64,000 nucleotides of DNA from Klebsiella phage 150049. This document shows, piece after piece, positions 1 to 64,000 of the stretch. The notes under the pieces were generated by a model. It was not told the DNA's origin. It was given only the letters and a program-made list of their open reading frames with translations, and made no database searches. The position numbers and the translations under genes are program-made. The DNA is taken from the sequence record OP045498.1. One strand, given 5' to 3'. Numbering within the stretch: position 1 is the first letter of the stretch; the number at the start of each line of letters is the position of its first letter.

Positions 1-159
1 CATGAAAGGAAGAACTTGTGAAATGTGGAAATCTTGAACTGTCCAACCAGCTTCTTGATACATAATGTTAATGATTGCACAACTTAACATAAAAGCTGGT
101 AAAATTATAAAATACTCCCAAATGGATTGGGAGAGCTTAGAACTAAGAAGTCTTAGCAT
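1..159 (-). CDS. membrane protein, 3' portion runs off left edge of window (start ATG 159..157)
   Basis: hydrophobic translation MLRLLSSKLSQSIWEYFIILPAFML... continues past position 1; GGAG upstream. Confidence 0.35.
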   Translation of the reverse strand, partial: MLRLLSSKLSQSIWEYFIILPAFMLSCAIINIMYQEAGWTVQDFHISQVLPFM

Positions 160-258
160 TGTTTTTAAGTCTCCGTATTACTTTGGCCTGCTCAACGATT
201 ATGAAAACGGCAACCACTAAACCGAAGATTAGGATTGCCGTAACAGTTGTTAAATCAA

Positions 259-591
259 TCAAGGTAGACGCCAAACGTAATGGGCTGTCCAAAGTGTTTC
301 TGGTTCATCGTCATGATGCATCACTAAGGACTCTGGAGAATAACTATTAGCTAGTTCTTTACGAACCATCTCACGTTCTTCACCAGTTTCAATATTTTTA
401 ACAATCACTTTCATATTAAGAGGAGTTAACTCAGAAAGCGGTCGCCATAAGTCTTCCAGATCTGTTTTAGTTTTATTCTGGATAGATTGAAGGACTTCTA
501 GTGTCTGGGGGTCTACGTTAATAAACCCACGTTCAGTAACAAAACCTAGAAACTCGTCCAGCAGGGTTAATTCACTAAAATTAAGCTTCAT
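259..591 (-). CDS. hypothetical protein (110 aa)
   Basis: ORF track; in leftward operon, tight packing with neighbours. Confidence 0.6.
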   Translation of the reverse strand: MKLNFSELTLLDEFLGFVTERGFINVDPQTLEVLQSIQNKTKTDLEDLWRPLSELTPLNMKVIVKNIETGEEREMVRKELANSYSPESLVMHHDDEPETLWTAHYVWRLP

Positions 592-826
592 CTTTCAGAA
601 TGTCCTCGATCAGGTCAGAAGATTGCTGTAGTTCGTCTACAATGCGTTTTACGTCAGTTTTTGTCACTTTACCTGCCAACATCGTGAACAACATAGCAAC
701 AATGATGATAGGAACTGGCAGAACAAATAGTGCTACTTTACCAACGTTCTTTGGAGTCCAGGTGTGATACTTAGTAACCAGAACACCAATAATAACCAGA
801 TAAAAAGCTAAGATAATTAACATCAT
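581..826 (-). CDS. small membrane protein (81 aa, 2 TM segments)
   Basis: ORF track; hydrophobic stretches; overlaps neighbours by a few nt. Confidence 0.55.
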   Translation of the reverse strand: MMLIILAFYLVIIGVLVTKYHTWTPKNVGKVALFVLPVPIIIVAMLFTMLAGKVTKTDVKRIVDELQQSSDLIEDILKDEA

Positions 827-1104
827 TTCTTAATCTCCGTGATTACCTGAGCGCGCAGGACTTTAATAGGAAGTTTAGTGTTACCAACAAGAGCTTCAAC
901 ATTCTTTAGCTTTTCTTTAAGAAGATCTGAACGTCTTTGCGTGTCTTCGATATCTTTTTCAGCAGCTATATATTTTTCCCAAAGCGCATTATTGGTGGCC
1001 TTCATTGCTTCCATATTTTTATTAGCATTAAGAATGCCAATGATTCCACCAATTGCTGCTAAAGTCGTGAGAACCAGCAATCCAATTAAAATTTCTGTAA
1101 TCAT
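823..1104 (-). CDS. membrane-anchored coiled-coil protein (93 aa)
   Basis: ORF track; N-terminal TM then charged helix. Confidence 0.55.
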   Translation of the reverse strand: MITEILIGLLVLTTLAAIGGIIGILNANKNMEAMKATNNALWEKYIAAEKDIEDTQRRSDLLKEKLKNVEALVGNTKLPIKVLRAQVITEIKK

Positions 1105-1499
1105 TTAAATACTCCGTTGCCACATTCAATATATGGGCTTATAGTTCTATAAAACGTGATTTTTTCTAAAGATTGGTCTATTGATTTACAAAATCTTTTG
1201 GCCTCTTCAATTTGATGCTTTATTTCTTCCAAGTCTTTCATAACGTGTGCATCTTTTACTTCAGCACCGGAATATTTTGAGAGAGCTATATCAAACTCTG
1301 CTTGATTAAGCACAAGGTTTGCTTCTGCGAGCATTTTATTACGTTTTGCTTGTTCTTTGATTTCCGGGCTAATGTACACTTGTTCAAGAGCTTCTTTCTT
1401 CTCATGCTGATTAAGCATGAAGTCACTAACACCGAGTGTGATAGCTAGAGAGACTAGGGCATTCAGCCCTAGTACAAGTAAGAATTTTCCATTAGTCAT
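1101..1499 (-). CDS. membrane-anchored protein (132 aa)
   Basis: ORF track; N-terminal TM LLVLGLNALVSLAITLGV. Confidence 0.55.
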   Translation of the reverse strand: MTNGKFLLVLGLNALVSLAITLGVSDFMLNQHEKKEALEQVYISPEIKEQAKRNKMLAEANLVLNQAEFDIALSKYSGAEVKDAHVMKDLEEIKHQIEEAKRFCKSIDQSLEKITFYRTISPYIECGNGVFK

Positions 1500-1768
1500 T
1501 ATTTCTTACCTTTCAGTTGCTTAACTTCACGCTCAAAAGATGCTGCACGACGTTCGGCAGTTGCTTGATGCTCTTTCGCAAAACGTGCTTCCTGTTTTGC
1601 GAGGTTGAATGCCATAGCATTCTTGTTCAGAGAATCGTACATCTTTTTCATTGCCGGAATAGACATCTTCATGAGCTGACCTTCAAAACCCTGCATATCG
1701 AGGAGAATTGCCAGAACGTTAGCCATTTCAGTTTTAGTCATGTTTTCCATTAGAATTTCCTCTCTCAT
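1499..1768 (-). CDS. hypothetical protein (89 aa)
   Basis: ORF track; immediately downstream of consensus promoter/RBS block. Confidence 0.6.
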   Translation of the reverse strand: MREEILMENMTKTEMANVLAILLDMQGFEGQLMKMSIPAMKKMYDSLNKNAMAFNLAKQEARFAKEHQATAERRAASFEREVKQLKGKK

Positions 1769-1775
1769 TAATTTA

Positions 1776-1811
1776 TGAACTTATTATACAGAATTTTAAA
1801 GCTAAAAGCAA
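1776..1811 (-). promoter_or_regulatory. T5-type sigma70 early promoter (-35 TTGCTT, 17 nt, -10 TATAAT)
   Basis: -10 at 1783..1788, -35 at 1806..1811 (reverse strand); followed by ATAAATTxAxGAGAGG leader. Confidence 0.7.
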
Positions 1812-1828
1812 CTGAATTTTTTATTTAC

Positions 1829-2260
1829 TTACCAATCGTTAACGAAACCTGAGAACTCAGAAGCAAATACTAACTCAAATTTCTCAGCAATTTCAGGATG
1901 ATCCTTACAGATCAGTTCAATGCACTTCTCAGGTTCCATACCATCTTCTTCAGGATCACCGTAATACTTGTCCCAAAGATCATCAGGAATAACTTGCTCA
2001 GCTAGATCTTGGAAGTTCACTAACTGATAGCGTGGAGTATCCTCATTAATAAAGATCTCATGCAATTCCTCAGATACTTCTCCTTTATAATCGGAAATTA
2101 GCAGAGCATTGCAAGCAAAACATTCCCACATCATCAAACGCTCAGAAATCGGGTTCGATTTGTCTTGAACATAGGACTGAAAGACTGCCTTAAAAGTAGC
2201 TTTAACTTGCTCAAACTTATCTGCTGTTGCGATTAAAAGTGCTTTATCAATCTTTTGCAT
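1829..2260 (-). CDS. hypothetical protein (143 aa)
   Basis: ORF track; follows promoter block. Confidence 0.6.
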   Translation of the reverse strand: MQKIDKALLIATADKFEQVKATFKAVFQSYVQDKSNPISERLMMWECFACNALLISDYKGEVSEELHEIFINEDTPRYQLVNFQDLAEQVIPDDLWDKYYGDPEEDGMEPEKCIELICKDHPEIAEKFELVFASEFSGFVNDW

Positions 2261-2283
2261 TTTGATTCCTTCTCATCAATTTA

Positions 2284-2319
2284 TAAAGTAATTATACAGA
2301 AAACTAAGCATTTTAGCAA
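2284..2319 (-). promoter_or_regulatory. T5-type early promoter (-35 TTGCTA, -10 TATAAT)
   Basis: -10 2291..2296, -35 2314..2319. Confidence 0.7.
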
Positions 2320-2327
2320 CTGAATTT

Positions 2328-2411
2328 TTATAATAAAAGGCCTAAGCCTAGGCCTATAAAGAAAGAGATAAGAACTACTATCCCTATTGCTATAAATATC
2401 TCACGAGCCAT
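2328..2411 (-). CDS. micro-ORF, 27-aa hydrophobic peptide MAREIFIAIGIVVLISFFIGLGLGLLL
   Basis: ATG 2411..2409, stop 2328; C-terminus encoded by the terminator hairpin. Confidence 0.25.
   Translation of the reverse strand: MAREIFIAIGIVVLISFFIGLGLGLLL
2338..2355 (-). terminator. rho-independent terminator hairpin AGGCCTAAGCCTAGGCCT followed by T-run on minus strand
   Basis: 7-bp stem, 4-nt loop; RC followed by TTTTATTATAAAAATT. Confidence 0.5.
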
Positions 2412-2421
2412 GCCATCAAAA

Positions 2422-3012
2422 TCAAACATTGATATCTCCCCTCAATACCGCTACCACATCTTCATCGATTTGGAGTACTTCACCAGTAGTGCAGTTAACC
2501 ACTTTATCATAGCTTGTGAACTTGCCAGACACAATATCCTCTAAAGGAATAGGAGTCTTGCTCATCTCAAAAGAGACGTTGATATAACGTGGGTCACGCA
2601 CAGAATTGGTGTGCACATGTCCGTGAATGTTCAGCTTACCACGAAGTTCCTCTGGGTGTAAAGGACAGTGAGACAGCCAGAACTTCTTGCCACCACCTGT
2701 TTGCTTACCTAGAGCCTGAATATCGTCATAAACGTCTACAAGATCTTTAATACGTAGACCCTGACGCTCTGCATCGTGGTTTCCCATAATTAGCTGGTTA
2801 GGCACGTTGTGGATAACCGACTTCAACTTGGCCAACCCTTCTCGCCCCACGGCACTATCTCCTAGCAGCACAAGTTTTGTACGCTTGCCAATGTGCTTGG
2901 ACAAAGTATCTAGGATATACTCATCGTGCTCTTTCATGTTCTTAAACCAGGGGCGAAAACGAAGAATCCCTGGGTGGTCTAAGTGGAGTTCACTCCAGAA
3001 TTTAACTTTCAT
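2422..3012 (-). CDS. calcineurin-like metallophosphoesterase (196 aa)
   Basis: motifs LLGDSAVG, GNHD, GHVH typical of metallophosphatases. Confidence 0.6.
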   Translation of the reverse strand: MKVKFWSELHLDHPGILRFRPWFKNMKEHDEYILDTLSKHIGKRTKLVLLGDSAVGREGLAKLKSVIHNVPNQLIMGNHDAERQGLRIKDLVDVYDDIQALGKQTGGGKKFWLSHCPLHPEELRGKLNIHGHVHTNSVRDPRYINVSFEMSKTPIPLEDIVSGKFTSYDKVVNCTTGEVLQIDEDVVAVLRGDINV

Positions 3013-3218
3013 TATTTATCCCTTACACATGTGGATGTAATAGTATAACTATCGTAGAATATACCTTTTGTGAGTCCAATTTGAATACTGGAATAATCTA
3101 GCTCACCTCCAGCTACATCACATAAGTGTTTTGTATCTTCTGCAGTAAATCTCATATTATCATCGTAGGAATCACATCCAGCTAGTATTAGTACTGATAA
3201 TAGTAGTAATCTCTTCAT
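3012..3218 (-). CDS. small lipoprotein (68 aa)
   Basis: lipobox LILAGC after hydrophobic leader. Confidence 0.5.
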   Translation of the reverse strand: MKRLLLLSVLILAGCDSYDDNMRFTAEDTKHLCDVAGGELDYSSIQIGLTKGIFYDSYTITSTCVRDK

Positions 3219-3586
3219 TACAGAACTTCCTCCGCATATTTATTCCAACCCTGACAATAACTACTAATACCACGAAGTTTGAATATTTCATCATAAACCT
3301 CATGGTGCTCTTTCGCTTCTTGATATCCTTTGTCAAGTTCTTCCTGTCGTGCTTGCTCAAAACCAACACGATTCTCTAGCATTTTCCAGACTTCTTCGTA
3401 CTCTGGCCAATCATGCTCTACCACGACGGTTTTGAGATCTTCTTTACCACGTTGTGCTCGACTATACCATAGTTTGGACAAGATATGTTCCAAAGTGGTA
3501 AAGTTACTTTGAGTGATATGCCCTAATTCTAGGGCTTTCTCAATATCAGACAGCTTTATAACTACATAACGTTCTTCACGTTCCAT
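3218..3586 (-). CDS. hypothetical protein (122 aa)
   Basis: ORF track. Confidence 0.55.
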   Translation of the reverse strand: MEREERYVVIKLSDIEKALELGHITQSNFTTLEHILSKLWYSRAQRGKEDLKTVVVEHDWPEYEEVWKMLENRVGFEQARQEELDKGYQEAKEHHEVYDEIFKLRGISSYCQGWNKYAEEVL

Positions 3587-4464
3587 TATAGAATCCTCTG
3601 TACACCACAGCTATCATCTTTGTCAGTGGTAAATGTCATAATCTTACCAGCTTCATCATTAACTTGCGCAACCGTCAACTGCCCGTTGAAAACACCGCCA
3701 GTATCGAGATAAACACGGTTCTTGTACAGAATTGGGTAAGGAACACCAGTGTGTCCGTGGAATACGAAATCCACACTCTCAACTTCTGGTACTTCCACAG
3801 TCAATTCATCTTTAAATCCTGCATAACGCTGGAAGTATGGATGCTCCGCACCTTGTTTAGACAGATGAAAACCAATTTCTTGAATTACATCACGATCCCA
3901 TAGATACGGCTCAATGTAATAGCTAGGATGATCATTAGGATCATTTTCACTTGCAGCGATATGATCAATAATATCATCCCAATTAGGTGTATGTACATCG
4001 AATCCAGCATCTTTATACTGAAACGGTATTCCGCCATGAACAACACCGTATTTCTTGCCACGATGGAGTACGGTCATGAATACAGGCATTTTAGCTGCCA
4101 TATCTTCTGCGATACCTTTAATTGTATCGGTATCCAGATCATTCATTGCCCACATTCCACCATTATACATCCAGTTGGTATAATCCCCGGCAATCATAAA
4201 CTGATCATGGTTGCCACGAACGCTACGGAAGCGTGGGTTATATAAGAATTTGGCTAGAACCTGTAAGTTCTGCGGGCCACGGTCAATTAAGTCGCCAACA
4301 CAGACAACATAGTCACGCTTTTCTTTATATCCTGCTAGTTTAAGAGCATCTTCCAGCATATCATTACAGCCGTGAATATCTCCTACGAAGAACAGGTTAA
4401 CATCGTCTGGTACTACTAACATTTCGTGCAGGTTAAATTCTTTTTTCATTATCGAGTCATCCAA
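3586..4464 (-). CDS. serine/threonine protein phosphatase, PPP family (292 aa)
   Basis: GDIHG, GDLIDRG, GNHD, HGG motifs. Confidence 0.75.
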   Translation of the reverse strand: MDDSIMKKEFNLHEMLVVPDDVNLFFVGDIHGCNDMLEDALKLAGYKEKRDYVVCVGDLIDRGPQNLQVLAKFLYNPRFRSVRGNHDQFMIAGDYTNWMYNGGMWAMNDLDTDTIKGIAEDMAAKMPVFMTVLHRGKKYGVVHGGIPFQYKDAGFDVHTPNWDDIIDHIAASENDPNDHPSYYIEPYLWDRDVIQEIGFHLSKQGAEHPYFQRYAGFKDELTVEVPEVESVDFVFHGHTGVPYPILYKNRVYLDTGGVFNGQLTVAQVNDEAGKIMTFTTDKDDSCGVQRIL

Positions 4465-4829
4465 TTAGTGTGTTTTTCAGCTTCTGTATCATTTGGCTCA
4501 AAGACAACGTGACAGTCTACTACTTCCCAGAAAGATTGACGGATGATAGCATTTTGTTCTGCAATATCCAATCCTTCCCATTCTTCAAGTGTTTCTAGAT
4601 CTGTATCAACTTCGGTATCACAGCCCACCAGCCCCAAAGTAACAACAATAGTAACACGGCCTTCACGTTCTTCGGGATAAACTTCAGCATATTCCCAAGC
4701 AGCCTGTTCAACATAGTATTCTTGCTCCGATTTAGACAAAGAGTTATACTTTTCTTCTGTGATTCCCATCTCTACAGCACGAGTACCACAGACCACGTTG
4801 TTATGTATTATAAGATATGCGTAATTCAA
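4449..4829 (-). CDS. hypothetical protein (126 aa)
   Basis: ORF track; follows promoter. Confidence 0.55.
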   Translation of the reverse strand: MNYAYLIIHNNVVCGTRAVEMGITEEKYNSLSKSEQEYYVEQAAWEYAEVYPEEREGRVTIVVTLGLVGCDTEVDTDLETLEEWEGLDIAEQNAIIRQSFWEVVDCHVVFEPNDTEAEKHTNWMTR

Positions 4830-4853
4830 TGTGATACTCCCCTCATCAATTTA

Positions 4854-4889
4854 TACATATATTATATCAAAATTTTTAGCAGAAAGCAA
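4854..4889 (-). promoter_or_regulatory. T5-type early promoter
   Basis: -10 4861..4866 TATAAT, -35 4884..4889 TTGCTT. Confidence 0.7.
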
Positions 4890-4892
4890 GTA

Positions 4893-4922
4893 ATAAAAAA
4901 CCCAGATCAGCTAAGATCTGGG
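4893..4922 (-). terminator. rho-independent terminator (CCCAGATC..GATCTGGG plus TTTTTTATT)
   Basis: 8-bp stem hairpin then T-run on minus strand, downstream of 4932..5222. Confidence 0.6.
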
Positions 4923-4931
4923 TTAGATTTA

Positions 4932-5222
4932 TTAATCTTCTGGATTATCTTCCAGGAAGTTTTTGATTGCGTCATGCATAGTTTCTTTACGAAGTTGACG
5001 ACCAATCAGAATGTGGTTGGCTTCCACACGACCATTAGGGAGACGATCTGCTAGAACTACTACAGGAACCTGACGAACGCCAAATTTCTGCATAAGTTCT
5101 GTGTTATCAGTCTCTTTATGAACTTCTAGACTGTAGTCCTGTACTACTTTATCGAATACAGGCTCGAAAAGTTTACAAGGATTGCAGGTAGATCCCTTCA
5201 GTAGATATACTAATTTACTCAT
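4932..5222 (-). CDS. thioredoxin/glutaredoxin-like protein (96 aa)
   Basis: CNPC redox motif near N-terminus; size typical of Trx fold. Confidence 0.6.
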   Translation of the reverse strand: MSKLVYLLKGSTCNPCKLFEPVFDKVVQDYSLEVHKETDNTELMQKFGVRQVPVVVLADRLPNGRVEANHILIGRQLRKETMHDAIKNFLEDNPED

Positions 5223-5625
5223 GTTTATTAATGGCCTCCAAAAATGCCTTCATCACTTTAACAGTTGCAGTGCTAAGATCTAAGGTAGCACCTAAGCACT
5301 CAGATACAGCAGCCTGATAAGGGGCTTTTAGCCTGCCTTCCGGTACTTGTACTTTCTTATAGGTTTTCTTCTTGACTTTATCCAGCATCGTTTCAAGAAC
5401 ATTGAGAGGCAACTTCTGACCTTCAATATTCACGCCAAGCTCTTCCATTAGCATGGTATTTAAGTCAATACGAGTAAGTTTCTTGCCCTTGCTAGACATA
5501 CGAATTCCCGCCTTTTTCTCAAGTTTTGCACGCTCTGGTGAATCGAGGTCACGTAATGCGATGTTCAATTCATACGGAGCCATATTGTAATGGTTAGCCA
5601 TCTGAGTATAGTAACGATCTGACAT
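5215..5625 (-). CDS. hypothetical protein (136 aa)
   Basis: ORF track. Confidence 0.55.
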   Translation of the reverse strand: MSDRYYTQMANHYNMAPYELNIALRDLDSPERAKLEKKAGIRMSSKGKKLTRIDLNTMLMEELGVNIEGQKLPLNVLETMLDKVKKKTYKKVQVPEGRLKAPYQAAVSECLGATLDLSTATVKVMKAFLEAINKHE

Positions 5626-5651
5626 TTGTGAAACTCCTCTGATTCAATTTA

Positions 5652-5687
5652 TACAAATATTATATAAAAATTTCAGCGGAAAGTCAA
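5652..5687 (-). promoter_or_regulatory. T5-type early promoter (-35 TTGACT)
   Basis: -10 5659..5664, -35 5682..5687. Confidence 0.65.
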
Positions 5688-5700
5688 CTACTTTTTTATA

Positions 5701-6117
5701 TTAATGTGCTTGATGTGGGAATCTCTTCCTAACTAAGTACATAGTTATTGGATATATTGAATACATAAGTATAGGGGAGAAAAGGGTGAAATAAGCCGTG
5801 ACTCCCCCAGCTAACATCAGTGGTATCAATGCTAGAGTAAGGGCCATAAGAATCATACCGAATGAGACAGCCAGGGCTACTGTGATGCAGTTCTCTAACT
5901 CCATCCAAAGCCAACAATATTTCGTATTCCTCTGGCAGTTGCATTTGCAAACGCCGAATGTGCCCATAATTATATACTCTAGCCCATGAACGACTTTCTT
6001 TAATGTATCATTTTGGGTAACTAGTGCGACAACAGTGAGAATTATCATTAATATGAAAACTACTAGGCTTATTTTCCATATTCCTAGTAATATCATGGTG
6101 AATAGTTCTGCAAACAT
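5701..6117 (-). CDS. multi-pass membrane protein (138 aa), downstream of endolysin, possibly lysis-associated
   Basis: four hydrophobic segments. Confidence 0.5.
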   Translation of the reverse strand: MFAELFTMILLGIWKISLVVFILMIILTVVALVTQNDTLKKVVHGLEYIIMGTFGVCKCNCQRNTKYCWLWMELENCITVALAVSFGMILMALTLALIPLMLAGGVTAYFTLFSPILMYSIYPITMYLVRKRFPHQAH

Positions 6118-6192
6118 GGCTTTCTCCTATCATTAAGTTTTTAAAGCCCCCTTTGCTTTAAAAGGCGGGAATTACCCCGCCTTGATTTATTA

Positions 6193-6606
6193 TCAGACTA
6201 ATTCTACGTGACCACCGTCGTAAGTACCACGATCGATCTCATCATGATAATCACCAGAACTATTCCAGTCGGCACCAAAACGAAGTTTGACACCAAGTTC
6301 CTTACCAGCTTGTTCAAAAGCCTTCTTAACAGCCCAAAATGCTTCCAGATCTTTCCAATCAATCTTACCATTAATATATGGTGCAAAATCGATAGCGTCT
6401 CCCGTTACATGTTTACTCTTGCTAGGGTCTTTCAAAAATGAAGTACCATTAGCAATGTTTTGGGCACTTTGTGCTACTGTACGAATACCTTGTACGATTG
6501 TGAAATCATACGGAGATAGTTCTAAAGCCCTACGAGCTACCTTTTGTAGCTCGGGCTTAACAGTTGCTAATTGTTTTTCGCTATTTTTACCAAATTTAAA
6601 ACTCAT
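6193..6606 (-). CDS. lys: endolysin, L-alanyl-D-glutamate peptidase (M15-like, 137 aa)
   Basis: 137 aa, HVTGDAIDF and DGGHVE zinc-peptidase motifs; matches T5 endolysin size and organisation. Confidence 0.8.
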   Translation of the reverse strand: MSFKFGKNSEKQLATVKPELQKVARRALELSPYDFTIVQGIRTVAQSAQNIANGTSFLKDPSKSKHVTGDAIDFAPYINGKIDWKDLEAFWAVKKAFEQAGKELGVKLRFGADWNSSGDYHDEIDRGTYDGGHVELV

Positions 6607-7259
6607 ATAGATCTACCTAATGATCTTTGCTGCGGTGAGCAAAGCTTTGTTAAGTACTCATTAAATTGTTCCGAGTCAGCTGTATCTACGGGTTTATCCT
6701 TCCAGGCAATACCTATGTATCCAGCATAGATATTATTTAGATTGAAATACGGACAAGTGTAGACGTAATTAAAAGTAACGTTCTTAAACGCGGGTATATT
6801 TGACCCCATATATTTATTTACTTTTACACTTAAATCCGAAGCGTAGTTAAAGCCTTCCAGGTGACGTCTATAAAGTTCAGACGTCTTGTTTACTGCTTTA
6901 TCGGCCAAGTCAGCCCTATCCAATTGCGCATTGCTTTCCCATGCAATAATGTTCGAATAATCGTTTATAGCATCGGGTTTATACTTGACTACAAAAACAG
7001 CATCCGCACCCGTCTGAGAGAAAAGGACCATGCTCTTTTCTCGTGCTACATTAGGAAAGTTATCTATCCTTTGGGTTTGAACATCCTGTAAAACCGCAGA
7101 CGTGGAGAAAGTCTTTAAAAATGACATCACCTCGCTAGTGTTACTTACAAACAAGAAAATAATGACAGCAACTAAGATAGTTAGCAGACGTTTTAGTAGC
7201 GAAGCTGGATCTTTCGCTTCTTGGAGCAGTACCGTTAATAGTTGTAGAAACTTTTCCAC
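6603..7259 (-). CDS. hol: holin (218 aa, GTG start)
   Basis: TM segment ILVAVIIFLFV; directly upstream of and overlapping endolysin; AGGAGG RBS. Confidence 0.6.
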   Translation of the reverse strand: MEKFLQLLTVLLQEAKDPASLLKRLLTILVAVIIFLFVSNTSEVMSFLKTFSTSAVLQDVQTQRIDNFPNVAREKSMVLFSQTGADAVFVVKYKPDAINDYSNIIAWESNAQLDRADLADKAVNKTSELYRRHLEGFNYASDLSVKVNKYMGSNIPAFKNVTFNYVYTCPYFNLNNIYAGYIGIAWKDKPVDTADSEQFNEYLTKLCSPQQRSLGRSI

Positions 7260-7277
7260 TTGTAACCTCCTCTAACC

Positions 7278-7313
7278 ATTACCATTATACTAATTCTAGA
7301 GGAAAATTACAAC
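7278..7313 (-). promoter_or_regulatory. sigma70 promoter of the holin-endolysin operon (-35 TTGTAA, -10 TATAAT)
   Basis: -10 7285..7290, -35 7308..7313, 17-nt spacer. Confidence 0.55.
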
Positions 7314-7371
7314 GTGTTTTTAAAGATCACTTCTGGAGCATAATTTTTTGTCGTTGTCAAGAAGAATTTTA

Positions 7372-7406
7372 GGCAAAAGAAAAGCCAGAGTCGTTAAACT
7401 CTGGCT
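7372..7406 (-). terminator. rho-independent terminator (GCCAGAG..CTCTGGC plus TTTTCTTTT)
   Basis: hairpin 7383..7406 then T-run on minus strand. Confidence 0.6.
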
Positions 7407-7415
7407 TAAAACTAC

Positions 7416-8015
7416 TTACACTTCTCCATGTTCTTCTGGATGCGGAGCTTGAGCTTTACTATATTGCTCTTTGCGATAATTCGCCAAAATTTCAATACGC
7501 TTATTGATTTCTTTGCTGTTGAGGTAGATATTCTTATTCTCTTTTACCATATCCTCGATCTCGTCAATAGAGAAGAACGGAAAGTAAACATCGAGCATCA
7601 TATCTTCTACAAACTGGTTGTAAGATTCATAGGCTTTCTTGATTTCTTGACCTTTCTCACAGAATCCGCCAGAGAACGTATGTCCCATAAGCGTAGCATG
7701 TGGATGTACAACCCAACCATGGCAAGACAGGAAGATTGTGCAGTAAGCAGAAGCACTAGGACCGAGCAGGTGTCCAATAACCGTTCCACGACAGTTAGCG
7801 ATTAGGTTAGATAGTTGTGCAGCAGTATCAACGTAACCACCAGGCCCATTAATCATCAGATTAATTTCATCATCTTCACCAGCCTGCATCAGTATCATGG
7901 ATAGGTCACGATACTCATCTGGTGAACCTAATTCTTCGTCAAAGAAAAAGGTATATTCGTTAGATTGGCGAACAGTGTGAAACAGGTTAGTCTTTTCTTC
8001 TTTCTTGTTAGTCAT
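7416..8015 (-). CDS. ClpP/S14-like serine protease homologue (199 aa)
   Basis: INGPGG..GPSASA..MGH..GG spacing resembles the ClpP catalytic Ser/His region. Confidence 0.5.
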   Translation of the reverse strand: MTNKKEEKTNLFHTVRQSNEYTFFFDEELGSPDEYRDLSMILMQAGEDDEINLMINGPGGYVDTAAQLSNLIANCRGTVIGHLLGPSASAYCTIFLSCHGWVVHPHATLMGHTFSGGFCEKGQEIKKAYESYNQFVEDMMLDVYFPFFSIDEIEDMVKENKNIYLNSKEINKRIEILANYRKEQYSKAQAPHPEEHGEV

Positions 8016-8027
8016 AGTGATCCTTAA

Positions 8028-8780
8028 TTATCCAACTAGTGGTTCTAGCTCTAAGTCACAGAAGTGGTACACGTCGGTACGAAGTGCATCAAGTCCGTTG
8101 AAGGTATTCTCAAATTTATGAGAAATGTATTTTTCAGGAATACCGCTTTCAGACGGATGATCTGTCTCGATGCGATACTTATTAGTAATACCAGATTCAA
8201 CCTTAATAAGCATGGAATCCATATCTAGAGTATTGGTTTCCATGATTAGCTCTCCCTCATTGGGGAAACGCACATCGGTAACGATTGCGACGTCTGGGTC
8301 GTCTTTATCGATGGATTGCTCCAGAATTATGAGCCAAATGCGTTCATGCACCAGCTGCCTTCCTAACTCAGTACCTACAAGCTGTAGCATTTTTCTTGGG
8401 GAGATAAATACGCTATACAGCGCATCATCAGCTTGCCCAATTAACTGCTGAGGATCAAGGTATTTTCCTTCAAAAATCGGCCAAACGTACGAGAAGTCCT
8501 CAAACTTATCGATACCATACTTAAACCATACGTCTCTAGCTCGCTCCAATTGAGATTGTGTGACCGTAAACCATTGGTCAATCTCTTTTCCCCTGCGCTC
8601 TCCCAGAAACTCTGGAGTTACCCCGAGGATTACGGATGCAAGTTCGTAAACGGGTTTAGCAAAACTGTAACGACGGGATAAACACGTTGGGAACGTGTCA
8701 TTACACCAGTCAATCATTAATTCTGCAACGGTATCTTTTCCCGCACCAGCCTCACCATGTAAACCGACTAATACTGACAT
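8028..8780 (-). CDS. dnk: deoxynucleoside monophosphate kinase (250 aa)
   Basis: P-loop GEAGAGKDT at N-terminus; 250 aa as in T5 dNMP kinase. Confidence 0.75.
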   Translation of the reverse strand: MSVLVGLHGEAGAGKDTVAELMIDWCNDTFPTCLSRRYSFAKPVYELASVILGVTPEFLGERRGKEIDQWFTVTQSQLERARDVWFKYGIDKFEDFSYVWPIFEGKYLDPQQLIGQADDALYSVFISPRKMLQLVGTELGRQLVHERIWLIILEQSIDKDDPDVAIVTDVRFPNEGELIMETNTLDMDSMLIKVESGITNKYRIETDHPSESGIPEKYISHKFENTFNGLDALRTDVYHFCDLELEPLVG

Positions 8781-9133
8781 TAATCTTTCCTATTTGTAAT
8801 GGGTGGATAGTAAACTAAGCAACGTTTTTCTTGTAAATCTTGACGATAGAAGCAAACCATACCGGTCAGTCGTGAAATGTAAGAGTAAACTGCTTCCTCG
8901 CATTTTGCTTTTGCATTCCAATCTTTGTAAGGTACAACAACTACTACGCCATCTTCACCATTTGTAGCTAATTTCTTTTCGAATTTGAAATCAAAGCTAC
9001 ACGGCTGAAGTCCTTTAGGCCAGTCAACATGAGCTTGCTTTAACTCATGAGATGGCTCTGGTTTTATTTCTTCTGCACAGCCTGTGATTGTGATTGCGGC
9101 TGCGAGCAGTACTCCAAGTTTCCAGTTAAACAT
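8780..9133 (-). CDS. lipoprotein (117 aa)
   Basis: signal peptide plus ITGC lipobox. Confidence 0.5.
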   Translation of the reverse strand: MFNWKLGVLLAAAITITGCAEEIKPEPSHELKQAHVDWPKGLQPCSFDFKFEKKLATNGEDGVVVVVPYKDWNAKAKCEEAVYSYISRLTGMVCFYRQDLQEKRCLVYYPPITNRKD

Positions 9134-9513
9134 GCTAATCTTTCCTCGAACTCTTTATTCTGCTTTTTAGCAATTAATGTTACCAATCCAGGCTTTGCAG
9201 CGATAACATCCTGACGACTAAGAGCTTTATCTAACTGCTTAATCTTTTTGTCTAGATCTGCTTGCGAAATATTATTCATTGTGAAGTACTGATTCATTAG
9301 AGTCTCACGAAGTTCACTCTCAGTTTTCACTTTATTAAGAGAAGTCTCTAGAGTGGAGATCTTTTTAGTCGCAACTGCAAGATCTCCCGCTAAAGTTTCA
9401 ACCTTATTTACTAAATGATAAGCACCGAATCCGATACCTATCGCAAGACCAGCTCCCAGGATATACCACTTACCTTGCCATATTCCTGAAAGAAGTTTTT
9501 GTATCAAATCCAT
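9064..9513 (-). CDS. membrane-anchored coiled-coil protein (149 aa)
   Basis: N-terminal TM, heptad-like charged region. Confidence 0.5.
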   Translation of the reverse strand: MDLIQKLLSGIWQGKWYILGAGLAIGIGFGAYHLVNKVETLAGDLAVATKKISTLETSLNKVKTESELRETLMNQYFTMNNISQADLDKKIKQLDKALSRQDVIAAKPGLVTLIAKKQNKEFEERLACLTGNLEYCSQPQSQSQAVQKK

Positions 9514-10168
9514 GTGCTGCTAACCTGTCTTTATCTGATACGGTAATCATATCAGGCTCACCAGTTCCTAGTACACCGAAGATATACTGTTCGAGAACTT
9601 GGTGTAAACGGTATAAGTTACTTTCAATTTCCTGCCACGGAATACCTGACTGGTGGAAACGAATGTTTGTCTGAATTACGAAGTTACGAACATCATCGTT
9701 ATCGTTCTTCTTAATACCTTTCACATACGCAATTGGTACGCGCAGTTCAGATAAGATACGTTCTGCTTTAGGTTTTGCTTCAACCAACATATCTCGCATG
9801 GTTTCACGAACATCACCACGATTCTTATCTAGTAAGTAAGAACGGGCATGTAATCCCATTTCTTCCATTTTATCAAATACAGCATCGATGTTGAACGTTT
9901 TGAAACTGAATGCCGGATGCCAGCAGGACAGCTCATGTAACCAGTAAACTTCACCTGCAATAAATAGCGGATTTACTGAGTATTCGAAATCACCACGGAA
10001 GGATAAGGAACCCTCACGAAACACCTGACGATTATGAACAATATTCTTTTCTACATCGTCAGTTACTTTTACCAGCAGCTCTTCAGTTTTACGCTCCCAG
10101 ACACGATCTGGATCAAATAAACTATTCTGCAAATCGTATACATCATTGAACTTTGAAATGATTCTCAT
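9470..10168 (-). CDS. hypothetical protein (232 aa)
   Basis: ORF track; follows promoter. Confidence 0.55.
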   Translation of the reverse strand: MRIISKFNDVYDLQNSLFDPDRVWERKTEELLVKVTDDVEKNIVHNRQVFREGSLSFRGDFEYSVNPLFIAGEVYWLHELSCWHPAFSFKTFNIDAVFDKMEEMGLHARSYLLDKNRGDVRETMRDMLVEAKPKAERILSELRVPIAYVKGIKKNDNDDVRNFVIQTNIRFHQSGIPWQEIESNLYRLHQVLEQYIFGVLGTGEPDMITVSDKDRLAAHGFDTKTSFRNMAR

Positions 10169-10192
10169 AAATTATCCTTTTGCCTCAATCTA

Positions 10193-10228
10193 TAAACATA
10201 TTATACAATACTTGTGGCATCTGAGCAA
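10193..10228 (-). promoter_or_regulatory. T5-type early promoter
   Basis: -10 10200..10205, -35 10223..10228. Confidence 0.65.
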
Positions 10229-10238
10229 CTGAAATTTT

Positions 10239-10277
10239 ATTACAAAAATAGCCCAGTCGCAAAATTGCAGGCTGGGC
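10239..10277 (-). terminator. rho-independent terminator (GCCCAG..CTGGGC plus T-run)
   Basis: hairpin 10251..10276 then TATTTTTGTAAT on minus strand. Confidence 0.55.
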
Positions 10278-10313
10278 TTTGTCATTATTATTCTTGCTAG
10301 GAGGTGATTATCA

Positions 10314-10703
10314 TCACTCTTGTTTACTTAATTCTCTAGCACGACGTAGCGATCCAGCGGTTCTCCATAATTTAATGTCGTCAACAACTTCTTTGTAGGG
10401 AGCAATAGTAAGACCTAGCGGCCCCGCTACCAACAGTCCAAAGAAACCAATTACACGCATGTAAAGCAAGCATTCTTTGGGAGTCATTGACTGGACAGCC
10501 TGTCTTTCCTCAGCACTGTCGAACTCGTGTTCTTGATCGTCTAAACGTAGGTACTTAATAAACCATTCAGCAGAATATTCATCCAGATGACGAATAACTG
10601 CAATAGCATAGCCTAAACCAATAATAAACCATGCTGCTACAATGAATAAAATAAAGCTCATGATATCTCCAATTAAAGTTGAGGTCAGCGACCAACTCAC
10701 CAC
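10314..10703 (-). CDS. membrane protein (129 aa)
   Basis: hydrophobic segments. Confidence 0.5.
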   Translation of the reverse strand: MVSWSLTSTLIGDIMSFILFIVAAWFIIGLGYAIAVIRHLDEYSAEWFIKYLRLDDQEHEFDSAEERQAVQSMTPKECLLYMRVIGFFGLLVAGPLGLTIAPYKEVVDDIKLWRTAGSLRRARELSKQE

Positions 10704-10777
10704 TTACCGCACTAAGGGGCACGACTCCCTTATCCGTAACAGTTGCAGGTGACGCAACTCGGTCCTACGCGAGTTCT

Positions 10778-11062
10778 TTACTTGCTCTGCATTTCAGCAC
10801 GGAACTTTTTCATCTTACGAGTTTTACGGAAGAAGAAATAAGTAGCTACTGGCCCGAACAAGGTGTCCATGATAAGCATACCTGACATAATGAATTTGAA
10901 CATCTTTTCATCGTCAAATTCTGCTAATTCTGGTGGACGATATTTGTTTATAACATAAAGAATAACATCTTTATTTTTAGAGATATACAGATCATCAATC
11001 AGACTGTAAATCGCGACAACCGCACCAATAACAAACCACAAAGCAAATGGAGAGATAATCAT
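10778..11062 (-). CDS. membrane protein (94 aa)
   Basis: two TM segments. Confidence 0.5.
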   Translation of the reverse strand: MIISPFALWFVIGAVVAIYSLIDDLYISKNKDVILYVINKYRPPELAEFDDEKMFKFIMSGMLIMDTLFGPVATYFFFRKTRKMKKFRAEMQSK

Positions 11063-11352
11063 TTAAGATCCTTTTCGTCAATTAAAATAGTAACAAATAA
11101 TGGTACACAACCTGGGCATAAATCTTTGCCAAACTTTTCCATTACATCCCAAAGTGGTAAAGTAATCATACCATTCTTAACTCTAGGATCTGTATACTCA
11201 GCTATTCGTTTATTTGCAAAATCGGTAGCTAAATCTGAATTATGCTCATAGCTATAATCAGTCCAGAATTTAGTGTGATCCTTTCTAAGATACTCTAGTA
11301 CAGCATCAGTTGCTGGAATCTGTACTAGACTGTTGAGATTTAGCTCTTTCAC
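11059..11352 (-). CDS. hypothetical protein (97 aa)
   Basis: ORF track. Confidence 0.5.
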   Translation of the reverse strand: MKELNLNSLVQIPATDAVLEYLRKDHTKFWTDYSYEHNSDLATDFANKRIAEYTDPRVKNGMITLPLWDVMEKFGKDLCPGCVPLFVTILIDEKDLK

Positions 11353-11803
11353 GTTCTTCTCTCCGACGTTTGCGTTCTTTCATCATGTAAGCTGCTACAA
11401 CCTCATGGTAGTAGTCGTTAATGTTGCCTTCTGGCAAGAAATGTTTAATTGTTTCTAGCTGGCAGATAACACGGTAAAGATGTTTATTTGGTAGACATAA
11501 TTTCATGCCCATAACAAATCCAGAGAAGCCTGGAACACTGAACATGGGTTGGGCTTCTACGTTACCCTCGGGATTGATACTAAGTTCAATCGAGATACCC
11601 ATTTTCATACTATAAAGCTGGCAACCTTCACCATTACCAAATCTTGACCAAACAGTGAAGTCCTCATCAATTTGATCTTGGATTTCTTCGACTGCATGTT
11701 TAATTCTAGGGTCTAAATTACTCATCTTCACCTTCAAAGCCGCAGTCATAACGGCAAGTAAAAGAATCAGAACTATTAGTACGTTGAGTAGTGATTTCAC
11801 CAC
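11306..11803 (-). CDS. hypothetical protein (165 aa)
   Basis: ORF track. Confidence 0.5.
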   Translation of the reverse strand: MVKSLLNVLIVLILLLAVMTAALKVKMSNLDPRIKHAVEEIQDQIDEDFTVWSRFGNGEGCQLYSMKMGISIELSINPEGNVEAQPMFSVPGFSGFVMGMKLCLPNKHLYRVICQLETIKHFLPEGNINDYYHEVVAAYMMKERKRRREERERAKSQQSSTDSSN

Positions 11804-12128
11804 GTTTGCTAACAGTAACAGCCGGAGTAGAGAAGTTTTTATTAGTATAGATTTCTACTTTACCATTACGTTCTTTAACATCACGTACTTTACCATATTC
11901 GGTGGTAATGCCGTTCTGTTGAACTTTAACATTACCATTTTTCATAGAAACTTTGGTAGATGCCAGAGAACCGAAACTAACTGCTGAAATTACCAGAGCA
12001 ATAATAAACTTATTCATCAGGATCTTCCTCATTACAGTCACGGCATACATCATAATCGTTGTAAGAATGTTCGTGCGCTTCACACCACCAGCCACATTCG
12101 TCACACAGAAAGATTTCGGTCTTTTCAA
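11718..12128 (-). CDS. secreted protein with signal peptide (136 aa)
   Basis: N-terminal hydrophobic leader ending ASTKV. Confidence 0.45.
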   Translation of the reverse strand: MKRPKSFCVTNVAGGVKRTNILTTIMMYAVTVMRKILMNKFIIALVISAVSFGSLASTKVSMKNGNVKVQQNGITTEYGKVRDVKERNGKVEIYTNKNFSTPAVTVSKRGEITTQRTNSSDSFTCRYDCGFEGEDE

Positions 12129-12291
12129 TGGCTTGGCCTAGTAATTCGTCGGCTTCGTCATGTGTAATCTTCAGGCTACAAACATCAGCTACTTGTTGAA
12201 CAATCAGACTCCCTACTTTGTGGTAGGACATGCAGGTTCCCTGTGCATCATGCTCAAGGACGTGGATAGCACAGTCTAAGCGATTTTTCAT
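12010..12291 (-). CDS. zinc-finger protein (93 aa)
   Basis: CDECGWWC..CRDC cysteine pairs. Confidence 0.45.
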   Translation of the reverse strand: MKNRLDCAIHVLEHDAQGTCMSYHKVGSLIVQQVADVCSLKITHDEADELLGQAIEKTEIFLCDECGWWCEAHEHSYNDYDVCRDCNEEDPDE

Positions 12292-12314
12292 TTCAAAGCC
12301 CTCTCATCAATTTA

Positions 12315-12350
12315 TATAAATATTATATCAAAAGGAGAGGGTTTTAGCAA
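12315..12350 (-). promoter_or_regulatory. T5-type early promoter
   Basis: -10 12322..12327, -35 12345..12350. Confidence 0.65.
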
Positions 12351-12367
12351 ATGAATTATTTACGAAA

Positions 12368-12721
12368 TTAGTCGTAGCACCACCATAACCCGCGCTTACG
12401 CAGGTCATGATCGCGATTATAGTCGTAATTTTCTGGATCTTTCATCACATGGTGAAGTTCGTAACGGTTTCCCTGACGAACCATTTTGTTAGAATGCCAC
12501 TTAACATTCCTACTAACAGAATCCCAATTGTACCCATCCTTTTTCTCATATTTAATGATATCGTCTTGTAATTCCTTTTCAATTTCTTCTCTAGTGTACG
12601 GGACTGCCGGTTCTTTCAAGGCGAAGAAACGACGATTGTACCCAAGAGTAAAGTTGAATTTAGAACGATGTGCATCACGCCAGTGACGATCACCAGATTG
12701 TTTACGATATGTACGGCTCAT
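12368..12721 (-). CDS. hypothetical protein (117 aa)
   Basis: ORF track. Confidence 0.55.
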   Translation of the reverse strand: MSRTYRKQSGDRHWRDAHRSKFNFTLGYNRRFFALKEPAVPYTREEIEKELQDDIIKYEKKDGYNWDSVSRNVKWHSNKMVRQGNRYELHHVMKDPENYDYNRDHDLRKRGLWWCYD

Positions 12722-12779
12722 ATTACCTCCATTAAGTCTTTTAAATTAACTTAATGTGGGCGAACTTCAAAATATAACA

Positions 12780-12965
12780 TCAGTAATCTCCGTTGTCGTT
12801 GTATACTACCCCACTGCTCGGGAGTTCTTCTACTGTCACATCCTCGAATTCTATAGAACTTCTATGGTTTCTAGCCAGTTCGATTGCTTCTTCTGCAGTT
12901 TCTGCAACGACAATAGCTGTACCACCTAACCACAGGCCGCTATAGTTCACTTTAAAAATTTTCAT
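12780..12965 (-). CDS. hypothetical protein (61 aa)
   Basis: ORF track. Confidence 0.45.
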   Translation of the reverse strand: MKIFKVNYSGLWLGGTAIVVAETAEEAIELARNHRSSIEFEDVTVEELPSSGVVYNDNGDY

Positions 12966-12980
12966 TTCGAAAATCCTACA

Positions 12981-13020
12981 TACAAGAAAACCCCAGACTA
13001 CTTATTCAATAGCTGGGGTT
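12981..13020 (-). terminator. rho-independent terminator (CCCCAG..CTGGGG plus TTTTCTT)
   Basis: hairpin 12991..13018. Confidence 0.55.
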
Positions 13021-13029
13021 TATTATTAA

Positions 13030-13329
13030 TTAGATAATTTCGACAATATCCTGAGTTACAAAACCGTCGAATTCATCAGAGATACCACCTGTAAAGGTGA
13101 TGCCCATAATCATTGCATCCATCTTTTTAATCTCCGAGATTTTCATACCTGCTTTACTATTCTTATAGTATTTGCGAGGATTCCCACACATCCAACAAGA
13201 ACAGATGCAAGGAGTGGTAGTGATAATGCCTAACCGCTTAGGACTTTCTTCATGTGGGAAGACTGTCCAATACTTTTTGCGATTGTTTTTCACACGTTGC
13301 CGGTGATGGCGTCTTAATGCTCGATCCAC
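13030..13329 (-). CDS. Cys-rich hypothetical protein (99 aa)
   Basis: CICSCWMCGN cluster. Confidence 0.5.
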   Translation of the reverse strand: MDRALRRHHRQRVKNNRKKYWTVFPHEESPKRLGIITTTPCICSCWMCGNPRKYYKNSKAGMKISEIKKMDAMIMGITFTGGISDEFDGFVTQDIVEII

Positions 13330-13410
13330 ACATTTCTCCTAAAACTTGGGAGATAAATGGAGTTTGCTCGACTACCTTGCGTAGCTGGGAGAAATCGTAT
13401 CCAAACCCCA

Positions 13411-13779
13411 TTATATCGCCTGAGTAAATGTACGACTAATAACGTCGTTCTGTTGTTCACGCGTCAATGCGTTAAATCGAACAGCATAGCCAGAGACACG
13501 GATGGTCAACTGAGGATATTTTTCAGGATGTTTCTGTGCATCCAAAAGCTGATCACGGCTTAACACATTGACATTTAGGTGCTGACCACCCTCGACTTGA
13601 GGAACCACTTCCACATCTACAATGCGAAAGGCCTCAGGGTCAAAGTGAGGTGTGATACCTTCTAGATCTTCGACTAGAACTTTCTGTTTAAGTTCACCAT
13701 CTTTAGAATATAGTTGAATGATCTGATTGTTATGAACAATGTTAATTACGCCAGACTTAAGACTTTGATATGCTTTCAT
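13411..13779 (-). CDS. grcA: autonomous glycyl radical cofactor GrcA/YfiD homologue (122 aa)
   Basis: [33 protein letters not shown] nearly identical to E. coli GrcA glycyl-radical motif. Confidence 0.85.
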
Positions 13780-13962
13780 TAGATCTCCCTGATGTTAGAA
13801 TTTGGCTCAGCTTTTTGTTAACCCAGAAGCAAGATAAAAACTGGGAGGCAGGCTGTTTATTAAGTGAATACCCGATAATCGCTCGTAGTCCGGCTTGTGG
13901 ATTGATAGTCCCATTCAGTTTAATAAACACAGAGATCTGGCACAAAGGCCTGATCTTATCTT

Positions 13963-14038
13963 TGGTAGTTAGTAGTGGATTTGAACCACTGTAGTCGCTC
14001 CGTATGAAGGAGGTGCATAACCGCTCTGCCAACTAACT
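13963..14038 (-). tRNA. tRNA with CAT anticodon (Met or Ile2)
   Basis: RC shows GGTTCAAATCC T-arm, loop TTCATAC, encoded CCA. Confidence 0.7.
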
Positions 14039-14044
14039 ATAATT

Positions 14045-14120
14045 TGGTACTCCGACTTGGGATCGAACCAAGATTTGACGATTATCGGTCGCCTGTTCTA
14101 ACCTGTTGAACTATCAGAGC
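14045..14120 (-). tRNA. tRNA-Ile (GAT)
   Basis: cloverleaf GCTCTGA..TTCGATC..TCGGAGTACCA, loop CCGATAA. Confidence 0.6.
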
Positions 14121-14121
14121 A

Positions 14122-14415
14122 TTACATCATTTCATCTAAGTAAGAAGTATACTGGTATTTAGCTTCACCAGTCTTATCTACTTCTACCTCAGTTCGTGGT
14201 ACTTTACGAACTAGACCGTGAATCATCTTATAGTTAATAGACTTAGATGGTTCGTGATCTTTTGGAAAGACTTGTTTAACCGTTACTACTTTGAAGCCTT
14301 CACGAGGTGTTAATACAACAACTTGATCACCTTCTTTAATTTTCCAGGACTCAGGAAATTCGTAAGTGTAGCGTTGACCACCAGTTTGGAACACGACAGA
14401 AAGATAACGTTTCAT
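14122..14415 (-). CDS. hypothetical protein (97 aa)
   Basis: ORF track; behind promoter block. Confidence 0.55.
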   Translation of the reverse strand: MKRYLSVVFQTGGQRYTYEFPESWKIKEGDQVVVLTPREGFKVVTVKQVFPKDHEPSKSINYKMIHGLVRKVPRTEVEVDKTGEAKYQYTSYLDEMM

Positions 14416-14438
14416 TTGGTTTCCCTCTCATTAATTTA

Positions 14439-14474
14439 TATAAATATTATAACAAGAAATAAGAGAGAAGGCAA
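14439..14474 (-). promoter_or_regulatory. T5-type early promoter
   Basis: -10 14446..14451, -35 14469..14474. Confidence 0.6.
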
Positions 14475-14490
14475 ATGAATTTTTTAAATT

Positions 14491-14565
14491 TGGTGCTCCC
14501 ACCAGGAATCGAACCCGGTTCAGATGCTTACAAGGCAACTGCATCGCCAGCAATGCTTTAGGAGC
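14491..14565 (-). tRNA. tRNA-Thr (TGT)
   Basis: T-arm CCGGGTTCGATTCCTGG, loop CTTGTAA, CCA encoded. Confidence 0.55.
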
Positions 14566-14574
14566 ATTAACCCG

Positions 14575-14739
14575 TTATTTCAACGGGATTTCTTTTTCAA
14601 ATACAGGAGACTTATCAGACATTACTGTCATAGCCAACTGCTGTAAGAATTCGAAGGAGAGTTTTAAACGTTCTTCACCCAACTCAACCTCAACACACTT
14701 CATTTGCTTATCAACCTTTAGCTTTAGATTATCAGCCAT
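14575..14739 (-). CDS. small ORF (54 aa) coupled by ATGGCTGA overlap to upstream gene
   Basis: start overlaps stop of 14732..14953. Confidence 0.3.
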   Translation of the reverse strand: MADNLKLKVDKQMKCVEVELGEERLKLSFEFLQQLAMTVMSDKSPVFEKEIPLK

Positions 14740-14953
14740 CTTCGGGTTCTCTTTGCTCAGCTATTGCTAGCCAGTCTGGTAAAAGAAACTTAGTACGAAA
14801 TTCTTCATATGTTTCTTCTGGATGAAAGCTATAGCCTTGTTTTTCATCATTTAATAAAACCGAACCATCTTCTTGCTCATAAGCTCGATATGTTTCACCA
14901 ATAATTAAAACTCGTCTATTGGGGTTTTTATTACGAAACTCAAAAACGTCCAT
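14732..14953 (-). CDS. hypothetical protein (73 aa)
   Basis: ORF track. Confidence 0.45.
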   Translation of the reverse strand: MDVFEFRNKNPNRRVLIIGETYRAYEQEDGSVLLNDEKQGYSFHPEETYEEFRTKFLLPDWLAIAEQREPEDG

Positions 14954-14969
14954 AACGTTTCCTTATATT

Positions 14970-15044
14970 TGGTGCGGGATACGAGAGTCGAACTCGTGTC
15001 TACTGGTTGGAAGCCAGTTATTCTAGCCACTGAACTAATCACGC
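14970..15044 (-). tRNA. tRNA-Gly (TCC)
   Basis: anticodon arm ACTGG-CTTCCAA-CCAGT, T-loop TTCGACT. Confidence 0.65.
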
Positions 15045-15050
15045 ATAAAT

Positions 15051-15126
15051 TGGCTGGAGAAGGAGGAATCGAACCTACCATTAACGGAGTCAAAGGCCGT
15101 TGTGCTAACCGTTACACTACTCTCCA
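15051..15126 (-). tRNA. tRNA-Gln (TTG)
   Basis: U1-A72, discriminator G, loop CTTTGAC, E. coli tRNA-Gln-like. Confidence 0.65.
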
Positions 15127-15132
15127 ATTGTT

Positions 15133-15208
15133 TGGCTGGGATGCCACGGATCGAACGTGGAACCTTCGGAGTCAGAGGCCGACGATCTGCCAATTGATCT
15201 ACATCCCA
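15133..15208 (-). tRNA. tRNA-Gln (CTG)
   Basis: TGGGATG..CATCCCAGCCA, loop CTCTGAC. Confidence 0.65.
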
Positions 15209-15216
15209 ATAATTTT

Positions 15217-15417
15217 TTATTCTACAGGAACCGTGGCGATTGGATCAGGTTCTTCTAGACGTTTACCATTATGATCAACACGAATAATACCACAACCCTC
15301 ACAGATTACAACAGCACCATAGCCTTCTTTAACTTCGGCTTCTGTAATCAGACCAGAAAGATCACCAGTATCTTTGCCCCACATATCGATAGAGCATTCT
15401 TTGCAGAAATCAGCCAT
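15217..15417 (-). CDS. small zinc-ribbon protein (66 aa)
   Basis: CKEC..CEGC. Confidence 0.45.
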   Translation of the reverse strand: MADFCKECSIDMWGKDTGDLSGLITEAEVKEGYGAVVICEGCGIIRVDHNGKRLEEPDPIATVPVE

Positions 15418-15441
15418 ATTTTATTTCCTGTTTAAGTTAAT

Positions 15442-15516
15442 TGGTGCATCCTCAGGGAATCGAACCCCGATCGTAAAGTTCGTAGCTTTACATTCTTTCC
15501 GTTGAAATAAGGACGC
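15442..15516 (-). tRNA. tRNA-Arg (ACG)
   Basis: anticodon arm TAAAG-CTACGAA-CTTTA; ends GGATGCACCA like E. coli Arg-ACG. Confidence 0.7.
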
Positions 15517-15522
15517 AATATT

Positions 15523-15599
15523 TGGGGTGGCTAGTGGAATTCGAATCCACATAGGCCTGATTCACAATCAGGATCATTAACCAATTATGATATAGCCAC
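15523..15599 (-). tRNA. tRNA-His (GTG)
   Basis: GTGGCTATA..loop TTGTGAA..TAGCCACCCCA, discriminator C. Confidence 0.75.
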
Positions 15600-16125
15600 A
15601 ATTGAAAACCATTGAGGAGTAGCGAACTCTCTACACTAGAAGCTTGCATGCTCATACCTAGTGATTAGACCTAGCAAATAGGCGCTACAAGTAACGACCC
15701 TAAGTGGTAGACTCAAACAGACAATGATTTTCAATTGTGGCGGCTCTCCGAAACTCATCACACTAACAACTAGTTGATTACTTCTGGATTCTCGCCCAGA
15801 AAATTCTCTAGAAAGGTGCACCGTTACTCTTTGAGCCATTGATGATGGGATGGTCTCTCATCCCCACTAACTACTTAATCCTTACGATTCGTCGGTTAGC
15901 ACGAGCAGCAACCCTTCATATATAATTTATAGTGCCCAGAAGGTCATTAGAAGCACTTTATCAAGAAGTAGAAGGACTCGAACCTTCAAGAGATAGACCA
16001 TTTATCTCAGCCTCGTTTTCGGGTATCTTATGAGGAGTGGATGTTCCCCTTACGCCCTTTAGGAAGCCCCGTCTACCGATTCCGGCATACTTCAAGATTC
16101 TGCTAGTCCGAGTCATGCTCTAGCA
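15600..16125 (-). ncRNA. candidate stable non-coding RNA region (~520 nt) with an embedded tRNA-like T-arm at 15971..15987
   Basis: no credible ORF on either strand; GAAGG-TTCGAGT-CCTTC arm; within tRNA cluster. Confidence 0.3.
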
Positions 16126-16467
16126 TCAAATGCTCGGTGTTAGTGGTTTCCAAAGTTTAGCAAACTTTAAAACATTTGGTATATCGTTAGAACTTACTGG
16201 CATAACTACTAAACAGCTGGGTTCTGCGTTACAAATAGTACGCTCAAATCCTTTACTACACTCTAGCGTAGACAGAATCTTCTTAAATTCTTTCTTGTTA
16301 ACCTTAATAACTACCTTAAAGAAGCAGTTGTCAAACCAATCCTTATATCTAGGATCATCCTGAAATTTAACATGAGCATTTAAAACAGAGTGTGCCACTA
16401 GAGTCGGCACCATATAATCAGGGGCTTCATCTAATACTGCAATATACATCTTACTATAAGTACTCAT
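16126..16467 (-). CDS. hypothetical protein (113 aa)
   Basis: ORF track. Confidence 0.5.
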   Translation of the reverse strand: MSTYSKMYIAVLDEAPDYMVPTLVAHSVLNAHVKFQDDPRYKDWFDNCFFKVVIKVNKKEFKKILSTLECSKGFERTICNAEPSCLVVMPVSSNDIPNVLKFAKLWKPLTPSI

Positions 16468-16483
16468 ACTGTTCCTTATAATT

Positions 16484-16573
16484 TGGAGGAAGGTAATGGA
16501 GTCGAACCATCACCATATCGCTACAGCGGGCAGGTTTTCAAGACCTGTTACATACCACTATGTCCTACCTTCC
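16484..16573 (-). tRNA. tRNA-Ser (TGA), class II
   Basis: 90 nt, anticodon arm CAGGT-CTTGAAA-ACCTG, long variable arm. Confidence 0.7.
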
Positions 16574-16580
16574 AGTTGTT

Positions 16581-16673
16581 TGGCGGAAGAAGAGAGATTC
16601 GAACTCTCAAGCCTGCTTTCACAAGTCAGCCACTTTCCAAGCGGTTTTCGTCACCAAGTCGATTTGCTCTTCC
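16581..16673 (-). tRNA. tRNA-Ser (GGA), class II
   Basis: 93 nt, loop TTGGAAA, T-arm GAGAG-TTCGAAT-CTCTC. Confidence 0.6.
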
Positions 16674-16831
16674 GTAGATCTCAGGATTAAATCATAAACT
16701 TCATTAGCGGATACTGGAAGTATGAGATTATACATCTTTTGGTCATACCTCTGACCATACTCTATAAACACATACTCTTTAGTTAATGTATTAACAGCTA
16801 ACCAGATATCAGTTATAGGAGTTTTCATCAT
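16619..16831 (-). CDS. hypothetical protein (70 aa); 3' end overlaps tRNA-Ser(GGA) call
   Basis: ORF track; overlap with tRNA lowers confidence. Confidence 0.3.
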   Translation of the reverse strand: MMKTPITDIWLAVNTLTKEYVFIEYGQRYDQKMYNLILPVSANEVYDLILRSTEEQIDLVTKTAWKVADL

Positions 16832-16847
16832 GAGTTAATCCAATGTT

Positions 16848-16928
16848 TGGTAGGGATGGAGGGACTCGAACCCACACCCGAAGACTAGAACCTAAATCTA
16901 GCGCGTCTGCCAATTTCGCCACATCCCC
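16848..16928 (-). tRNA. tRNA-Leu (TAG)
   Basis: anticodon arm CTAGA-TTTAGGT-TCTAG, short 9-nt variable arm with UUCG. Confidence 0.6.
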
Positions 16929-16935
16929 ATTTTAT

Positions 16936-17154
16936 TTAGTTAGAAATAAATAATAATCCCGCAACAATGGAACCTACGCCACTGAATACCATTATCAGCA
17001 TAGCTTCTAAGCTGATAAAGCGGACAGTATATGGAGCGCCCCAAGAATAATCAGTAAAGAAAGTTTTCTTTTCTTTAGCTAAATCTTTAACAGTTCTAAA
17101 ATAGATAGCTAGTGCTAAAGCTGCAAGAACTACAGAGGTTGCTAAGAATACCAT
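16936..17154 (-). CDS. small membrane protein (72 aa)
   Basis: two hydrophobic segments. Confidence 0.45.
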   Translation of the reverse strand: MVFLATSVVLAALALAIYFRTVKDLAKEKKTFFTDYSWGAPYTVRFISLEAMLIMVFSGVGSIVAGLLFISN

Positions 17155-17173
17155 ATTATTTCCTTAATTTGTT

Positions 17174-17249
17174 TGGTGGAGTCACTCAGAATTGAACTGA
17201 GTTCCACTGCTTGCAAGGCAGTAAGTTTAACCAAATAACCTATGACCCC
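17174..17249 (-). tRNA. tRNA-Ala (TGC)
   Basis: G3-U70 pair, anticodon arm ACTGC-CTTGCAA-GCAGT. Confidence 0.7.
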
Positions 17250-17254
17250 GAATT

Positions 17255-17328
17255 TGGTGGAGAAAGAGGGAGTTGAACCCTCGTCTTCTGCGTGCAAAGC
17301 AGATGTTCTACCATTAAACTATATCCCC
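17255..17328 (-). tRNA. tRNA-Ala (TGC), second copy
   Basis: G3-U70, anticodon arm TCTGC-TTTGCAC-GCAGA; one acceptor mismatch. Confidence 0.5.
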
Positions 17329-17339
17329 AAAATCTTTTA

Positions 17340-17650
17340 GTTTACTAAGGCTATTAGCTCGGTGTGCGTAATACCCTCGGCAATTAGCCATGCGAGGATA
17401 CCCGCTCTCCACAAACCCGATACACTATTCAGTTGCCGCTGAATCTAGTGGACTAATCTAGAACTTCTTGCAAAGTATCCCCCGCCATTAGGGGTCTAAT
17501 TGCAACCGTGCTTTTTGGCAGCCAGTCCTAGGTCGAGCTAATACCTTAGTGAACTAAATTGATGGATATCAGACTAATTTTGCTACGGCGTTTATCCTGA
17601 GGATCTCTTTTTCGGTAGCTCTGCTAGTGTAGACGTCATACACCTGATAT
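17340..17650 (-). ncRNA. candidate stable non-coding RNA (~310 nt) between promoter and tRNA-Ala genes
   Basis: ORF-free on both strands, directly downstream of promoter 17678..17713. Confidence 0.3.
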
Positions 17651-17677
17651 CTAGGCAGCTATTTTCACATCAATTTA

Positions 17678-17713
17678 TATAAATATTATAACAAGAAATT
17701 AAGCATCAAGCAA
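17678..17713 (-). promoter_or_regulatory. T5-type early promoter driving ncRNA/tRNA sub-cluster
   Basis: -10 17685..17690, -35 17708..17713. Confidence 0.6.
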
Positions 17714-18065
17714 GTACATTTTTAGCAATTTCTTGTAGTTCCTTAACGTCACTAACGAAAAGGTAGTCAGAGCTTCCAGAGTGCATACTCTGCATAACCA
17801 CACCACCATCCGGTGCATCTTCTTTCAAAGTAATACCTAACCAGAACTCGGCAAAACTAGGTGTTACCTCACCTTGACTTGCCTTGAACACATCGCCTTC
17901 TGTAATCTCTTGACCAGTGGAGAGTCCCATGTATGGTACGTTCAGATCAATATCTTTGTAGAATTCAGCTAGATCTTGCTCGAAATCCCAACCTTTAGAG
18001 ATAGCGAACTCCATTGTTACATGACCGAAATAGCCTTGAACCTTGCTTGATAATTGCATTTGCAA
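17706..18065 (-). CDS. hypothetical protein (119 aa)
   Basis: ORF track. Confidence 0.55.
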   Translation of the reverse strand: MQMQLSSKVQGYFGHVTMEFAISKGWDFEQDLAEFYKDIDLNVPYMGLSTGQEITEGDVFKASQGEVTPSFAEFWLGITLKEDAPDGGVVMQSMHSGSSDYLFVSDVKELQEIAKNVLA

Positions 18066-18084
18066 TTCCTTATTTTGAGTTAAT

Positions 18085-18158
18085 TGGTACTCGGTGATAG
18101 AATCGAACTATCGCAACCGCCGTGTAAAGACGGGGTTCTCCCATTAAACTAACCGAGC
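18085..18158 (-). tRNA. tRNA-Val (TAC)
   Basis: anticodon arm CCGTC-TTTACAC-GGCGG, T-arm GATAG-TTCGATT-CTATC. Confidence 0.7.
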
Positions 18159-18291
18159 AAAAGACGTCCTATAATATAGGCTTCAACTACAAATTCACAG
18201 AAACCTGCTAAAAACATACCTATTGTAAAATCGGCAGAGAATACATAGGAATCTTTTATTTTCTGCTTCATTAAGTAAAACCAGATAGTCA

Positions 18292-18609
18292 TTAAAATCT
18301 CTCCATTCTAAAGCCAATGAAGTAAGGTGCATTACATGGAACATGCTTAAGATCTTTAAGAGTAATTTTACGTCCTAAGCGTCGTTCCATACAAGTGAAA
18401 CATAGAACAATATCTTTGGGCTGCTCTTTTCTTATCTGATCCCAGACCCAATCTTCAACCATACACATTTCATGGTATTGTTCACAGTCTCGACAATAAT
18501 GTCGCTGATGTTCTGGTACTTTTTGATTTTTAATACACAGTTCAGTAAAGCGTTTTCCGGCTCTGCCAGACATTTCTGATATTGTTTCTAGAACTTTGTT
18601 AATATTCAT
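18292..18609 (-). CDS. Cys-rich hypothetical protein (105 aa)
   Basis: ORF track; CRDC, CFTC pairs. Confidence 0.5.
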   Translation of the reverse strand: MNINKVLETISEMSGRAGKRFTELCIKNQKVPEHQRHYCRDCEQYHEMCMVEDWVWDQIRKEQPKDIVLCFTCMERRLGRKITLKDLKHVPCNAPYFIGFRMERF

Positions 18610-18626
18610 AACAAATTCCTTTAAAT

Positions 18627-18705
18627 TGGTAGACCGCCTGGGACTCGAACCCAGAACCTTCCGGTTAAAAGCCGGGTGCTGCTAAACCAATTGAGCTAGC
18701 GATCT
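18627..18705 (-). tRNA. tRNA-Lys (TTT)
   Basis: loop CTTTTAA, T-arm CTGGG-TTCGAGT-CCCAG. Confidence 0.65.
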
Positions 18706-18707
18706 AT

Positions 18708-18872
18708 TTAGTACATATATACTTCTTTAATAGAGTAGACTTTTAAGTAAGGATGATTAATACCAAATTCCGCCATCACTTCGTTTTCATCTTTACCGTA
18801 ATGGGCTAGTGGATACTTCTTACGATCTTTGCTAGAACGTAGATCACTTACTTTTAAACGAAATAATTTCAT
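18708..18872 (-). CDS. small ORF (54 aa)
   Basis: ATG 18872, MKLFRLKVSDLRSSKDRKKYP... Confidence 0.3.
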   Translation of the reverse strand: MKLFRLKVSDLRSSKDRKKYPLAHYGKDENEVMAEFGINHPYLKVYSIKEVYMY

Positions 18873-18893
18873 TTCGAAATCCTTCTATTAAAT

Positions 18894-18971
18894 TGGAAGC
18901 GGGTGTAGGAATCGAACCTACCTCTTTCTAGCTTATGAGACTAGCGATCTCTACCAGAGATCTAACCCGCA
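18894..18971 (-). tRNA. tRNA with CAT anticodon and unpaired 1:72 position (initiator-like feature)
   Basis: loop CTCATAA, T-arm GTAGG-TTCGATT-CCTAC, discriminator U. Confidence 0.55.
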
Positions 18972-18977
18972 ATTGTT

Positions 18978-19055
18978 TGGTCTCCGTGGGAGGATTTGAA
19001 CCCCCGACCCTACCGCCCCAAACGGAACGCTCTGGCCAAACTGAGCTACACGGAG
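18978..19055 (-). tRNA. tRNA-Pro (TGG)
   Basis: C1-G72 pair, loop TTTGGGG, perfect acceptor CTCCGTG/CACGGAG. Confidence 0.7.
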
Positions 19056-19080
19056 AATATTCTTTGTTAACTCACTTTAT

Positions 19081-19116
19081 AAAATATATTATACAGATAT
19101 TTAAGCATAATAGCAA
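19081..19116 (-). promoter_or_regulatory. T5-type early promoter
   Basis: -10 19088..19093, -35 19111..19116 TTGCTA. Confidence 0.6.
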
Positions 19117-19135
19117 ATGAGTTTTTAATAAATTT

Positions 19136-19365
19136 ACTTATTGCGTAGGCCACCTCACGCTTCAAACGCTCTGCTGACAAAGAAGTTTGCGAGACTTCTC
19201 TTAAATGCCAGAATAGACCCGCCGATCTATCGGAACCTACTCAATAAGTAAACTTTCGTTTACCTACACCTACCTGGTCGGGAGGATTTTCAGCGACTAG
19301 AACCGGCCGGAAACTCATCGCCTTGTTTATCTAGGAGTCCGTTCTCTAGGAAGCAGAAACCTAAA
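19136..19365 (-). ncRNA. candidate stable non-coding RNA (~230 nt)
   Basis: ORF-free, GC-rich relative to flanks, upstream of promoter 19081..19116 and downstream of tRNA-Gly. Confidence 0.3.
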
Positions 19366-19367
19366 TT

Positions 19368-19441
19368 TGGTGCGGTCGGAGGGAATCGAACCCTCAACTT
19401 TTGGTTGGCAACCAAAAATTATACCTTTTAACTACGAACGC
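19368..19441 (-). tRNA. tRNA-Gly (GCC)
   Basis: anticodon arm TTTGG-TTGCCAA-CCAAA, T-arm GAGGG-TTCGATT-CCCTC. Confidence 0.65.
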
Positions 19442-19644
19442 ATAATAAGTCAATCTAGGCAGGACTTGAACCTGCTATCACTTGTGCGGATTTACGAGAA
19501 CCATTCTTTCACTCGAATCGAACGAGCTTCTACCCTCGGCAAGCTGGTGTCCCCTCTCCACCACGCTAGAATGTTTGTTAATGAATAGAGTCCGGTGTAG
19601 CAGTCCGTAAGGGTGCACCTACTGTAGCCTTTACTCTATTTGTT

Positions 19645-19721
19645 TGGTACTCCCAGAAGGACTTGAACCTTCAACCCTCCGCTTAAGAGGCGGTAGCTCT
19701 GACCAGTTGAGCTATGGAAGC
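19645..19721 (-). tRNA. tRNA-Lys (CTT)
   Basis: loop CTCTTAA, T-arm GAAGG-TTCAAGT-CCTTC. Confidence 0.5.
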
Positions 19722-19722
19722 A

Positions 19723-19956
19723 TTAAATCTCTTTTAAGAAATCTTTAGGAATAGTAAAACTAGGATAATCACCTGTTTCGTCTAATGTTACACTTGTATG
19801 CTCTATTCCAGTATATCGAGTATCATCTGAGGCTAAACCATAATCATGAAATTTCAATGAGTATACAGTTTGTCCTGCATGTTCACCTTTAATAACTAAA
19901 TATTTGCGTGTCATACTATATCCTAAATTGGCGCGACCGATGGGATTCGAACCCAC
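19723..19956 (-). CDS. hypothetical protein (77 aa)
   Basis: ORF track; abuts tRNA. Confidence 0.45.
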   Translation of the reverse strand: MGSNPIGRANLGYSMTRKYLVIKGEHAGQTVYSLKFHDYGLASDDTRYTGIEHTSVTLDETGDYPSFTIPKDFLKEI

Positions 19957-20005
19957 ATTCTCTCCCGTGACAGGGGAGTACCATTACCAAGCCAGCCCCG
20001 ATCGC
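19929..20005 (-). tRNA. tRNA-Asp (GTC)
   Basis: anticodon arm CTCCC-CTGTCAC-GGGAG, discriminator G. Confidence 0.7.
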
Positions 20006-20014
20006 ATAATTTGT

Positions 20015-20200
20015 TTACTCAGCTTTGAGTTTTTTGATAGCTTCCTCAACCTCTTTTAGAGCTTCACGACGCTCTACTTGACCTTGAAGTTCTTCAAGAA
20101 GTTCAGCTTTCAGAGCCTTAATAATATTACCACGAACCTTAATATTATTAATTAGATTATCACGATCAGCTTCTAGTCGAGCAATTGCACGAGTTGTCAT
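20015..20200 (-). CDS. small coiled-coil protein (61 aa)
   Basis: ORF track. Confidence 0.4.
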   Translation of the reverse strand: MTTRAIARLEADRDNLINNIKVRGNIIKALKAELLEELQGQVERREALKEVEEAIKKLKAE

Positions 20201-20302
20201 ATCTATTTCCTCAGTTATTAATGAAAATGGTATCTGTGACTGAATTCGATATCAGTAATGATAGCTGGTTGGCTACCGGTTTACTTAACTCTACACAGAA
20301 TA

Positions 20303-20385
20303 TGGCGGGCCGTGTAGGATTCGAACCTACGTTGTCTTTCGACATGGATTAACAGTCCACCGCCAAACCGCTTGGCTAACGACCC
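20303..20385 (-). tRNA. tRNA with Asn anticodon arm (GTT) but 13-nt variable arm and 3-bp D-stem (class-II-like body)
   Basis: GGA-CTGTTAA-TCC arm and G73 like tRNA-Asn; 83 nt. Confidence 0.5.
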
Positions 20386-20392
20386 TAAAATT

Positions 20393-20468
20393 TGGACGAC
20401 CGCATGAGATTCGAACTCACATAAGGAGGTTTTGCAGGCCTCCGCCTAAGCCATTCAGCCAACGGTCG
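20393..20468 (-). tRNA. tRNA-Cys (GCA)
   Basis: loop CTGCAAA, discriminator U, T-arm GTGAG-TTCGAAT-CTCAT. Confidence 0.65.
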
Positions 20469-20646
20469 ATTTATCTTGCTTTTCGAGATTAGTAAACTCT
20501 AGATCTTTAGAATGTCCTATAGATCTAGCATAATAGCCATCTCCAGCATCATAGCCTGACTTACCACACTCACACATCTTAAACTCTCTATAACGAGTGA
20601 AAATATGTTCAGAACCACAACACTTAAATTTAACTAACATTTTCAT
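20455..20646 (-). CDS. small zinc-ribbon protein (63 aa)
   Basis: CCGSEH..CECG; 3' end overlaps tRNA-Cys 5' end. Confidence 0.35.
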   Translation of the reverse strand: MKMLVKFKCCGSEHIFTRYREFKMCECGKSGYDAGDGYYARSIGHSKDLEFTNLEKQDKSTVG

Positions 20647-20885
20647 TTAACACGCTCCGGTAAATCTTCGAGTTTATATTGAGTAGCCACATTAGCAGCA
20701 TCTAGTAACAAACCCATATGTTTAAGAATCCTAGTGATAGCCTCGCCTTCTGCTTCTTCTACAAAAGTGCGTAGTTGAATGAAGTCAATACCACCATCCA
20801 TACCAGAGAAAATGTTAAGTAAGCGAAGCATTACCAGCTTACGTTCTTTCAGTTCTTGTTCTGTCATGTTGCTTCTCCAGTTCAA
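20643..20885 (-). CDS. hypothetical protein (80 aa)
   Basis: ORF track. Confidence 0.5.
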   Translation of the reverse strand: MNWRSNMTEQELKERKLVMLRLLNIFSGMDGGIDFIQLRTFVEEAEGEAITRILKHMGLLLDAANVATQYKLEDLPERVK

Positions 20886-20889
20886 TTTA

Positions 20890-20925
20890 TGTAATAATTA
20901 TACAGAACTTTAAGCGGTTAAGCAA
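20890..20925 (-). promoter_or_regulatory. T5-type early promoter
   Basis: -10 20897..20902, -35 20920..20925. Confidence 0.6.
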
Positions 20926-21205
20926 CTACATTTTTCAGAAATATGATGCCTTTCTTTTTCTTCTTATACTTCCACGTTAATGGATTCTGTCTATTATGAA
21001 CGCTTGAGATCTTTGTCTCGTCAAAGTTCTTCAATACCATGTAATCACAGGCCAACTGTTCTAGTGGGATGTGATCTCCGTCAAAAGCATAAACATAAGG
21101 TTGTTGACTAGCACGATAATGATAGACTTTGTTAATTCTACGTTTCAGTGACTTATCCGCACAGTAAATAAAGAAGTTTTCAGGATGCATCAGCATCTCC
21201 TTCAA
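20918..21205 (-). CDS. hypothetical protein (95 aa)
   Basis: ORF track; C-terminus overlaps promoter block. Confidence 0.45.
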   Translation of the reverse strand: MKEMLMHPENFFIYCADKSLKRRINKVYHYRASQQPYVYAFDGDHIPLEQLACDYMVLKNFDETKISSVHNRQNPLTWKYKKKKKGIIFLKNVVA

Positions 21206-21207
21206 AT

Positions 21208-21282
21208 TGGTGCACCCTGTTCGTATCGAACGAACCTCTCAAGCTCTTCAGGCAAGCGCTAATCCATCTCAGCTAAAGGTGC
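21208..21282 (-). tRNA. tRNA-Phe (GAA)
   Basis: loop CTGAAGA, T-arm GTTCG-TTCGATA-CGAAC; weak anticodon stem. Confidence 0.5.
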
Positions 21283-21288
21283 AAATAT

Positions 21289-21365
21289 TGGCAAACCTAC
21301 TAGGACTCGAACCTAGACCGTACGGTTTTGGAGACCGACATGCTGTCCAGTAACACTCTAGGAAT
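21289..21365 (-). tRNA. tRNA-Trp (CCA), acceptor stem not cleanly resolved
   Basis: anticodon arm CGGT-CTCCAAA-ACCG like E. coli Trp, G73, T-arm CTAGG-TTCGAGT-CCTAG. Confidence 0.45.
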
Positions 21366-21373
21366 GCAGAAAT

Positions 21374-21450
21374 TGGCGTCCTGTGCGGGGATCGAACCCG
21401 CAAATCCTACCTTGAAAGGGTAGTGACTTTACCAGTTTGTCTAACAGGAC
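21374..21450 (-). tRNA. tRNA-Glu (TTC)
   Basis: GTCCTGT..loop CTTTCAA..ACAGGACGCCA. Confidence 0.75.
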
Positions 21451-21457
21451 TTAAATT

Positions 21458-21548
21458 TGGTGTTGGATGATGGAGTCGAACCACCCGAGACCCTTCCGAG
21501 TCGGCAGATTTACAGTCTGCTTCGCTACCTCTACGATACTAATCCAAC
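21458..21548 (-). tRNA. tRNA-Tyr (GTA), class II
   Basis: 91 nt, anticodon arm GCAGA-CTGTAAA-TCTGC, perfect acceptor. Confidence 0.75.
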
Positions 21549-21605
21549 ATATTTAGAAATATTCAAATACTAGTTTAAACACTTTTAAATATGTTTTCCA
21601 AATTA

Positions 21606-21666
21606 GATAACTATTATATCAAGTTTTGAAGGACTGAGCAAGTCAAATTTTAAAGAACTTGCTCAG
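21606..21666 (-). promoter_or_regulatory. variant early promoter (-10 21613..21618, -35 TTGCTC 21636..21641) overlapped by a perfect 10-bp inverted repeat CTGAGCAAGT / ACTTGCTCAG
   Basis: IR arms 21634..21643 and 21657..21666. Confidence 0.4.
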
Positions 21667-21677
21667 TGCTATATCAG

Positions 21678-21953
21678 TTACTCGAAGCTAGGAGTGACAC
21701 TCAGTTTGAATGGAAGCTCGAACACTTCTTCATAATCATCATTGAGCGTAATTACACGACCTTCTAGCTTAGTCATGGTGATTTCGATATCAGCCTTTGC
21801 ATCAGGAGCCATACCAGCTTCCACACATTTAGCTTTGACTTCCGGCAGAAGTTCTACATCGTAGAAATAAAGCCATTCAATCTCACCTTCCCAGCCACCC
21901 CAGGATTTACAAACAGCACTTTCAACACCAGTTGCAGTAACACGTTTTGACAT
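21678..21953 (-). CDS. hypothetical protein (91 aa)
   Basis: ORF track. Confidence 0.5.
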   Translation of the reverse strand: MSKRVTATGVESAVCKSWGGWEGEIEWLYFYDVELLPEVKAKCVEAGMAPDAKADIEITMTKLEGRVITLNDDYEEVFELPFKLSVTPSFE

Positions 21954-21976
21954 TCGTTAACTCCTTCATCAATTTA

Positions 21977-22013
21977 TATAACTATTATAGCAGAAATCTT
22001 AAGTAAAAAGCAA
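21977..22013 (-). promoter_or_regulatory. T5-type early promoter
   Basis: -10 21984..21989, -35 22008..22013. Confidence 0.6.
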
Positions 22014-22043
22014 GTACATTTTTAAAATTTCTGCTTGGAGGAG

Positions 22044-22250
22044 TTAAACTCCTGATTCTTCTGCCAGATCAAGCCCAACCAATGTGATTGCCATAATAGC
22101 CGCGCCATGTTCTTTCTCTCCTAGCTCTTTGGCTTGAGTGAGAATATTGAGGAATTGCTTCTGAAAATCTGCAACTTCTTCTGTCATGCCTGCTTCAGCA
22201 ATAATTCCTTTCAGCATAAAGCGTTGTGCCGTAATTTCAGGATTAGCCAT
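22044..22250 (-). CDS. hypothetical protein (68 aa)
   Basis: ORF track. Confidence 0.45.
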   Translation of the reverse strand: MANPEITAQRFMLKGIIAEAGMTEEVADFQKQFLNILTQAKELGEKEHGAAIMAITLVGLDLAEESGV

Positions 22251-22401
22251 TTATTATCTCCAGTTATTTAGAATGTAAGCCAAACTTAGGATCATAGCGA
22301 TCGTAAGTCGTACCATTAGTTGAAGCCTTGATGCTATGAAAACGACAGTACATAAATTTACGTAGTGCTTTCTTAATAGCTTTCATTTTATTTCCTTAAT
22401 T

Positions 22402-22478
22402 TGGTAGGGGTGGTGGGATTCGAACCCACAAAACCTGAATTTTAAGTCCAGTACCTATGCCAATTCGATTACACCCCC
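22402..22478 (-). tRNA. tRNA-Leu (TAA) with short variable arm (class-I-like)
   Basis: loop CTTAAAA, A73, T-arm GTGGG-TTCGAAT-CCCAC. Confidence 0.5.
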
Positions 22479-22486
22479 ATGTAATC

Positions 22487-22840
22487 TTAGCGAATCTCTA
22501 AACCCTGGAAATATCGAGGGAATGGAGAGCCAACTTCAAAATTGATGCCCCAGTTAAGTTCAACGAGTTCAGATTTATTAAGATCTAGGCCATTACCTTC
22601 AAAGATATAGCCGTAAACCGCAGGGAACATAGCTGCTAGATCTTCCATATCGGAATGAGCATTGTGTTCTTCACGGAACTGCTCAAACTCTTCAAAGAAC
22701 TTTTCTAGGAAAAACTCAGGTACGATGAACGTTACCACATCAGTAGAATCATCGGTACGATACACCGTAGCTTGGAACAAGCCAACACCTAAAAGGTTTA
22801 TTGCCGGAGTAGTAAAAATATCCATCTTAGCCTCTCTCAA
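22487..22840 (-). CDS. hypothetical protein (117 aa)
   Basis: ORF track. Confidence 0.5.
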   Translation of the reverse strand: MREAKMDIFTTPAINLLGVGLFQATVYRTDDSTDVVTFIVPEFFLEKFFEEFEQFREEHNAHSDMEDLAAMFPAVYGYIFEGNGLDLNKSELVELNWGINFEVGSPFPRYFQGLEIR

Positions 22841-23012
22841 TGTCTAGACAAATTGCATATTCAGGGTTGATACCAGTACCTTTACATGTAGGACATTCCC
22901 ATTCTCTACAGAAAATATCCCCAGGCTCTGCATCATCCTGCCTACCACCACCATGACAGTCCTTACACCGACATTCTTCTAATGCTTTCTTCATTTCATA
23001 GAATCTAGACAT
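22827..23012 (-). CDS. small zinc-finger protein (61 aa)
   Basis: CKDC..CPTC. Confidence 0.45.
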   Translation of the reverse strand: MSRFYEMKKALEECRCKDCHGGGRQDDAEPGDIFCREWECPTCKGTGINPEYAICLDIERG

Positions 23013-23038
23013 ATAGTCTCCTAGTTAATTGGTGGCTC

Positions 23039-23116
23039 CCGGAGGATTCGAACCTACCTACCTTTCGCTTATGAGGCGACGGCTCATACCAAATGAGCTT
23101 GAGAACCAAATTTGGA
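23039..23116 (-). tRNA. tRNA with CAT anticodon (third CAT tRNA)
   Basis: loop CTCATAA, D-arm GCTC-ATTTGGTAT-GAGC. Confidence 0.55.
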
Positions 23117-23121
23117 GGAAG

Positions 23122-23215
23122 ATGCCAGACTCGAACTGGCACACCGTGTCTCCACAGCTACTGGCTGTTTAGCAAACAGCTCCCTTACCTTTAGGGTTAA
23201 TCTTCCAAATTTATG
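23122..23215 (-). tRNA. tRNA-Ser (GCT), class II
   Basis: 94 nt, anticodon arm GCTGT-TTGCTAA-ACAGC, perfect acceptor. Confidence 0.7.
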
Positions 23216-23249
23216 AATATATTATACAGAAAATTTCGGCATTAAGCAA
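23214..23249 (-). promoter_or_regulatory. T5-type early promoter feeding the tRNA block
   Basis: -10 23221..23226, -35 23244..23249. Confidence 0.6.
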
Positions 23250-23257
23250 GTGAAATT

Positions 23258-23554
23258 TTACTGAACATTGCACTGATATACCTGTTTGATACGTGTCACT
23301 GACTTCTTAGTTGGGTTGATAGAAGAACCCTGCCACCAACGTGACTCTGAGCTAAGAACAGCACTAGGAACAGCCTGCTCTTTTGGCAGAACAATATCAA
23401 AACACTGTTCACCCATATTATCTTTAATGTGTGACCAAATATCCAAAGTAAATCGTTCTAACTTATTACAAACCTGAACTTGACAAAGTTCCTGTTGCGG
23501 AGCAGCAAATACAGAAGTAGATACTAGAGTCAATGCAAGTACAATGCGTTTCAT
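23258..23554 (-). CDS. secreted protein with signal peptide (98 aa)
   Basis: leader LALTLVSTSVFAAP. Confidence 0.5.
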   Translation of the reverse strand: MKRIVLALTLVSTSVFAAPQQELCQVQVCNKLERFTLDIWSHIKDNMGEQCFDIVLPKEQAVPSAVLSSESRWWQGSSINPTKKSVTRIKQVYQCNVQ

Positions 23555-23577
23555 GTTTGATTCCTCTCTCGAATTTA

Positions 23578-23613
23578 TAAATATATTATACAGAAATTTT
23601 CTATATTAAGCAA
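23578..23613 (-). promoter_or_regulatory. T5-type early promoter
   Basis: -10 23585..23590, -35 23608..23613. Confidence 0.6.
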
Positions 23614-23630
23614 GTGAAAATTTCTGTATA

Positions 23631-23653
23631 ATAGCCCTCTAAGCGAGGGCTAT
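23631..23653 (-). terminator. hairpin ATAGCCCTC..GAGGGCTAT downstream of pnuC, weak T-run
   Basis: 8-bp stem. Confidence 0.3.
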
Positions 23654-23660
23654 AACTACT

Positions 23661-24353
23661 TTATTTGTTAACGCGTACAAAGTATCCTTTATAAGCTCCA
23701 AGAATAGAGTTGCCTAAGAATACTAGCCACATTGCTAGGATTGCGTAAGATGCACCTGTAGATTGAGCAGTTACAAGCCAAATGTACACAGTACCAATGT
23801 TAATAGCAATCCAAATCAGCCATTGTTCAGCATATTGTTTGACCATAAGCCACATAGCAATCACACTACCAACCGCAGTAAATGCGTCAAGCATTGGGAA
23901 TGGATCAGCGGTAGTAGCAAGGAAGCTGCCATATCCTAAAGTAGCTACTGCTAGAACCCCTAGAGTCAGCAAAGCTTGAGCTTTGCTCAGAATCTTAGTT
24001 GGAACATCTGGCAGATTACTTGGCTTATTTTTATGCCATAAGTACATTCCATAAAACTGCATAGGAACATAGTATAGCAGGTTTAGTGCAGCGTTACCAT
24101 AAAGATCTGCATTTAAAGCCGTAATACCATAGGTAAGAACTCCAACTAAGCCCCAAATATAGTTGGAAACACGTCCTTTTGCAACCAGAATAACACAAAC
24201 CACGTTGGTTATTGCAGTAGCCCAATCTAGAGCTGTACCATTATAGTTTGCTAAACTAATAAAGGCGACTGCTATAAACAGCCACAGATATTCCAAAGGT
24301 TTCCAGTTTTTAAAGTCATTTACAAGATAGTTAGTCATATTAAAACTCTCCAA
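23661..24353 (-). CDS. pnuC: nicotinamide riboside transporter PnuC (230 aa)
   Basis: 6-7 TM segments, size and hydropathy of PnuC; adjacent to nadR-like gene. Confidence 0.7.
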   Translation of the reverse strand: MESFNMTNYLVNDFKNWKPLEYLWLFIAVAFISLANYNGTALDWATAITNVVCVILVAKGRVSNYIWGLVGVLTYGITALNADLYGNAALNLLYYVPMQFYGMYLWHKNKPSNLPDVPTKILSKAQALLTLGVLAVATLGYGSFLATTADPFPMLDAFTAVGSVIAMWLMVKQYAEQWLIWIAINIGTVYIWLVTAQSTGASYAILAMWLVFLGNSILGAYKGYFVRVNK

Positions 24354-25446
24354 CGTTAAAGTGATGAATCAGCCAGTCTACTGCGTTTACTGCTTCGTCC
24401 ATACGAACCTTATAGTCCGGGGAGTCAATATATACAGTACGCCCTTCTGGGAACTGATTAGGAAATTCTTTCTTCATCTGCTCGAACAGTTCAGAAGTAA
24501 TTGAACGATCGGAGTTAATACGTAAACCATCATCTACCCACTTAACAGTAGGTGCTAAAACTATAACTAAATCATAATGCTCTTCTTTAGCAATAGCTGT
24601 TACAACCGGATTTTTACGATGCTCGTAAAGTCTGTGATAAAACTCTGTAATGAAAGCATTTGTGTCTACAAACATGATCTTATTTGCAGTACGTTCTGCC
24701 TCAAACTCTAGCTCTTTGTGCCTGAATGCAATTTTATTATAGTCCTCGCTAGTCAGGAGTTCTTCATTACCAACTAGATCAACTTCGCAGTAAGTACGAC
24801 CATATTCTTCTACCCACGAAGTATTATATAATTTCGCAAGGTACTTTGTTAAAGTTGTTTTGCCGGAGCTTTCAGTACCAATGATAACAACCTTACGCAC
24901 GTAGTCTTTACGAACTACGCTAGGTAGGAATTCCCAATACTTCATAAGATCATTACGAATCATAGTAGCTGAGATTGGAACACGAGTCCGATCAGAGTCT
25001 ACAATATAATGTCCAAACTTCGGCAGATATTTCTTATATTCTGCATCATAGTCTATTTCGCTAGAGAAAATGGTAATTTCAGGCAAATGGCCATAATTAT
25101 CATTCAGGATTCTAGCATATTCTGGCCAACCGTTTGGGTACTCTGGAATATCATCTTCAATAATGTACTCTACCGAAACATGCTCGATATCAGCATAAGT
25201 TTGCTCAAGCCAACGCAGTCGATTCTTTAACTGCAAGACTTCCTGATCACGTGTGTTTTGTTTATCCAGCCAGCGATTATCATGACTAACTACAACAATA
25301 ACTCGCTCACACATAGTTGCTGCTGTATTAATTAAGTTAATATGACCACGCGTTAATGGTGCGAACTTACCAATTACTAGACCAGTCTTAATCATATTTG
25401 ATTCCTCTCTCAAATTTATAAATATATTATACAGAGAATTTAGCAT
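24340..25446 (-). CDS. nadR: NadR-like bifunctional NMN adenylyltransferase / ribosylnicotinamide kinase (368 aa)
   Basis: nucleotidyltransferase (H/T)xGH motif GKFAPLTRGH; Walker A GTESSGKTT in C-terminal kinase half. Confidence 0.7.
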   Translation of the reverse strand: MLNSLYNIFINLREESNMIKTGLVIGKFAPLTRGHINLINTAATMCERVIVVVSHDNRWLDKQNTRDQEVLQLKNRLRWLEQTYADIEHVSVEYIIEDDIPEYPNGWPEYARILNDNYGHLPEITIFSSEIDYDAEYKKYLPKFGHYIVDSDRTRVPISATMIRNDLMKYWEFLPSVVRKDYVRKVVIIGTESSGKTTLTKYLAKLYNTSWVEEYGRTYCEVDLVGNEELLTSEDYNKIAFRHKELEFEAERTANKIMFVDTNAFITEFYHRLYEHRKNPVVTAIAKEEHYDLVIVLAPTVKWVDDGLRINSDRSITSELFEQMKKEFPNQFPEGRTVYIDSPDYKVRMDEAVNAVDWLIHHFNVGEF

Positions 25447-25454
25447 TCAAGCAA
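25419..25454 (-). promoter_or_regulatory. T5-type early promoter
   Basis: -10 25426..25431, -35 25449..25454. Confidence 0.6.
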
Positions 25455-25570
25455 TTGAATTTTTAAACTTTTTAGTGGAAAATCGCAGGGCACTTAAGGG
25501 TAGCAGGTGAGTGGTGAGGTCCAGAAATTGTTACCCCAACAGAAATTCGGGGGCAATTTTTAAAGACCCC

Positions 25571-25607
25571 TTGACATTTTCGCTGGGGTAGTGTAAAGTA
25601 TATGTTA
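25571..25607 (+). promoter_or_regulatory. rightward sigma70 promoter TTGACA-17-TAAAGT for the antisense island
   Basis: -35 25571..25576; same TTGACATTTTCGC core as promoter at 55364. Confidence 0.5.
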
Positions 25608-25651
25608 TGGATGAGTGATCAAAGAGACACACAATTTCTATATACTAGGAG

Positions 25652-26644
25652 GTGTCAAAAATGACAGAAGAAGCAACTAAGAAACCTGAGACCGTCAGTG
25701 AAGTCGCAGCAGAACTGAGACGTCATGAGGAATCAGACAAACATAAGTGGGAGAAGGTCAAGGCCTACGAAAAGAAACATCGTGATCACGATGATGACGA
25801 TGAAGATGACGACCATGAGGGCTGTCATAAACATAGGAAACATAAAATGCAAGAACCAGTAAACGTATTCACTAGCGGCTTCCCAGGTCTGATGGGTGGT
25901 TACCCAGCAGTAGCAAATGGTGCTTTCGGCGGTGAAGGTATGGGTCTATTCGGAGCCATCCTGATTGGTGCTCTATTAACAGGCGGATTCGGTGGTTTCG
26001 GTGGTTTCGGACGTGGTGCTGGTGTTGCCGCTGAGGGAACTGCTGTGGATGCTATCCTATCTAACCAGGATACTGCAAGTATTCTAGCTGCAATCAACAC
26101 TGCTCGTACCGAAGCGAATCAAGGTACTGGTGCTGTTCTGAGCGCTGTTAATGGTGTAGGTGCTGCTCAAGCTTCTAGCACTCAACAGATTCTGACTACT
26201 GTGTATGGTACTGGTGCTAACCTGTCCAACCAGATCTGTCAGGAAACTCGTAACGTTATTCAGGGTCAGTTCGATCTTTCTCGCCAGATGGATCAAGCTT
26301 TCGCTGCTAACCAGATCGCTCGTGCACAAGACAAGTTTGACTCTGCCCAGATTGCTTTCCAGCAGTCTCTTCAGACTAACAACCAGTTTGCCGCTGTTCA
26401 GGCTCAGATGTGTGCTAACCAGAACGCTATCGAACGTCAGCTTGCTGAGTGCTGCTGCGAACTTCAGACTGCGATTGCTGGTGTAACTACTGCGCGTATC
26501 CAAGACGAACTGAATGAATGCCGTCTGCGTGAAGCAATCGCTGCAGGTAGCGGTGCAAACGGTCAGGTAATCAATCAAATCGCTGTAAGCCTGGGTGCAA
26601 TTACTCAGACTCTAGCAGCTCTACAGGCTAAAGTACCAGCCTAA
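25652..26644 (+). CDS. low-complexity protein (330 aa): acidic/His-rich N-terminus, Gly-rich hydrophobic segment, long A/Q/N-rich helical tail with CCC cluster
   Basis: strong RBS AGGAGG; high-expression-type codon usage; opposite to flanking genes. Confidence 0.6.
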   Translation: MSKMTEEATKKPETVSEVAAELRRHEESDKHKWEKVKAYEKKHRDHDDDDEDDDHEGCHKHRKHKMQEPVNVFTSGFPGLMGGYPAVANGAFGGEGMGLFGAILIGALLTGGFGGFGGFGRGAGVAAEGTAVDAILSNQDTASILAAINTARTEANQGTGAVLSAVNGVGAAQASSTQQILTTVYGTGANLSNQICQETRNVIQGQFDLSRQMDQAFAANQIARAQDKFDSAQIAFQQSLQTNNQFAAVQAQMCANQNAIERQLAECCCELQTAIAGVTTARIQDELNECRLREAIAAGSGANGQVINQIAVSLGAITQTLAALQAKVPA

Positions 26645-26666
26645 TCTTTAAGGGGAGGAGCCCATT

Positions 26667-27083
26667 ATGAGTAAATATGGTTTTGTGAACAACGGATTTA
26701 ATCAACCAATGGGCTCTCAGCAGCCCATTCCGGGTCTGGATAACCCTTACCTACAACAGTTGCAACAGCGTTTAGCAGAAGCGCAACAGATGCAGCAGCA
26801 ACTCCAGCAAAACCCTGGAAGTGTGAGTCCTATGCAAATGATGCAGCAAATGAGCGGGCAGTCGCAAATGCCTCAACAAATGCAGCAACAGGTGCCTCAG
26901 CAGCAAGTTCAGCAACAAACCCAACAACCGCAGGTTTCTGCGGAAGGACAGGCAGTACTAGCCCTTTTCGAAGACTTCGCAAAGACAGAGGATGGGAAAC
27001 AGCTTGTATCACTTATGGGTAAGTTTAATAGCTTCTGCCAAAGCCAAGTTGCAAAAGCTCAAAATGGCGGTAATAACTCCTAA
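26667..27083 (+). CDS. glutamine-rich (prion-like) protein (138 aa)
   Basis: QQLQQ repeats; RBS GGGGAGGAG. Confidence 0.55.
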   Translation: MSKYGFVNNGFNQPMGSQQPIPGLDNPYLQQLQQRLAEAQQMQQQLQQNPGSVSPMQMMQQMSGQSQMPQQMQQQVPQQQVQQQTQQPQVSAEGQAVLALFEDFAKTEDGKQLVSLMGKFNSFCQSQVAKAQNGGNNS

Positions 27084-27092
27084 GGAGGAATT

Positions 27093-27287
27093 ATGTGTTG
27101 CAGAAAATCTGTTTCGTGCTGCCCAATACCTGTAGCACGTTGTTGCTCTCCAGCAATGTTTACACAAATACCGGTGTTCAATCCGTTTACCTTTAAGCCT
27201 ACTCTTATCCTGCCCCCTAGAGTAGATTTTCAGTCAAGATTGGTCTCCCGTATGGGTGGTTGTTGTAACAAGAGAGTATGGTTCTAA
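27093..27287 (+). CDS. Cys-rich small protein (64 aa) with four CC doublets
   Basis: RBS AAGGAGG; MCCRK..SCC..RCC..GGCC. Confidence 0.45.
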   Translation: MCCRKSVSCCPIPVARCCSPAMFTQIPVFNPFTFKPTLILPPRVDFQSRLVSRMGGCCNKRVWF

Positions 27288-27299
27288 ACCAAAAAACAA

Positions 27300-27336
27300 A
27301 AGCCCCTGCCGAAAGGTAAGGGGCTTTTTCTTTTGC
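27300..27336 (+). terminator. rho-independent terminator (AGCCCCTGCC..GGGGCT plus TTTTCTTTT)
   Basis: hairpin 27301..27325. Confidence 0.7.
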
Positions 27337-27339
27337 CTT

Positions 27340-27380
27340 AAATACAGAAAAGCCCGCGCTCTCGAAGGAAACGCGGGCTT
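27340..27380 (-). terminator. rho-independent terminator for SPFH operon (AGCCCGCG..CGCGGGCT plus T-run on minus strand)
   Basis: hairpin 27351..27379. Confidence 0.65.
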
Positions 27381-27403
27381 GGTTCGAAGATTACGTGTAA
27401 CTA

Positions 27404-28348
27404 TTACTTGTTACGCATATCCATGATCATTTGACCATCGTAGCCAGTACCGACAACAGTCTGTGGTACACCACCTTGGTATTTTTCAGCACGAAGCATT
27501 TCAACTTCCAGCTGCTTCCAACGAATCATTTCAGGAGTAATGGTACGTTGCAGAGCGGCGTTAGCTTCAGCTTCTTTCTTAGCTGCGTACAGTTTAGCAT
27601 CTGCGTCACGTTCGTTAGCTACTGCCATGTTTTCACGAGCGGAACGATCTGCCTCAGCTTGCTTAACTTTCTGCTGTGCTTCTTGTTCAACACGAGCCAG
27701 TTCAGCTTTTGCAGCGTTAACTTGTTCTTCACGAACTTTGGTGTTCTGTACCTGTTCCATGATTACCGGTGGCAGAGTAATATCCTGAAGGAATACTTGC
27801 TTAACGGTGTAACCATAAGGACGCGCATACTCTTCTACTTCTTGCTGAATAGCGGTTTGCAGTTGAGCCTGAATCTTAGCGTCGAACAGATCTTGTGCTT
27901 TTGGTACAGACTTACCAAACTCACGAATCGTAGACAGCATCTTCTCTTCAACGTACTTGTTCAGAGCTTGATCCTGAGTACCTGCGTTAACACGGTTCAT
28001 AGGAGCTTTAGCACCATCAAACTGCAACATAACGGTAATGTCAACAGTAGACTTAAACTTATCCTGGCTAGGAACCTGAAGTTTATCCAGTTTCATGGAA
28101 ATATCTTTCGTACTAAAAGTATCAAAAGAAGCAAATGGGTTAACAATATGGAAGCCTGGCAGTACAGGGTTCGGGCTAACTTTACCCAGGAAGGTTTGAG
28201 TCTTAACAGTACCATCCTGAACAACTGTGTAGGAATTGAGAGCCAGAATAAGAGCGCCAAGACCAACTACAGCACCAACACCCCAACGTTTAATAGTACG
28301 AATTACTTTTTGATCGGAAGTCAGTTCTTTAGTGTTTTTAGTAAACAT
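27404..28348 (-). CDS. SPFH/band-7 (stomatin/prohibitin/HflK-like) membrane protein (314 aa)
   Basis: N-terminal TM, SPFH core then long E/A/Q/K-rich coiled coil. Confidence 0.7.
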   Translation of the reverse strand: MFTKNTKELTSDQKVIRTIKRWGVGAVVGLGALILALNSYTVVQDGTVKTQTFLGKVSPNPVLPGFHIVNPFASFDTFSTKDISMKLDKLQVPSQDKFKSTVDITVMLQFDGAKAPMNRVNAGTQDQALNKYVEEKMLSTIREFGKSVPKAQDLFDAKIQAQLQTAIQQEVEEYARPYGYTVKQVFLQDITLPPVIMEQVQNTKVREEQVNAAKAELARVEQEAQQKVKQAEADRSARENMAVANERDADAKLYAAKKEAEANAALQRTITPEMIRWKQLEVEMLRAEKYQGGVPQTVVGTGYDGQMIMDMRNK

Positions 28349-28359
28349 ATATTTCCTTA

Positions 28360-28560
28360 TTATTTAGAAGAGTTAGCTACTACAGTTACTTTAGTTGCAG
28401 AAATAAACAGGCTAGCATCCACAGCAAATTCAGGAGCTTTGATATCTCCGTTATGAAATATGACTATACCGGAGACTACTTCAAATGCTAGCGCTGTAAC
28501 ATCGGTGGTATTTACTTGTGAATGTTCACCTACTACTTTTACTATATATCGTGTTTTCAC
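28360..28560 (-). CDS. NfeD-like short beta-barrel protein (66 aa), partner of SPFH
   Basis: beta-rich YIVKVVGEHSQV..GIVIFHNGDIKAP; positioned immediately upstream of SPFH gene. Confidence 0.4.
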   Translation of the reverse strand: MKTRYIVKVVGEHSQVNTTDVTALAFEVVSGIVIFHNGDIKAPEFAVDASLFISATKVTVVANSSK

Positions 28561-28586
28561 TTTATTTTCCTAGCAGTTAATAAAAT

Positions 28587-28661
28587 TGGCCGAGGTGACA
28601 GGATTCGAACCTGCATAAAGGAATTTAGAAGACTCCTGCCTATCCCTTAGACTACACCCCG
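28587..28661 (-). tRNA. tRNA-Arg (TCT)
   Basis: anticodon arm GGAGT-CTTCTAA-ATTCC, T-arm GCAGG-TTCGAAT-CCTGT, CCA encoded. Confidence 0.65.
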
Positions 28662-29750
28662 TTTAGGTATTTTTAAGAACTCTTATAAAAGCTCTTAAAG
28701 ATACCCGACGGTAGGTAGGGTCAGCCCCCTCAGATTAAGCTCTGCAGCCCTTCCGTCAGACAATATCTTCCAGTTTAAGTCAGGGTGACTTTGTGGTTAT
28801 GTTCTCCGTATGTGAAGAACTCGGTTAGGCTTAGGTCATGACTCCCAGCCTACTGCTGCCGCTCAACAGGAATTATCGCGAATTACCTGTACTATTGGGC
28901 ACCATTAGTGCCATCTCTCATGTCAGCGTTTCCCACTCTCATATTCACGCGGTCTGTTAGAATCGCACCTCCGATTTTCGATGCGAAGCTGGATGCCTAG
29001 TCTCAGGTTAAACGGGGCACACACTAGGCAGTGATCCCGAGTTCCGAGTTTGGTTGAGGCCGTCAGGTTTCCTCGTGGTTTAGCTGTTTCGATTCTAACC
29101 TAATACTGATCAGGTGGCGTACCTCCTGAACCGTCATAGTATGTACTCCAGCAGCGAATGCTTATCCGGTATAAGCCCGAGTTATCCGATTCTTTCCAGA
29201 AGGAGCAGTAAAGCTCAATGTCAGCCTGTGAGCATCTGGCAGTGTTATCACATAAGTCAGTTCGACACCCCACATTTTAGTGCCTGGTAGATCCCGAATG
29301 AAGCCCTCAGTCGTTAGACCTCCATCATTCATCAAAGATTTACGCTACCCACTATTCGATGGACAATCGCCGCATTGTGGTATACATACGTTTTCACTTG
29401 CATCCTAGACGGGTCAGCGTTGAAAGTTATATGGGTTTCTCAAGCCCAACCTTCAGTCTTCTACCCCTGGGACACGCACCGTATTTCACACTGTGCCTAG
29501 CTCCTGTTGAGACCCATCGTTTTGTATAAATTAGAGAAGAGTTTAGAGGAGAGGTTTCAGACGCCTCATTTTACAAGAAGTCTCGAACCTATATTCGTTA
29601 CTCTAGTCACTTGGCCGGATATACCGGACTGGACTCGGAACTCTAACAGGTGATCATTCTTAACCCACCGACTCTATTCAGTGTCAGAAGCTATCACTAG
29701 GTGAATCGCTAAAGCTCACTCAGCGTAATCGGCTCGCTGTTCTCTAATTT
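28662..29750 (-). ncRNA. candidate large (~1.1 kb) structured non-coding RNA
   Basis: ORF track shows no ORF of 60 aa or more on any of six frames between 28566 and 29795; GC-enriched; transcribed from promoter 29752..29787 into tRNA-Arg and SPFH operon. Confidence 0.4.
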
Positions 29751-29751
29751 A

Positions 29752-29787
29752 TGAATCTATTATACAGAATTTTGGAACGTTTAGCAA
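29752..29787 (-). promoter_or_regulatory. T5-type early promoter driving the large non-coding segment
   Basis: -10 29759..29764, -35 TTGCTA 29782..29787. Confidence 0.6.
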
Positions 29788-29795
29788 ATCAATTT

Positions 29796-30239
29796 TTAAT
29801 TAAATTCGCCAGCAACCTGAGCAGCAATGCCACCATCGTAACGACCAGGAAACTCTTCCTTAATCGCTTTCATCAGCATACCCTTTGTAATCCCAGGATT
29901 CAACTTAACTAATTCTGCAAAGTATTTGCGAATCTCAGAATCAGATAACTGAGGCGGCAGATACTGTTGTAGCCATTTGTTCAGTATATATTCATACTGA
30001 GCAGACTGCAAGCTATAATTATCAAGGTCTTGACCGTGAAGTTTAGCTTTTGTCTGATTAATGCTTTTCAGTTGAGCTTTTAGATAAGATACAAACTGTT
30101 CAGAAGTAATGAAGTCTTTATCAACACGCTGAAGATCTCCGATTATAGTCTGGTAGCTTTTAGCTACTTCTTTATCAGAACCATCAACCTTAGATTCCTG
30201 CAAAGCCCTACGCAAAACATCTAGAATATTCTCTTCCAT
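29796..30239 (-). CDS. hypothetical protein (147 aa)
   Basis: ORF track. Confidence 0.55.
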   Translation of the reverse strand: MEENILDVLRRALQESKVDGSDKEVAKSYQTIIGDLQRVDKDFITSEQFVSYLKAQLKSINQTKAKLHGQDLDNYSLQSAQYEYILNKWLQQYLPPQLSDSEIRKYFAELVKLNPGITKGMLMKAIKEEFPGRYDGGIAAQVAGEFN

Positions 30240-30409
30240 TATTTAATTCCCAGTGCTTGGTTAAAAGATTGTTCTGTCATAACTGCCGAGACTTTAGCGA
30301 AATCAAACTTCTTAGGGTTTGTAGTAATTTCAGCAACGTTAGTAGTTTTAACTGTTTTCGTAGTACGGATACCACGAGTATTAACACCAATAATTACAAC
30401 TGATTTCAT
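30239..30409 (-). CDS. small ORF (56 aa), TAATG-coupled to downstream gene
   Basis: MKSVVIIGVNTRGIRTTKTV..; stop overlaps next ATG. Confidence 0.35.
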   Translation of the reverse strand: MKSVVIIGVNTRGIRTTKTVKTTNVAEITTNPKKFDFAKVSAVMTEQSFNQALGIK

Positions 30410-30432
30410 ATTTCGCTTCCTCTCATTAATTT

Positions 30433-30468
30433 ATGAAAGTATTATACAGAAATTTAAGGCTTTAAGCA
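30433..30468 (-). promoter_or_regulatory. T5-type early promoter
   Basis: -10 30440..30445, -35 30463..30468. Confidence 0.6.
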
Positions 30469-30477
30469 ATCGAATTT

Positions 30478-30945
30478 TTAAGTTTTCTTAACCACAGGCT
30501 TGTAGAACGTATGGCCTTGAATCTTCGTTGTTTTCTTAAACTTCTTTGTCCAGTACGGTTTATCTTTACCACTATGGAAGTATAACGCTCCATGTGTTGG
30601 ATCTTGTGGTAAATCAACGTAGTATATCACTCTAGCTAAATTCTTAGCAACTTGCCAAGCCTCATCGGTTTTATCAACTTTTGGTCTCTTGGCCACCCAA
30701 GAGAACTGGTTAGACTGATATACTACTTTACAGTAAGAATCAGGAAAAGTACCAGAGTTAACACGGTTTTTAGTAACCTGTGCAACTGCGATCATTCCTT
30801 TAGTGCCCTCACCTCGTGCTTCGAAGTAGATATTTTTTGCAATGCAATCAATCTGCTTTGAGTCGTAGGTCGCATGACTATTGAAGCTATAGGTTAGGGC
30901 AGCTATTAAAAGCAAAGCTGCCTTCATTTTATTTACTCCGGCCAA
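30478..30945 (-). CDS. secreted cell-wall hydrolase, SleB/CwlJ (Hydrolase_2) family (155 aa)
   Basis: signal peptide; NIYFEARGEG motif characteristic of SleB-like hydrolases. Confidence 0.6.
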   Translation of the reverse strand: MAGVNKMKAALLLIAALTYSFNSHATYDSKQIDCIAKNIYFEARGEGTKGMIAVAQVTKNRVNSGTFPDSYCKVVYQSNQFSWVAKRPKVDKTDEAWQVAKNLARVIYYVDLPQDPTHGALYFHSGKDKPYWTKKFKKTTKIQGHTFYKPVVKKT

Positions 30946-31250
30946 TCGTACTCAATACGATTAGGGCTTTCTTGATACCCTTCGTCTAAGAGATCATTAC
31001 GCATGGTCTCTTTAGCTACTGGGTTCGAGGTTACTAGTACCACTTTCTTGGGTCTCTGACCAAATTCTAGGAGTAAACGAAGAATTTGATAACCTTCCAT
31101 ACCATCTACAGCCAGATCGTTATCCATATAAACGAAATGACCTGTGGTATCGGTTTTATTCAGAAACTCAACAGCGGCTTCTGGGGTTCGAATGATAATA
31201 TCCATCCCATGCAGGTCACGAACATCATCAATCAGAATATGAAAAATCAT
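30933..31250 (-). CDS. hypothetical protein (105 aa), weak receiver-domain-like pattern
   Basis: ORF track. Confidence 0.45.
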   Translation of the reverse strand: MIFHILIDDVRDLHGMDIIIRTPEAAVEFLNKTDTTGHFVYMDNDLAVDGMEGYQILRLLLEFGQRPKKVVLVTSNPVAKETMRNDLLDEGYQESPNRIEYDWPE

Positions 31251-31273
31251 AATAGCCTCGTCTCATCAATTTA

Positions 31274-31309
31274 AAAATATATTATATAGAAAACTAAACT
31301 AATTAGCAA
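31274..31309 (-). promoter_or_regulatory. T5-type early promoter
   Basis: -10 31281..31286, -35 31304..31309. Confidence 0.6.
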
Positions 31310-31325
31310 ATACATTTTTAAATTG

Positions 31326-31681
31326 AGAGACTAGTAAACCGATAAACAGCCTAGAGGCGCCACAGGCCATATCTTATGAGCCATGTACCTTTGATCTAGG
31401 GTTTGAATCATCAACGAATACTTTGCATCTTTTAGCTTTAGAAGGTTAGAAGTTTGAGTGCTTTTAACTTTTCAGCTTTCATACTTGAGCGTTGATCTTT
31501 GAAGTTGTGTTGGTACTACCAACGACCGTTTTTACAGTTCAGCTTAAGAGGCTGGTGTAATAAACATAATCTCCAATAGATTATACTTTATAGTATGGTC
31601 AGCGGTCTTATTTAACCTCGTATTTCAACCGCTGCTGCGAGGTAAGATGCTTGGGCTTTCGTCTACCGATTTACTAGTCTT
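31326..31681 (-). repeat. ~355-nt ORF-free element bounded by ~25-bp imperfect inverted repeats (GAGACTAGTAAACCGATAAACAGCC / GGCTTTCGTCTACCGATTTACTAGTCT)
   Basis: arms at 31326..31350 and 31655..31681. Confidence 0.4.
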
Positions 31682-31689
31682 TTAAATTA

Positions 31690-32328
31690 TTACTCTACTT
31701 CGATAAAAGTAGAGGCGTTGGACTCAGACAGAACAAAGTCAACGTTGGTTGCAAAGTCCTGGTATTCTTCGTCGTGTTGCTTGATCAGCTTTTCCAGCTC
31801 CAGCGGATCGATCAGGAACGGAGTGTTCTTGAGTTCCAGCAGGTTAAGCTGCATCTTAACTTCATCCTCGGAAGTCTTCTTGTCGCGGGTAGCCATGGTA
31901 TCCTGCAAACGCTCATACTTGGCATCAAACTGAGCCTTCTGAGTGTTAAACTTAACAGTAGCAGCATGGAACTGCTTACGCATGTTAGCCAGCAACTGAG
32001 CTTTGAGTTCCATAGAACGCTTAGCTTCGATTGCTTCCGCAACAGTCATAGAGCGGGAACCGATCTCTACAACAGTTTCAGCATTGCTCTTGATCAGCGC
32101 TGCTTTCAGCTGATCACGCTGGGACATCATATCCAGCAGAGACTGGAAATCAGTCTTAATACGAGTAGACAGAGCATCTACTTCGATTGCAGCGCCAACG
32201 ACAACTTGGTTCTTGTCCTTACCTTCACCAACAGCGATCAAAAGCTGTTGTTCAGTAGCTTTACGGATTTTAGCTTCCAGAGACTTGATAGTTGCCAGAG
32301 CACGAGTTTTAGAGATACGAGTAGTCAT
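31690..32328 (-). CDS. alpha-helical protein with high-expression codon usage (212 aa from MTTRISK)
   Basis: RBS AGGAAGC before ATG 32328; ORF-track N-terminal extension to 32436 rejected. Confidence 0.55.
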   Translation of the reverse strand: MTTRISKTRALATIKSLEAKIRKATEQQLLIAVGEGKDKNQVVVGAAIEVDALSTRIKTDFQSLLDMMSQRDQLKAALIKSNAETVVEIGSRSMTVAEAIEAKRSMELKAQLLANMRKQFHAATVKFNTQKAQFDAKYERLQDTMATRDKKTSEDEVKMQLNLLELKNTPFLIDPLELEKLIKQHDEEYQDFATNVDFVLSESNASTFIEVE

Positions 32329-32362
32329 TATTTGCTTCCTTATATGAAGTTTGAGATTTGAA

Positions 32363-32393
32363 TTTGTTTTAAAAAACGGTCTATTACAGACCG
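32363..32393 (-). terminator. rho-independent terminator (CGGTCT..AGACCG plus TTTTTTAAAA)
   Basis: hairpin 32377..32393. Confidence 0.55.
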
Positions 32394-32566
32394 ATTGCCA
32401 GCAGAGTGCGCAGAACAGTATCAGAACTGTTATCAATATTCGGATTGGCGCGATTCAGTACGTTAAAGATTTTCTGGATGCCGGACTGACGTTCAGCCAT
32501 ACGACGCAGACCCAGGTTACGTTTTGCTACTTTACCATTTTTACGGACGTTTTTAGATACTGGCAT
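32384..32566 (-). CDS. small basic protein (60 aa)
   Basis: RBS AAGGAAA; K/R-rich. Confidence 0.45.
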   Translation of the reverse strand: MPVSKNVRKNGKVAKRNLGLRRMAERQSGIQKIFNVLNRANPNIDNSSDTVLRTLLAIGL

Positions 32567-32589
32567 AATTGTTTTCCTTTTGTTGTTCT

Positions 32590-32625
32590 CTCAAATTTAT
32601 GAATATATTATACAGAATTTTGGAG
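32590..32625 (-). promoter_or_regulatory. T5-type early promoter
   Basis: -10 32597..32602, -35 32620..32625. Confidence 0.6.
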
Positions 32626-32636
32626 CTGAAAGCAAA

Positions 32637-33338
32637 TCAAATTTTGATTTTTTCGATCATGACGGCTACACAATAACTTTCAACTAAAGCATCGAATGCT
32701 GGATCATGCTTCACAGGATAGATTCCATAACGAATGGTGTCCATCTTTTCCATTTTAGCTTTTGCCCAACTAGCACCTTCGGCTTCTAGATCTTTATAGC
32801 TATAACCAGCTTGCATCCACTGATTACGGAAAGATCGAACGTTACCTAAGTTCCAGAATTTCCACGGAACTATTTCTTCATGGGTTCCGGCATGGAACGT
32901 ATTTGCAGAGTAGATTGTCATATCAAACTCTGGGCCATTGCCGTAATACAGAGCATTATCTCCTAGAGACAATTCCATAATGTTCTGAGCCATAGAGAAG
33001 GCAGCATAATTAGAGCCTACGTCATTAGTGCAGTGATGCTTACCATCACGGAAGGCAATCAGTTTAGGATTACGACCATTTAGAGCCTCCATAATATGGA
33101 GCGCAGATGGACTGTTTTTAGCTTGATCCATCCAGAATGCAATAGTAGAGGCAGTTACCTTAGCACCCGCATTAAGCTGATCTTGAACGTCTAGAGTAAC
33201 GAATACCAGATCAGGATCTTTATCAATTCCGTGCATCGCTACAAAAGCGAAAGAAGGCATTGCAATATGAGTAGTACCGCAATTTCCTGGAGTACCTAGA
33301 GATTCAATGTCCAGCATACCAAAGGGCTTGAATTTCAT
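32637..33338 (-). CDS. DEDDh-family 3'-5' exonuclease (233 aa)
   Basis: Exo I motif MLDIESLG and Exo III motif HDPAFDAL. Confidence 0.6.
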   Translation of the reverse strand: MKFKPFGMLDIESLGTPGNCGTTHIAMPSFAFVAMHGIDKDPDLVFVTLDVQDQLNAGAKVTASTIAFWMDQAKNSPSALHIMEALNGRNPKLIAFRDGKHHCTNDVGSNYAAFSMAQNIMELSLGDNALYYGNGPEFDMTIYSANTFHAGTHEEIVPWKFWNLGNVRSFRNQWMQAGYSYKDLEAEGASWAKAKMEKMDTIRYGIYPVKHDPAFDALVESYCVAVMIEKIKI

Positions 33339-33368
33339 AATTATGTCCTTTATTGTTGTAGAAAACTA

Positions 33369-33581
33369 TTAAAGAGCTGTCTCTTTAATAGACTCCCACT
33401 GTTTGGGGTCTTTCAGAGGAAGTTCCTCTTCTTCAAACAGGTCTGTTCCATTTTCACTAACATCCCAGTTTTCTTCCATGATTTCTTCTAGAAGCTCATG
33501 TTTAGAAAGACGAGTGTAGTCTCTAGCAGACTTGTGAGTGCTAGCACGGTTAAAATCATTCTTTGCAACGAAGTTACGCAT
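33369..33581 (-). CDS. acidic hypothetical protein (70 aa)
   Basis: ORF track. Confidence 0.45.
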   Translation of the reverse strand: MRNFVAKNDFNRASTHKSARDYTRLSKHELLEEIMEENWDVSENGTDLFEEEELPLKDPKQWESIKETAL

Positions 33582-33589
33582 AGTTTCTC

Positions 33590-33613
33590 CAAATAAGAGG
33601 GGCTTTCGCCCCC
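33590..33613 (-). terminator. hairpin GGGGCTTTCGCCCC (terminator-like)
   Basis: same hairpin core recurs at 33877..33892. Confidence 0.4.
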
Positions 33614-33622
33614 TGATTTAAA

Positions 33623-33838
33623 TTACTTGCCCAGCAGTTTAAGGATATTTTCCTTAATAGTTTGAGCAGATTTTTCACTCTTATTGGTTTCAGCCAGTTT
33701 CAGAGCGAGTTCTTCCTGCTGTTTCTGAATATCAGCAGCAGTTTTCTGGTCAGCTTCAATACGAGCTTGAAGTTCATCAGTAATAGTGGTAAAGGAAGCA
33801 ACGATTTCAGTAACGGAACGTGGTTTCTTAGAGAACAT
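33623..33838 (-). CDS. small coiled-coil protein (71 aa)
   Basis: ORF track. Confidence 0.45.
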   Translation of the reverse strand: MFSKKPRSVTEIVASFTTITDELQARIEADQKTAADIQKQQEELALKLAETNKSEKSAQTIKENILKLLGK

Positions 33839-33869
33839 AAAAATATCCTTAATTAGTCAGAGAAAGAGT

Positions 33870-33892
33870 TAGTATATGGGGCTTTCGCCCCA
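33870..33892 (-). terminator. hairpin TGGGGCTTTCGCCCCA
   Basis: recurrent GGGGCTTTCGCCCC core. Confidence 0.35.
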
Positions 33893-33899
33893 TCAATCA

Positions 33900-34418
33900 T
33901 TACTTCGCTTTACGCTTGCGAGTAGGTTTAGCGGATTTACGATCAGAAGCACCAGTAAACTTAATACCGATACCGTAGCACAGAGCGCGAACGTTGTCAC
34001 GGCTATACTCTACACCGAAAATATTCGGTTTAACGGAGCCAAACTGTCCACGGGATTCGCGCATTACATCAGCCATTGGCTTACGCTTCTGATTGACTGC
34101 TTTTTCGTAGTCTTTCAGAGCCATACCGTTGCGGGCGAACATCTCAGCACCGCCGTTAAAGCTCAGAGTTACCGGTACAGACTTATGACCTTCACCCTTG
34201 ATGAACACAACCTGCTTAGTAGCAGTTGCGCGAGTAGAGTTCTTGGCCTTCGGCTTCTGGCGAACCGGAGCCGCAGACTTCAGGGCAGTCTGAGCCTGAG
34301 CATCAGTAGGATGCTTACGCAGATGACGTTCCAGACGAGCCTTACGATTGGCTTCGGTCTGAGCGAAAGTTTTAACTGCCGGAGCTGCCTGAGTTTTTGC
34401 GTTTTTCTGCTTAGCCAT
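33900..34418 (-). CDS. highly basic, probably nucleic-acid-binding protein (172 aa)
   Basis: K/R-rich termini; high-expression codon usage. Confidence 0.5.
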   Translation of the reverse strand: MAKQKNAKTQAAPAVKTFAQTEANRKARLERHLRKHPTDAQAQTALKSAAPVRQKPKAKNSTRATATKQVVFIKGEGHKSVPVTLSFNGGAEMFARNGMALKDYEKAVNQKRKPMADVMRESRGQFGSVKPNIFGVEYSRDNVRALCYGIGIKFTGASDRKSAKPTRKRKAK

Positions 34419-34449
34419 TATTTGTTTTCCTTTTTGTTGATCAATTTAT

Positions 34450-34485
34450 GAGATATATTATACGAAATTTTGAAGCGTTTAGCAA
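34450..34485 (-). promoter_or_regulatory. T5-type early promoter
   Basis: -10 34457..34462, -35 34480..34485. Confidence 0.6.
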
Positions 34486-34501
34486 ATGAATTTTTTAAAA
34501 A

Positions 34502-34780
34502 TTATCTGCCGATCATCTTAGCTTGTTCCTCACTGGAAACGTACTGATAACCACCCTTGTTATATGCAGGAGCAGTACACAGTTTCTTGCGCTCAATTTC
34601 TTCTTGAGCTTTGCGTTCCCTTTCGGCTAATTCTTCATCTAGATAAACTAGACGTTGCTCCGGAGGTGGTGGAAGCCTAGTTTCTGGCTCACCAATATTT
34701 GCCTTTCTGATCTGACGCGGGGATTGTGCGCGTTTTCTCAAAGGTTTAAATCCTAATGAATTTGAGTTGTAAATTCGCAT
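34502..34780 (-). CDS. hypothetical protein (92 aa)
   Basis: ORF track. Confidence 0.5.
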   Translation of the reverse strand: MRIYNSNSLGFKPLRKRAQSPRQIRKANIGEPETRLPPPPEQRLVYLDEELAERERKAQEEIERKKLCTAPAYNKGGYQYVSSEEQAKMIGR

Positions 34781-34800
34781 AAAGCCCTCCTCACTTTCAA

Positions 34801-34836
34801 TACGAATATTATACTAAATTCGAGGGCTTTAAGCAA
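34801..34836 (-). promoter_or_regulatory. T5-type early promoter
   Basis: -10 34808..34813, -35 34831..34836. Confidence 0.6.
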
Positions 34837-34856
34837 GTGAATTTTTAATTTATTTA

Positions 34857-35333
34857 TTACATCTCAGCAAGTTCTTGCTCAGTAATTACAGTATTGCATA
34901 GAGCATCAACTTCTTCATTACCACGAATACCTGAGTGACCTTTGACCTTAACAAAGGTTGGGTTAGTATCATGGAAATTAATATACTGTTGAGTTAGTTT
35001 AAATGCTTCTTGCCAGAGTTCTAGATTAAGAGGAGTTTCACCATCTCCCTTCTTCCAGCCTTTCTTCTGCCAAGACCACATCCAGCTTTCCATACCATTT
35101 TTGCAGTAAGCAGAATCAGTGTAGATAATTACTGGACGATTATCTTTCTTAGTAGACCAACGAAGAACTTCTACAATTGCAGTAAGTTCCATTTCGTTAT
35201 TAGTAGTTTTAGGGCTGAAGCCAGATTTAGAGCCAATACGATCATCATTATCATTATAGACAACGAATCCCCACGCACCTAAACCAGGATTGCCTTTACA
35301 TGCACCATCTGTATATATGTGGAAAACCGACAT
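34857..35333 (-). CDS. rnhA: ribonuclease H (158 aa)
   Basis: IYTDGACKGNPG..TNNEMEL..YTDS..KGH motifs of RNase HI. Confidence 0.85.
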   Translation of the reverse strand: MSVFHIYTDGACKGNPGLGAWGFVVYNDNDDRIGSKSGFSPKTTNNEMELTAIVEVLRWSTKKDNRPVIIYTDSAYCKNGMESWMWSWQKKGWKKGDGETPLNLELWQEAFKLTQQYINFHDTNPTFVKVKGHSGIRGNEEVDALCNTVITEQELAEM

Positions 35334-35602
35334 TATTTACTCCAATCAATTTCAAGCCAAAAACCTTCACGCTGTTCATACTTAGCTTCTACAACATAAC
35401 CTAGTTTGCTAAGTTTTTGCATGACGCTATTTCTAGCGTTTTCTGAGTATTCAGTTAATCCCTGGATGTGACAGTTAAATTCTTTATCTTTAATAGCTTT
35501 GTCAATCTCTACGGCAATAAGTGATTCTAGGTCAATTACTTCCTTTTTAATGCTAGCAATAGTATTTTGTTTTGCTTCTAAAGCAGATAAAAGAATAGAC
35601 AT
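35333..35602 (-). CDS. hypothetical protein (89 aa)
   Basis: ORF track. Confidence 0.5.
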   Translation of the reverse strand: MSILLSALEAKQNTIASIKKEVIDLESLIAVEIDKAIKDKEFNCHIQGLTEYSENARNSVMQKLSKLGYVVEAKYEQREGFWLEIDWSK

Positions 35603-35604
35603 AT

Positions 35605-36183
35605 TTATTCTCCAGTTACTAAAACATCATGTTGAGAAGATACACCACACATATAATCTGCACAATGCGTAAAAGCCAGATCAATGATTTCAAATATATC
35701 ATCTACATCTAAATCTGTGGCTCGACAATCCGCAATAGCTAAACCTGTACGAATACTGGAAAGTACATCTTCTCCTCCACAGCCTACACCGGCATATTCA
35801 ACTTCTAGAATAGAAGCATTAGATTGGAAAATAAAGATTCTTCCTTTGTAGAGCATAATAAATTGTCCCAGATTAGGTTCAGCATATTTTTCATTTTTCT
35901 TTTCGCCAAAATCTTTCTGGTTAAACATATCACGTAATTTAGGTACTATTTCCGTATATAAATATTTATCATCGGAAATATCTGCTAAACGTGGTGGTAC
36001 AGTAAAGCTATGCTCTAGTAATTGTCCCATGTAGAAGGAACTAGTGTATCCGAAGTACAAATCATCAGAGATTTTGAATACTTTCGGATTTTTAACCAGC
36101 AGTTTCGTATAGCCATTAGAACCCATACGATCACCAGCTAAGTATACTTTATCTTTATATTTAAATGCTACTATGGCTGTCAT
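35605..36183 (-). CDS. Ntn-hydrolase / HslV-proteasome-like protein (192 aa)
   Basis: MTAIVAFKYKDKVYLAGD: Thr at position 2 followed by beta-strand pattern as in HslV. Confidence 0.45.
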   Translation of the reverse strand: MTAIVAFKYKDKVYLAGDRMGSNGYTKLLVKNPKVFKISDDLYFGYTSSFYMGQLLEHSFTVPPRLADISDDKYLYTEIVPKLRDMFNQKDFGEKKNEKYAEPNLGQFIMLYKGRIFIFQSNASILEVEYAGVGCGGEDVLSSIRTGLAIADCRATDLDVDDIFEIIDLAFTHCADYMCGVSSQHDVLVTGE

Positions 36184-36206
36184 TATTAAATCCTTCTGTC
36201 AAATTA

Positions 36207-36242
36207 GAAGTATATTATATTTGAATTTCACTCAGTAAGCAA
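36207..36242 (-). promoter_or_regulatory. T5-type early promoter
   Basis: -10 36214..36219, -35 36237..36242. Confidence 0.55.
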
Positions 36243-36244
36243 AT

Positions 36245-36275
36245 GAAATTTAAATATAATAGCCCCGAAGGGCTA
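36245..36275 (-). terminator. hairpin TAGCCCCGAAGGGCTA (GNRA-like loop) terminator
   Basis: 36260..36275. Confidence 0.45.
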
Positions 36276-36281
36276 TTTGAA

Positions 36282-36635
36282 TTAGATTATAATCAAGATT
36301 ATTAGGGCGTATGTCAGATAATGCAGTAACTGATCAAATCCTAAAGCTATCCAAAACTTAGCATCGCTTATAGCGTATTTACAGCGTTGTGCTTTCCAAT
36401 AATCTATAATAAAGTGTAGAATTAATTCCATAATAGCTAAAGCTATAGACATTCCTGGTGATGTGAATAGGATTAGAATTGCAAATGTTAATCCAGCATG
36501 TACTAGTGAATGGGTTAATAATGGAAGTTTCCACCCTATTTTATGCGTCTTTCTTAGCATATATGGTGTTTGGAGTGGATAATCGGCCATAAAATGTTTT
36601 AGAAAGAATATGACAAATAATAGTATAATTAACAT
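36282..36635 (-). CDS. membrane protein (117 aa)
   Basis: 3 TM segments. Confidence 0.5.
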   Translation of the reverse strand: MLIILLFVIFFLKHFMADYPLQTPYMLRKTHKIGWKLPLLTHSLVHAGLTFAILILFTSPGMSIALAIMELILHFIIDYWKAQRCKYAISDAKFWIALGFDQLLHYLTYALIILIII

Positions 36636-36638
36636 ATG

Positions 36639-37493
36639 TTACACCGTAAATGGATATGCAATAGCAGGATGGTGTTCATAGCCACGAACAGTAAAATCAT
36701 CCTTACTTACCCACGTTAATACATCATCCAAAGTTCTAATATTTGGATTGATTTCTAAAGTAGGAGATGCAAAAGGTTCACGATCGAATTGCTTGTGTTC
36801 CATCAGAACATTATACTGATCTTCATAGATATGAAGATTGATAATCTTTTGACGAGCAATACCTGGCTTAAGACCTGTAATCTGTGCCATAATAGCTAGA
36901 AGTGCATAGCATTGCACCATATTAAATACTTGGCCCAGCAAGAAATCATTAGACCTCTGGAAAGAGTTTAGGTATAGTGTATCACCTAAAATAGAGAATT
37001 GATGGGTATGCATACACGGACGTAGGCATCCTTTACGAAATTCCCCAGGGTTCCAAAAAGTTAAAATTTCTCCACGATCGTCAATCCCTCTTTTCAAATT
37101 ATGATAGACTTTGGCTAACTGATCAAATACCATACCATCAGAATTAGTCCAATGACGTCCTTGAACACCATAGACTCGTCCCATATCATCCTCGCCTTTA
37201 CGGAATGGATTACCTAGCCAGGCAATATTTTCATTTGCATTAGCATTCCATGTATTAACACCAATAGCGCGGAATTGTGCTGCTGAGTCGTACCCACGGA
37301 GATATCCTATCATTTCCATTATTGCTTGTTTAGCAAATGCTTTACGAGTAGTTACTAGCGGCAGTTCTCCTGCTCCTACGTTAAAGGTAAAGTCTGCATC
37401 AATAATGGTTAGGCAACGAACCCCTGTTCTAGGATTCGTTACCCATACACCCTCTTCAAGAATACGTTTTCCAGTTTCAATATATTGCTTCAT
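36639..37493 (-). CDS. thyA: thymidylate synthase (284 aa)
   Basis: RPCMHTHQF active-site region, DRR, size. Confidence 0.9.
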
Positions 37494-38020
37494 TTAAATA
37501 TCACCAATTCTTGTAAGAATGAAAGTGTTTTATCTGCATTCTGTCCTGCCACATAGTCCATTCTAGTTGCCATTGAATTAGTTAAAGTAATGTGATGATG
37601 AAGATGTACATCAGCAGATAATGGTGTGGCTGAAGTAATAGTAGAGATATACGCCATATCTAGATGATTTTTGACATACATTTCAAGAAGCAGAGTTGCT
37701 CCCCCTAATACTACAGTTACCTCTTCCTTGAGAAAATCAGGCAGACGGTATCCAATGTTGCTTATGCGTGTAGCTGATCCTACAGAGTTAGGTAGTGGTC
37801 TATTTGCATAAATAAATAGGTCAGAATCTCCTAGTATTCTTTTTTGCAGAGTCTCAGGGAAGGCTAACCAAGTTCCTGCTCCTACAATAATATTATCAGG
37901 TGCTAGAGAATCCAAAGTAGCATAGAAAGTATTTAGTTCTTCTTTGAAAGAACCCCAAGGGAGTTTACCATTGAGGCCGAACTCCCCATTCGGCCCAGTT
38001 GCATAGATTGCTGCTATCAT
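37490..38020 (-). CDS. frd: dihydrofolate reductase (176 aa)
   Basis: MIAAI..NGKLPW N-terminus; adjacent to thyA. Confidence 0.8.
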
Positions 38021-39165
38021 TAGAACATACCCTCAAATTCGTTGCCAAGATCTTTCAGAGTATCAGCAGAGGTTTCAGTTACCTGACCTACACGATATGC
38101 TGCACCAATCTGAATCTCTTGCGGAGCAGGTTGTAAAGATGTAGTATCCAACCAGTTCATAATCCACGGAATAGGGTTCTTAGTAATTACAGGTAAGTGG
38201 CTTGGCCATTCTACACCAATGTGCATAAATGCGTTACGTCCTACAAAGTAAAGGTATTCTTCAAGCAATTCTGCGTTCAAACCAATCAGACTGCGGCCTT
38301 TAAAGATAAAGTGGCCCCATTCAATCTCAGTTTTCAGAGTTTTTAGGAGTTGTGCTGGTGCTTTAGCTAATGCTTCGTCTACCAGATCTTTATCAAACTG
38401 CTGGAACATAATCTGGATGATAGCTTTAGACATTTGAGTATGTAGAGCTTCATCTTTAGCGATTAATTGCAGGTTCTTAGCAATACCTTGCAGAATATCG
38501 TTCTCTGCTAGAGCAAAGGTACATGCAAAGGATGCGTAGAACTGCATTGCTTCCAGACCGTAGATTGCAAAGTAAGCATCTAACAGCTTAGCCTGAGTTT
38601 CACGTTTAACTTCAGGGAACTCAGTTTCTGGATAAGTATTATCACCACGATGATCACGTACTGCAAGGAAATACTGACCTAACAGATACAATTCATCAAA
38701 CAGTTCAACAGAATCTGCGATACGTGCAAATGCTTCTTGGTTTTTAGTTACAGAATCAATAAATTCTGCTGGATCAGTCAGAACGTTACGAATAATATTA
38801 CTATACGCACGGCTGTGCAGATCTTCGAAGTAGCTCCACTGCTTGAGCATACCCTCCAATTCAGGACGGCTTACAAGCGGCATAATAGCTGCTTCAGGAG
38901 CACGGCTAATGAAAGAATCTGTTTGAGTCTGCCATGCTAAGTTCAGGAGAGTAATTTCCTGAATATCACGCGGAAGGTTTGGCCATTGTTTCTTATCGGC
39001 TTCCAGACTGATTTCAGTTTCAGTCCAAAATTGAGAACGTTGCAGAAGTGCTAGACGCTCAAGTTCAGGATGTGCTACACGAACGTAATCTGCGATACCA
39101 AGAGAATCGCCCAGGAAAAGGTCAGCGTTAGTATGATCCCAATTCAGGTTTAGTAAAGTAGTCAT
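38020..39165 (-). CDS. nrdB: ribonucleotide reductase class Ia beta subunit (381 aa)
   Basis: di-iron ligand pattern, C-terminal tail; follows nrdA. Confidence 0.9.
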   Translation of the reverse strand: MTTLLNLNWDHTNADLFLGDSLGIADYVRVAHPELERLALLQRSQFWTETEISLEADKKQWPNLPRDIQEITLLNLAWQTQTDSFISRAPEAAIMPLVSRPELEGMLKQWSYFEDLHSRAYSNIIRNVLTDPAEFIDSVTKNQEAFARIADSVELFDELYLLGQYFLAVRDHRGDNTYPETEFPEVKRETQAKLLDAYFAIYGLEAMQFYASFACTFALAENDILQGIAKNLQLIAKDEALHTQMSKAIIQIMFQQFDKDLVDEALAKAPAQLLKTLKTEIEWGHFIFKGRSLIGLNAELLEEYLYFVGRNAFMHIGVEWPSHLPVITKNPIPWIMNWLDTTSLQPAPQEIQIGAAYRVGQVTETSADTLKDLGNEFEGMF

Positions 39166-39189
39166 TGATTTTCCTCTTTCTCACTATTT

Positions 39190-39225
39190 CAGGAATATTA
39201 TAGCAAATCTGGTAGCGATTAGCAA
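39190..39225 (-). promoter_or_regulatory. T5-type early promoter (internal to nrdA-nrdB)
   Basis: -10 39197..39202, -35 39220..39225. Confidence 0.55.
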
Positions 39226-39271
39226 GTAAAATTTCAAAGAAAAAGGAGACCCGAAGATCTCCTTGTTTTTA

Positions 39272-41602
39272 TTACAGGTTACAACCACCTGATGCACAAC
39301 CTGCTGCTTCTTCACCAGCTCCACCACCATTTTCAGTGTTGAAGTTAGCGTAGTACCAAGTTTTCCAGCCGTACTTAACAGCAGTCATGAAATCACGAAC
39401 TACTACTGGACCAGGAATGATTTCATTCTCAAACTTGGTGTAGTCATAGTACATATTCGTACTGATAGACTGACTGAAGAATTTCTGCATGGTTGCTACC
39501 CATTTGATCCACTCGATACGATCTACATCATAAGCCAGTTTATAACTCATTAATGTATCCCAATCGGTTGCACCTGGAGCAATTGCAATTACTTTATTCA
39601 CTGCACTACCCTTGATAGATACAATCTTACGAGGCGGCTCGATAGAGTTAGTAACACCTAGCAGTACAGAGGAACTTTCACCCGGCATCTGAGCAGTCAG
39701 AACAGAGTTGCGCATACCATATTTCAGAATATCTGCACGTAGAGATTCCCAATCCATTTCTAGACCTACAGTTACCAGTTCATCAACAGTTTTCTTGTAC
39801 GTGTCGATTACCAGAGTTCCTTTGGATGGTTTAGTACGATTAAACCAGTCACATGCACCTTGTTCTTTAGCCAGACGTACAGAGGCTTTGTGCAGGAAGT
39901 AGGACAGCTTTTCAGCTTCACGGTGAATCCAGTTACGGGCTTCAACACCTTCGTAAGCCAAACCTTCTGCTGCCATTGCACCTGCCGCGTTCATCAGACC
40001 AATACCAACGTTACGACGTTTCTTAGCCGTGTATTCCATGGTTGGGAATGGGTAGTCCTGAATCTCGATGATTGTATCAACGAATTTCAGAAGGATGTAG
40101 CAAGTTTTCTCCCATTCAGCTAGAGATTCCATGCGACCTAGTACAACACCACCTAAGTTACACAAAGATACTTCACCAATATCTTCTGGACGCATATCGT
40201 CTAACTGATCTTGGGTCTTATACAGTTCCGTAATGTGATGGAATGGACGGGTTGGCTGAGTAATTTCAACACAAAGGTTGGTCATACGAATCGGGTCAAG
40301 GAAGTTACCATGACGGTTAGATTCACCAATGTGATGAGCATACATACGCCCTGTTTCCATACGGATACGTAACCAAGTATCTAGGATTTCTTTTGCAGAG
40401 ATTCTAGGAGCTGCTGGAATTGTTTTTCCTTCGTGGTCGATCTTTGTAAGAGATGCCACACGTTTCTCCGCTGCCACGTAGATTTCTTCAAACTTAGCCT
40501 CATCTTCACCATAAAACGCTTCATGAACTTCTGGTGCGTAGAAGTAGGACATTAGCGTAATATCTTCGTTTTTCAGGTAACGTTTTAACAGAAGGTTGTT
40601 AAAGCTCAGAGAATAATCCATCTTATCGATTTTATTCTCGTCTGTAGCACGTTGCTGCTTAACCTGCATCAACTGAATGATTTCAGGATCGAAGTATGGA
40701 TAAGACACAGTAGCAGAACCGCCACGGGTTTGCTGAGTGTTAGCTTTTACTGAACGGTCAATGTGTCGATAATATGGCAGTTTTCCGGAATGCGGGAATG
40801 CCCCATTTCGCACCGGATCAGCAATTGATCGGCTTTCAAGATGATACCCGATTCCCGCTCTGGCTGCGACCATTTTGAAGACGATATGCTCGGCTGTGTC
40901 GATTGAATCGAGGGTATCAGTACTATCAACAAGACAACAAGAAGCAAAACCGCGGTCACTAGAGCGCAGGCCAACCAGTGGCGGCGTAGGAACGTTGATT
41001 TTGTGGAGCGACATTGCATTGTAGAGGTCGATTGCATCTAGAATTGTCCAGTTAGGTTGAGATAACATCGCCATTGCCATACCCATGTAGGCAAACTGCG
41101 GGGTTTCATAAATTTCACCAGTTGCAATATTACGACGGGAATACTTGTCGAAGAACTGTTTCAGTCCACCACTGGTGAATAAACGATCACGATCATGATC
41201 AATAACTTGATTAAGAGCTTCAAATTGTTCATCGGTAATCCATGCACTCATGTCTTCCCAAGCTCCAACACTAACCATATGATCGTGGAAGAAACGCAGA
41301 GAAGGAGGCTCGAAGGAATCATATAGACGTTTACGCATCTGCGCAAGACGTAATTCCTTAGCCGGCACGTCATATGCTGGGTTATCTTTGATAAGACCTT
41401 CAGCGGCTTTAATTAACGCATCCATTAGGGTGTCGGAGTCTACAACACCTTTAGGTAGAGTTTTTTGAGCAGCCATAGTGATGGATGACCAGCTTACATC
41501 AACTGTTTTGCAGCCATACACTGCCCAACCATTGAGTTTTTCAGGAGCAAAGTCTTCTACAGTACCGTCACGTTTAATTACTTTTTCTATGCGATGGCTC
41601 AT
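39272..41602 (-). CDS. nrdA: ribonucleotide reductase class Ia alpha subunit (776 aa from MSHRIEK)
   Basis: ATP-cone VIKRDG, catalytic Cys/Asn/Glu region, C-terminal CxxC..CN; RBS AAAGGAAAG before ATG 41602. Confidence 0.9.
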   Translation of the reverse strand: MSHRIEKVIKRDGTVEDFAPEKLNGWAVYGCKTVDVSWSSITMAAQKTLPKGVVDSDTLMDALIKAAEGLIKDNPAYDVPAKELRLAQMRKRLYDSFEPPSLRFFHDHMVSVGAWEDMSAWITDEQFEALNQVIDHDRDRLFTSGGLKQFFDKYSRRNIATGEIYETPQFAYMGMAMAMLSQPNWTILDAIDLYNAMSLHKINVPTPPLVGLRSSDRGFASCCLVDSTDTLDSIDTAEHIVFKMVAARAGIGYHLESRSIADPVRNGAFPHSGKLPYYRHIDRSVKANTQQTRGGSATVSYPYFDPEIIQLMQVKQQRATDENKIDKMDYSLSFNNLLLKRYLKNEDITLMSYFYAPEVHEAFYGEDEAKFEEIYVAAEKRVASLTKIDHEGKTIPAAPRISAKEILDTWLRIRMETGRMYAHHIGESNRHGNFLDPIRMTNLCVEITQPTRPFHHITELYKTQDQLDDMRPEDIGEVSLCNLGGVVLGRMESLAEWEKTCYILLKFVDTIIEIQDYPFPTMEYTAKKRRNVGIGLMNAAGAMAAEGLAYEGVEARNWIHREAEKLSYFLHKASVRLAKEQGACDWFNRTKPSKGTLVIDTYKKTVDELVTVGLEMDWESLRADILKYGMRNSVLTAQMPGESSSVLLGVTNSIEPPRKIVSIKGSAVNKVIAIAPGATDWDTLMSYKLAYDVDRIEWIKWVATMQKFFSQSISTNMYYDYTKFENEIIPGPVVVRDFMTAVKYGWKTWYYANFNTENGGGAGEEAAGCASGGCNL

Positions 41603-41658
41603 TTGGCTTTCCTTTTTGTAGTTATCAGGATTTAGGAAATAGTTTACTTTATTATCAG

Positions 41659-41693
41659 TCATTTGGCAAATAAAATTTTCTGATAGAAAAGGC
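41659..41693 (-). promoter_or_regulatory. conserved 17-mer TTGGCAAATAAAATTTT upstream of nrdA (shared with nrdD upstream region)
   Basis: identical 17-mer at 42958..42974. Confidence 0.35.
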
Positions 41694-41723
41694 CCGAGTA
41701 TTTTCATACCCAGGCCTTCTATA

Positions 41724-41966
41724 TTACCAGTCTAGTTTTTCGGCTTGATTAATTACTTTTGCTTTCGCATTCGCCCTCAGAAGAATATCTACTGATGTTG
41801 AAAGTTCATTATAATTAAAAGGCCGATTTGGATTAGAGGCTACAATTTTCCACGCTAGGGTAGTCTTAGGACTTTCTTCCCCTTCCTTACGTGTAATCAT
41901 ATTAGCAGCACTCAATGAAGTACGGTGGATCTTAGTTTTGCGGTGCAGATGTACGACGTTTCCCAT
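41724..41966 (-). CDS. hypothetical protein (80 aa)
   Basis: ORF track. Confidence 0.45.
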   Translation of the reverse strand: MGNVVHLHRKTKIHRTSLSAANMITRKEGEESPKTTLAWKIVASNPNRPFNYNELSTSVDILLRANAKAKVINQAEKLDW

Positions 41967-41967
41967 A

Positions 41968-42729
41968 TTACACCTTCCCCATATCCTTAAAGATATCGTA
42001 GAATGCTTTAGACTCTGGTGAGCGAACGTTGTCGATCAGTTCGATCATAGAGAAAGGAGAGTTTTCGTACTTCTCATAGACTTCCATAAGAAGTGCTAGA
42101 CCTGAATCACCCTTGATGTCTTTCTGAGCTATATCTCCACAGATAATTAAACGACAATCTTGTCCTACACGAGTCAAAAGACAGATCATTGCTTCAACGG
42201 AGATATTCTGAGCTTCATCGACAATTACATAGGAGTTGTTGAAAGTTCGGCCACGGGCATGTTCGATAGCCAGGAATTTAATTTTCTGACGTTCGACATA
42301 TCCTTTGTAGGCGTGATCACCGATTGCCCATTTCATGCCATCGGCTATTGGTTCCAACCAAGGCTCTAGCTTTTCTGCCAGATCACCTGGGAGCATACCA
42401 AGAGATTTACCTAGAGGTTCGTTCGGACGCACGAGGATCACTTGCTCAATATCTGAGTGAATGTCTACGAGTTCCTGAGCTGCAAGAACGGACGGAATAA
42501 AGGTTTTACCAGTACCTGGTTCACCAATACCCACAGTCACTGTGTTGTTCTTGATCATATTGATATATGATTTTTGCTCACGGTTTTTACCAACTAGGGA
42601 TTTAGCAACTGGATTGGCGTAATCACCAGAGAAATCTGCTTGAATTACGTTACTCTCATACTTGTTGCCACGCTTTCTTGAACCATTGCGGTTCTCTCTT
42701 TTTTGACGTGCTTTTCCCATAAATAACAC
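41968..42729 (-). CDS. phoH: PhoH-like ATPase (253 aa)
   Basis: Walker A GEPGTGKT, Walker B IVDEAQN. Confidence 0.85.
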   Translation of the reverse strand: MLFMGKARQKRENRNGSRKRGNKYESNVIQADFSGDYANPVAKSLVGKNREQKSYINMIKNNTVTVGIGEPGTGKTFIPSVLAAQELVDIHSDIEQVILVRPNEPLGKSLGMLPGDLAEKLEPWLEPIADGMKWAIGDHAYKGYVERQKIKFLAIEHARGRTFNNSYVIVDEAQNISVEAMICLLTRVGQDCRLIICGDIAQKDIKGDSGLALLMEVYEKYENSPFSMIELIDNVRSPESKAFYDIFKDMGKV

Positions 42730-42786
42730 TCCTATAGTGTACTTCGCTAACAGAGGATCAACAAAAAGATCTTGTTTATCAACTTA

Positions 42787-42822
42787 CAAATATATTATAC
42801 CAATATATACGGGAGAAAGCAA
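42787..42822 (-). promoter_or_regulatory. T5-type early promoter (first of the leftward block)
   Basis: -10 42794..42799, -35 42817..42822. Confidence 0.6.
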
Positions 42823-42976
42823 CTACAATTTTAAATAAGCCTATGATATTGCATTTAAATAAAAAATTTGCTTGCTTTTATTGGGAGATGTATGGTACTA
42901 GATAATCATTTTATATCGCGTACACGGGTGCGTGATTATACTATTTTTAGTAGAGGTTGGCAAATAAAATTTTTTG

Positions 42977-42990
42977 ACTCAGATCATGTT
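42977..42990 (+). promoter_or_regulatory. FNR-like box TTGACTCAGATCAT upstream of nrdD
   Basis: matches TTGAT-N4-ATCAA with two mismatches; 25 nt upstream of -35. Confidence 0.35.
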
Positions 42991-43014
42991 ACAGAACTTT
43001 ATAGTAAAATATTG

Positions 43015-43050
43015 TTGACATCCGCCTTCGAATGAGTTATAATAGTAGTC
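43015..43050 (+). promoter_or_regulatory. strong sigma70 promoter TTGACA-17-TATAAT for nrdD
   Basis: -35 43015..43020, -10 43038..43043; RBS AAGGAGGG. Confidence 0.7.
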
Positions 43051-43072
43051 TTAGTTAGAGAAGGAGGGTATA

Positions 43073-44947
43073 ATGAATCGCAATGAAGAACTAAAGTATA
43101 AAGGAATGCAGTCCTTGATTCGAAACTGCAAAGAAATTATCGAAGGTTCAGCAGATGAAGAGCTGCTGTTTAATAATGCCAATAAGCCCTCAGAACGTTT
43201 CCCTACACAAAGGGATATGCTTGCAGGGGAATTGAGTAAATATCTGATTCTGGAAGAAATGCCAATCCAGATTCGAAATGCTCACATGATTGGTGATATT
43301 CACTTCCATGATGCTGATTACGCTGCGTTAGGTATGACTAACTGTTGCCTGGTTGCTTTGGAAGATATGTTGAAGAATGGTATGAAGGTTGGTAATGCTG
43401 AAATCAGTACACCAAACTCTATTACTACTGCGGCTGCTATCACAGCTCAGATTATCACTCAGGTTAGTTCACATCAATATGGGGGTACTTCTGTAGACCG
43501 ATTAGATGAAGTATTGGCTCCTTATGTTCGTAAGTCTTATGATAAGAATCATGCGTTTGCAAAGCGTTGGACTAAGGATGAAGCTAAAGCATCTGTAATG
43601 GCTACGGAAATGACTGAGAAAGAAGTTTACGATGCCTGTCAGGGCCTGGAGTATGAAATCAATACGATGTTCAACTCTAATGGTCAAAGTCCGTTTATTA
43701 CCTTTGGTTTTGGTCTAGGAACTTCTTGGGAAGCACGTCTTGTACAGAAAGCAATACTAGAAGTACGTATGGATGGTTTGGGTATCAATAAACGTACAGC
43801 TATCTTCCCTAAACTGGTATTTGTTTTGCGTGAGGGCGTAAACATGAAACCTGGTGATGTTAACTATGATATCAAGAAGTTAGCTATGAAATGTACTGCT
43901 GAACGTATGTATCCTGACTACATCAGTTATGATAAGGTTGTAGAAGTTACGGGGGACTACAAAGTCTCTATGGGCTGTCGTTCGTTCCTGGCTGCTGCGG
44001 AAGATGGTGAAACTTCTGGTCGTAACAACTTAGGCGTTGTTTCCGTAAACCTTCCTCGAATCGCTATCGAAGCGGAAGGAAATATTGATCTATTCTTCGA
44101 TCTGCTTGAGCTGCGTGTGGATACCGCGTTAAAAGCATTGGAGTGGAGGGTTGATCGCTTAAAATACATTCAAGCTAAAGCTGCGCCCATCCTCTATATG
44201 TCAGGAGCCTTTGGATTACGTCTGGGGCCAGATGAATATGTATTTGATCATTTCTACAAGCGTGCTTCTGTATCTCTAGGATATATTGGTTGCCACGAAA
44301 TGTTGCAGCTCATGTTTGGTAAAGATGTAGATACAATGTCTGAGTCTTGTATCAAGTTCGTTCAACGTGTGCTACAATACATGCGTGATCGTGCTGATCA
44401 GAAGAAGGAAGAGACTCAATTAGGGTATAGTCTGTATGCTACACCATCTGAATCTCTATGTGATCGCTTCTGTCGCCTAGACCGTGAGTATTTCCCAGAG
44501 CATGAAGATATTCTGGCTAAAGGATATTACACTAATTCCCATCACCTTGATGTAGAACGTAAGGTTGCTCCAAATGTGAAGTTTGATTATGAGTCTAACT
44601 TTACTCCTATTGCTTCTGGTGGGTGCATTTCCTATGTGGAATTACCGGATATGAAACGATTCCCTGATGCACTGGAATGGGTTATTAACTATGCTGCAAG
44701 TAAAGTTCATTACTTCGGTATTAATACTCCAGTAGACTCTTGTGGGGAATGTGGGTTCTTGGGTGAAACTATAGCTTCTGAGGATGGTTTCAAATGCCCA
44801 ATTTGTGGCAATCATGATCCTGAGACTCTTGAGGTAACTCGTCGAGTTTGTGGATATCTTGGAAACCCAGGTGCTCGTCCATTTAACCCAGGTAAACAAC
44901 ATGAGGTTATGGGTCGAGTGAAACATCAGGACATTCGCGCTAAATAA
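43073..44947 (+). CDS. nrdD: anaerobic ribonucleoside-triphosphate reductase (624 aa)
   Basis: C-terminal glycyl radical motif TRRVCGYLG, Zn-ribbon CGECG..CPICG. Confidence 0.9.
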   Translation: MNRNEELKYKGMQSLIRNCKEIIEGSADEELLFNNANKPSERFPTQRDMLAGELSKYLILEEMPIQIRNAHMIGDIHFHDADYAALGMTNCCLVALEDMLKNGMKVGNAEISTPNSITTAAAITAQIITQVSSHQYGGTSVDRLDEVLAPYVRKSYDKNHAFAKRWTKDEAKASVMATEMTEKEVYDACQGLEYEINTMFNSNGQSPFITFGFGLGTSWEARLVQKAILEVRMDGLGINKRTAIFPKLVFVLREGVNMKPGDVNYDIKKLAMKCTAERMYPDYISYDKVVEVTGDYKVSMGCRSFLAAAEDGETSGRNNLGVVSVNLPRIAIEAEGNIDLFFDLLELRVDTALKALEWRVDRLKYIQAKAAPILYMSGAFGLRLGPDEYVFDHFYKRASVSLGYIGCHEMLQLMFGKDVDTMSESCIKFVQRVLQYMRDRADQKKEETQLGYSLYATPSESLCDRFCRLDREYFPEHEDILAKGYYTNSHHLDVERKVAPNVKFDYESNFTPIASGGCISYVELPDMKRFPDALEWVINYAASKVHYFGINTPVDSCGECGFLGETIASEDGFKCPICGNHDPETLEVTRRVCGYLGNPGARPFNPGKQHEVMGRVKHQDIRAK

Positions 44948-44953
44948 TGAATC

Positions 44954-44990
44954 AGCCAGGTTGCTAGTCGACCTGGCTTTTATTTTATTT
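44954..44990 (+). terminator. rho-independent terminator (AGCCAGGT..ACCTGGCT plus TTTTATTTT)
   Basis: hairpin 44954..44978. Confidence 0.7.
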
Positions 44991-45025
44991 GCTTTCGAGC
45001 TAAAACTTATGTATAATTGATTTAT
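44989..45025 (+). promoter_or_regulatory. T5-type early promoter (rightward)
   Basis: -35 TTGCTT 44989..44994, -10 TATAAT 45012..45017, then ATAAATTTGAGAGGAG. Confidence 0.65.
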
Positions 45026-45045
45026 AAATTTGAGAGGAGAAAGCT

Positions 45046-45327
45046 ATGAGCGAATTGCTTCCGAAAGTAGATGTTTCCCATCTTGGCGAGCCTAGTGAAG
45101 AACGTAAGGCCCTAGATTGGTTGGGCGGATTTGATTATCGTCGTGTTGTTGCAACATGGAATGATAAGAAAGTTAAGAAGTTTCGGGTACATTATGTAGG
45201 TAAAGACAAGTGGCTCTGGATTGATTATGAAGAATCGAAGGGGTCTACTAAGGCTGTGAAAATTTATCGTATGTATGGGTATTATTATGCTCACTGTGAT
45301 AAGAATGAATTTACAGTACAGAACTAA
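45046..45327 (+). CDS. hypothetical protein (93 aa)
   Basis: ORF track. Confidence 0.5.
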   Translation: MSELLPKVDVSHLGEPSEERKALDWLGGFDYRRVVATWNDKKVKKFRVHYVGKDKWLWIDYEESKGSTKAVKIYRMYGYYYAHCDKNEFTVQN

Positions 45328-45336
45328 GGAACAAGA

Positions 45337-45540
45337 ATGAAAAACGTAAAACATCTTAAATATCGCTTAATTTACAACGGACGTATGGAAACAGAAGATC
45401 TAGCTCAGCTAGCGATCAATTCAGATGAAGTTACAGTTCGTGCTTTGTCCATCGAGAAGCTGCGTGCTTCTTACGAAAATCGTATTATGGAATTGGAGGA
45501 AAAACTTTATGGACTTCTTGAATCAGAATCTAAAAAGTAA
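45337..45540 (+). CDS. hypothetical protein (67 aa)
   Basis: ORF track. Confidence 0.4.
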   Translation: MKNVKHLKYRLIYNGRMETEDLAQLAINSDEVTVRALSIEKLRASYENRIMELEEKLYGLLESESKK

Positions 45541-45703
45541 TTTAGAAAATATGCTTATGGAGCAGTGGAATGCTGGGTATAATGCTGGAGTAGCTACCTG
45601 TATTGCTGGTTTGGATATGCTTATTAAGCAAGAGAAGGTTCGCCCAGAAGAAGCAATTCTGCTCCAAAATATCATCGAAGGATTCAAGCAAGGAATCGTA
45701 TAA
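45509..45703 (+). CDS. hypothetical protein (64 aa from MDFLNQNLK)
   Basis: RBS GGAGGA 8 nt upstream; longer ORF-track start rejected. Confidence 0.4.
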   Translation: MDFLNQNLKSNLENMLMEQWNAGYNAGVATCIAGLDMLIKQEKVRPEEAILLQNIIEGFKQGIV

Positions 45704-46554
45704 TGCGTAGACTAATCGTTGTTAGTGGTGCAGGTTTGAGTGTAGATAGTGGTGTTCGTGCTTTCCGTACTGATACTGCTAGTGGGAAATCCTTGTGGGA
45801 TGAGTACGATCTAGAGGAAGTATGTAGCTTGCCTAACTTTGAAGCTGGCTTCCGTCGCTTCTGTGGTGAAGATGATCCTAACTACTTCAGTGCTCGTTTC
45901 CCTGGCATTGATAAAGATGGTAACGATCTGTATCTCAAGACTCATGAGTTCTACAACATGCGTCGTCAGGAATTACAGACTGTTGAGCCTAACATTGCCC
46001 ATCTGCGAATTGCAGAATGGTTCCAGCGTTATGGTGCGGATAGCGTGAAGAACTTCACTACTAACGTTGATGACCTTCTGGAACGTGCTGGTATCCCTCG
46101 TGATGAAATCATTCACGCTCACGGGTACTTGAAAGAGGTGATCTATCGTCAGGGTCGCAACCAAATCATCGAAGATGTTGGGTATACTGCGATTGCCCCT
46201 GAGGATTACGAATGGGTAAAACCAAACGTAACATTCTTTGGTGAGACGGCTCCGTGGTATATGGGTCAGATTAACCTGTTTGATACACTTACTAGCAATG
46301 ATATGGTTATTGTAGTAGGTTGTAGCAACCAAGTAATCGACTTCAACTGGGAGCTATTTCCTGCTGTATGTCGTGGAACTAAGATGATGGTTGTTAACCC
46401 ACAAGTTCGTTATGACGAACAGCTTGAGTATGAGAAACGTGGTGTTACTGTATGGCGTGCTGGAGCTGCCGAAGTTTTTGGTAATAAACACTTTATTGAT
46501 CAAGTTGAAGCTTTTATGGAGGGAAATATTTATGTCCCAGAAAAGCATGTGTGA
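45703..46554 (+). CDS. Sir2-family NAD-dependent deacylase/ADP-ribosyltransferase-like protein (283 aa)
   Basis: N-terminal Rossmann motif VVSGAGLSVDSGVRAFR typical of sirtuins. Confidence 0.7.
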   Translation: MRRLIVVSGAGLSVDSGVRAFRTDTASGKSLWDEYDLEEVCSLPNFEAGFRRFCGEDDPNYFSARFPGIDKDGNDLYLKTHEFYNMRRQELQTVEPNIAHLRIAEWFQRYGADSVKNFTTNVDDLLERAGIPRDEIIHAHGYLKEVIYRQGRNQIIEDVGYTAIAPEDYEWVKPNVTFFGETAPWYMGQINLFDTLTSNDMVIVVGCSNQVIDFNWELFPAVCRGTKMMVVNPQVRYDEQLEYEKRGVTVWRAGAAEVFGNKHFIDQVEAFMEGNIYVPEKHV

Positions 46555-46714
46555 TCTTTTAGTATGGCCAGACGGTAGTTGGTGCTACCGTTTCGAATTT
46601 GCTACTGATGACTTCTCATGGAAGAGTGATGATTTCTGCGTTATCTATGAGGATACAGCAGAATGGAAAGAGTTCCTTATTAAGGAGGGAGAATATGGTG
46701 AAGAAGATTTTTAA
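46547..46714 (+). CDS. small acidic protein (55 aa)
   Basis: ATG overlaps Sir2 stop. Confidence 0.35.
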   Translation: MCDLLVWPDGSWCYRFEFATDDFSWKSDDFCVIYEDTAEWKEFLIKEGEYGEEDF

Positions 46715-46880
46715 GGGTATCTGGAAAGGTCTAGTATGGTTTGTCAACCTAATCGGTATGATTACCATTTATTCTCTGTTCCTATCTGTTATGTGGGGTA
46801 AAGGTGAATTGAAGGTTCCAGTTCCTTTTACTGATGAAGTTAAAGTCTGGACGTGGGATGCTACTGGTGGAAATAAGTAA
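46695..46880 (+). CDS. small membrane protein (61 aa)
   Basis: RBS AAGGAGGGAG; TM WFVNLIGMITIYSLFL. Confidence 0.4.
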   Translation: MVKKIFKGIWKGLVWFVNLIGMITIYSLFLSVMWGKGELKVPVPFTDEVKVWTWDATGGNK

Positions 46881-47373
46881 TACTCCTGTGATTTTCCTGG
46901 ATATTGATGGGGTGCTCAATTCGAGCATCTCTCACCATCATGCTCCAGATAGTGAGAAGCTATTCTTTGGTGGTGATTGGGTTTACAAGCCATTACTCCA
47001 GGCTTTTCAGAACTTTCTTAAGCCATCCCCAATAATGATTGTTGGGGTATCTTCATGGTTTTCTGTACGAAACGAGATGGAGAACGTCCAGATTATGACC
47101 GGACTCGGTTTGATCGATCGTTTTCTTGGTACTACAGATTTTACTGGTGGCGGTTTATCTCGTGGTAATTCTGTCTTACGTTTCGTCGAAAAACATAAGC
47201 TTAAGCATTGGTGCGTCCTAGATGATGCTGGTGCTATGATGTATCAATTTCCTACTGTTATTGTAAATGGCAGGACTGGAATAAACCTTCAAGATTTAAA
47301 CGCTATCAGCTATATGCTGGAGTTTAGTCCAGATCTTGAAATGTGTAAGGCTCTTCAGAAACTTAAGGTATAA
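46834..47373 (+). CDS. HAD-superfamily hydrolase (179 aa; start may be 46858)
   Basis: motif I FLDIDGVL. Confidence 0.6.
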   Translation: MKLKSGRGMLLVEISNTPVIFLDIDGVLNSSISHHHAPDSEKLFFGGDWVYKPLLQAFQNFLKPSPIMIVGVSSWFSVRNEMENVQIMTGLGLIDRFLGTTDFTGGGLSRGNSVLRFVEKHKLKHWCVLDDAGAMMYQFPTVIVNGRTGINLQDLNAISYMLEFSPDLEMCKALQKLKV

Positions 47374-47375
47374 GC

Positions 47376-47804
47376 ATGTTCAATAATATTTTCATGAAAG
47401 AGGTAAATCCTATGCTTCTCAACTTCTGGCGCTCTCTCCCTAATGGTATGTATAATGAAACCATCAATCTGCTCAAGATTTGGTGTGAGAATAACGATAT
47501 CTTCTTATCCTTTAAAGGCCCGCTAGAGGAAGCTCCGTGTATTGGAGTTAGCGTGGATTTAGGGGAGGGAGTAGAAGAGATTGTAGACTGGAAAGAACTC
47601 GATGAAATGGGTCTGGTTTTTGCCTTGAACCATAAGCTGTTTATGCCTGCAAATCACCGTCTTATTGTAAATTATCGCACTGGTGAAGCTCCTGCTTTCC
47701 AGGTAAATGAACGTGAGGGCTGGTCATATTCGCCCGAGGAAGTAAATGAGGGGATTCAGAAACTTCGTCGTTTCGGGTATATGATCCCAGGTTTAACTGC
47801 TTAA
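47376..47804 (+). CDS. hypothetical protein (142 aa), paralogue of next gene
   Basis: shares ..GL(V/I)(F/V)ALN..(F/I)..P..TGE(A/S)P..Q(V)..E..I..G(Y/I)..PGL with 47814..48209. Confidence 0.5.
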   Translation: MFNNIFMKEVNPMLLNFWRSLPNGMYNETINLLKIWCENNDIFLSFKGPLEEAPCIGVSVDLGEGVEEIVDWKELDEMGLVFALNHKLFMPANHRLIVNYRTGEAPAFQVNEREGWSYSPEEVNEGIQKLRRFGYMIPGLTA

Positions 47805-47813
47805 GGAGGCAGA

Positions 47814-48209
47814 ATGGAACAAGTATTTTGGCGTCAGATAGATCCTAGTTTGGTAGAGCGTGCTGAGGGGCTCCTTGCACGTTGGTTGGGGGTTGACAAG
47901 GTTAGTGTAACATTTCCGTTTACTTCTGTAACAGACCCTAGTGTAGGTGTCTTTGTGGACGAAGATGAAGATGATGGTTGGGAAGCTGACTGGAATGAAT
48001 TGTCCAGCATGGGCTTGATTGTTGCCCTCAACTTCTCTATATTCCATCCACGTGGCTTAGCCATTACACGTGACCCCGAAACTGGTGAATCCCCTTATCT
48101 TTTGCAAGTAGAAGATGATATTTGGGAGTACACCGAAGATATTCTCGAAGAAGCTAAAGGTCAATTAAATCGCATTGGAATCTATGTCCCAGGCCTAAAT
48201 GATGATTGA
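47814..48209 (+). CDS. hypothetical protein (131 aa), tandem paralogue
   Basis: RBS AAGGAGG. Confidence 0.5.
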   Translation: MEQVFWRQIDPSLVERAEGLLARWLGVDKVSVTFPFTSVTDPSVGVFVDEDEDDGWEADWNELSSMGLIVALNFSIFHPRGLAITRDPETGESPYLLQVEDDIWEYTEDILEEAKGQLNRIGIYVPGLNDD

Positions 48210-48300
48210 TTTTCATTAGCTCAATCCTGATTACCGAGTCATTTTGACTCGGTTTTCTCTGTGCTCAAGGACACTGATAGCACCTTCGGAAAAATTTTAC

Positions 48301-48337
48301 TTGCAGGATGCTCAAAATCTTGATATAATATTTATAT
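48301..48337 (+). promoter_or_regulatory. T5-type early promoter
   Basis: -35 48301..48306, -10 TATAAT 48324..48329. Confidence 0.55.
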
Positions 48338-48359
48338 TGAATTGAGAGACATTAGTAAA

Positions 48360-48825
48360 AATTGATTTTGCTAATTTTTCTTGTTTACAATCCGCAATAC
48401 GGAACAGTTAGGCTGCCCCATTAAGGGTTGTTTTAACTATTACTAGTGTTTATACTGCATTAGTTAATTATCAATTAAGTGATCTGCGTACCCTGAATTC
48501 GGAAAGGTAAATCCAAACCGTGCATATTTAGCTCGTTATATAGGCAGAGCTTTATATGGGGGTGCGAACGAAAAGAGCAGCGAATGGTGACACGTCCAGT
48601 AGCCACCTACCAATAGGATAGTGAGGGCAATCAGAATCGGCTTAGCGGCCAATGACCTAGGTTCTGATCTGGATAAGAGTTAAGAGAGCGCAGCACTGAG
48701 GTATGATAACTTATTCATACTGCTTGATGGTGATTAATGTTTGTGTAAATGGTAGTAATAGTTGTTCTATTCTTTTGAATAGTCCTAAAGAAAGATATCC
48801 GAATAACCAACATAGGAGTATTGTT
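48360..48825 (+). other. long (~465 nt) ORF-poor leader with a GC-rich core (about 48540..48680) upstream of origin-binding helicase; candidate ori/regulatory RNA
   Basis: no convincing CDS; AT-rich flanks around GC-rich block. Confidence 0.3.
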
Positions 48826-51615
48826 GTGTTCTCAATCCTACAAGGTCACGCAGGATTTTTCAGAGATAAAGCCACTGGCATCTGGAAAGAGATCAAAGTG
48901 GAAGATTACACCTTTGCAAAGCGATTCTCTAAAGAGCATCCAGAAGGTAAACCAGCTTCCATGCCCTTCAAATTTGATGTACTTGAAGAACTTGACCCGC
49001 AAAACCTTGCTGAAATGTTACCTATCATGCGTCGTCTTACCAAAGACCCGCATATTGTAGCTATTCGGGGTAAGTGTCTAGCTCCAAAAGATAATGTGCG
49101 TCGTACCAGAGGAAACTTTAACGTATCCAATCCTAGTCATATTATTGCTATGGACGTGGATGGTATTGTAGATACTGGTGGCTATGACAAGTTTAATCTT
49201 GTTGGCATGGCACGTTATATTATTAAGATGTTGAATAGTATTAGTGAGGATATGTTTCCTCTTGATGCAGGGTTTATTGCCCATGCATCGTCTTCGGCTG
49301 GATTAAAACCAGGTATCCGAATGCACTTAATGCTAGAATCTAATGTCAAGGTAACGCAGGGACAGTTAAAGTTCTTATTTACATCTATCAATGATAGTAG
49401 TAAGCAAAAGTACGGCTTTGATATTGCTGACTTAGCTTATTATTCTTCTGTTCAGCTTCACTATTTCGCAGATCCCTTATTTGATGATGGTATAGTCGAT
49501 CCGTTTAAAGCGGAGAATAAACCACGTCTTGTGTATGTTAAGGGTTCGAAGGTAAATCTACCTAATAACCTAGTTGACTTTGAAACAACTAGAGGTGAGT
49601 TTAAAGAAGAGTTCTACTCCTTACTTGACCAAATTAAAGGCAAGAAGGCTGCATCTGATAAAGTGGAAGAAACCATCAGCGAACTAGAAGAAGCTGAGGA
49701 TGGAGTGTACCTGCGTATTATTCCAAAACTTTATCACAGAGCGTTAGAAGATGGTGTTGACTTTACGTGGTTAGAACGTGAAATTAAACCAGCTTTATCT
49801 GAGTATATTGCGACTAAAGATAATAGTCGTAATATTCAAGATTACTTTAATAACGGTCGTAAGCAGGCTCTCAAAGCCTTTGTAAATAACTCCAAACGTG
49901 AGATTCCACCAAACTTAAAAGGTGTACCATTAAAACGTCTAGACACAGATTCTCCACCAGAAGTTCCATACCTGAAAATTAACATTGTACCACCAAAAGG
50001 ACATTTAACATTTGTTAAGGCAAGTCTTGGTACAGGTAAAACCACAGCAGTAACTAAGTGGCTAGATGCAGGTGTTCTTCCAGGAAACTTTATTGCAATC
50101 ACGAATACTAGGGCACTTGTATCTTCAAACGCGAAGAAATTCGGTGCTGGTCAGTATGATAAGTCAGTTGATATGCTGAACTTCAAACGTGGTGCCATTG
50201 ATCGTATGTCTTCAACTATTCACTCTATCCATAAGTTCAAGAGCTTTGTGGGTCAGATTGATACGGTCTTTATTGATGAATGTGACGCAGTAATGAATGA
50301 TCTGTTATTCGCTCCGGTTGTTAAAAACCGTCGTGAATGTATTCAGGTTCTTCGTGATATCCTTATTACTGCTAAAACTGTTATCTTATCCGATGGTGAT
50401 ATCAGTGCAGAAACGATTGAAGCCTATGGTTCTTTGATTGATTTTGATAAACCAGTCGCATTTTATAATCACCACCGTAAAATGCTGGCGAAAGCTCATG
50501 CTTATGAATTCCCTGATGAATCCAGTATTTGGGTTGCACTTCAAACATCTTTAGAGATGGGGGAGAAATCAATCCTAGTATCTGACTGTGGCCCGGATGA
50601 ACTGAATGAGAAGGGAATGGCATTACGTCGTAATACTGGTGCGTTAGTTAAAGAAATTCACTCAAACTCTACGTCTGATGTAGATATCCGACGTATTCTG
50701 GATTATACAACTAATGAGCTAATTGATCAACAGATTGATTGTTTATTATGTAGTCCATCTGTAACGAGTGGTGTTGACTTTAACTATTTTGATAACGTAT
50801 TCGTAATCACTAGAACCTCAAACCAAGCGCCAAACATGCGTTTCCAAGCAATCAGGCGCGACCGTGGTGCTCAGAACATTTATTATTTTATTGATAAATC
50901 TACGAGTGGATTTTCTGCGGGTTCCGAGCAATATAATATTGATGAGGGTTGGGTTGAGTTAGCTCAGCAGCTGTATGCACGTCGTCGTGAACTGGAGTCC
51001 AGAAACTATACTAGTACTTTGCGTTATTATCTGCTTGATCAGGGTGCAACTATTGATATTTTCAGTGAAAGCTGGGGAACTATCGAAGGTGCAAGCAAAG
51101 AGTATACAGAAGAGCGAATCAAAGCTATTTTGCACTCAACTCCTGAATATTGCGCACCACGTCATGCAGATGCCTATGAAGCTAAATTGCTTCTGGTTCG
51201 CTATTATCACCTGGATTCTATTAAAGATGTAACAGTGGAACACGTTGAACAATATATCAAAGATAAACCGAACGATAGAGCTGCATTTTTCCACAAGATG
51301 CACGATATGTTCTGGGAAGATATTAAGAAGTGTTCAAATGTAACAATCAAACCGTTTATCGAAGCTCTTAAGAATAAGAAGAAGGATTTCTTCCTTAAAA
51401 CAGGTCAGAGTGCTAACCCAAAATATGCTCGTATGTACCTTGGCATGATGGGTATTGGTAAAGATCTGGATACGGAAAAGATTGTGGACTGGTACAGAAC
51501 TTACTGTAAGATCGAATGTATGCCGATTCCAGTTAAGTTTATGACAGATGGAGAACGTCAGATGCATGAGGAAGCTCTTGCTGAATTGGGAGCTAGAAAT
51601 GACAGTGAAGAATAA
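48826..51615 (+). CDS. UL9-like replication-origin-binding SF2 helicase (about 929 aa from GTG 48826)
   Basis: Walker A SLGTGKTT, motif II IDECD; AGGAG 8 nt before in-frame GTG; ORF-track start 48703 lacks RBS. Confidence 0.6.
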   Translation: MFSILQGHAGFFRDKATGIWKEIKVEDYTFAKRFSKEHPEGKPASMPFKFDVLEELDPQNLAEMLPIMRRLTKDPHIVAIRGKCLAPKDNVRRTRGNFNVSNPSHIIAMDVDGIVDTGGYDKFNLVGMARYIIKMLNSISEDMFPLDAGFIAHASSSAGLKPGIRMHLMLESNVKVTQGQLKFLFTSINDSSKQKYGFDIADLAYYSSVQLHYFADPLFDDGIVDPFKAENKPRLVYVKGSKVNLPNNLVDFETTRGEFKEEFYSLLDQIKGKKAASDKVEETISELEEAEDGVYLRIIPKLYHRALEDGVDFTWLEREIKPALSEYIATKDNSRNIQDYFNNGRKQALKAFVNNSKREIPPNLKGVPLKRLDTDSPPEVPYLKINIVPPKGHLTFVKASLGTGKTTAVTKWLDAGVLPGNFIAITNTRALVSSNAKKFGAGQYDKSVDMLNFKRGAIDRMSSTIHSIHKFKSFVGQIDTVFIDECDAVMNDLLFAPVVKNRRECIQVLRDILITAKTVILSDGDISAETIEAYGSLIDFDKPVAFYNHHRKMLAKAHAYEFPDESSIWVALQTSLEMGEKSILVSDCGPDELNEKGMALRRNTGALVKEIHSNSTSDVDIRRILDYTTNELIDQQIDCLLCSPSVTSGVDFNYFDNVFVITRTSNQAPNMRFQAIRRDRGAQNIYYFIDKSTSGFSAGSEQYNIDEGWVELAQQLYARRRELESRNYTSTLRYYLLDQGATIDIFSESWGTIEGASKEYTEERIKAILHSTPEYCAPRHADAYEAKLLLVRYYHLDSIKDVTVEHVEQYIKDKPNDRAAFFHKMHDMFWEDIKKCSNVTIKPFIEALKNKKKDFFLKTGQSANPKYARMYLGMMGIGKDLDTEKIVDWYRTYCKIECMPIPVKFMTDGERQMHEEALAELGARNDSEE

Positions 51616-51832
51616 AAAGTGGGAGACAAGGAAGTTTCCCGTAAAAGAACGTAAAACTTCTGTTTACGATACTGCGGAAAAACTATGTAGGGTTGTACCC
51701 CCTCGTCTCGCTGGCATCCCTAATGTCTCCATATGGTTACTTAAACAACGGAAGACTCGTGTGTCTCTTCGCATTGGCTTTGAGTTAGATAAAGTCTATG
51801 CTGAACTTGCTTCTTTGCTCAAAGAATCATAA
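51599..51832 (+). CDS. hypothetical protein (77 aa)
   Basis: ATG 51599 overlapping helicase 3' end. Confidence 0.4.
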   Translation: MTVKNKKWETRKFPVKERKTSVYDTAEKLCRVVPPRLAGIPNVSIWLLKQRKTRVSLRIGFELDKVYAELASLLKES

Positions 51833-51841
51833 AAATTTTAT

Positions 51842-51878
51842 TTGCTTTCAGGAAAAATTTTCTGTATAATAGATTCAT
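51842..51878 (+). promoter_or_regulatory. PN25-type T5 early promoter
   Basis: TTGCTTTCAGGAAAAATTTTCTGTATAATAGATTCATAAATTTGAGAGAGGAGTT is essentially identical to the classical T5 PN25 sequence. Confidence 0.85.
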
Positions 51879-51901
51879 AAATTTGAGAGAGGAGTTTAAA
51901 T

Positions 51902-52606
51902 ATGGCTGGTTCTCGTAGAAAGAAACTTATCCATGAAATCCCTGATGAAACCTTTAAAAAGGTCATCGAACATCTGGAGAATGGTGGTACTAAGAAAGCA
52001 GCATGTGAAATGCTCGGTGTTTCTTCTAACCCAACTATGGAACGAATGATCGAGGAATGGAGAGATCGTCAGGTTCAAGTTGCGGAAATGAAAAAGAAGA
52101 AGCGTGGAACACTGATTGAGGGTGTTGAGCTTGCAAACGTAATTGAACAGTATCTTTCTGGTGATTCTTTTGAAGAAATCGCCGATCGTAACTATCGTTC
52201 TGTAGCGATGATTAAATCTGTTCTGGAACGTTATGGTGCTCTGCTTCGCTTAAACGATATTGTTGATCCATTGAATCCTCCGTTGATTCCTGATGATGCA
52301 ATGGCAGAAGAATTTGAAGTTGGCGAACTTGTTTGGGTTCCCGGCTACCAGTGTATCGGTGAAATCAAGAAAGCAATGACTAATCCAGTTGGTTGTTATC
52401 GTGTTTGGTTGTTATCAGAAGGTAAACAACAGAACGTTCACTATATGCACTACGAATTAGCTTCTGTTAAACATCTGGAAAAGCTGGGTGTTGACGTTAA
52501 AGCTCTAGGCTTTAAGTGGAGTCGTGAAGAAGTTATCACGTTGGTTAATGAAGCTGTTAAAGCTGCCCTGAAACTCGATAAAGAGAAAGGAAAACGCCGT
52601 GAGTAA
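51902..52606 (+). CDS. helix-turn-helix DNA-binding protein (234 aa)
   Basis: HTH GTKKAACEMLGVSSNPTMERMI. Confidence 0.5.
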   Translation: MAGSRRKKLIHEIPDETFKKVIEHLENGGTKKAACEMLGVSSNPTMERMIEEWRDRQVQVAEMKKKKRGTLIEGVELANVIEQYLSGDSFEEIADRNYRSVAMIKSVLERYGALLRLNDIVDPLNPPLIPDDAMAEEFEVGELVWVPGYQCIGEIKKAMTNPVGCYRVWLLSEGKQQNVHYMHYELASVKHLEKLGVDVKALGFKWSREEVITLVNEAVKAALKLDKEKGKRRE

Positions 52607-52853
52607 ACTAACTGATCTGTTAAAAGCTGGGGATGTAAAATATCTCCAGCGAGATAGCTGGGAAAACAATACTTATTCTACTACTATTATCAAAGTAGAT
52701 GTTGATAATAATGACATTGTAGAATTTACATGGTGGTGGTCTAAAGATGGACGCACTAAACTCACGCTAGACGATGCATCGTGGAAAACCACTGAGCTAA
52801 CTCTAGACGAAGCTCTGGCCGACGATTGGGAGATCGTTGAACTAGATGTGTAG
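52599..52853 (+). CDS. hypothetical protein (84 aa)
   Basis: ORF track. Confidence 0.5.
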   Translation: MSKLTDLLKAGDVKYLQRDSWENNTYSTTIIKVDVDNNDIVEFTWWWSKDGRTKLTLDDASWKTTELTLDEALADDWEIVELDV

Positions 52854-52873
52854 CAGTTACTGAAAAATTTCAG

Positions 52874-52910
52874 TTGCTTAATCCTGTAATTCTTGATATA
52901 ATATTCTCAT
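52874..52910 (+). promoter_or_regulatory. T5-type early promoter
   Basis: -35 TTGCTT 52874..52879, -10 TATAAT 52897..52902. Confidence 0.65.
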
Positions 52911-52960
52911 AGTTTGAAAGAACTATTCTGTTTAATTCTTAATTAAGGAAATCGAAAAAT

Positions 52961-53371
52961 ATGACTACTCCAACTCAGTGGACTGATGAACTGTTCGAAA
53001 AAATGTCTTCCGACTACGTTGCTCGTATGGAGCAATTCCCAGAAGATGAGCGTCCGGGCGTTAGCATGGAAATTGTTAGCGAAATTGCTCAGGAAAATGG
53101 TGTAACTCCGAACGGTTTCCGTATGAAGCTGACCAAAGCAGGTCTGTATATCAAGAAAGCTGCTGGCTCTACTTCTAAATCAAGCACATCTACTGGAGAA
53201 AAAGCTTCTGGTGGTTCTCGTACTTCCAAAGCTCAGGCTCACTCCGATCTTCGCTCTGCATTCTCTGATGCTGGCTTAGCACCGGACTTCCTGGACGACG
53301 CAATCATCGACAAGCTGACCGGTAAAGCAGCTGCTCATCTGGCAGAAGCTATCCGAGCTATCACTAAGTAA
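52961..53371 (+). CDS. hypothetical abundant protein (136 aa, high-expression codon usage)
   Basis: ORF track; CTG/CGT/GCT codon bias. Confidence 0.55.
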   Translation: MTTPTQWTDELFEKMSSDYVARMEQFPEDERPGVSMEIVSEIAQENGVTPNGFRMKLTKAGLYIKKAAGSTSKSSTSTGEKASGGSRTSKAQAHSDLRSAFSDAGLAPDFLDDAIIDKLTGKAAAHLAEAIRAITK

Positions 53372-53407
53372 TTCTTAGATAAATCCACCAACACAAGGAA
53401 TACAGTT

Positions 53408-53704
53408 ATGAATAAAGCTGAAATTATTGCTCAATGCGAAAAATTTGGTGAGTTTTATCTTCATTACGAAAAACTTCGTCAGAAAGGAACCACGTACCTT
53501 CAGGGTACGATGGAATTTGATCCAGCTCAGGATAAATACCTGGCTGAGCGTATTAAACGTGAGCGCATCCGTAAGCCGAAAGAAGATGAAATCCTCGTTT
53601 TCTCTCGTACTAATGATAGCTTCCGTTTCATTCCTGTTGCGAAAGTTCGCCGTGTGACGAGCCTCCAGTCAGAGTTAGATCGTGCTTCTCCAGTAGGCCG
53701 ATAA
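53408..53704 (+). CDS. hypothetical protein (98 aa)
   Basis: ORF track. Confidence 0.5.
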   Translation: MNKAEIIAQCEKFGEFYLHYEKLRQKGTTYLQGTMEFDPAQDKYLAERIKRERIRKPKEDEILVFSRTNDSFRFIPVAKVRRVTSLQSELDRASPVGR

Positions 53705-53713
53705 GAAACCAAT

Positions 53714-53742
53714 TAGCCCCTATATGGGGCTTTTTGTGTATT
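53714..53742 (+). terminator. rho-independent terminator (AGCCCCTATATGGGGCT plus TTTTGTGTATTT)
   Basis: hairpin then T-run. Confidence 0.7.
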
Positions 53743-53754
53743 TGGGATATGTAA

Positions 53755-54063
53755 ATGAGCGATCAGGTAAATCAAAACTATGAAGGACACATTGACGACC
53801 AGTCCATCATGCTTTGGGAGAAGGAGGGGGAACAAGTAAGACTAACCGTATCTGAATTTCGTGGGAATCTATACATGGGAATTCGTTACTGGCTCCAAGA
53901 TATTACTGGAGAGTGGTTTCCAACGAAATCCGGCTTCTCTTTTCCTTATACCCTAGAAACTACATCACAGCTATTCTATGCTTTTACGCAAATCCTCAGT
54001 GAATCCGAGGTCTTGCATGAAGTACAGAAACGAGCTGAAGAACTCAAAGCCAAGAATGCCTAG
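53755..54063 (+). CDS. hypothetical protein (102 aa)
   Basis: ORF track. Confidence 0.5.
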   Translation: MSDQVNQNYEGHIDDQSIMLWEKEGEQVRLTVSEFRGNLYMGIRYWLQDITGEWFPTKSGFSFPYTLETTSQLFYAFTQILSESEVLHEVQKRAEELKAKNA

Positions 54064-54080
54064 TTCTTGGCTTTTTCTTT
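54049..54080 (+). terminator. rho-independent terminator (GCCAAGAA..TTCTTGGC plus TTTTTCTTT)
   Basis: overlaps 3' end of preceding CDS. Confidence 0.6.
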
Positions 54081-54090
54081 ATAAATGTAC

Positions 54091-54127
54091 TTGCTTTCGA
54101 CTCAGTTTTCATATATAATATTTATAT
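54091..54127 (+). promoter_or_regulatory. T5-type early promoter
   Basis: -35 TTGCTT 54091..54096, -10 TATAAT 54114..54119. Confidence 0.65.
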
Positions 54128-54130
54128 AAA

Positions 54131-54349
54131 TTGATGAGAGGATCAATTATGGCAATGACAATAACACTTCCAAAGATTCAAGCAAAACTTAATTTGCTCT
54201 CCATAGCAAGAATCAATTACCAGGATAGTATCGGCACTCCAAACCAGAAAGCGTACAAAGATGCGTGGTTGAAAGAAGCTGCTGATTTAGCTGGTATGGC
54301 TGCTCAGTATAATAAAGAACTCAAAATGGAAATAGCAGACGATGAATAA
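54131..54349 (+). CDS. hypothetical protein (72 aa)
   Basis: ORF track. Confidence 0.45.
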   Translation: MMRGSIMAMTITLPKIQAKLNLLSIARINYQDSIGTPNQKAYKDAWLKEAADLAGMAAQYNKELKMEIADDE

Positions 54350-55313
54350 TGTAAAAGACTTTATCAAACGTTGTCAAGAAGCGTACTACCAGGGAATGAG
54401 TCTTATTTCCGATGAAGAATATGATCGTCTGATTAAAAGATTCCCACTAGAGGAAGAAATCGGACCGAAAGGTGATATCCCTCATTTGTATCGTATGTAT
54501 TCTTTACAGAAAGTCTATTACGATCGTGGTGATAAAGCTCCATTTAACCCATTAGGTCAGGTTGAAACTGATAAGTTAGATGGTTGTGCGATTTCTCTAT
54601 TATATATTAATGGTGAATTTGTTCAAGCGTTAACTCGTGGTAACGGTATTCTAGGGAATGATGTAACGCATAATGTTAAAATGCTGAACATTCCCAAAAC
54701 TATTTCCCAAAAAGTACCAACTCAAATCACTGGTGAAGTTCTCATTACTAAAGAAGTAGAGAACAAACGTAACTACGCTTCGGGTGCTATTAACCTGAAA
54801 GATAGTGATGATTTCATGCAACGTATTGGTGAAGGTGGTTTAATCTTCGTTGCATATGGTATCCAGTGTTCAGCGGAAACAGTCGGTATTACAGAAGCCT
54901 ATTTAAAAGATATGCTTTGGCTAGAGAATGAGAACTTCTTGACAGTTGTTAATGTTCGTTCCTTTTTTAAATGGATTCCGACGGACGGTAAAGTTGTTCG
55001 TATTAACGACAACAATAAATTCTTCCGTGAAGGTTGGACTAATAAATTTCCTCGTGGTGCATTTGCTATTAAAGAGGATGAAGAAGGCGAAATTACCACA
55101 CTTGTTAAAGTTGAATGGCAAGTAGGGGCTTCTGGTAAAGTAACTCCAGTTGGTTATTTCGAGCCGGTGATTATTGATGATGCCACAATTGTTAAAGCAA
55201 CTCTTAATAACGTTGATTATATTAACGCTCTCGATTTAGAGATCGGTTGCCAGATTCGAGTGATTCGTGCTGGTGGTGTAATCCCTTGTATAGTAGAGCG
55301 AGTATACGACTAA
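54342..55313 (+). CDS. ligA: NAD-dependent DNA ligase, N-terminal (adenylation/OB) subunit (323 aa)
   Basis: KxDG adenylation motif KLDGCAISL; LigA-type Ia/NTase architecture. Confidence 0.8.
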   Translation: MNNVKDFIKRCQEAYYQGMSLISDEEYDRLIKRFPLEEEIGPKGDIPHLYRMYSLQKVYYDRGDKAPFNPLGQVETDKLDGCAISLLYINGEFVQALTRGNGILGNDVTHNVKMLNIPKTISQKVPTQITGEVLITKEVENKRNYASGAINLKDSDDFMQRIGEGGLIFVAYGIQCSAETVGITEAYLKDMLWLENENFLTVVNVRSFFKWIPTDGKVVRINDNNKFFREGWTNKFPRGAFAIKEDEEGEITTLVKVEWQVGASGKVTPVGYFEPVIIDDATIVKATLNNVDYINALDLEIGCQIRVIRAGGVIPCIVERVYD

Positions 55314-55363
55314 TTCGTAACCCTTTGCTACCCGTTTACCATGTCGGAATTATAAAGTGGTTA

Positions 55364-55400
55364 TTGACATTTTCGCCGCTTAGGTATATACTATTATCAT
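55364..55400 (+). promoter_or_regulatory. sigma70 promoter TTGACA-17-TATACT inside ligase split
   Basis: -35 55364..55369; shares TTGACATTTTCGC with 25571. Confidence 0.5.
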
Positions 55401-55456
55401 TCAGTTGAGGGATAGAAAGTTATGGCGAGGGTAAGCAAAGTTAGTTAAAATTGTAG

Positions 55457-55493
55457 TTGCTAAATGCTTAAATACTTGCTATAATATTTATAT
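55457..55493 (+). promoter_or_regulatory. T5-type early promoter (TTGCTA-17-TATAAT)
   Basis: -35 55457..55462, -10 55480..55485. Confidence 0.55.
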
Positions 55494-55512
55494 AAATTGA
55501 TAAGGAAGAAAT

Positions 55513-56295
55513 TTGATGAAAATCGAAATTCCAACACAATGTCCCTCTTGTGGTTCTAAGCTAGATCTTGTCAACGGGCAATTATTCTGTAGGAATAAGT
55601 CCAACTGTCCAGCGCAATCAAGTAAGTTAATCGAGAACTTCTGCACAAAAATGAAGTTAAAGGGCTTTGGCCCGAAAACTATTGAGAAGCTGGAGCTGAC
55701 TAAGATCTCAGAACTGTTTTACCTGACCGAAGAAGATTTGGTCGGAGCTGTGGGTAGCAAGGTTGCCGCTAAATTGATTAGCGAGTTAAATACTAAGGTT
55801 CGCGGAGACATTAACTTTGGTTCAGTTCTCGGTTCTTTAGGAATTCCTCTTATTGGAGAGGTTGCAGCAAAGAAACTGTCCCAAAATTGCACTAGCTTCC
55901 ACGATGTGAAGGCTGACGGCAAGGCTGGAGAAAATTACAAAACCTGGCTAAATTCCCCACAAGGCAAGGATGTTATTGAATTACCGTGGAAATTCTCAAC
56001 GGGTATTCGAGGTGCTAAAGCGGATATCATCATTACAGATGATTTAGTTGCCCAGCCAAATGGAATCACGGTCTGTATTACCGGATCTTTGCAAGATTTT
56101 GCAAATCGAACGGATGCAACAAACTATTTAGAAAGTCTAGGATATACGGTTAAGAAGTCCGTTACCAAAGACGTCAAATACCTAATCTGTGAGGATGAAT
56201 CAAAACGTTCTTCCTCATCTTATAAGAAAGCCGAAACGAATGGGATAGAAATCCTGTCGATTAAAGAACTATTGGAGAAAAATAATAATGTCTAA
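55513..56295 (+). CDS. ligB: NAD-dependent DNA ligase, C-terminal (Zn-finger/HhH/BRCT) subunit (260 aa)
   Basis: CPSCGSKL..C..C zinc finger, HhH GIPLIGEVAAKKL, BRCT-like tail. Confidence 0.75.
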   Translation: MMKIEIPTQCPSCGSKLDLVNGQLFCRNKSNCPAQSSKLIENFCTKMKLKGFGPKTIEKLELTKISELFYLTEEDLVGAVGSKVAAKLISELNTKVRGDINFGSVLGSLGIPLIGEVAAKKLSQNCTSFHDVKADGKAGENYKTWLNSPQGKDVIELPWKFSTGIRGAKADIIITDDLVAQPNGITVCITGSLQDFANRTDATNYLESLGYTVKKSVTKDVKYLICEDESKRSSSSYKKAETNGIEILSIKELLEKNNNV

Positions 56296-57055
56296 ACTGA
56301 ACTGGAACGTAGAAGGTGTAACCGAGTCTCTGAAAGCAAAAGCCACTGCTCTGGGTGTTGCTGTAATCTCTCAAGAACAAGTAGCTGCTATCGCTGCTGA
56401 ACTGGCTACCGAGACTGGTAAAGACGTTACCGCTCGCTCTGTTGGCTCTAAGCTGCGTAAAGAAGGTTTCGAAGTACAGAAAGCAAACGAAGTACAGAAA
56501 TCCCCGTGGACTCCTGAGCAGGAAGCTGAACTGGTTGATTTCCTGAACGCTCATGCTGGTCAGTATACTTACGCTGAAATCGCTGCTGCTGTAGCTGGTG
56601 GTCAGTTCGGTGCTAAGCAGGTACAGGGTAAGATCCTGAGTCTGGAAATGACTGCTTCTGTTAAGCCAACCGAAAAAGCTGCTGCTGTTCGTTCCTTCAC
56701 TCCTGACGAAGAAACTGATTTCGTTAATCAGGTTGTTGCTGGTGCTACTATTGAAGCTATCGCTGCTCACTTCGGTCGCAATATTAAGCAGATCCGTGGT
56801 AAAGCTCTGAGTCTGCTTCGTGAAGGTCGTATCGCTGCTATGCCGGTACAGGAAACTTCAAGTGCTAAAACTCGTGAAGATCTGTTAGAAGGTCTGGATC
56901 TGGCTAACATGACTGTTGCTGAGATCGCTGAGAAAACTGGTAAGTCTGAGCGCGGTGTTAAATCTATGCTGTCTCGTCGTGGTCTGGTTGCTAAGGACTA
57001 TGATGGTGCCGCTAAGCGTGCTAAACTGGATGCAAAAGCTGCGGCTGCTGAATAA
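56288..57055 (+). CDS. repeat-containing DNA-binding protein, D5-like (255 aa)
   Basis: three ~70-aa internal repeats with HTH-like AEIAEKTGKSERGVKS; high-expression codon usage; size of T5 gpD5. Confidence 0.45.
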   Translation: MSKLNWNVEGVTESLKAKATALGVAVISQEQVAAIAAELATETGKDVTARSVGSKLRKEGFEVQKANEVQKSPWTPEQEAELVDFLNAHAGQYTYAEIAAAVAGGQFGAKQVQGKILSLEMTASVKPTEKAAAVRSFTPDEETDFVNQVVAGATIEAIAAHFGRNIKQIRGKALSLLREGRIAAMPVQETSSAKTREDLLEGLDLANMTVAEIAEKTGKSERGVKSMLSRRGLVAKDYDGAAKRAKLDAKAAAAE

Positions 57056-57072
57056 TCTGGTAAATTAAACCT

Positions 57073-57110
57073 AAGGGGAGGGGGCTATGCTCCTTCCCCT
57101 TTTTGCATTT
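57073..57110 (+). terminator. rho-independent terminator (AGGGGAGGGGGCT..CTCCTTCCCCT plus TTTTGCATTT)
   Basis: hairpin 57074..57100. Confidence 0.65.
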
Positions 57111-58610
57111 AGAAGGCACGAAAGCGTGCAAAGGAGAATGACCTTGTTTAACGTGCAAGCTGTAGTGTTGAAGATGCTTCTCGCTTCTGAACAGAAGCAA
57201 ATAGCATTGGAAACATTCTCAAAACTGCATAAAGATCATTTTAATGACGCTTTCTCCTCAATTTACCAAGCCGTCCAGAATTATTATAAGAAATATAACG
57301 CAATGCCGTCCATTGACGCACTGATGCTTGAGGCCAATAGGAACGCCCGCCTTTCTCAAGCTCTTGTCGTCTTAGCTAACACTCAAATTCCAGAAGTGAG
57401 CATGGAACAGGCGCTTGAAGTCCTAGAAGCCGAATATACACAGGATCTATTCCTGAAACTTCTAGAAACAGACGTGCTTCAAGATTTAACAATGCTGGAT
57501 CAGGGAGAAATTCTCAACCGAGTTGCCTCCCTTCACTTAAAATTAGAAGAGAAAGTAACGAATACTGGAAAGGTATTCAACGCAGACACAATGCGTATTT
57601 TCCAGAGAGAAGAAGATACCAAACTGAACTTGATCGCTCTTGGTATTTGTAATGAGTTCGACGCTCAAATTGGTTTAGCTCGCACAGAAACGTTACTGCT
57701 TGGTGGTTGGCGTGGTACTGGTAAATCCATTATCTGTTCAAACATACAGGTTCAGCAATATTTGAATGGAGACATTGCTCCATATTTCTCAATTGAGATG
57801 AAAGAGCACGAAGTGTTTAGACGTAATCTGGCTATGTTAGCTGGAGTATCTGCATTAGCAATGCGTAATAACACTCTTGAAGGTGCTGCTCTGTTGAGAT
57901 TAGCCAGAACTAGGGCTAGAATGTTTAATGGTGGTGAAGAGCTTTTCGATAACTTCGTTAAGCAATACACTATGGCTAAAATGAGTGACTTCTATGATAT
58001 GGAAAGTAAACTCCTTGAAGGCTATGAGCTTCACACTCCTATGATCATCGTTTACGATCCTGAACTGTCTATTACGACGGTTGACGTAGAATTAAATAAA
58101 CTAGTTGCTAAATATGGTGATAAGGTTACTGTAGCTCTTCTAGACTATATTAACCAAACAAGACTTCCAGATTCAAAGACCATTGACATGTATGACTGGA
58201 AAGAACAGATGGTTGTTAGTTCATCTTTCAAATCTATCTGCCAGAAACATAACGTGGCTGGTGTTGCCCCTTACCAGATTGACCAAGATGGTAGAACGCG
58301 TATGTCTAAAGGGATTCTTGATTCCGCAGATATGGCTGCTAATCTTAACGCTGCAAAAGCTGATAATGGTCAAGGTGCTATTATGTTTGATTTCGTTAAG
58401 ACTCGTTCCTCTGATAGTGTGAAGTTTATGCCTAAGATGAACTGGGAAACTCTACGAATGGATAACACTACCAACCTAGCAATGGAAGATATTGCGCAAA
58501 TGGAAGCTGAGTTCGTTATTCCTATTGAAAAGGATAAACCAGCTCAACCTAAACGTGCTAAGAAAGACAAAGCTGAAAATTCAACAGGTGAACAGGCCAG
58601 CGATATATGA
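57087..58610 (+). CDS. DnaB-like replicative helicase (507 aa; true start uncertain)
   Basis: RecA-fold Walker A GGWRGTGKS in C-terminal half; precedes primase. Confidence 0.55.
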   Translation: MLLPLFAFRRHESVQRRMTLFNVQAVVLKMLLASEQKQIALETFSKLHKDHFNDAFSSIYQAVQNYYKKYNAMPSIDALMLEANRNARLSQALVVLANTQIPEVSMEQALEVLEAEYTQDLFLKLLETDVLQDLTMLDQGEILNRVASLHLKLEEKVTNTGKVFNADTMRIFQREEDTKLNLIALGICNEFDAQIGLARTETLLLGGWRGTGKSIICSNIQVQQYLNGDIAPYFSIEMKEHEVFRRNLAMLAGVSALAMRNNTLEGAALLRLARTRARMFNGGEELFDNFVKQYTMAKMSDFYDMESKLLEGYELHTPMIIVYDPELSITTVDVELNKLVAKYGDKVTVALLDYINQTRLPDSKTIDMYDWKEQMVVSSSFKSICQKHNVAGVAPYQIDQDGRTRMSKGILDSADMAANLNAAKADNGQGAIMFDFVKTRSSDSVKFMPKMNWETLRMDNTTNLAMEDIAQMEAEFVIPIEKDKPAQPKRAKKDKAENSTGEQASDI

Positions 58611-59497
58611 GTAGAATAACAGAACTACTTGATCTGAAAGGCATTGAATACAAAGACACAGGTGGGGACATCCTCATCTGTTGTCTCAATCCAGATCATG
58701 ATGATAAACACCCAAGTTTGCGTATTGATCCTGAATCAGGTATTATGCACTGCTTGAGTTGTGGCTTCGGTAGAGGAATACCGAGCATTTACCATTATTT
58801 TAATGAGACTCAGTACAGACAGTCACCAAGATTGTCACAAGTACGTAAAAAGATTTCAGAGATTAGGAATGGATCTACGAATCTTGCAATTCCTGAATCT
58901 GCTTACCTTTTCGAAGGTGATTTCCGAGGTATCAGTTCTAAGACCTTGAAGAAATATTTTGCTTTCCAACATCAAGCAGACTGGGAAGGCAGAATTGTAT
59001 TCCCAATAACAGATGCTGTTGGACGCAATATCCTATTTCTGGGACGTTCTATAAACAGTTCTGCCCCTCCTAAATACTTAGTAAAACCAAAACAAGTTTC
59101 ACCACCGATTTTCCCTGTACGATATAATACACCAGTTCTTGTTCTAGTTGAAGGTATCTTTGATATGTTAAATCTAGAAGATAACGGTGTGGATTATGCT
59201 TCTTGCTGCTTTGGTACACATCAGTTTACATCTGATAACATTGCTGATAAGTTCAGTCCTTACATTATTGCTGGAGTAAGAGTAGTTGTTATCTTGCTAG
59301 ATAATGATGCCTCTGGTAATAAAGCTGCCCAAGCACTAGCGAAGCTAATTCGTACAAAAACACGTTTAACACCTGTAGTTGGTAACTTCCTTCTTCCAGA
59401 AGGCAAAGACCCAGGTGACTTAAATAAAGAAGAGATCGATATGTTGGCTCAACGTATTGAAATTTTAGTTGCCGAATCGCTCAAAGATTTGGTATAA
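58607..59497 (+). CDS. DnaG-like DNA primase (296 aa)
   Basis: CHC2 zinc finger CCLNPDHDDKHPSL..CLSCG, TOPRIM VLVEG..LLDNDASG. Confidence 0.75.
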   Translation: MSRITELLDLKGIEYKDTGGDILICCLNPDHDDKHPSLRIDPESGIMHCLSCGFGRGIPSIYHYFNETQYRQSPRLSQVRKKISEIRNGSTNLAIPESAYLFEGDFRGISSKTLKKYFAFQHQADWEGRIVFPITDAVGRNILFLGRSINSSAPPKYLVKPKQVSPPIFPVRYNTPVLVLVEGIFDMLNLEDNGVDYASCCFGTHQFTSDNIADKFSPYIIAGVRVVVILLDNDASGNKAAQALAKLIRTKTRLTPVVGNFLLPEGKDPGDLNKEEIDMLAQRIEILVAESLKDLV

Positions 59498-59559
59498 TAT
59501 ATTGGTAAGTTAGAGAAGAAACACTGAAGTTATACTTACTTACCAAAAGGAGACTAAAT

Positions 59560-62127
59560 TTGAAAATTGCAGTAGTTGATAAAGCTCTAAATAACACTCG
59601 TTATGATAAACACTTCCAGCTTTATGGTGAGGAAGTTGATGTATTCCATATGTGTAACGAGAAGTTATCTGGTCGTTTGCTGAAAAAGCATATTACAATC
59701 GGAACTCCAGATAACCCGTTCGATCCGAACGATTACGATTTTGTTGTACTAGTTGGTGCTGAACCTTTCCTGTATTTCGCAGGTAAGAAAGGTATCGGTG
59801 ATTATACTGGTAAACGTGTAGAGCATGGTGGCTATGCCAACTGGATTGCAAGTATTAGTCCAGCTCAGCTACACTTTAAACCTGAAATGAAACCAGTTTT
59901 CGATGCAACTGTTGAAAGTATTCATGACATTATTAATGGTCGTGAGAAGATTGCAAAAGCTGGTGATTATCGTCCTATTACTGATCCAGATGAAGCTGAA
60001 GAATACATCAAGATGGTGTATAACATGGTTATCGGACCTATCGCATTCGACTCCGAAACCTCAGCTCTGTATGCTCGTGATGGTTATCTTCTTGGTGTTT
60101 CTATGTCTCACCAAGAGTATCAGGGTGTCTATATTGACTCTGACAGCATCACCGAAGTAGCTGTACATTATCTCCAGAAAATTCTGGATAGCAAGAATCA
60201 TCAGATCGTTTTTCATAACTTGAAGTTCGATATGCACTTTTACTCCTATCATCTAGGACTTTCCTTCGAGAAAGCACATAAAGAGCGTAGACTTCATGAT
60301 ACCATGTTGCAACACTATGTTCTTGATGAACGTCGTGGTACTCACGGCTTGAAATCTCTGGCTATGAAGTATACTGACATGGGCGATTATGACTTTGAAC
60401 TGGATAAGTTCAAGGATGATTATTGCAAGGCACATAAGATCAAAAAAGAGGATTTCAGCTATGATCTGATTCCTTTTGATATTATGTGGCCATATGCTGC
60501 AAAAGATACCGATGCTACTCTGCGTCTGCATAACTTCTTCTTACCAAAAATTGAGAAGAATGAAAAGCTTTGCAGTCTGTACTATGACGTTCTGATGCCT
60601 GGTTGTGTATTCCTTCAACGTGTTGAAGATCGAGGTGTACCGATTTCTGTTGATCGCTTGAAAGAAGCTCAGTATCAGTTAACTCACAACCTGAACAAGG
60701 CTCGTGAAAAGCTGTATACTTATCCAGAAGTCGTTCAGCTAGAGAAAGATCAGAACGAAGCATTTAACCCGAACTCTGTTAAGCAACTTCGTGTTCTTCT
60801 GTTTGATTATGTTGGTCTGACTCCAACTGGTAAACTGACAGATACAGGTGCAGATTCTACAAACGCAGAAGCTCTGAATGAATTGGCTACTCAGCATCCG
60901 ATTGCTAAAACTCTGCTAGAGATTCGTAAGCTGACTAAGCTGATCTCTACATATGTTGAGAAGATTCTTCTGAGCATCGATGCAGATGGTTGCATTCGCA
61001 CCGGTTTCCATGAACACATGACTACTTCTGGTCGTTTAAGTTCTTCTGGTAAGCTGAACCTGCAACAGTTACCACGTGATGAGTCTATTATCAAGGGTTG
61101 TGTAGTAGCTCCTCCTGGATATCGTGTAATCGCATGGGACTTAACAACTGCGGAAGTTTATTATGCTGCTGTTCTGTCTGGTGACAGAAATATGCAACAA
61201 GTATTTATCAACATGAAGAATGAGCCTGATAAATACCCTGACTTCCACTCAAACATCGCACACATGGTATTTAAACTGACCTGTGAACCGCGTGATGTTA
61301 AGAAGTTGTTCCCAGCTCTGCGTCAGGCTGCTAAGGCAATTACCTTCGGTATTCTGTATGGTTCTGGCCCAGCTAAAGTCGCTCACTCTGTTAACGAAGC
61401 TCTTCTGGAACAGGCCGCTAAGACAGGCGAACCGTTTGTTGAATGTACCGTTGCAGATGCGAAGGACTATATCGAAACTTACTTCGGTCAGTTCCCTCAG
61501 CTTAAGCGTTGGATTGATAAGTGCCACGATCAGATCAAGAACTTTGGATTCATCTATAGTCACTTTGGTCGTAAGCGTCGTCTGCATAACATCCATTCCG
61601 AAGATCGTGGTGTTCAGGGTGAAGAAATCCGTTCTGGATTTAACGCAATCATTCAGTCTGCATCTTCTGATAGTCTCCTGTTAGGGGCTATTGATGCTGA
61701 TGAAGAAATCCTGTCCCTAGGTCTAGGAAAAGAGATGAAGATCGTCATGTTGGTTCACGACTCCGTGGTTGCCATTGTACGTGAAGATCTGATCGATCAG
61801 TATAACGAGATTCTGATTCGTAACATCCAGAAGGATCGTGGTATTAGTATCCCTGGCTGCCCAATCGGTATTGATTCTGATTCTGAGAAAGGTGGTTCTC
61901 GTGACTACTCTTGTGGTAAGATGAAGAAACAGCACCCATCAATCGCTTGTATTGATGATGATGAGTATACTCGTTATGTTAAGGGTATATTACTCGATGC
62001 AGATTTCGAGTATAAGAAGTTAGCTGCAATGGATAAAGAGCATCCAGACCACAGCAAGTACAAGGATGATAAGTTTATTGCTGTATGTAAAGATCTGGAT
62101 AATGTGAAAAGGATTTTAGGTGCTTGA
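59560..62127 (+). CDS. family-A DNA polymerase with 3'-5' exonuclease (855 aa, TTG start)
   Basis: exo motifs FDSETSAL, YAAKD; pol motifs RxxAKxxxFGxxYG, HDS; N-terminus MKIAVVDKALNN and 855 aa as in T5 polymerase. Confidence 0.9.
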   Translation: MKIAVVDKALNNTRYDKHFQLYGEEVDVFHMCNEKLSGRLLKKHITIGTPDNPFDPNDYDFVVLVGAEPFLYFAGKKGIGDYTGKRVEHGGYANWIASISPAQLHFKPEMKPVFDATVESIHDIINGREKIAKAGDYRPITDPDEAEEYIKMVYNMVIGPIAFDSETSALYARDGYLLGVSMSHQEYQGVYIDSDSITEVAVHYLQKILDSKNHQIVFHNLKFDMHFYSYHLGLSFEKAHKERRLHDTMLQHYVLDERRGTHGLKSLAMKYTDMGDYDFELDKFKDDYCKAHKIKKEDFSYDLIPFDIMWPYAAKDTDATLRLHNFFLPKIEKNEKLCSLYYDVLMPGCVFLQRVEDRGVPISVDRLKEAQYQLTHNLNKAREKLYTYPEVVQLEKDQNEAFNPNSVKQLRVLLFDYVGLTPTGKLTDTGADSTNAEALNELATQHPIAKTLLEIRKLTKLISTYVEKILLSIDADGCIRTGFHEHMTTSGRLSSSGKLNLQQLPRDESIIKGCVVAPPGYRVIAWDLTTAEVYYAAVLSGDRNMQQVFINMKNEPDKYPDFHSNIAHMVFKLTCEPRDVKKLFPALRQAAKAITFGILYGSGPAKVAHSVNEALLEQAAKTGEPFVECTVADAKDYIETYFGQFPQLKRWIDKCHDQIKNFGFIYSHFGRKRRLHNIHSEDRGVQGEEIRSGFNAIIQSASSDSLLLGAIDADEEILSLGLGKEMKIVMLVHDSVVAIVREDLIDQYNEILIRNIQKDRGISIPGCPIGIDSDSEKGGSRDYSCGKMKKQHPSIACIDDDEYTRYVKGILLDADFEYKKLAAMDKEHPDHSKYKDDKFIAVCKDLDNVKRILGA

Positions 62128-62617
62128 TTTCAAATTGCCCGTATATGCTTTACGGGCGTTTGTATCAATTGAGCAGGAAGGTGATTATTCCATAATTACA
62201 ACAAGATATAATAAATATGTGTTAGATAACAGGGAGTTGCCTGGCACATTCTCTCAACGTAGGTTAGCCTTATTTGAGAAGCGGAAAGAATTACCTTATA
62301 AGCTCTATCCTATTCGTGGTAGAATATCAATGTTGTCCCAATTAGTTGGGTCAAAGCGTAGCCAGTTCATAGATTCTGATGGAAATCTCATTAACTGGAA
62401 GAAAACTACGTTCTATGATGTTATCACATCTAAAGTTCTGCATTCTGCAAGAATTTATAATGGAAAGTATCAATGCTATGTGGCTAAAGTCCCGTATCCA
62501 TTCGTGCTATCCTATGTTCCAGCTTATATAAGCTATATTCTGGTAAATAATAGCCCTGTTATTTATCAAGTCCATCAAGAGGAGCCTGAAATTCCTAGAC
62601 TTAGAATAAAATTATGA
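62120..62617 (+). CDS. hypothetical protein (165 aa)
   Basis: ORF track. Confidence 0.5.
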   Translation: MLDFKLPVYALRAFVSIEQEGDYSIITTRYNKYVLDNRELPGTFSQRRLALFEKRKELPYKLYPIRGRISMLSQLVGSKRSQFIDSDGNLINWKKTTFYDVITSKVLHSARIYNGKYQCYVAKVPYPFVLSYVPAYISYILVNNSPVIYQVHQEEPEIPRLRIKL

Positions 62618-63966
62618 AGGTTGTTATATCTAATAAAGCCTATTTCAAGCCCGATGATGAACTCTGGGATTATTGTAGTAAGCAAACCACTTATCACATC
62701 GAGACAATGACTAGTAAATACCCTATTATGTATAAGAATAGTGGTGTTGTTGCTAAAGAGATTAAGTGGATTCCCATTACGCGTCTGGATTTGCTAGATG
62801 CTAAGGGAGTAAAATACGAATTAGTTGATAAACGCACGTTAGCTCCGGTAAAAATACCAGAACCTCAGTTCAAGCTGCGTGAAGAAGATCAGCTTCCTAT
62901 ATATGAAGAGTGCGATGATACTTGTATTATTAATGGTAAGCCTGGATTTGGTAAAACTATCCTAGCTCTAGCTCTTGCATATAAGTTTGGCCAGAAAACT
63001 CTGGTAATCTGCACCAACACATCCATACGGGAAATGTGGGCTGCAGAAGTTCGTAAATGGTTTGGATTCGAGCCTGGTATTATAGGTTCTGGAAAGTATA
63101 ATATTGATCCACCAATCGTGGTCAGTAATATACAAACCGTGAATAAACATGCGAATAATCTTTCTAAGGTGTTCGGTACTGTTATAGTTGATGAAGTTCA
63201 CCACTGTGTGGCTACAACTTTCACTAATTTCTTAGAGATCTCGTGTGCTCGCTACAAGATTGGTTTATCGGGTACGTTAAAACGTAAAGATGGCCTACAA
63301 GTTATGTTCAAAGATTTCTTTGGATATAAGATCTTTAGTCCGCCTGTCAATAACACTGTTCCACCCACAATCCATAGGTACTCCGTGCCTGTTGAGTTAT
63401 CAGGAAACCAGAACGTACCGTGGGCATTACGTGCTAACGATGTGTATAATCATCCTGAATATCGAGAAACTATTATAAACCTAGCACATTTATATGTATC
63501 TATGGGGCATAAGGTTCTCTTTGTAAGTGATAGAACAGAATTAATCCAAACAATACTAGAAGCTCTCGCACAACGTGGTGTTACAACCTATGAGATTATA
63601 GGGGCAACTCCTTTAGATGATCGATTGAGAATCCAGAAAGATGTAGCAGAGGGCGGACCTTGTGTACTTGCAGCAGCTCAGAGTATCTTCTCAGAAGGTA
63701 TTTCTCTTAACGAGCTATCTTGTTTAATAATGGGAAGTCTCATTAATAATGAATCTCTCATAGAACAGCTAGCAGGTCGCGTTCAACGTATTGTTGATGG
63801 AAAGTTAGATCCGATTGTTGTAGATTTAATTATGAAAGGAGGCACTGGATTAAGACAGGCTTCTGGACGTATGGCCGTGTATCGCAATAACGCATGGAAA
63901 ACTATTACTATGACTCCGGAGAAAGCAGTACAATTAGCTAAAATTGCATTTGGCAACTGCTCATAA
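62614..63966 (+). CDS. SF2 DNA helicase, D10-like (450 aa)
   Basis: Walker A GKPGFGKT, DEVHH box, helicase C motif QLAGRVQR. Confidence 0.75.
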   Translation: MKVVISNKAYFKPDDELWDYCSKQTTYHIETMTSKYPIMYKNSGVVAKEIKWIPITRLDLLDAKGVKYELVDKRTLAPVKIPEPQFKLREEDQLPIYEECDDTCIINGKPGFGKTILALALAYKFGQKTLVICTNTSIREMWAAEVRKWFGFEPGIIGSGKYNIDPPIVVSNIQTVNKHANNLSKVFGTVIVDEVHHCVATTFTNFLEISCARYKIGLSGTLKRKDGLQVMFKDFFGYKIFSPPVNNTVPPTIHRYSVPVELSGNQNVPWALRANDVYNHPEYRETIINLAHLYVSMGHKVLFVSDRTELIQTILEALAQRGVTTYEIIGATPLDDRLRIQKDVAEGGPCVLAAAQSIFSEGISLNELSCLIMGSLINNESLIEQLAGRVQRIVDGKLDPIVVDLIMKGGTGLRQASGRMAVYRNNAWKTITMTPEKAVQLAKIAFGNCS

Positions 63967-63986
63967 TTATTGTATAATATACACAT
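63950..63986 (+). promoter_or_regulatory. T5-type early promoter (TTGGCA-17-TATAAT) at window end
   Basis: -10 63973..63978 followed by ATAAATTTGAGAGAGA. Confidence 0.55.
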
Positions 63987-64000
63987 AAATTTGAGAGAGA

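What the first reader, a model, noticed from the sequence alone, without database searches (positions are those of the whole stretch)
28662..29750. About 1.1 kb GC-enriched segment with no ORF over 59 aa, transcribed into tRNA-Arg and an NfeD/SPFH operon
In a phage that otherwise packs genes tightly with 1-8 nt overlaps, the ORF track shows no ORF of 60 aa or more on any of the six frames between 28566 and 29795. Base composition of this stretch is visibly GC-richer than the flanking AT-rich sequence, which is the usual signature of structured RNA in AT-rich genomes. It lies directly downstream of a consensus early promoter (29752..29787) and is co-oriented with tRNA-Arg(UCU), an NfeD-like gene and an SPFH gene, ending at a bona fide terminator (27340..27380). 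Large ornate RNAs such as GOLLD and ROOL are characteristically phage-borne and adjacent to tRNA genes. An internal element around 29530..29575 (TGTATAAATTAGAGAAGAGTTTAGAGGAGAGG) also resembles the plus-strand promoter/leader module, hinting at antisense transcription. This could be a novel large ncRNA, or a decayed gene remnant.
Basis: partly seen in the sequence, partly recalled or inferred. Interest (0 to 1): 0.8.

Follow-up and report, generated by a model that had tools for sequence, protein, structure and literature searches.

The report
EPS7 copy of T5 RNAX
The 1.1 kb gene-free stretch encodes a large, intricately folded non-coding RNA, the phage EPS7 version of the barely studied "RNAX" stable RNA of phage T5, which nearly all sampled T5-like phages carry next to their tRNA genes and whose function is unknown.

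Summary
Window 28561-29795 is the longest stretch without an ORF of 60 aa or more (1235 nt; the next is 551 nt). Its GC content is 0.469, the 98th percentile. It lies between a strong sigma-70 promoter and tRNA-Arg(UCU).

The window is phage EPS7. The syntenic stretch in T5 and DT57C is annotated in GenBank as "rnaX: stable RNA with unknown functions". No paper in the searchable library describes it, and Rfam 15 matches nothing here.

Alignments of alleles from about 525 T5-like phage records show a conserved, strand-specific secondary structure along the whole RNA. Pairs with compensatory changes number 24, 26 and 18, against about 10-12 in shuffles and 0-13 in slid controls.

The RNA is modular:
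- Its 5' end pairs with the "promoter-like" internal element, so that element is a helix strand, not an antisense promoter.
- A conserved block forms a long stem that carries a tRNA-like module in 446 records. EPS7 and 30 others carry a plain hairpin there.
- A conserved 3' domain ends in a 16-bp hairpin that abuts tRNA-Arg.

It is not a pseudogene, not a tRNA graveyard, and not a GOLLD or ROOL member, though it resembles them in context and layout. Function remains inferred.

The parts
29753..29795 (-). Sigma-70 promoter of the RNA. The -35 TTGCTA is at 29787-29782, the -10 TATAAT at 29764-29759, and the inferred start is A at 29752.
   Evidence: Consensus scan, 10 of 12 matches with a 17-nt spacer. 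It is homologous to the stretch annotated 'promoter P 16-17' in T5 and conserved in all alleles. The start site is inferred from spacing and from resemblance to T5 promoter PN25 (my own knowledge).
28662..29752 (-). RNAX-type structured non-coding RNA, EPS7 allele, about 1091 nt from the inferred start to the base before tRNA-Arg.
   Evidence: It is syntenic and partly alignable with the annotated rnaX of T5 and DT57C. Covarying structure is found along its length. G-U pairs make the helices specific to this strand.
29740..29752 (-). P1, 5' strand (AUAAAUUAGAGAA): the 5' end of the RNA.
   Evidence: It pairs with 29526-29538. The same helix is found in 15 alleles, with compensatory indels in KEY/AAS21 (-1/-1) and TrudiGerster (+2/+2).
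29526..29538 (-). P1, 3' strand (UUCUCUAAUUUAU).
   Evidence: No plus-strand promoter is detected here.
29539..29739 (-). 5' domain 1: about 200 nt inserted in the loop of P1. It includes the invariant hairpin CAGCG...CGCUG at 29721-29739.
   Evidence: T5-type alleles have only about 5 nt in this loop. The module is shared with Sugarlandvirus at about 71% identity. Its hairpins are swapped between lineages.
29357..29519 (-). 5' domain 2: a nested multi-helix domain closed by CGAUGG/CCAUCG.
   Evidence: The closing helix and inner helices covary, for example CGAUGG/CCAUCG with UGGUGG/CCACCA, and GAAGGUU/AACUUUC with GGGAGCU/AGCUCCC.
29274..29347 (-). Optional 74-nt module, present or absent as a block among close relatives.
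   Evidence: It is absent from SH9 (L003) and others but present in HMD-P2, NG_S8, STWB21 and TrudiGerster.
29238..29273 (-). Universal block GUGGGGUGUCGAACUGACUUAUGUGAUAACACUGCC. It is the 5' strand of a long stem, and its first four bases (GUGG) pair with CCAC at 29075-29078.
   Evidence: It is 83-100% identical in all alleles. It pairs with 29177-29190, with covariation (CUGA/UCGG with AUCA/UGGU; UGAU/AUCG with UAGU/ACUG). In DU_PP_V, GUGG/CCAC becomes ACGG/CCGU.
29196..29239 (-). Tip hairpin closed by CCAGAU/UUCUGG. It occupies the position where most alleles carry a tRNA-like module.
   Evidence: Alignments. The tRNA-like module scores 29-38 bits against the Rfam tRNA model in relatives, whereas EPS7 has no tRNA hit at E<=10. 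The hairpin variant is in 31 phage records and the tRNA-like variant in 446.
29177..29190 (-). 3' strand of the long stem (AUCGGAUAACUCGG).
28991..29176 (-). Central domain. It comprises the covarying hairpin GCUUA/UAAGC (29160-29176), variable hairpins, and a 52-nt block (29040-29091) that is 100% identical to Klebsiella phage Sugarland.
28705..28990 (-). Conserved 3' domain with invariant loops GGAGUCAUGACC, AUAACCAC and UUAAACUGGAA.
   Evidence: It is 76-80% identical to T5-type alleles. There are 74 predicted pairs, 24 with compensatory changes, and 98.3% of cells are paired. A covariance model of its core finds KEY/AAS21, 1-23, ende and Sugarland-type alleles.
28667..28704 (-). 16-bp terminal hairpin, 5 nt upstream of tRNA-Arg.
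   Evidence: It is conserved from T5 to Sugarlandvirus and to Pectobacterium phage DU_PP_V. It is retained where no tRNA-Arg follows (Sugarland).
28587..28661 (-). tRNA-Arg(UCU), co-transcribed. Cleavage at its 5' end by RNase P would define the RNA's 3' end.
   Evidence: ARAGORN and Rfam tRNA, 49.3 bits. The RNase P step is inferred from general tRNA biology.
27350..28560 (-). Rest of the transcription unit: a 66-aa ORF (28360-28560), an SPFH/Band_7 gene (27404-28348) and an intrinsic terminator (27380-27350).

Best explanation
Window 28662-29752 (minus strand) encodes the EPS7 allele of RNAX. RNAX is a large (about 0.64-1.3 kb) highly structured non-coding RNA found in almost all sampled T5-like phages (family Demerecviridae).

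Shown:
- Host-type RNA polymerase signals sit directly upstream, and no terminator lies before tRNA-Arg.
- The RNA folds into a conserved multi-domain structure.
- Its 5' end is locked in helix P1.
- A universally conserved block forms a long stem whose tip carries a tRNA-like module in most phages and a plain hairpin in EPS7.
- A conserved 3' domain ends in a 16-bp hairpin.

Inferred:
- It is made as the first part of an early transcript RNAX-tRNA-Arg-orf66-SPFH.
- RNase P cutting at the tRNA's 5' end releases it.
- Having both ends buried in helices makes it the 'stable RNA' annotated in T5.
- It acts as a free-standing RNA, not as a leader for the downstream genes.

Most likely role (speculative, about 30%): a scaffold or decoy tied to tRNA biology or anti-defence, in the manner proposed for GOLLD and ROOL.
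For: Identity and synteny:
- The region is 99.8% identical to EPS7.
- T5 (AY543070 40848-41566) and DT57C annotate the same interval, from promoter P16-17 to tRNA-Arg, as rnaX.
- Blocks shared with T5-type alleles are the promoter, the universal block (83-100%) and the 3' 276 nt (76-80%).

Structure (pairs with compensatory changes):
- 3' domain: 24 of 74 pairs, against 11.7+-1.5 in shuffles (0 of 500 as high) and 2-6 when partners are slid; 98.3% of cells paired.
- 5' domains: 26 of 79, against 12.0+-2.1 and 4-13 when slid.
- Central part: 18 of 39, against 10.3+-1.5 and 0-5 when slid.
- G-U pairs make up 9-11% of cells, so the helices fit the minus-strand transcript better than its complement.
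- P1 is present in all 15 alleles the script could test, with a loop of about 5 to 195 nt and compensatory indels.
- DU_PP_V, from a different subfamily, changes GUGG/CCAC to ACGG/CCGU and CAGCG/CGCUG to CAGCA/UGCUG.

Constraint: T5-type alleles are 94-98% identical where the adjacent yqeY-like gene is 74-81% identical.

Independence from downstream genes: a 169-aa ORF separates the RNA from tRNA-Arg in many relatives. Sugarlandvirus has it in a different gene context and still keeps the terminal hairpin.

Distribution: about 525 phage records, all T5-like. The terminal-hairpin pattern occurs in none of 185,579 bacterial and archaeal species genomes.

Signals: promoter and terminator as.
Against: - No expression data were available here. 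'Stable RNA' rests on a GenBank note for T5, and I found no paper describing it.
- Whole-molecule folding energy is not better than that of shuffles.
- The structures were derived from the same alignments on which pairs were counted, which inflates the paired percentage, and many sequences are closely related.
- Among Epseptimaviruses the region diverges faster than its flanks (85-87% against 90-100%). Taken alone, this could mean relaxed constraint rather than allele shuffling.
- The covariance model of the 3' core does not recover DU_PP_V.
- Nothing here tests function.
Confidence: 0.8

Rival explanations
1. It is a long structured 5' leader that works only in cis. It would control the processing, stability or timing of tRNA-Arg and the SPFH operon, rather than being a functional RNA in its own right.
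For: It is co-transcribed with tRNA-Arg, orf66 and SPFH, with no terminator or promoter in between. The terminal hairpin sits 5 nt from the tRNA.
Against: The downstream neighbour is not conserved. A 169-aa ORF is inserted between the RNA and the tRNA in HMD-P2, STWB21, TrudiRoth, ende, 1-23, L004 and L028. Sugarlandvirus has other genes downstream. A size of 0.64-1.3 kb and multi-domain covariation far exceed known leaders. T5 annotators recorded it as a stable RNA.
Confidence: 0.1
2. It is a graveyard of decayed tRNA genes in the phage's tRNA island, with no function of its own.
For: It lies at the edge of a 29-tRNA region. Relatives carry a tRNA-like element that annotators call tRNA-OTHER, Ser, Pro or Sec. 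Modules of about 74 nt come and go.
Against: Apart from that one element, nothing scores against the tRNA model at E<=10, and relaxed ARAGORN finds nothing convincing. The tRNA-like element sits at the tip of a covarying long stem and has a variable anticodon region, including a 19-nt insert in Sugarland. Long-range helices spanning 200-260 nt covary. T5-type alleles are more conserved than the neighbouring gene.
Confidence: 0.04
3. It is a frameshifted or decayed protein-coding gene.
For: Some annotators placed small hypothetical ORFs here. One relative has an 87-aa ORF and others have 160-176-aa ORFs in the interval.
Against: The long ORFs are separate insertions (an HNH endonuclease and a 169-aa ORF) flanking or replacing RNA modules, not homologous to EPS7's sequence. 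Small ORFs are not conserved between alleles and lie on either strand. Indels are not multiples of three, and substitutions come in base-paired couples.
Confidence: 0.02
4. It is a DNA-level element, such as a recombination or homing hotspot, a nick site or a replication signal, whose palindromes merely look like RNA helices.
For: The region is mosaic and is a target of homing-endonuclease insertions. T5 has sequence-specific nicks, and one is annotated about 1 kb away in T5.
Against: The helices contain 9-11% G-U pairs, which become A-C mismatches on the other strand. The helices are long-range and nested, not simple palindromes. A strong promoter reads straight into the region.
Confidence: 0.04

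Closest known systems
RNAX (rnaX) of bacteriophage T5 and DT57C: GenBank misc_RNA, 'stable RNA with unknown functions' (AY543070 40848-41566; NC_027356 30992-31627)
   Same: It occupies the same locus, between the early promoter downstream of the yqeY-like gene and tRNA-Arg(UCU), on the same strand. It shares the promoter, the P1 helix, the universal block, the central core motifs, the 3' domain (76-80% identical) and the terminal hairpin. Helices covary between the two types.
   Different: EPS7's RNA is about 1091 nt, against 719 and 636 nt annotated. It carries about 450 nt of extra 5' domains inserted in or after the P1 loop and a different central region. Its GC is 0.47 against 0.38. It lacks the tRNA-like module, which is replaced by a plain hairpin, as in only 31 of about 480 records. 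It is unannotated in the EPS7 records.
GOLLD RNA (Rfam RF01998)
   Same: It is a very large structured RNA of phages, encoded beside tRNA islands. It has a conserved 3' region and a variable 5' region, and tRNAs are sometimes embedded in the linker (PMC12286853). RNAX likewise has a conserved 3' domain, variable or optional 5' domains, and a tRNA-like module between them.
   Different: No covariance-model match at E<=10 in the EPS7, T5 or Sugarland alleles. The hosts differ: lytic T5-like phages of Enterobacterales rather than the prophages and phages described for GOLLD. Oligomeric cage formation is untested.
ROOL RNA (Rfam RF03087)
   Same: It is a large ornate RNA encoded in phages and prophages, often near tRNA islands, with no known protein partner and unknown function.
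   Different: No covariance-model match. The size and domain layout differ. Nanocage assembly is untested.
tRNA-like modules embedded in larger RNAs (for example tRNAs in the GOLLD linker; mascRNA in MALAT1 and viral tRNA-like structures, from my own knowledge)
   Same: Most RNAX alleles hold an element with tRNA acceptor, D and T arms (Rfam tRNA 29-38 bits; the T stem covaries) inside a larger RNA.
   Different: The anticodon region is variable or expanded and there is no CCA end, so it is unlikely to decode. It sits at the tip of a long stem. EPS7 lacks it altogether.

Membership tests
T5 RNAX (rnaX stable RNA of T5-like phages) | Locus: transcribed from the early promoter downstream of the yqeY-like gene (T5.081) towards tRNA-Arg(UCU), on the same strand | tested here: met
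   T5 and DT57C annotations. The EPS7 promoter, tRNA-Arg and yqeY-like gene are in the same order and orientation.
T5 RNAX (rnaX stable RNA of T5-like phages) | Sequence homology to the annotated T5/DT57C RNAX | tested here: met
   The match is partial. The 3' 276 nt are 76-80% identical, the universal block 83-86% and the promoter 85-87%. The remainder aligns only through shared motifs.
T5 RNAX (rnaX stable RNA of T5-like phages) | Shared secondary structure, kept by compensatory changes between T5-type and EPS7-type alleles | tested here: met
   (those alignments include T5-type, EPS7-type, KEY and Sugarland alleles). P1 is present in all types.
T5 RNAX (rnaX stable RNA of T5-like phages) | Embedded tRNA-like module (typical of the family: 446 records) | tested here: not met
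   EPS7 has a 44-nt hairpin at that position. There is no tRNA model hit at E<=10. The hairpin variant is in 31 records. I treat this as a variable module, not a disqualifier, because the enclosing stem is conserved.
T5 RNAX (rnaX stable RNA of T5-like phages) | Accumulates as a stable RNA in infected cells | not testable with these tools
   The only evidence is the GenBank note for T5. No paper or expression data were found.
GOLLD (RF01998) | Match to the family covariance model | tested here: not met
   No hit at E<=1 over 6 kb or at E<=10 on the EPS7, Sugarland and T5 alleles.
GOLLD (RF01998) | Phage-borne, next to a tRNA island; conserved 3' region and variable 5' region; tRNA sometimes in the linker | tested here: met
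   Context and layout match as described in PMC12286853, compared. This is resemblance of kind, not homology.
GOLLD / ROOL | Self-assembly into homo-oligomeric RNA cages | not testable with these tools
   This needs in vitro transcription followed by SEC, mass photometry or cryo-EM.
ROOL (RF03087), OLE, HEARO, raiA and all other Rfam 15 families | Match to the family covariance model | tested here: not met
   Inside the region, the only hits are tRNA hits to the tRNA-like module of relatives and chance-level hits.
tRNA gene or tRNA pseudogene array | Cloverleaf units detectable along the segment | tested here: not met
   ARAGORN at default and at 90% thresholds, and the Rfam tRNA model at E<=10, find only tRNA-Arg. 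At very lax thresholds the hits fall on both strands with nonsense anticodons.
Protein-coding pseudogene | Homologous intact ORF in relatives | tested here: not met
   The long ORFs in relatives are unrelated insertions.

The most novel reading that the evidence does not exclude
RNAX is a third, independent class of giant ornate phage RNA, functionally akin to GOLLD and ROOL, sitting in the classical and genetically tractable coliphage T5 family. It would act in trans early in infection in one of two ways. It could be a self-assembling scaffold. Alternatively, it could be a decoy or inhibitor that uses its tRNA-like elbow and conserved loops to engage host tRNA-processing enzymes or tRNA-targeting defence enzymes. 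The allele shuffling of its peripheral modules would then reflect an arms race.
Probability: 0.3. Interest if true: 0.85.

Novelty: new variant of a known kind. Interest (0 to 1): 0.62.

Why it matters
Large ornate RNAs encoded beside phage tRNA islands (GOLLD, ROOL) have solved structures but no known function, and their hosts are awkward to work with. RNAX shows the same context and a similar layout, with a conserved 3' domain, variable 5' domains and an embedded tRNA-like module. It is present in essentially every sampled T5-like phage of E. coli, Salmonella and Klebsiella, where deletion, complementation, defence-system panels and existing infection RNA-seq are all routine.

RNAX has no Rfam family, and most genome records leave it blank or fill it with spurious small ORFs. 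A family model would correct the annotation of hundreds of phage genomes, many of them candidates for therapy or biocontrol. Natural variants with and without the tRNA-like module (446 against 31 records) amount to a ready-made experiment on what that module does.

Tried and rejected
- Rfam 15 at permissive thresholds on four sets of sequence gave nothing but tRNA hits.
- Relaxed ARAGORN found no credible cloverleaves in EPS7.
- Whole-RNA folding energy against shuffles was not significant on either strand, so thermodynamics alone would have missed this RNA.
- Similarity to E. coli genomes found none, so it is not captured host RNA.
- The terminal-hairpin pattern in 185,579 species genomes gave no hits. 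In metagenomes it gave 9 contigs, 8 of them matching known T5-type or Sugarland-type alleles and none a new type.
- Conserved-motif scans of IMG/VR returned only T5-like contigs.
- Literature searches for RNAX, T5 stable RNAs, or structured RNAs in Tequintavirus or Epseptimavirus found no description. [quoted passage not shown]
- The deletions quoted in PMC11464382 (30661-38625 and 29191-32442) do not reach 40848-41566, if the coordinates are comparable.
- A covariance model of the 3' core recovered KEY, AAS21, 1-23, ende and Sugarland-type alleles but not DU_PP_V, even with filters off. I therefore call the DU_PP_V RNA a likely homologue on the basis of synteny and shared motifs only.
- A truncated re-alignment (A5) lost the GUGG/CCAC helix because of my cut points. 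I do not rely on its alternative pairing.
- Antisense promoter idea: rejected.
- A conserved small ORF in the sense strand (57-74 aa, starting in the universal block) is broken in alleles that carry the tRNA-like module: rejected.
Full report
**1. The observation**

- No ORF of 60 aa or more exists on any frame between 28561 and 29795.
- This 1235-nt stretch is more than twice as long as the next ORF-free stretch in the window, which is 551 nt.
- GC content is 0.469, against a window mean of 0.403. That is the 98th percentile of equal-sized windows.
- tRNA-Arg(UCU) abuts it at 28587-28661 on the minus strand.
- A near-consensus sigma-70 promoter reads into it from 29787-29759 on the minus strand. 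The next intrinsic terminator on that strand is at 27380-27350, after a 66-aa ORF and an SPFH/Band_7 gene.

- The longest internal ORF (58 aa) is no shorter than in shuffled sequence.
- The whole-molecule folding energy is ordinary (z = -1.39 sense, -0.80 antisense).

The 'NfeD' label of the 66-aa ORF has no Pfam support.

**2. What it corresponds to**

The segment is 99.8% identical to phage EPS7 (genus Epseptimavirus, family Demerecviridae), where nothing is annotated in this interval, not even the tRNA.

A more sensitive search finds related sequence in 522 phage records, all of them T5-like. In two of them, T5 (AY543070 40848-41566, 719 nt) and DT57C (636 nt), the interval between 'promoter P 16-17' and tRNA-Arg is annotated as misc_RNA rnaX, 'RNAX, stable RNA with unknown functions'.

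I found no paper in the searchable library that describes this RNA. Rfam 15 matches no family within the RNAX interval at E<=10 in the EPS7, Sugarland or T5 alleles, apart from tRNA hits on an embedded tRNA-like element of the relatives.

**3. Not a gene remnant, not a tRNA graveyard**

The interval from the yqeY-like gene to tRNA-Arg varies from 686 to 1526 nt across 27 loci.

The long ORFs seen in some relatives are insertions, not intact versions of EPS7's sequence.
- A 160-aa HNH endonuclease sits between the promoter and the conserved core in L006, mar003J3 and PRF-SP13.
- A 169-aa ORF with no Pfam match sits between the RNA's last hairpin and tRNA-Arg in L004, L028, HMD-P2, STWB21, TrudiRoth, ende and 1-23.

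The recurrent roughly 60-aa ORFs lie on the antisense strand and simply mirror nucleotide conservation.

Apart from one tRNA-like element in relatives, nothing resembles a tRNA.

**4. Evidence for a conserved RNA structure**

I aligned three overlapping parts and counted base pairs, using shuffled and slid-partner controls.

| Part (alignment) | Sequences | Pairs | Pairs with changes on both sides | Shuffles (500) | Slid partners | Cells paired |
|---|---|---|---|---|---|---|
| 3' domain, 28662-28990 (A2) | 21 | 74 | 24 | 11.7+-1.5, 0 as high | 2-6 | 98.3% |
| 5' domains, 29236-29752 (A3) | 10 | 79 | 26 | 12.0+-2.1, 0 as high | 4-13 | 93.8% |
| Central part, 28940-29273 (A4), including T5, KEY and Sugarland | 17 | 39 | 18 | 10.3+-1.5, 0 as high | 0-5 | 98.5% |

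Examples of compensatory changes:
- UGACAU/AUGUCA, UGGCAU/AUGCCA and UCACAU/AUGUGA.
- AGGC.../...GCCU and AGAC.../...GUCU.
- CGAUGG/CCAUCG and UGGUGG/CCACCA.
- In several places whole hairpins of unrelated sequence occupy the same site.

G-U pairs are 9-11% of cells, so the same helices read on the plus strand lose 8-10 points of pairing. This supports an RNA made from the minus strand.

Caveats: the structures were predicted on the same alignments, many sequences are close relatives, and the tool's controls are not probabilities.

An out-of-sample check helps. Pectobacterium phage DU_PP_V belongs to a different subfamily and aligns by BLAST over only 38 nt. It has the same locus layout. It changes CAGCG/CGCUG to CAGCA/UGCUG and the otherwise invariant GUGG/CCAC to ACGG/CCGU.

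**5. Architecture of the EPS7 RNA**

- **Start and P1.** The inferred start is A29752. The first 13 nt (29740-29752) pair with 29526-29538 to form helix P1. This helix exists in all 15 alleles in which the script located the promoter and universal block. In T5-type RNAs the two strands are about 5 nt apart, whereas in EPS7 about 195-200 nt (domain 1) are inserted in the loop. KEY/AAS21 and TrudiGerster carry matched -1/-1 and +2/+2 indels on the two strands.
- **The 'promoter-like' element.** It resembles the promoter's transcribed leader because it is its complement. No plus-strand promoter is detected there.
- **Domain 2** (29357-29519) is a nested set of covarying helices.
- **Optional module.** A 74-nt module (29274-29347) is present or absent as a unit.
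- **Universal block** (29238-29273) is 83-100% identical everywhere. It forms a 12-bp stem with 29177-29190, and its first four bases pair with CCAC at 29075-29078.
- **Tip of that stem.** Most phages carry a tRNA-like module there (Rfam tRNA 29-38 bits). Its T stem covaries, its anticodon region is variable and is expanded by 19 nt in Sugarland, and it has no CCA end. EPS7 instead has a 44-nt hairpin (29196-29239) closed by a different helix.
- **Frequency of the two variants.** The tRNA-like variant occurs in 446 phage records and the hairpin variant in 31.
- **Central domain** contains a 52-nt block that is 100% identical to Klebsiella phage Sugarland.
- **3' domain** (28705-28990) has invariant loops GGAGUCAUGACC, AUAACCAC and UUAAACUGGAA.
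- **Terminal hairpin.** A 16-bp hairpin (28667-28704) ends 5 nt before the tRNA. It is kept even where no tRNA follows.

**6. Evolutionary pattern**
- T5-type alleles are 94-98% identical between phages whose adjacent yqeY-like gene is only 74-81% identical at the nucleotide level.
- Among Epseptimaviruses whose flanking genes are 90-100% identical (96-100% for HMD-P2 and NG_S8), full-length alleles are only 85-87% identical, and peripheral modules are exchanged as blocks.
- The picture is a conserved core with shuffled peripheral modules and nearby homing-endonuclease insertions.
- The terminal-hairpin pattern occurs in none of 185,579 species-representative bacterial and archaeal genomes. 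It occurs in 9 metagenome contigs, 8 of which match T5-type or Sugarland-type alleles.
- A covariance model of the 3' core recovers KEY and AAS21 (89.6 bits), 1-23 (42.5), ende (25) and Sugarland-type alleles (about 21 bits, E about 3e-5), but not DU_PP_V.

**7. How it most likely works**

Shown:
- A strong promoter sits directly upstream, and no terminator lies before the tRNA.
- The fold is conserved and strand-specific.
- Both termini lie in helices.
- The RNA is independent of what lies downstream.

Inferred from general knowledge of tRNA processing and RNA decay:
- RNase P cleavage at the 5' end of tRNA-Arg releases the RNA.
- The sequestered 5' end (P1) and the terminal hairpin protect it, which explains why T5 annotators listed it as a stable RNA.

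The function is not known. My best guess, at about 30%, is a trans-acting scaffold or decoy linked to tRNA biology or anti-defence. The grounds are:
- the tRNA-elbow module in most alleles;
- the position in the tRNA island, which in T5 is known to supply anti-defence tRNAs (PMC11464382; PMC11555353);
- neighbouring genes with a cyclic-phosphate-processing receiver domain and a weak YqeY match;
- the arms-race-like module shuffling.

A purely cis-acting leader role is the main rival, at about 10%.

**8. Comparison with known families**

The RNA is a member of the RNAX family by locus, partial sequence homology and shared covarying structure. It is an atypical member: about 370-450 nt longer, GC-richer and without the tRNA-like module.

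It works like, or at least looks like, GOLLD and ROOL. Those are phage-encoded, near tRNA islands, very large and of unknown function. GOLLD in particular has a conserved 3' region, a variable 5' region and tRNAs sometimes embedded in its linker (PMC12286853). Membership in either family fails the covariance-model test.

**9. Verdict**

This is a real feature and a real structured RNA. It is not categorically new, because T5's RNAX was annotated two decades ago. However, it is effectively uncharacterised and absent from Rfam, it is left blank or filled with spurious small ORFs in most of the records examined, and EPS7 carries a distinct variant.

Its value is that it puts a GOLLD/ROOL-like puzzle into a tractable coliphage system, with natural variants that have or lack the tRNA-like module.

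Noticed in passing
window 13963-23206 (minus strand): A dense island of 28 tRNA genes, all on the minus strand. It includes duplicated anticodons (two tRNA-Ala UGC, three CAU) and several unusually long predictions (tRNA-Asn 83 nt, tRNA-Leu 81 nt). RNAX and tRNA-Arg lie about 5 kb beyond its end.
   Followed up: no
L006 3988-4470; L040 (mar003J3) 3107-3589; L038 (PRF-SP13) 3073-3552: In some relatives a 160-aa HNH_3 endonuclease gene (Pfam 1.2e-11) sits between the RNAX promoter and the universal block, in place of the 5' domains. There the conserved RNA core would be the 3' part of an mRNA.
   Followed up: partly
L004 4833-5342; L028; L029 977-1486; L031; L032; L036; L037: A conserved 169-aa ORF with no Pfam match is inserted between the RNAX terminal hairpin and tRNA-Arg in many Epseptimaviruses. 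It is absent from EPS7 and T5.
   Followed up: partly
It is absent from T5 and DT57C, where the tRNA is followed directly by the SPFH-like gene.
   Followed up: partly
window 30933-31250 and 29796-30239 (minus strand): Upstream neighbours are a 105-aa protein with a cyclic-phosphate processing receiver domain (cREC_REC, 8.4e-15) and a 147-aa protein with a sub-threshold YqeY match (25.4 bits against a cutoff of 27). Annotators variously call the latter tRNA amidotransferase or recombination exonuclease. Both suggest an RNA- or tRNA-related neighbourhood.
   Followed up: partly
window 28923 and 28911: EPS7 has an A-G mismatch in a hairpin (UGACAU/AUGGCA) that covaries cleanly in relatives (A-U or G-C). 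TrudiRoth, 98.5% identical over the 3' domain, has the paired version. This is either a recent mutation or a sequencing error.
   Followed up: no
window 27290-27390: Two back-to-back GC-rich hairpins with U/A runs form a bidirectional terminator between the convergent SPFH gene and the plus-strand ORFs. The equivalent site in T5 is annotated 'efficient bidirectional rho-independent transcription terminator', with a major DNA nick site nearby.
   Followed up: no
window 30478-30945 compared with NC_010583 44525-44974: The cell-wall hydrolase ORF is intact (155 aa) in the window but split into two 'endolysin' CDS in the EPS7 RefSeq record. The window therefore differs from, or corrects, that record here.
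   Followed up: no
L074 (Pectobacterium phage DU_PP_V) 2998-4028: A different subfamily (Mccorquodalevirinae) has a 1031-nt ORF-free interval with the same layout: promoter, P1, universal block, a tRNA-like pseudo-tRNA, the GGAGUCAUGACC loop, the terminal hairpin and tRNA-Arg. The sequence is almost entirely diverged.
   Followed up: partly
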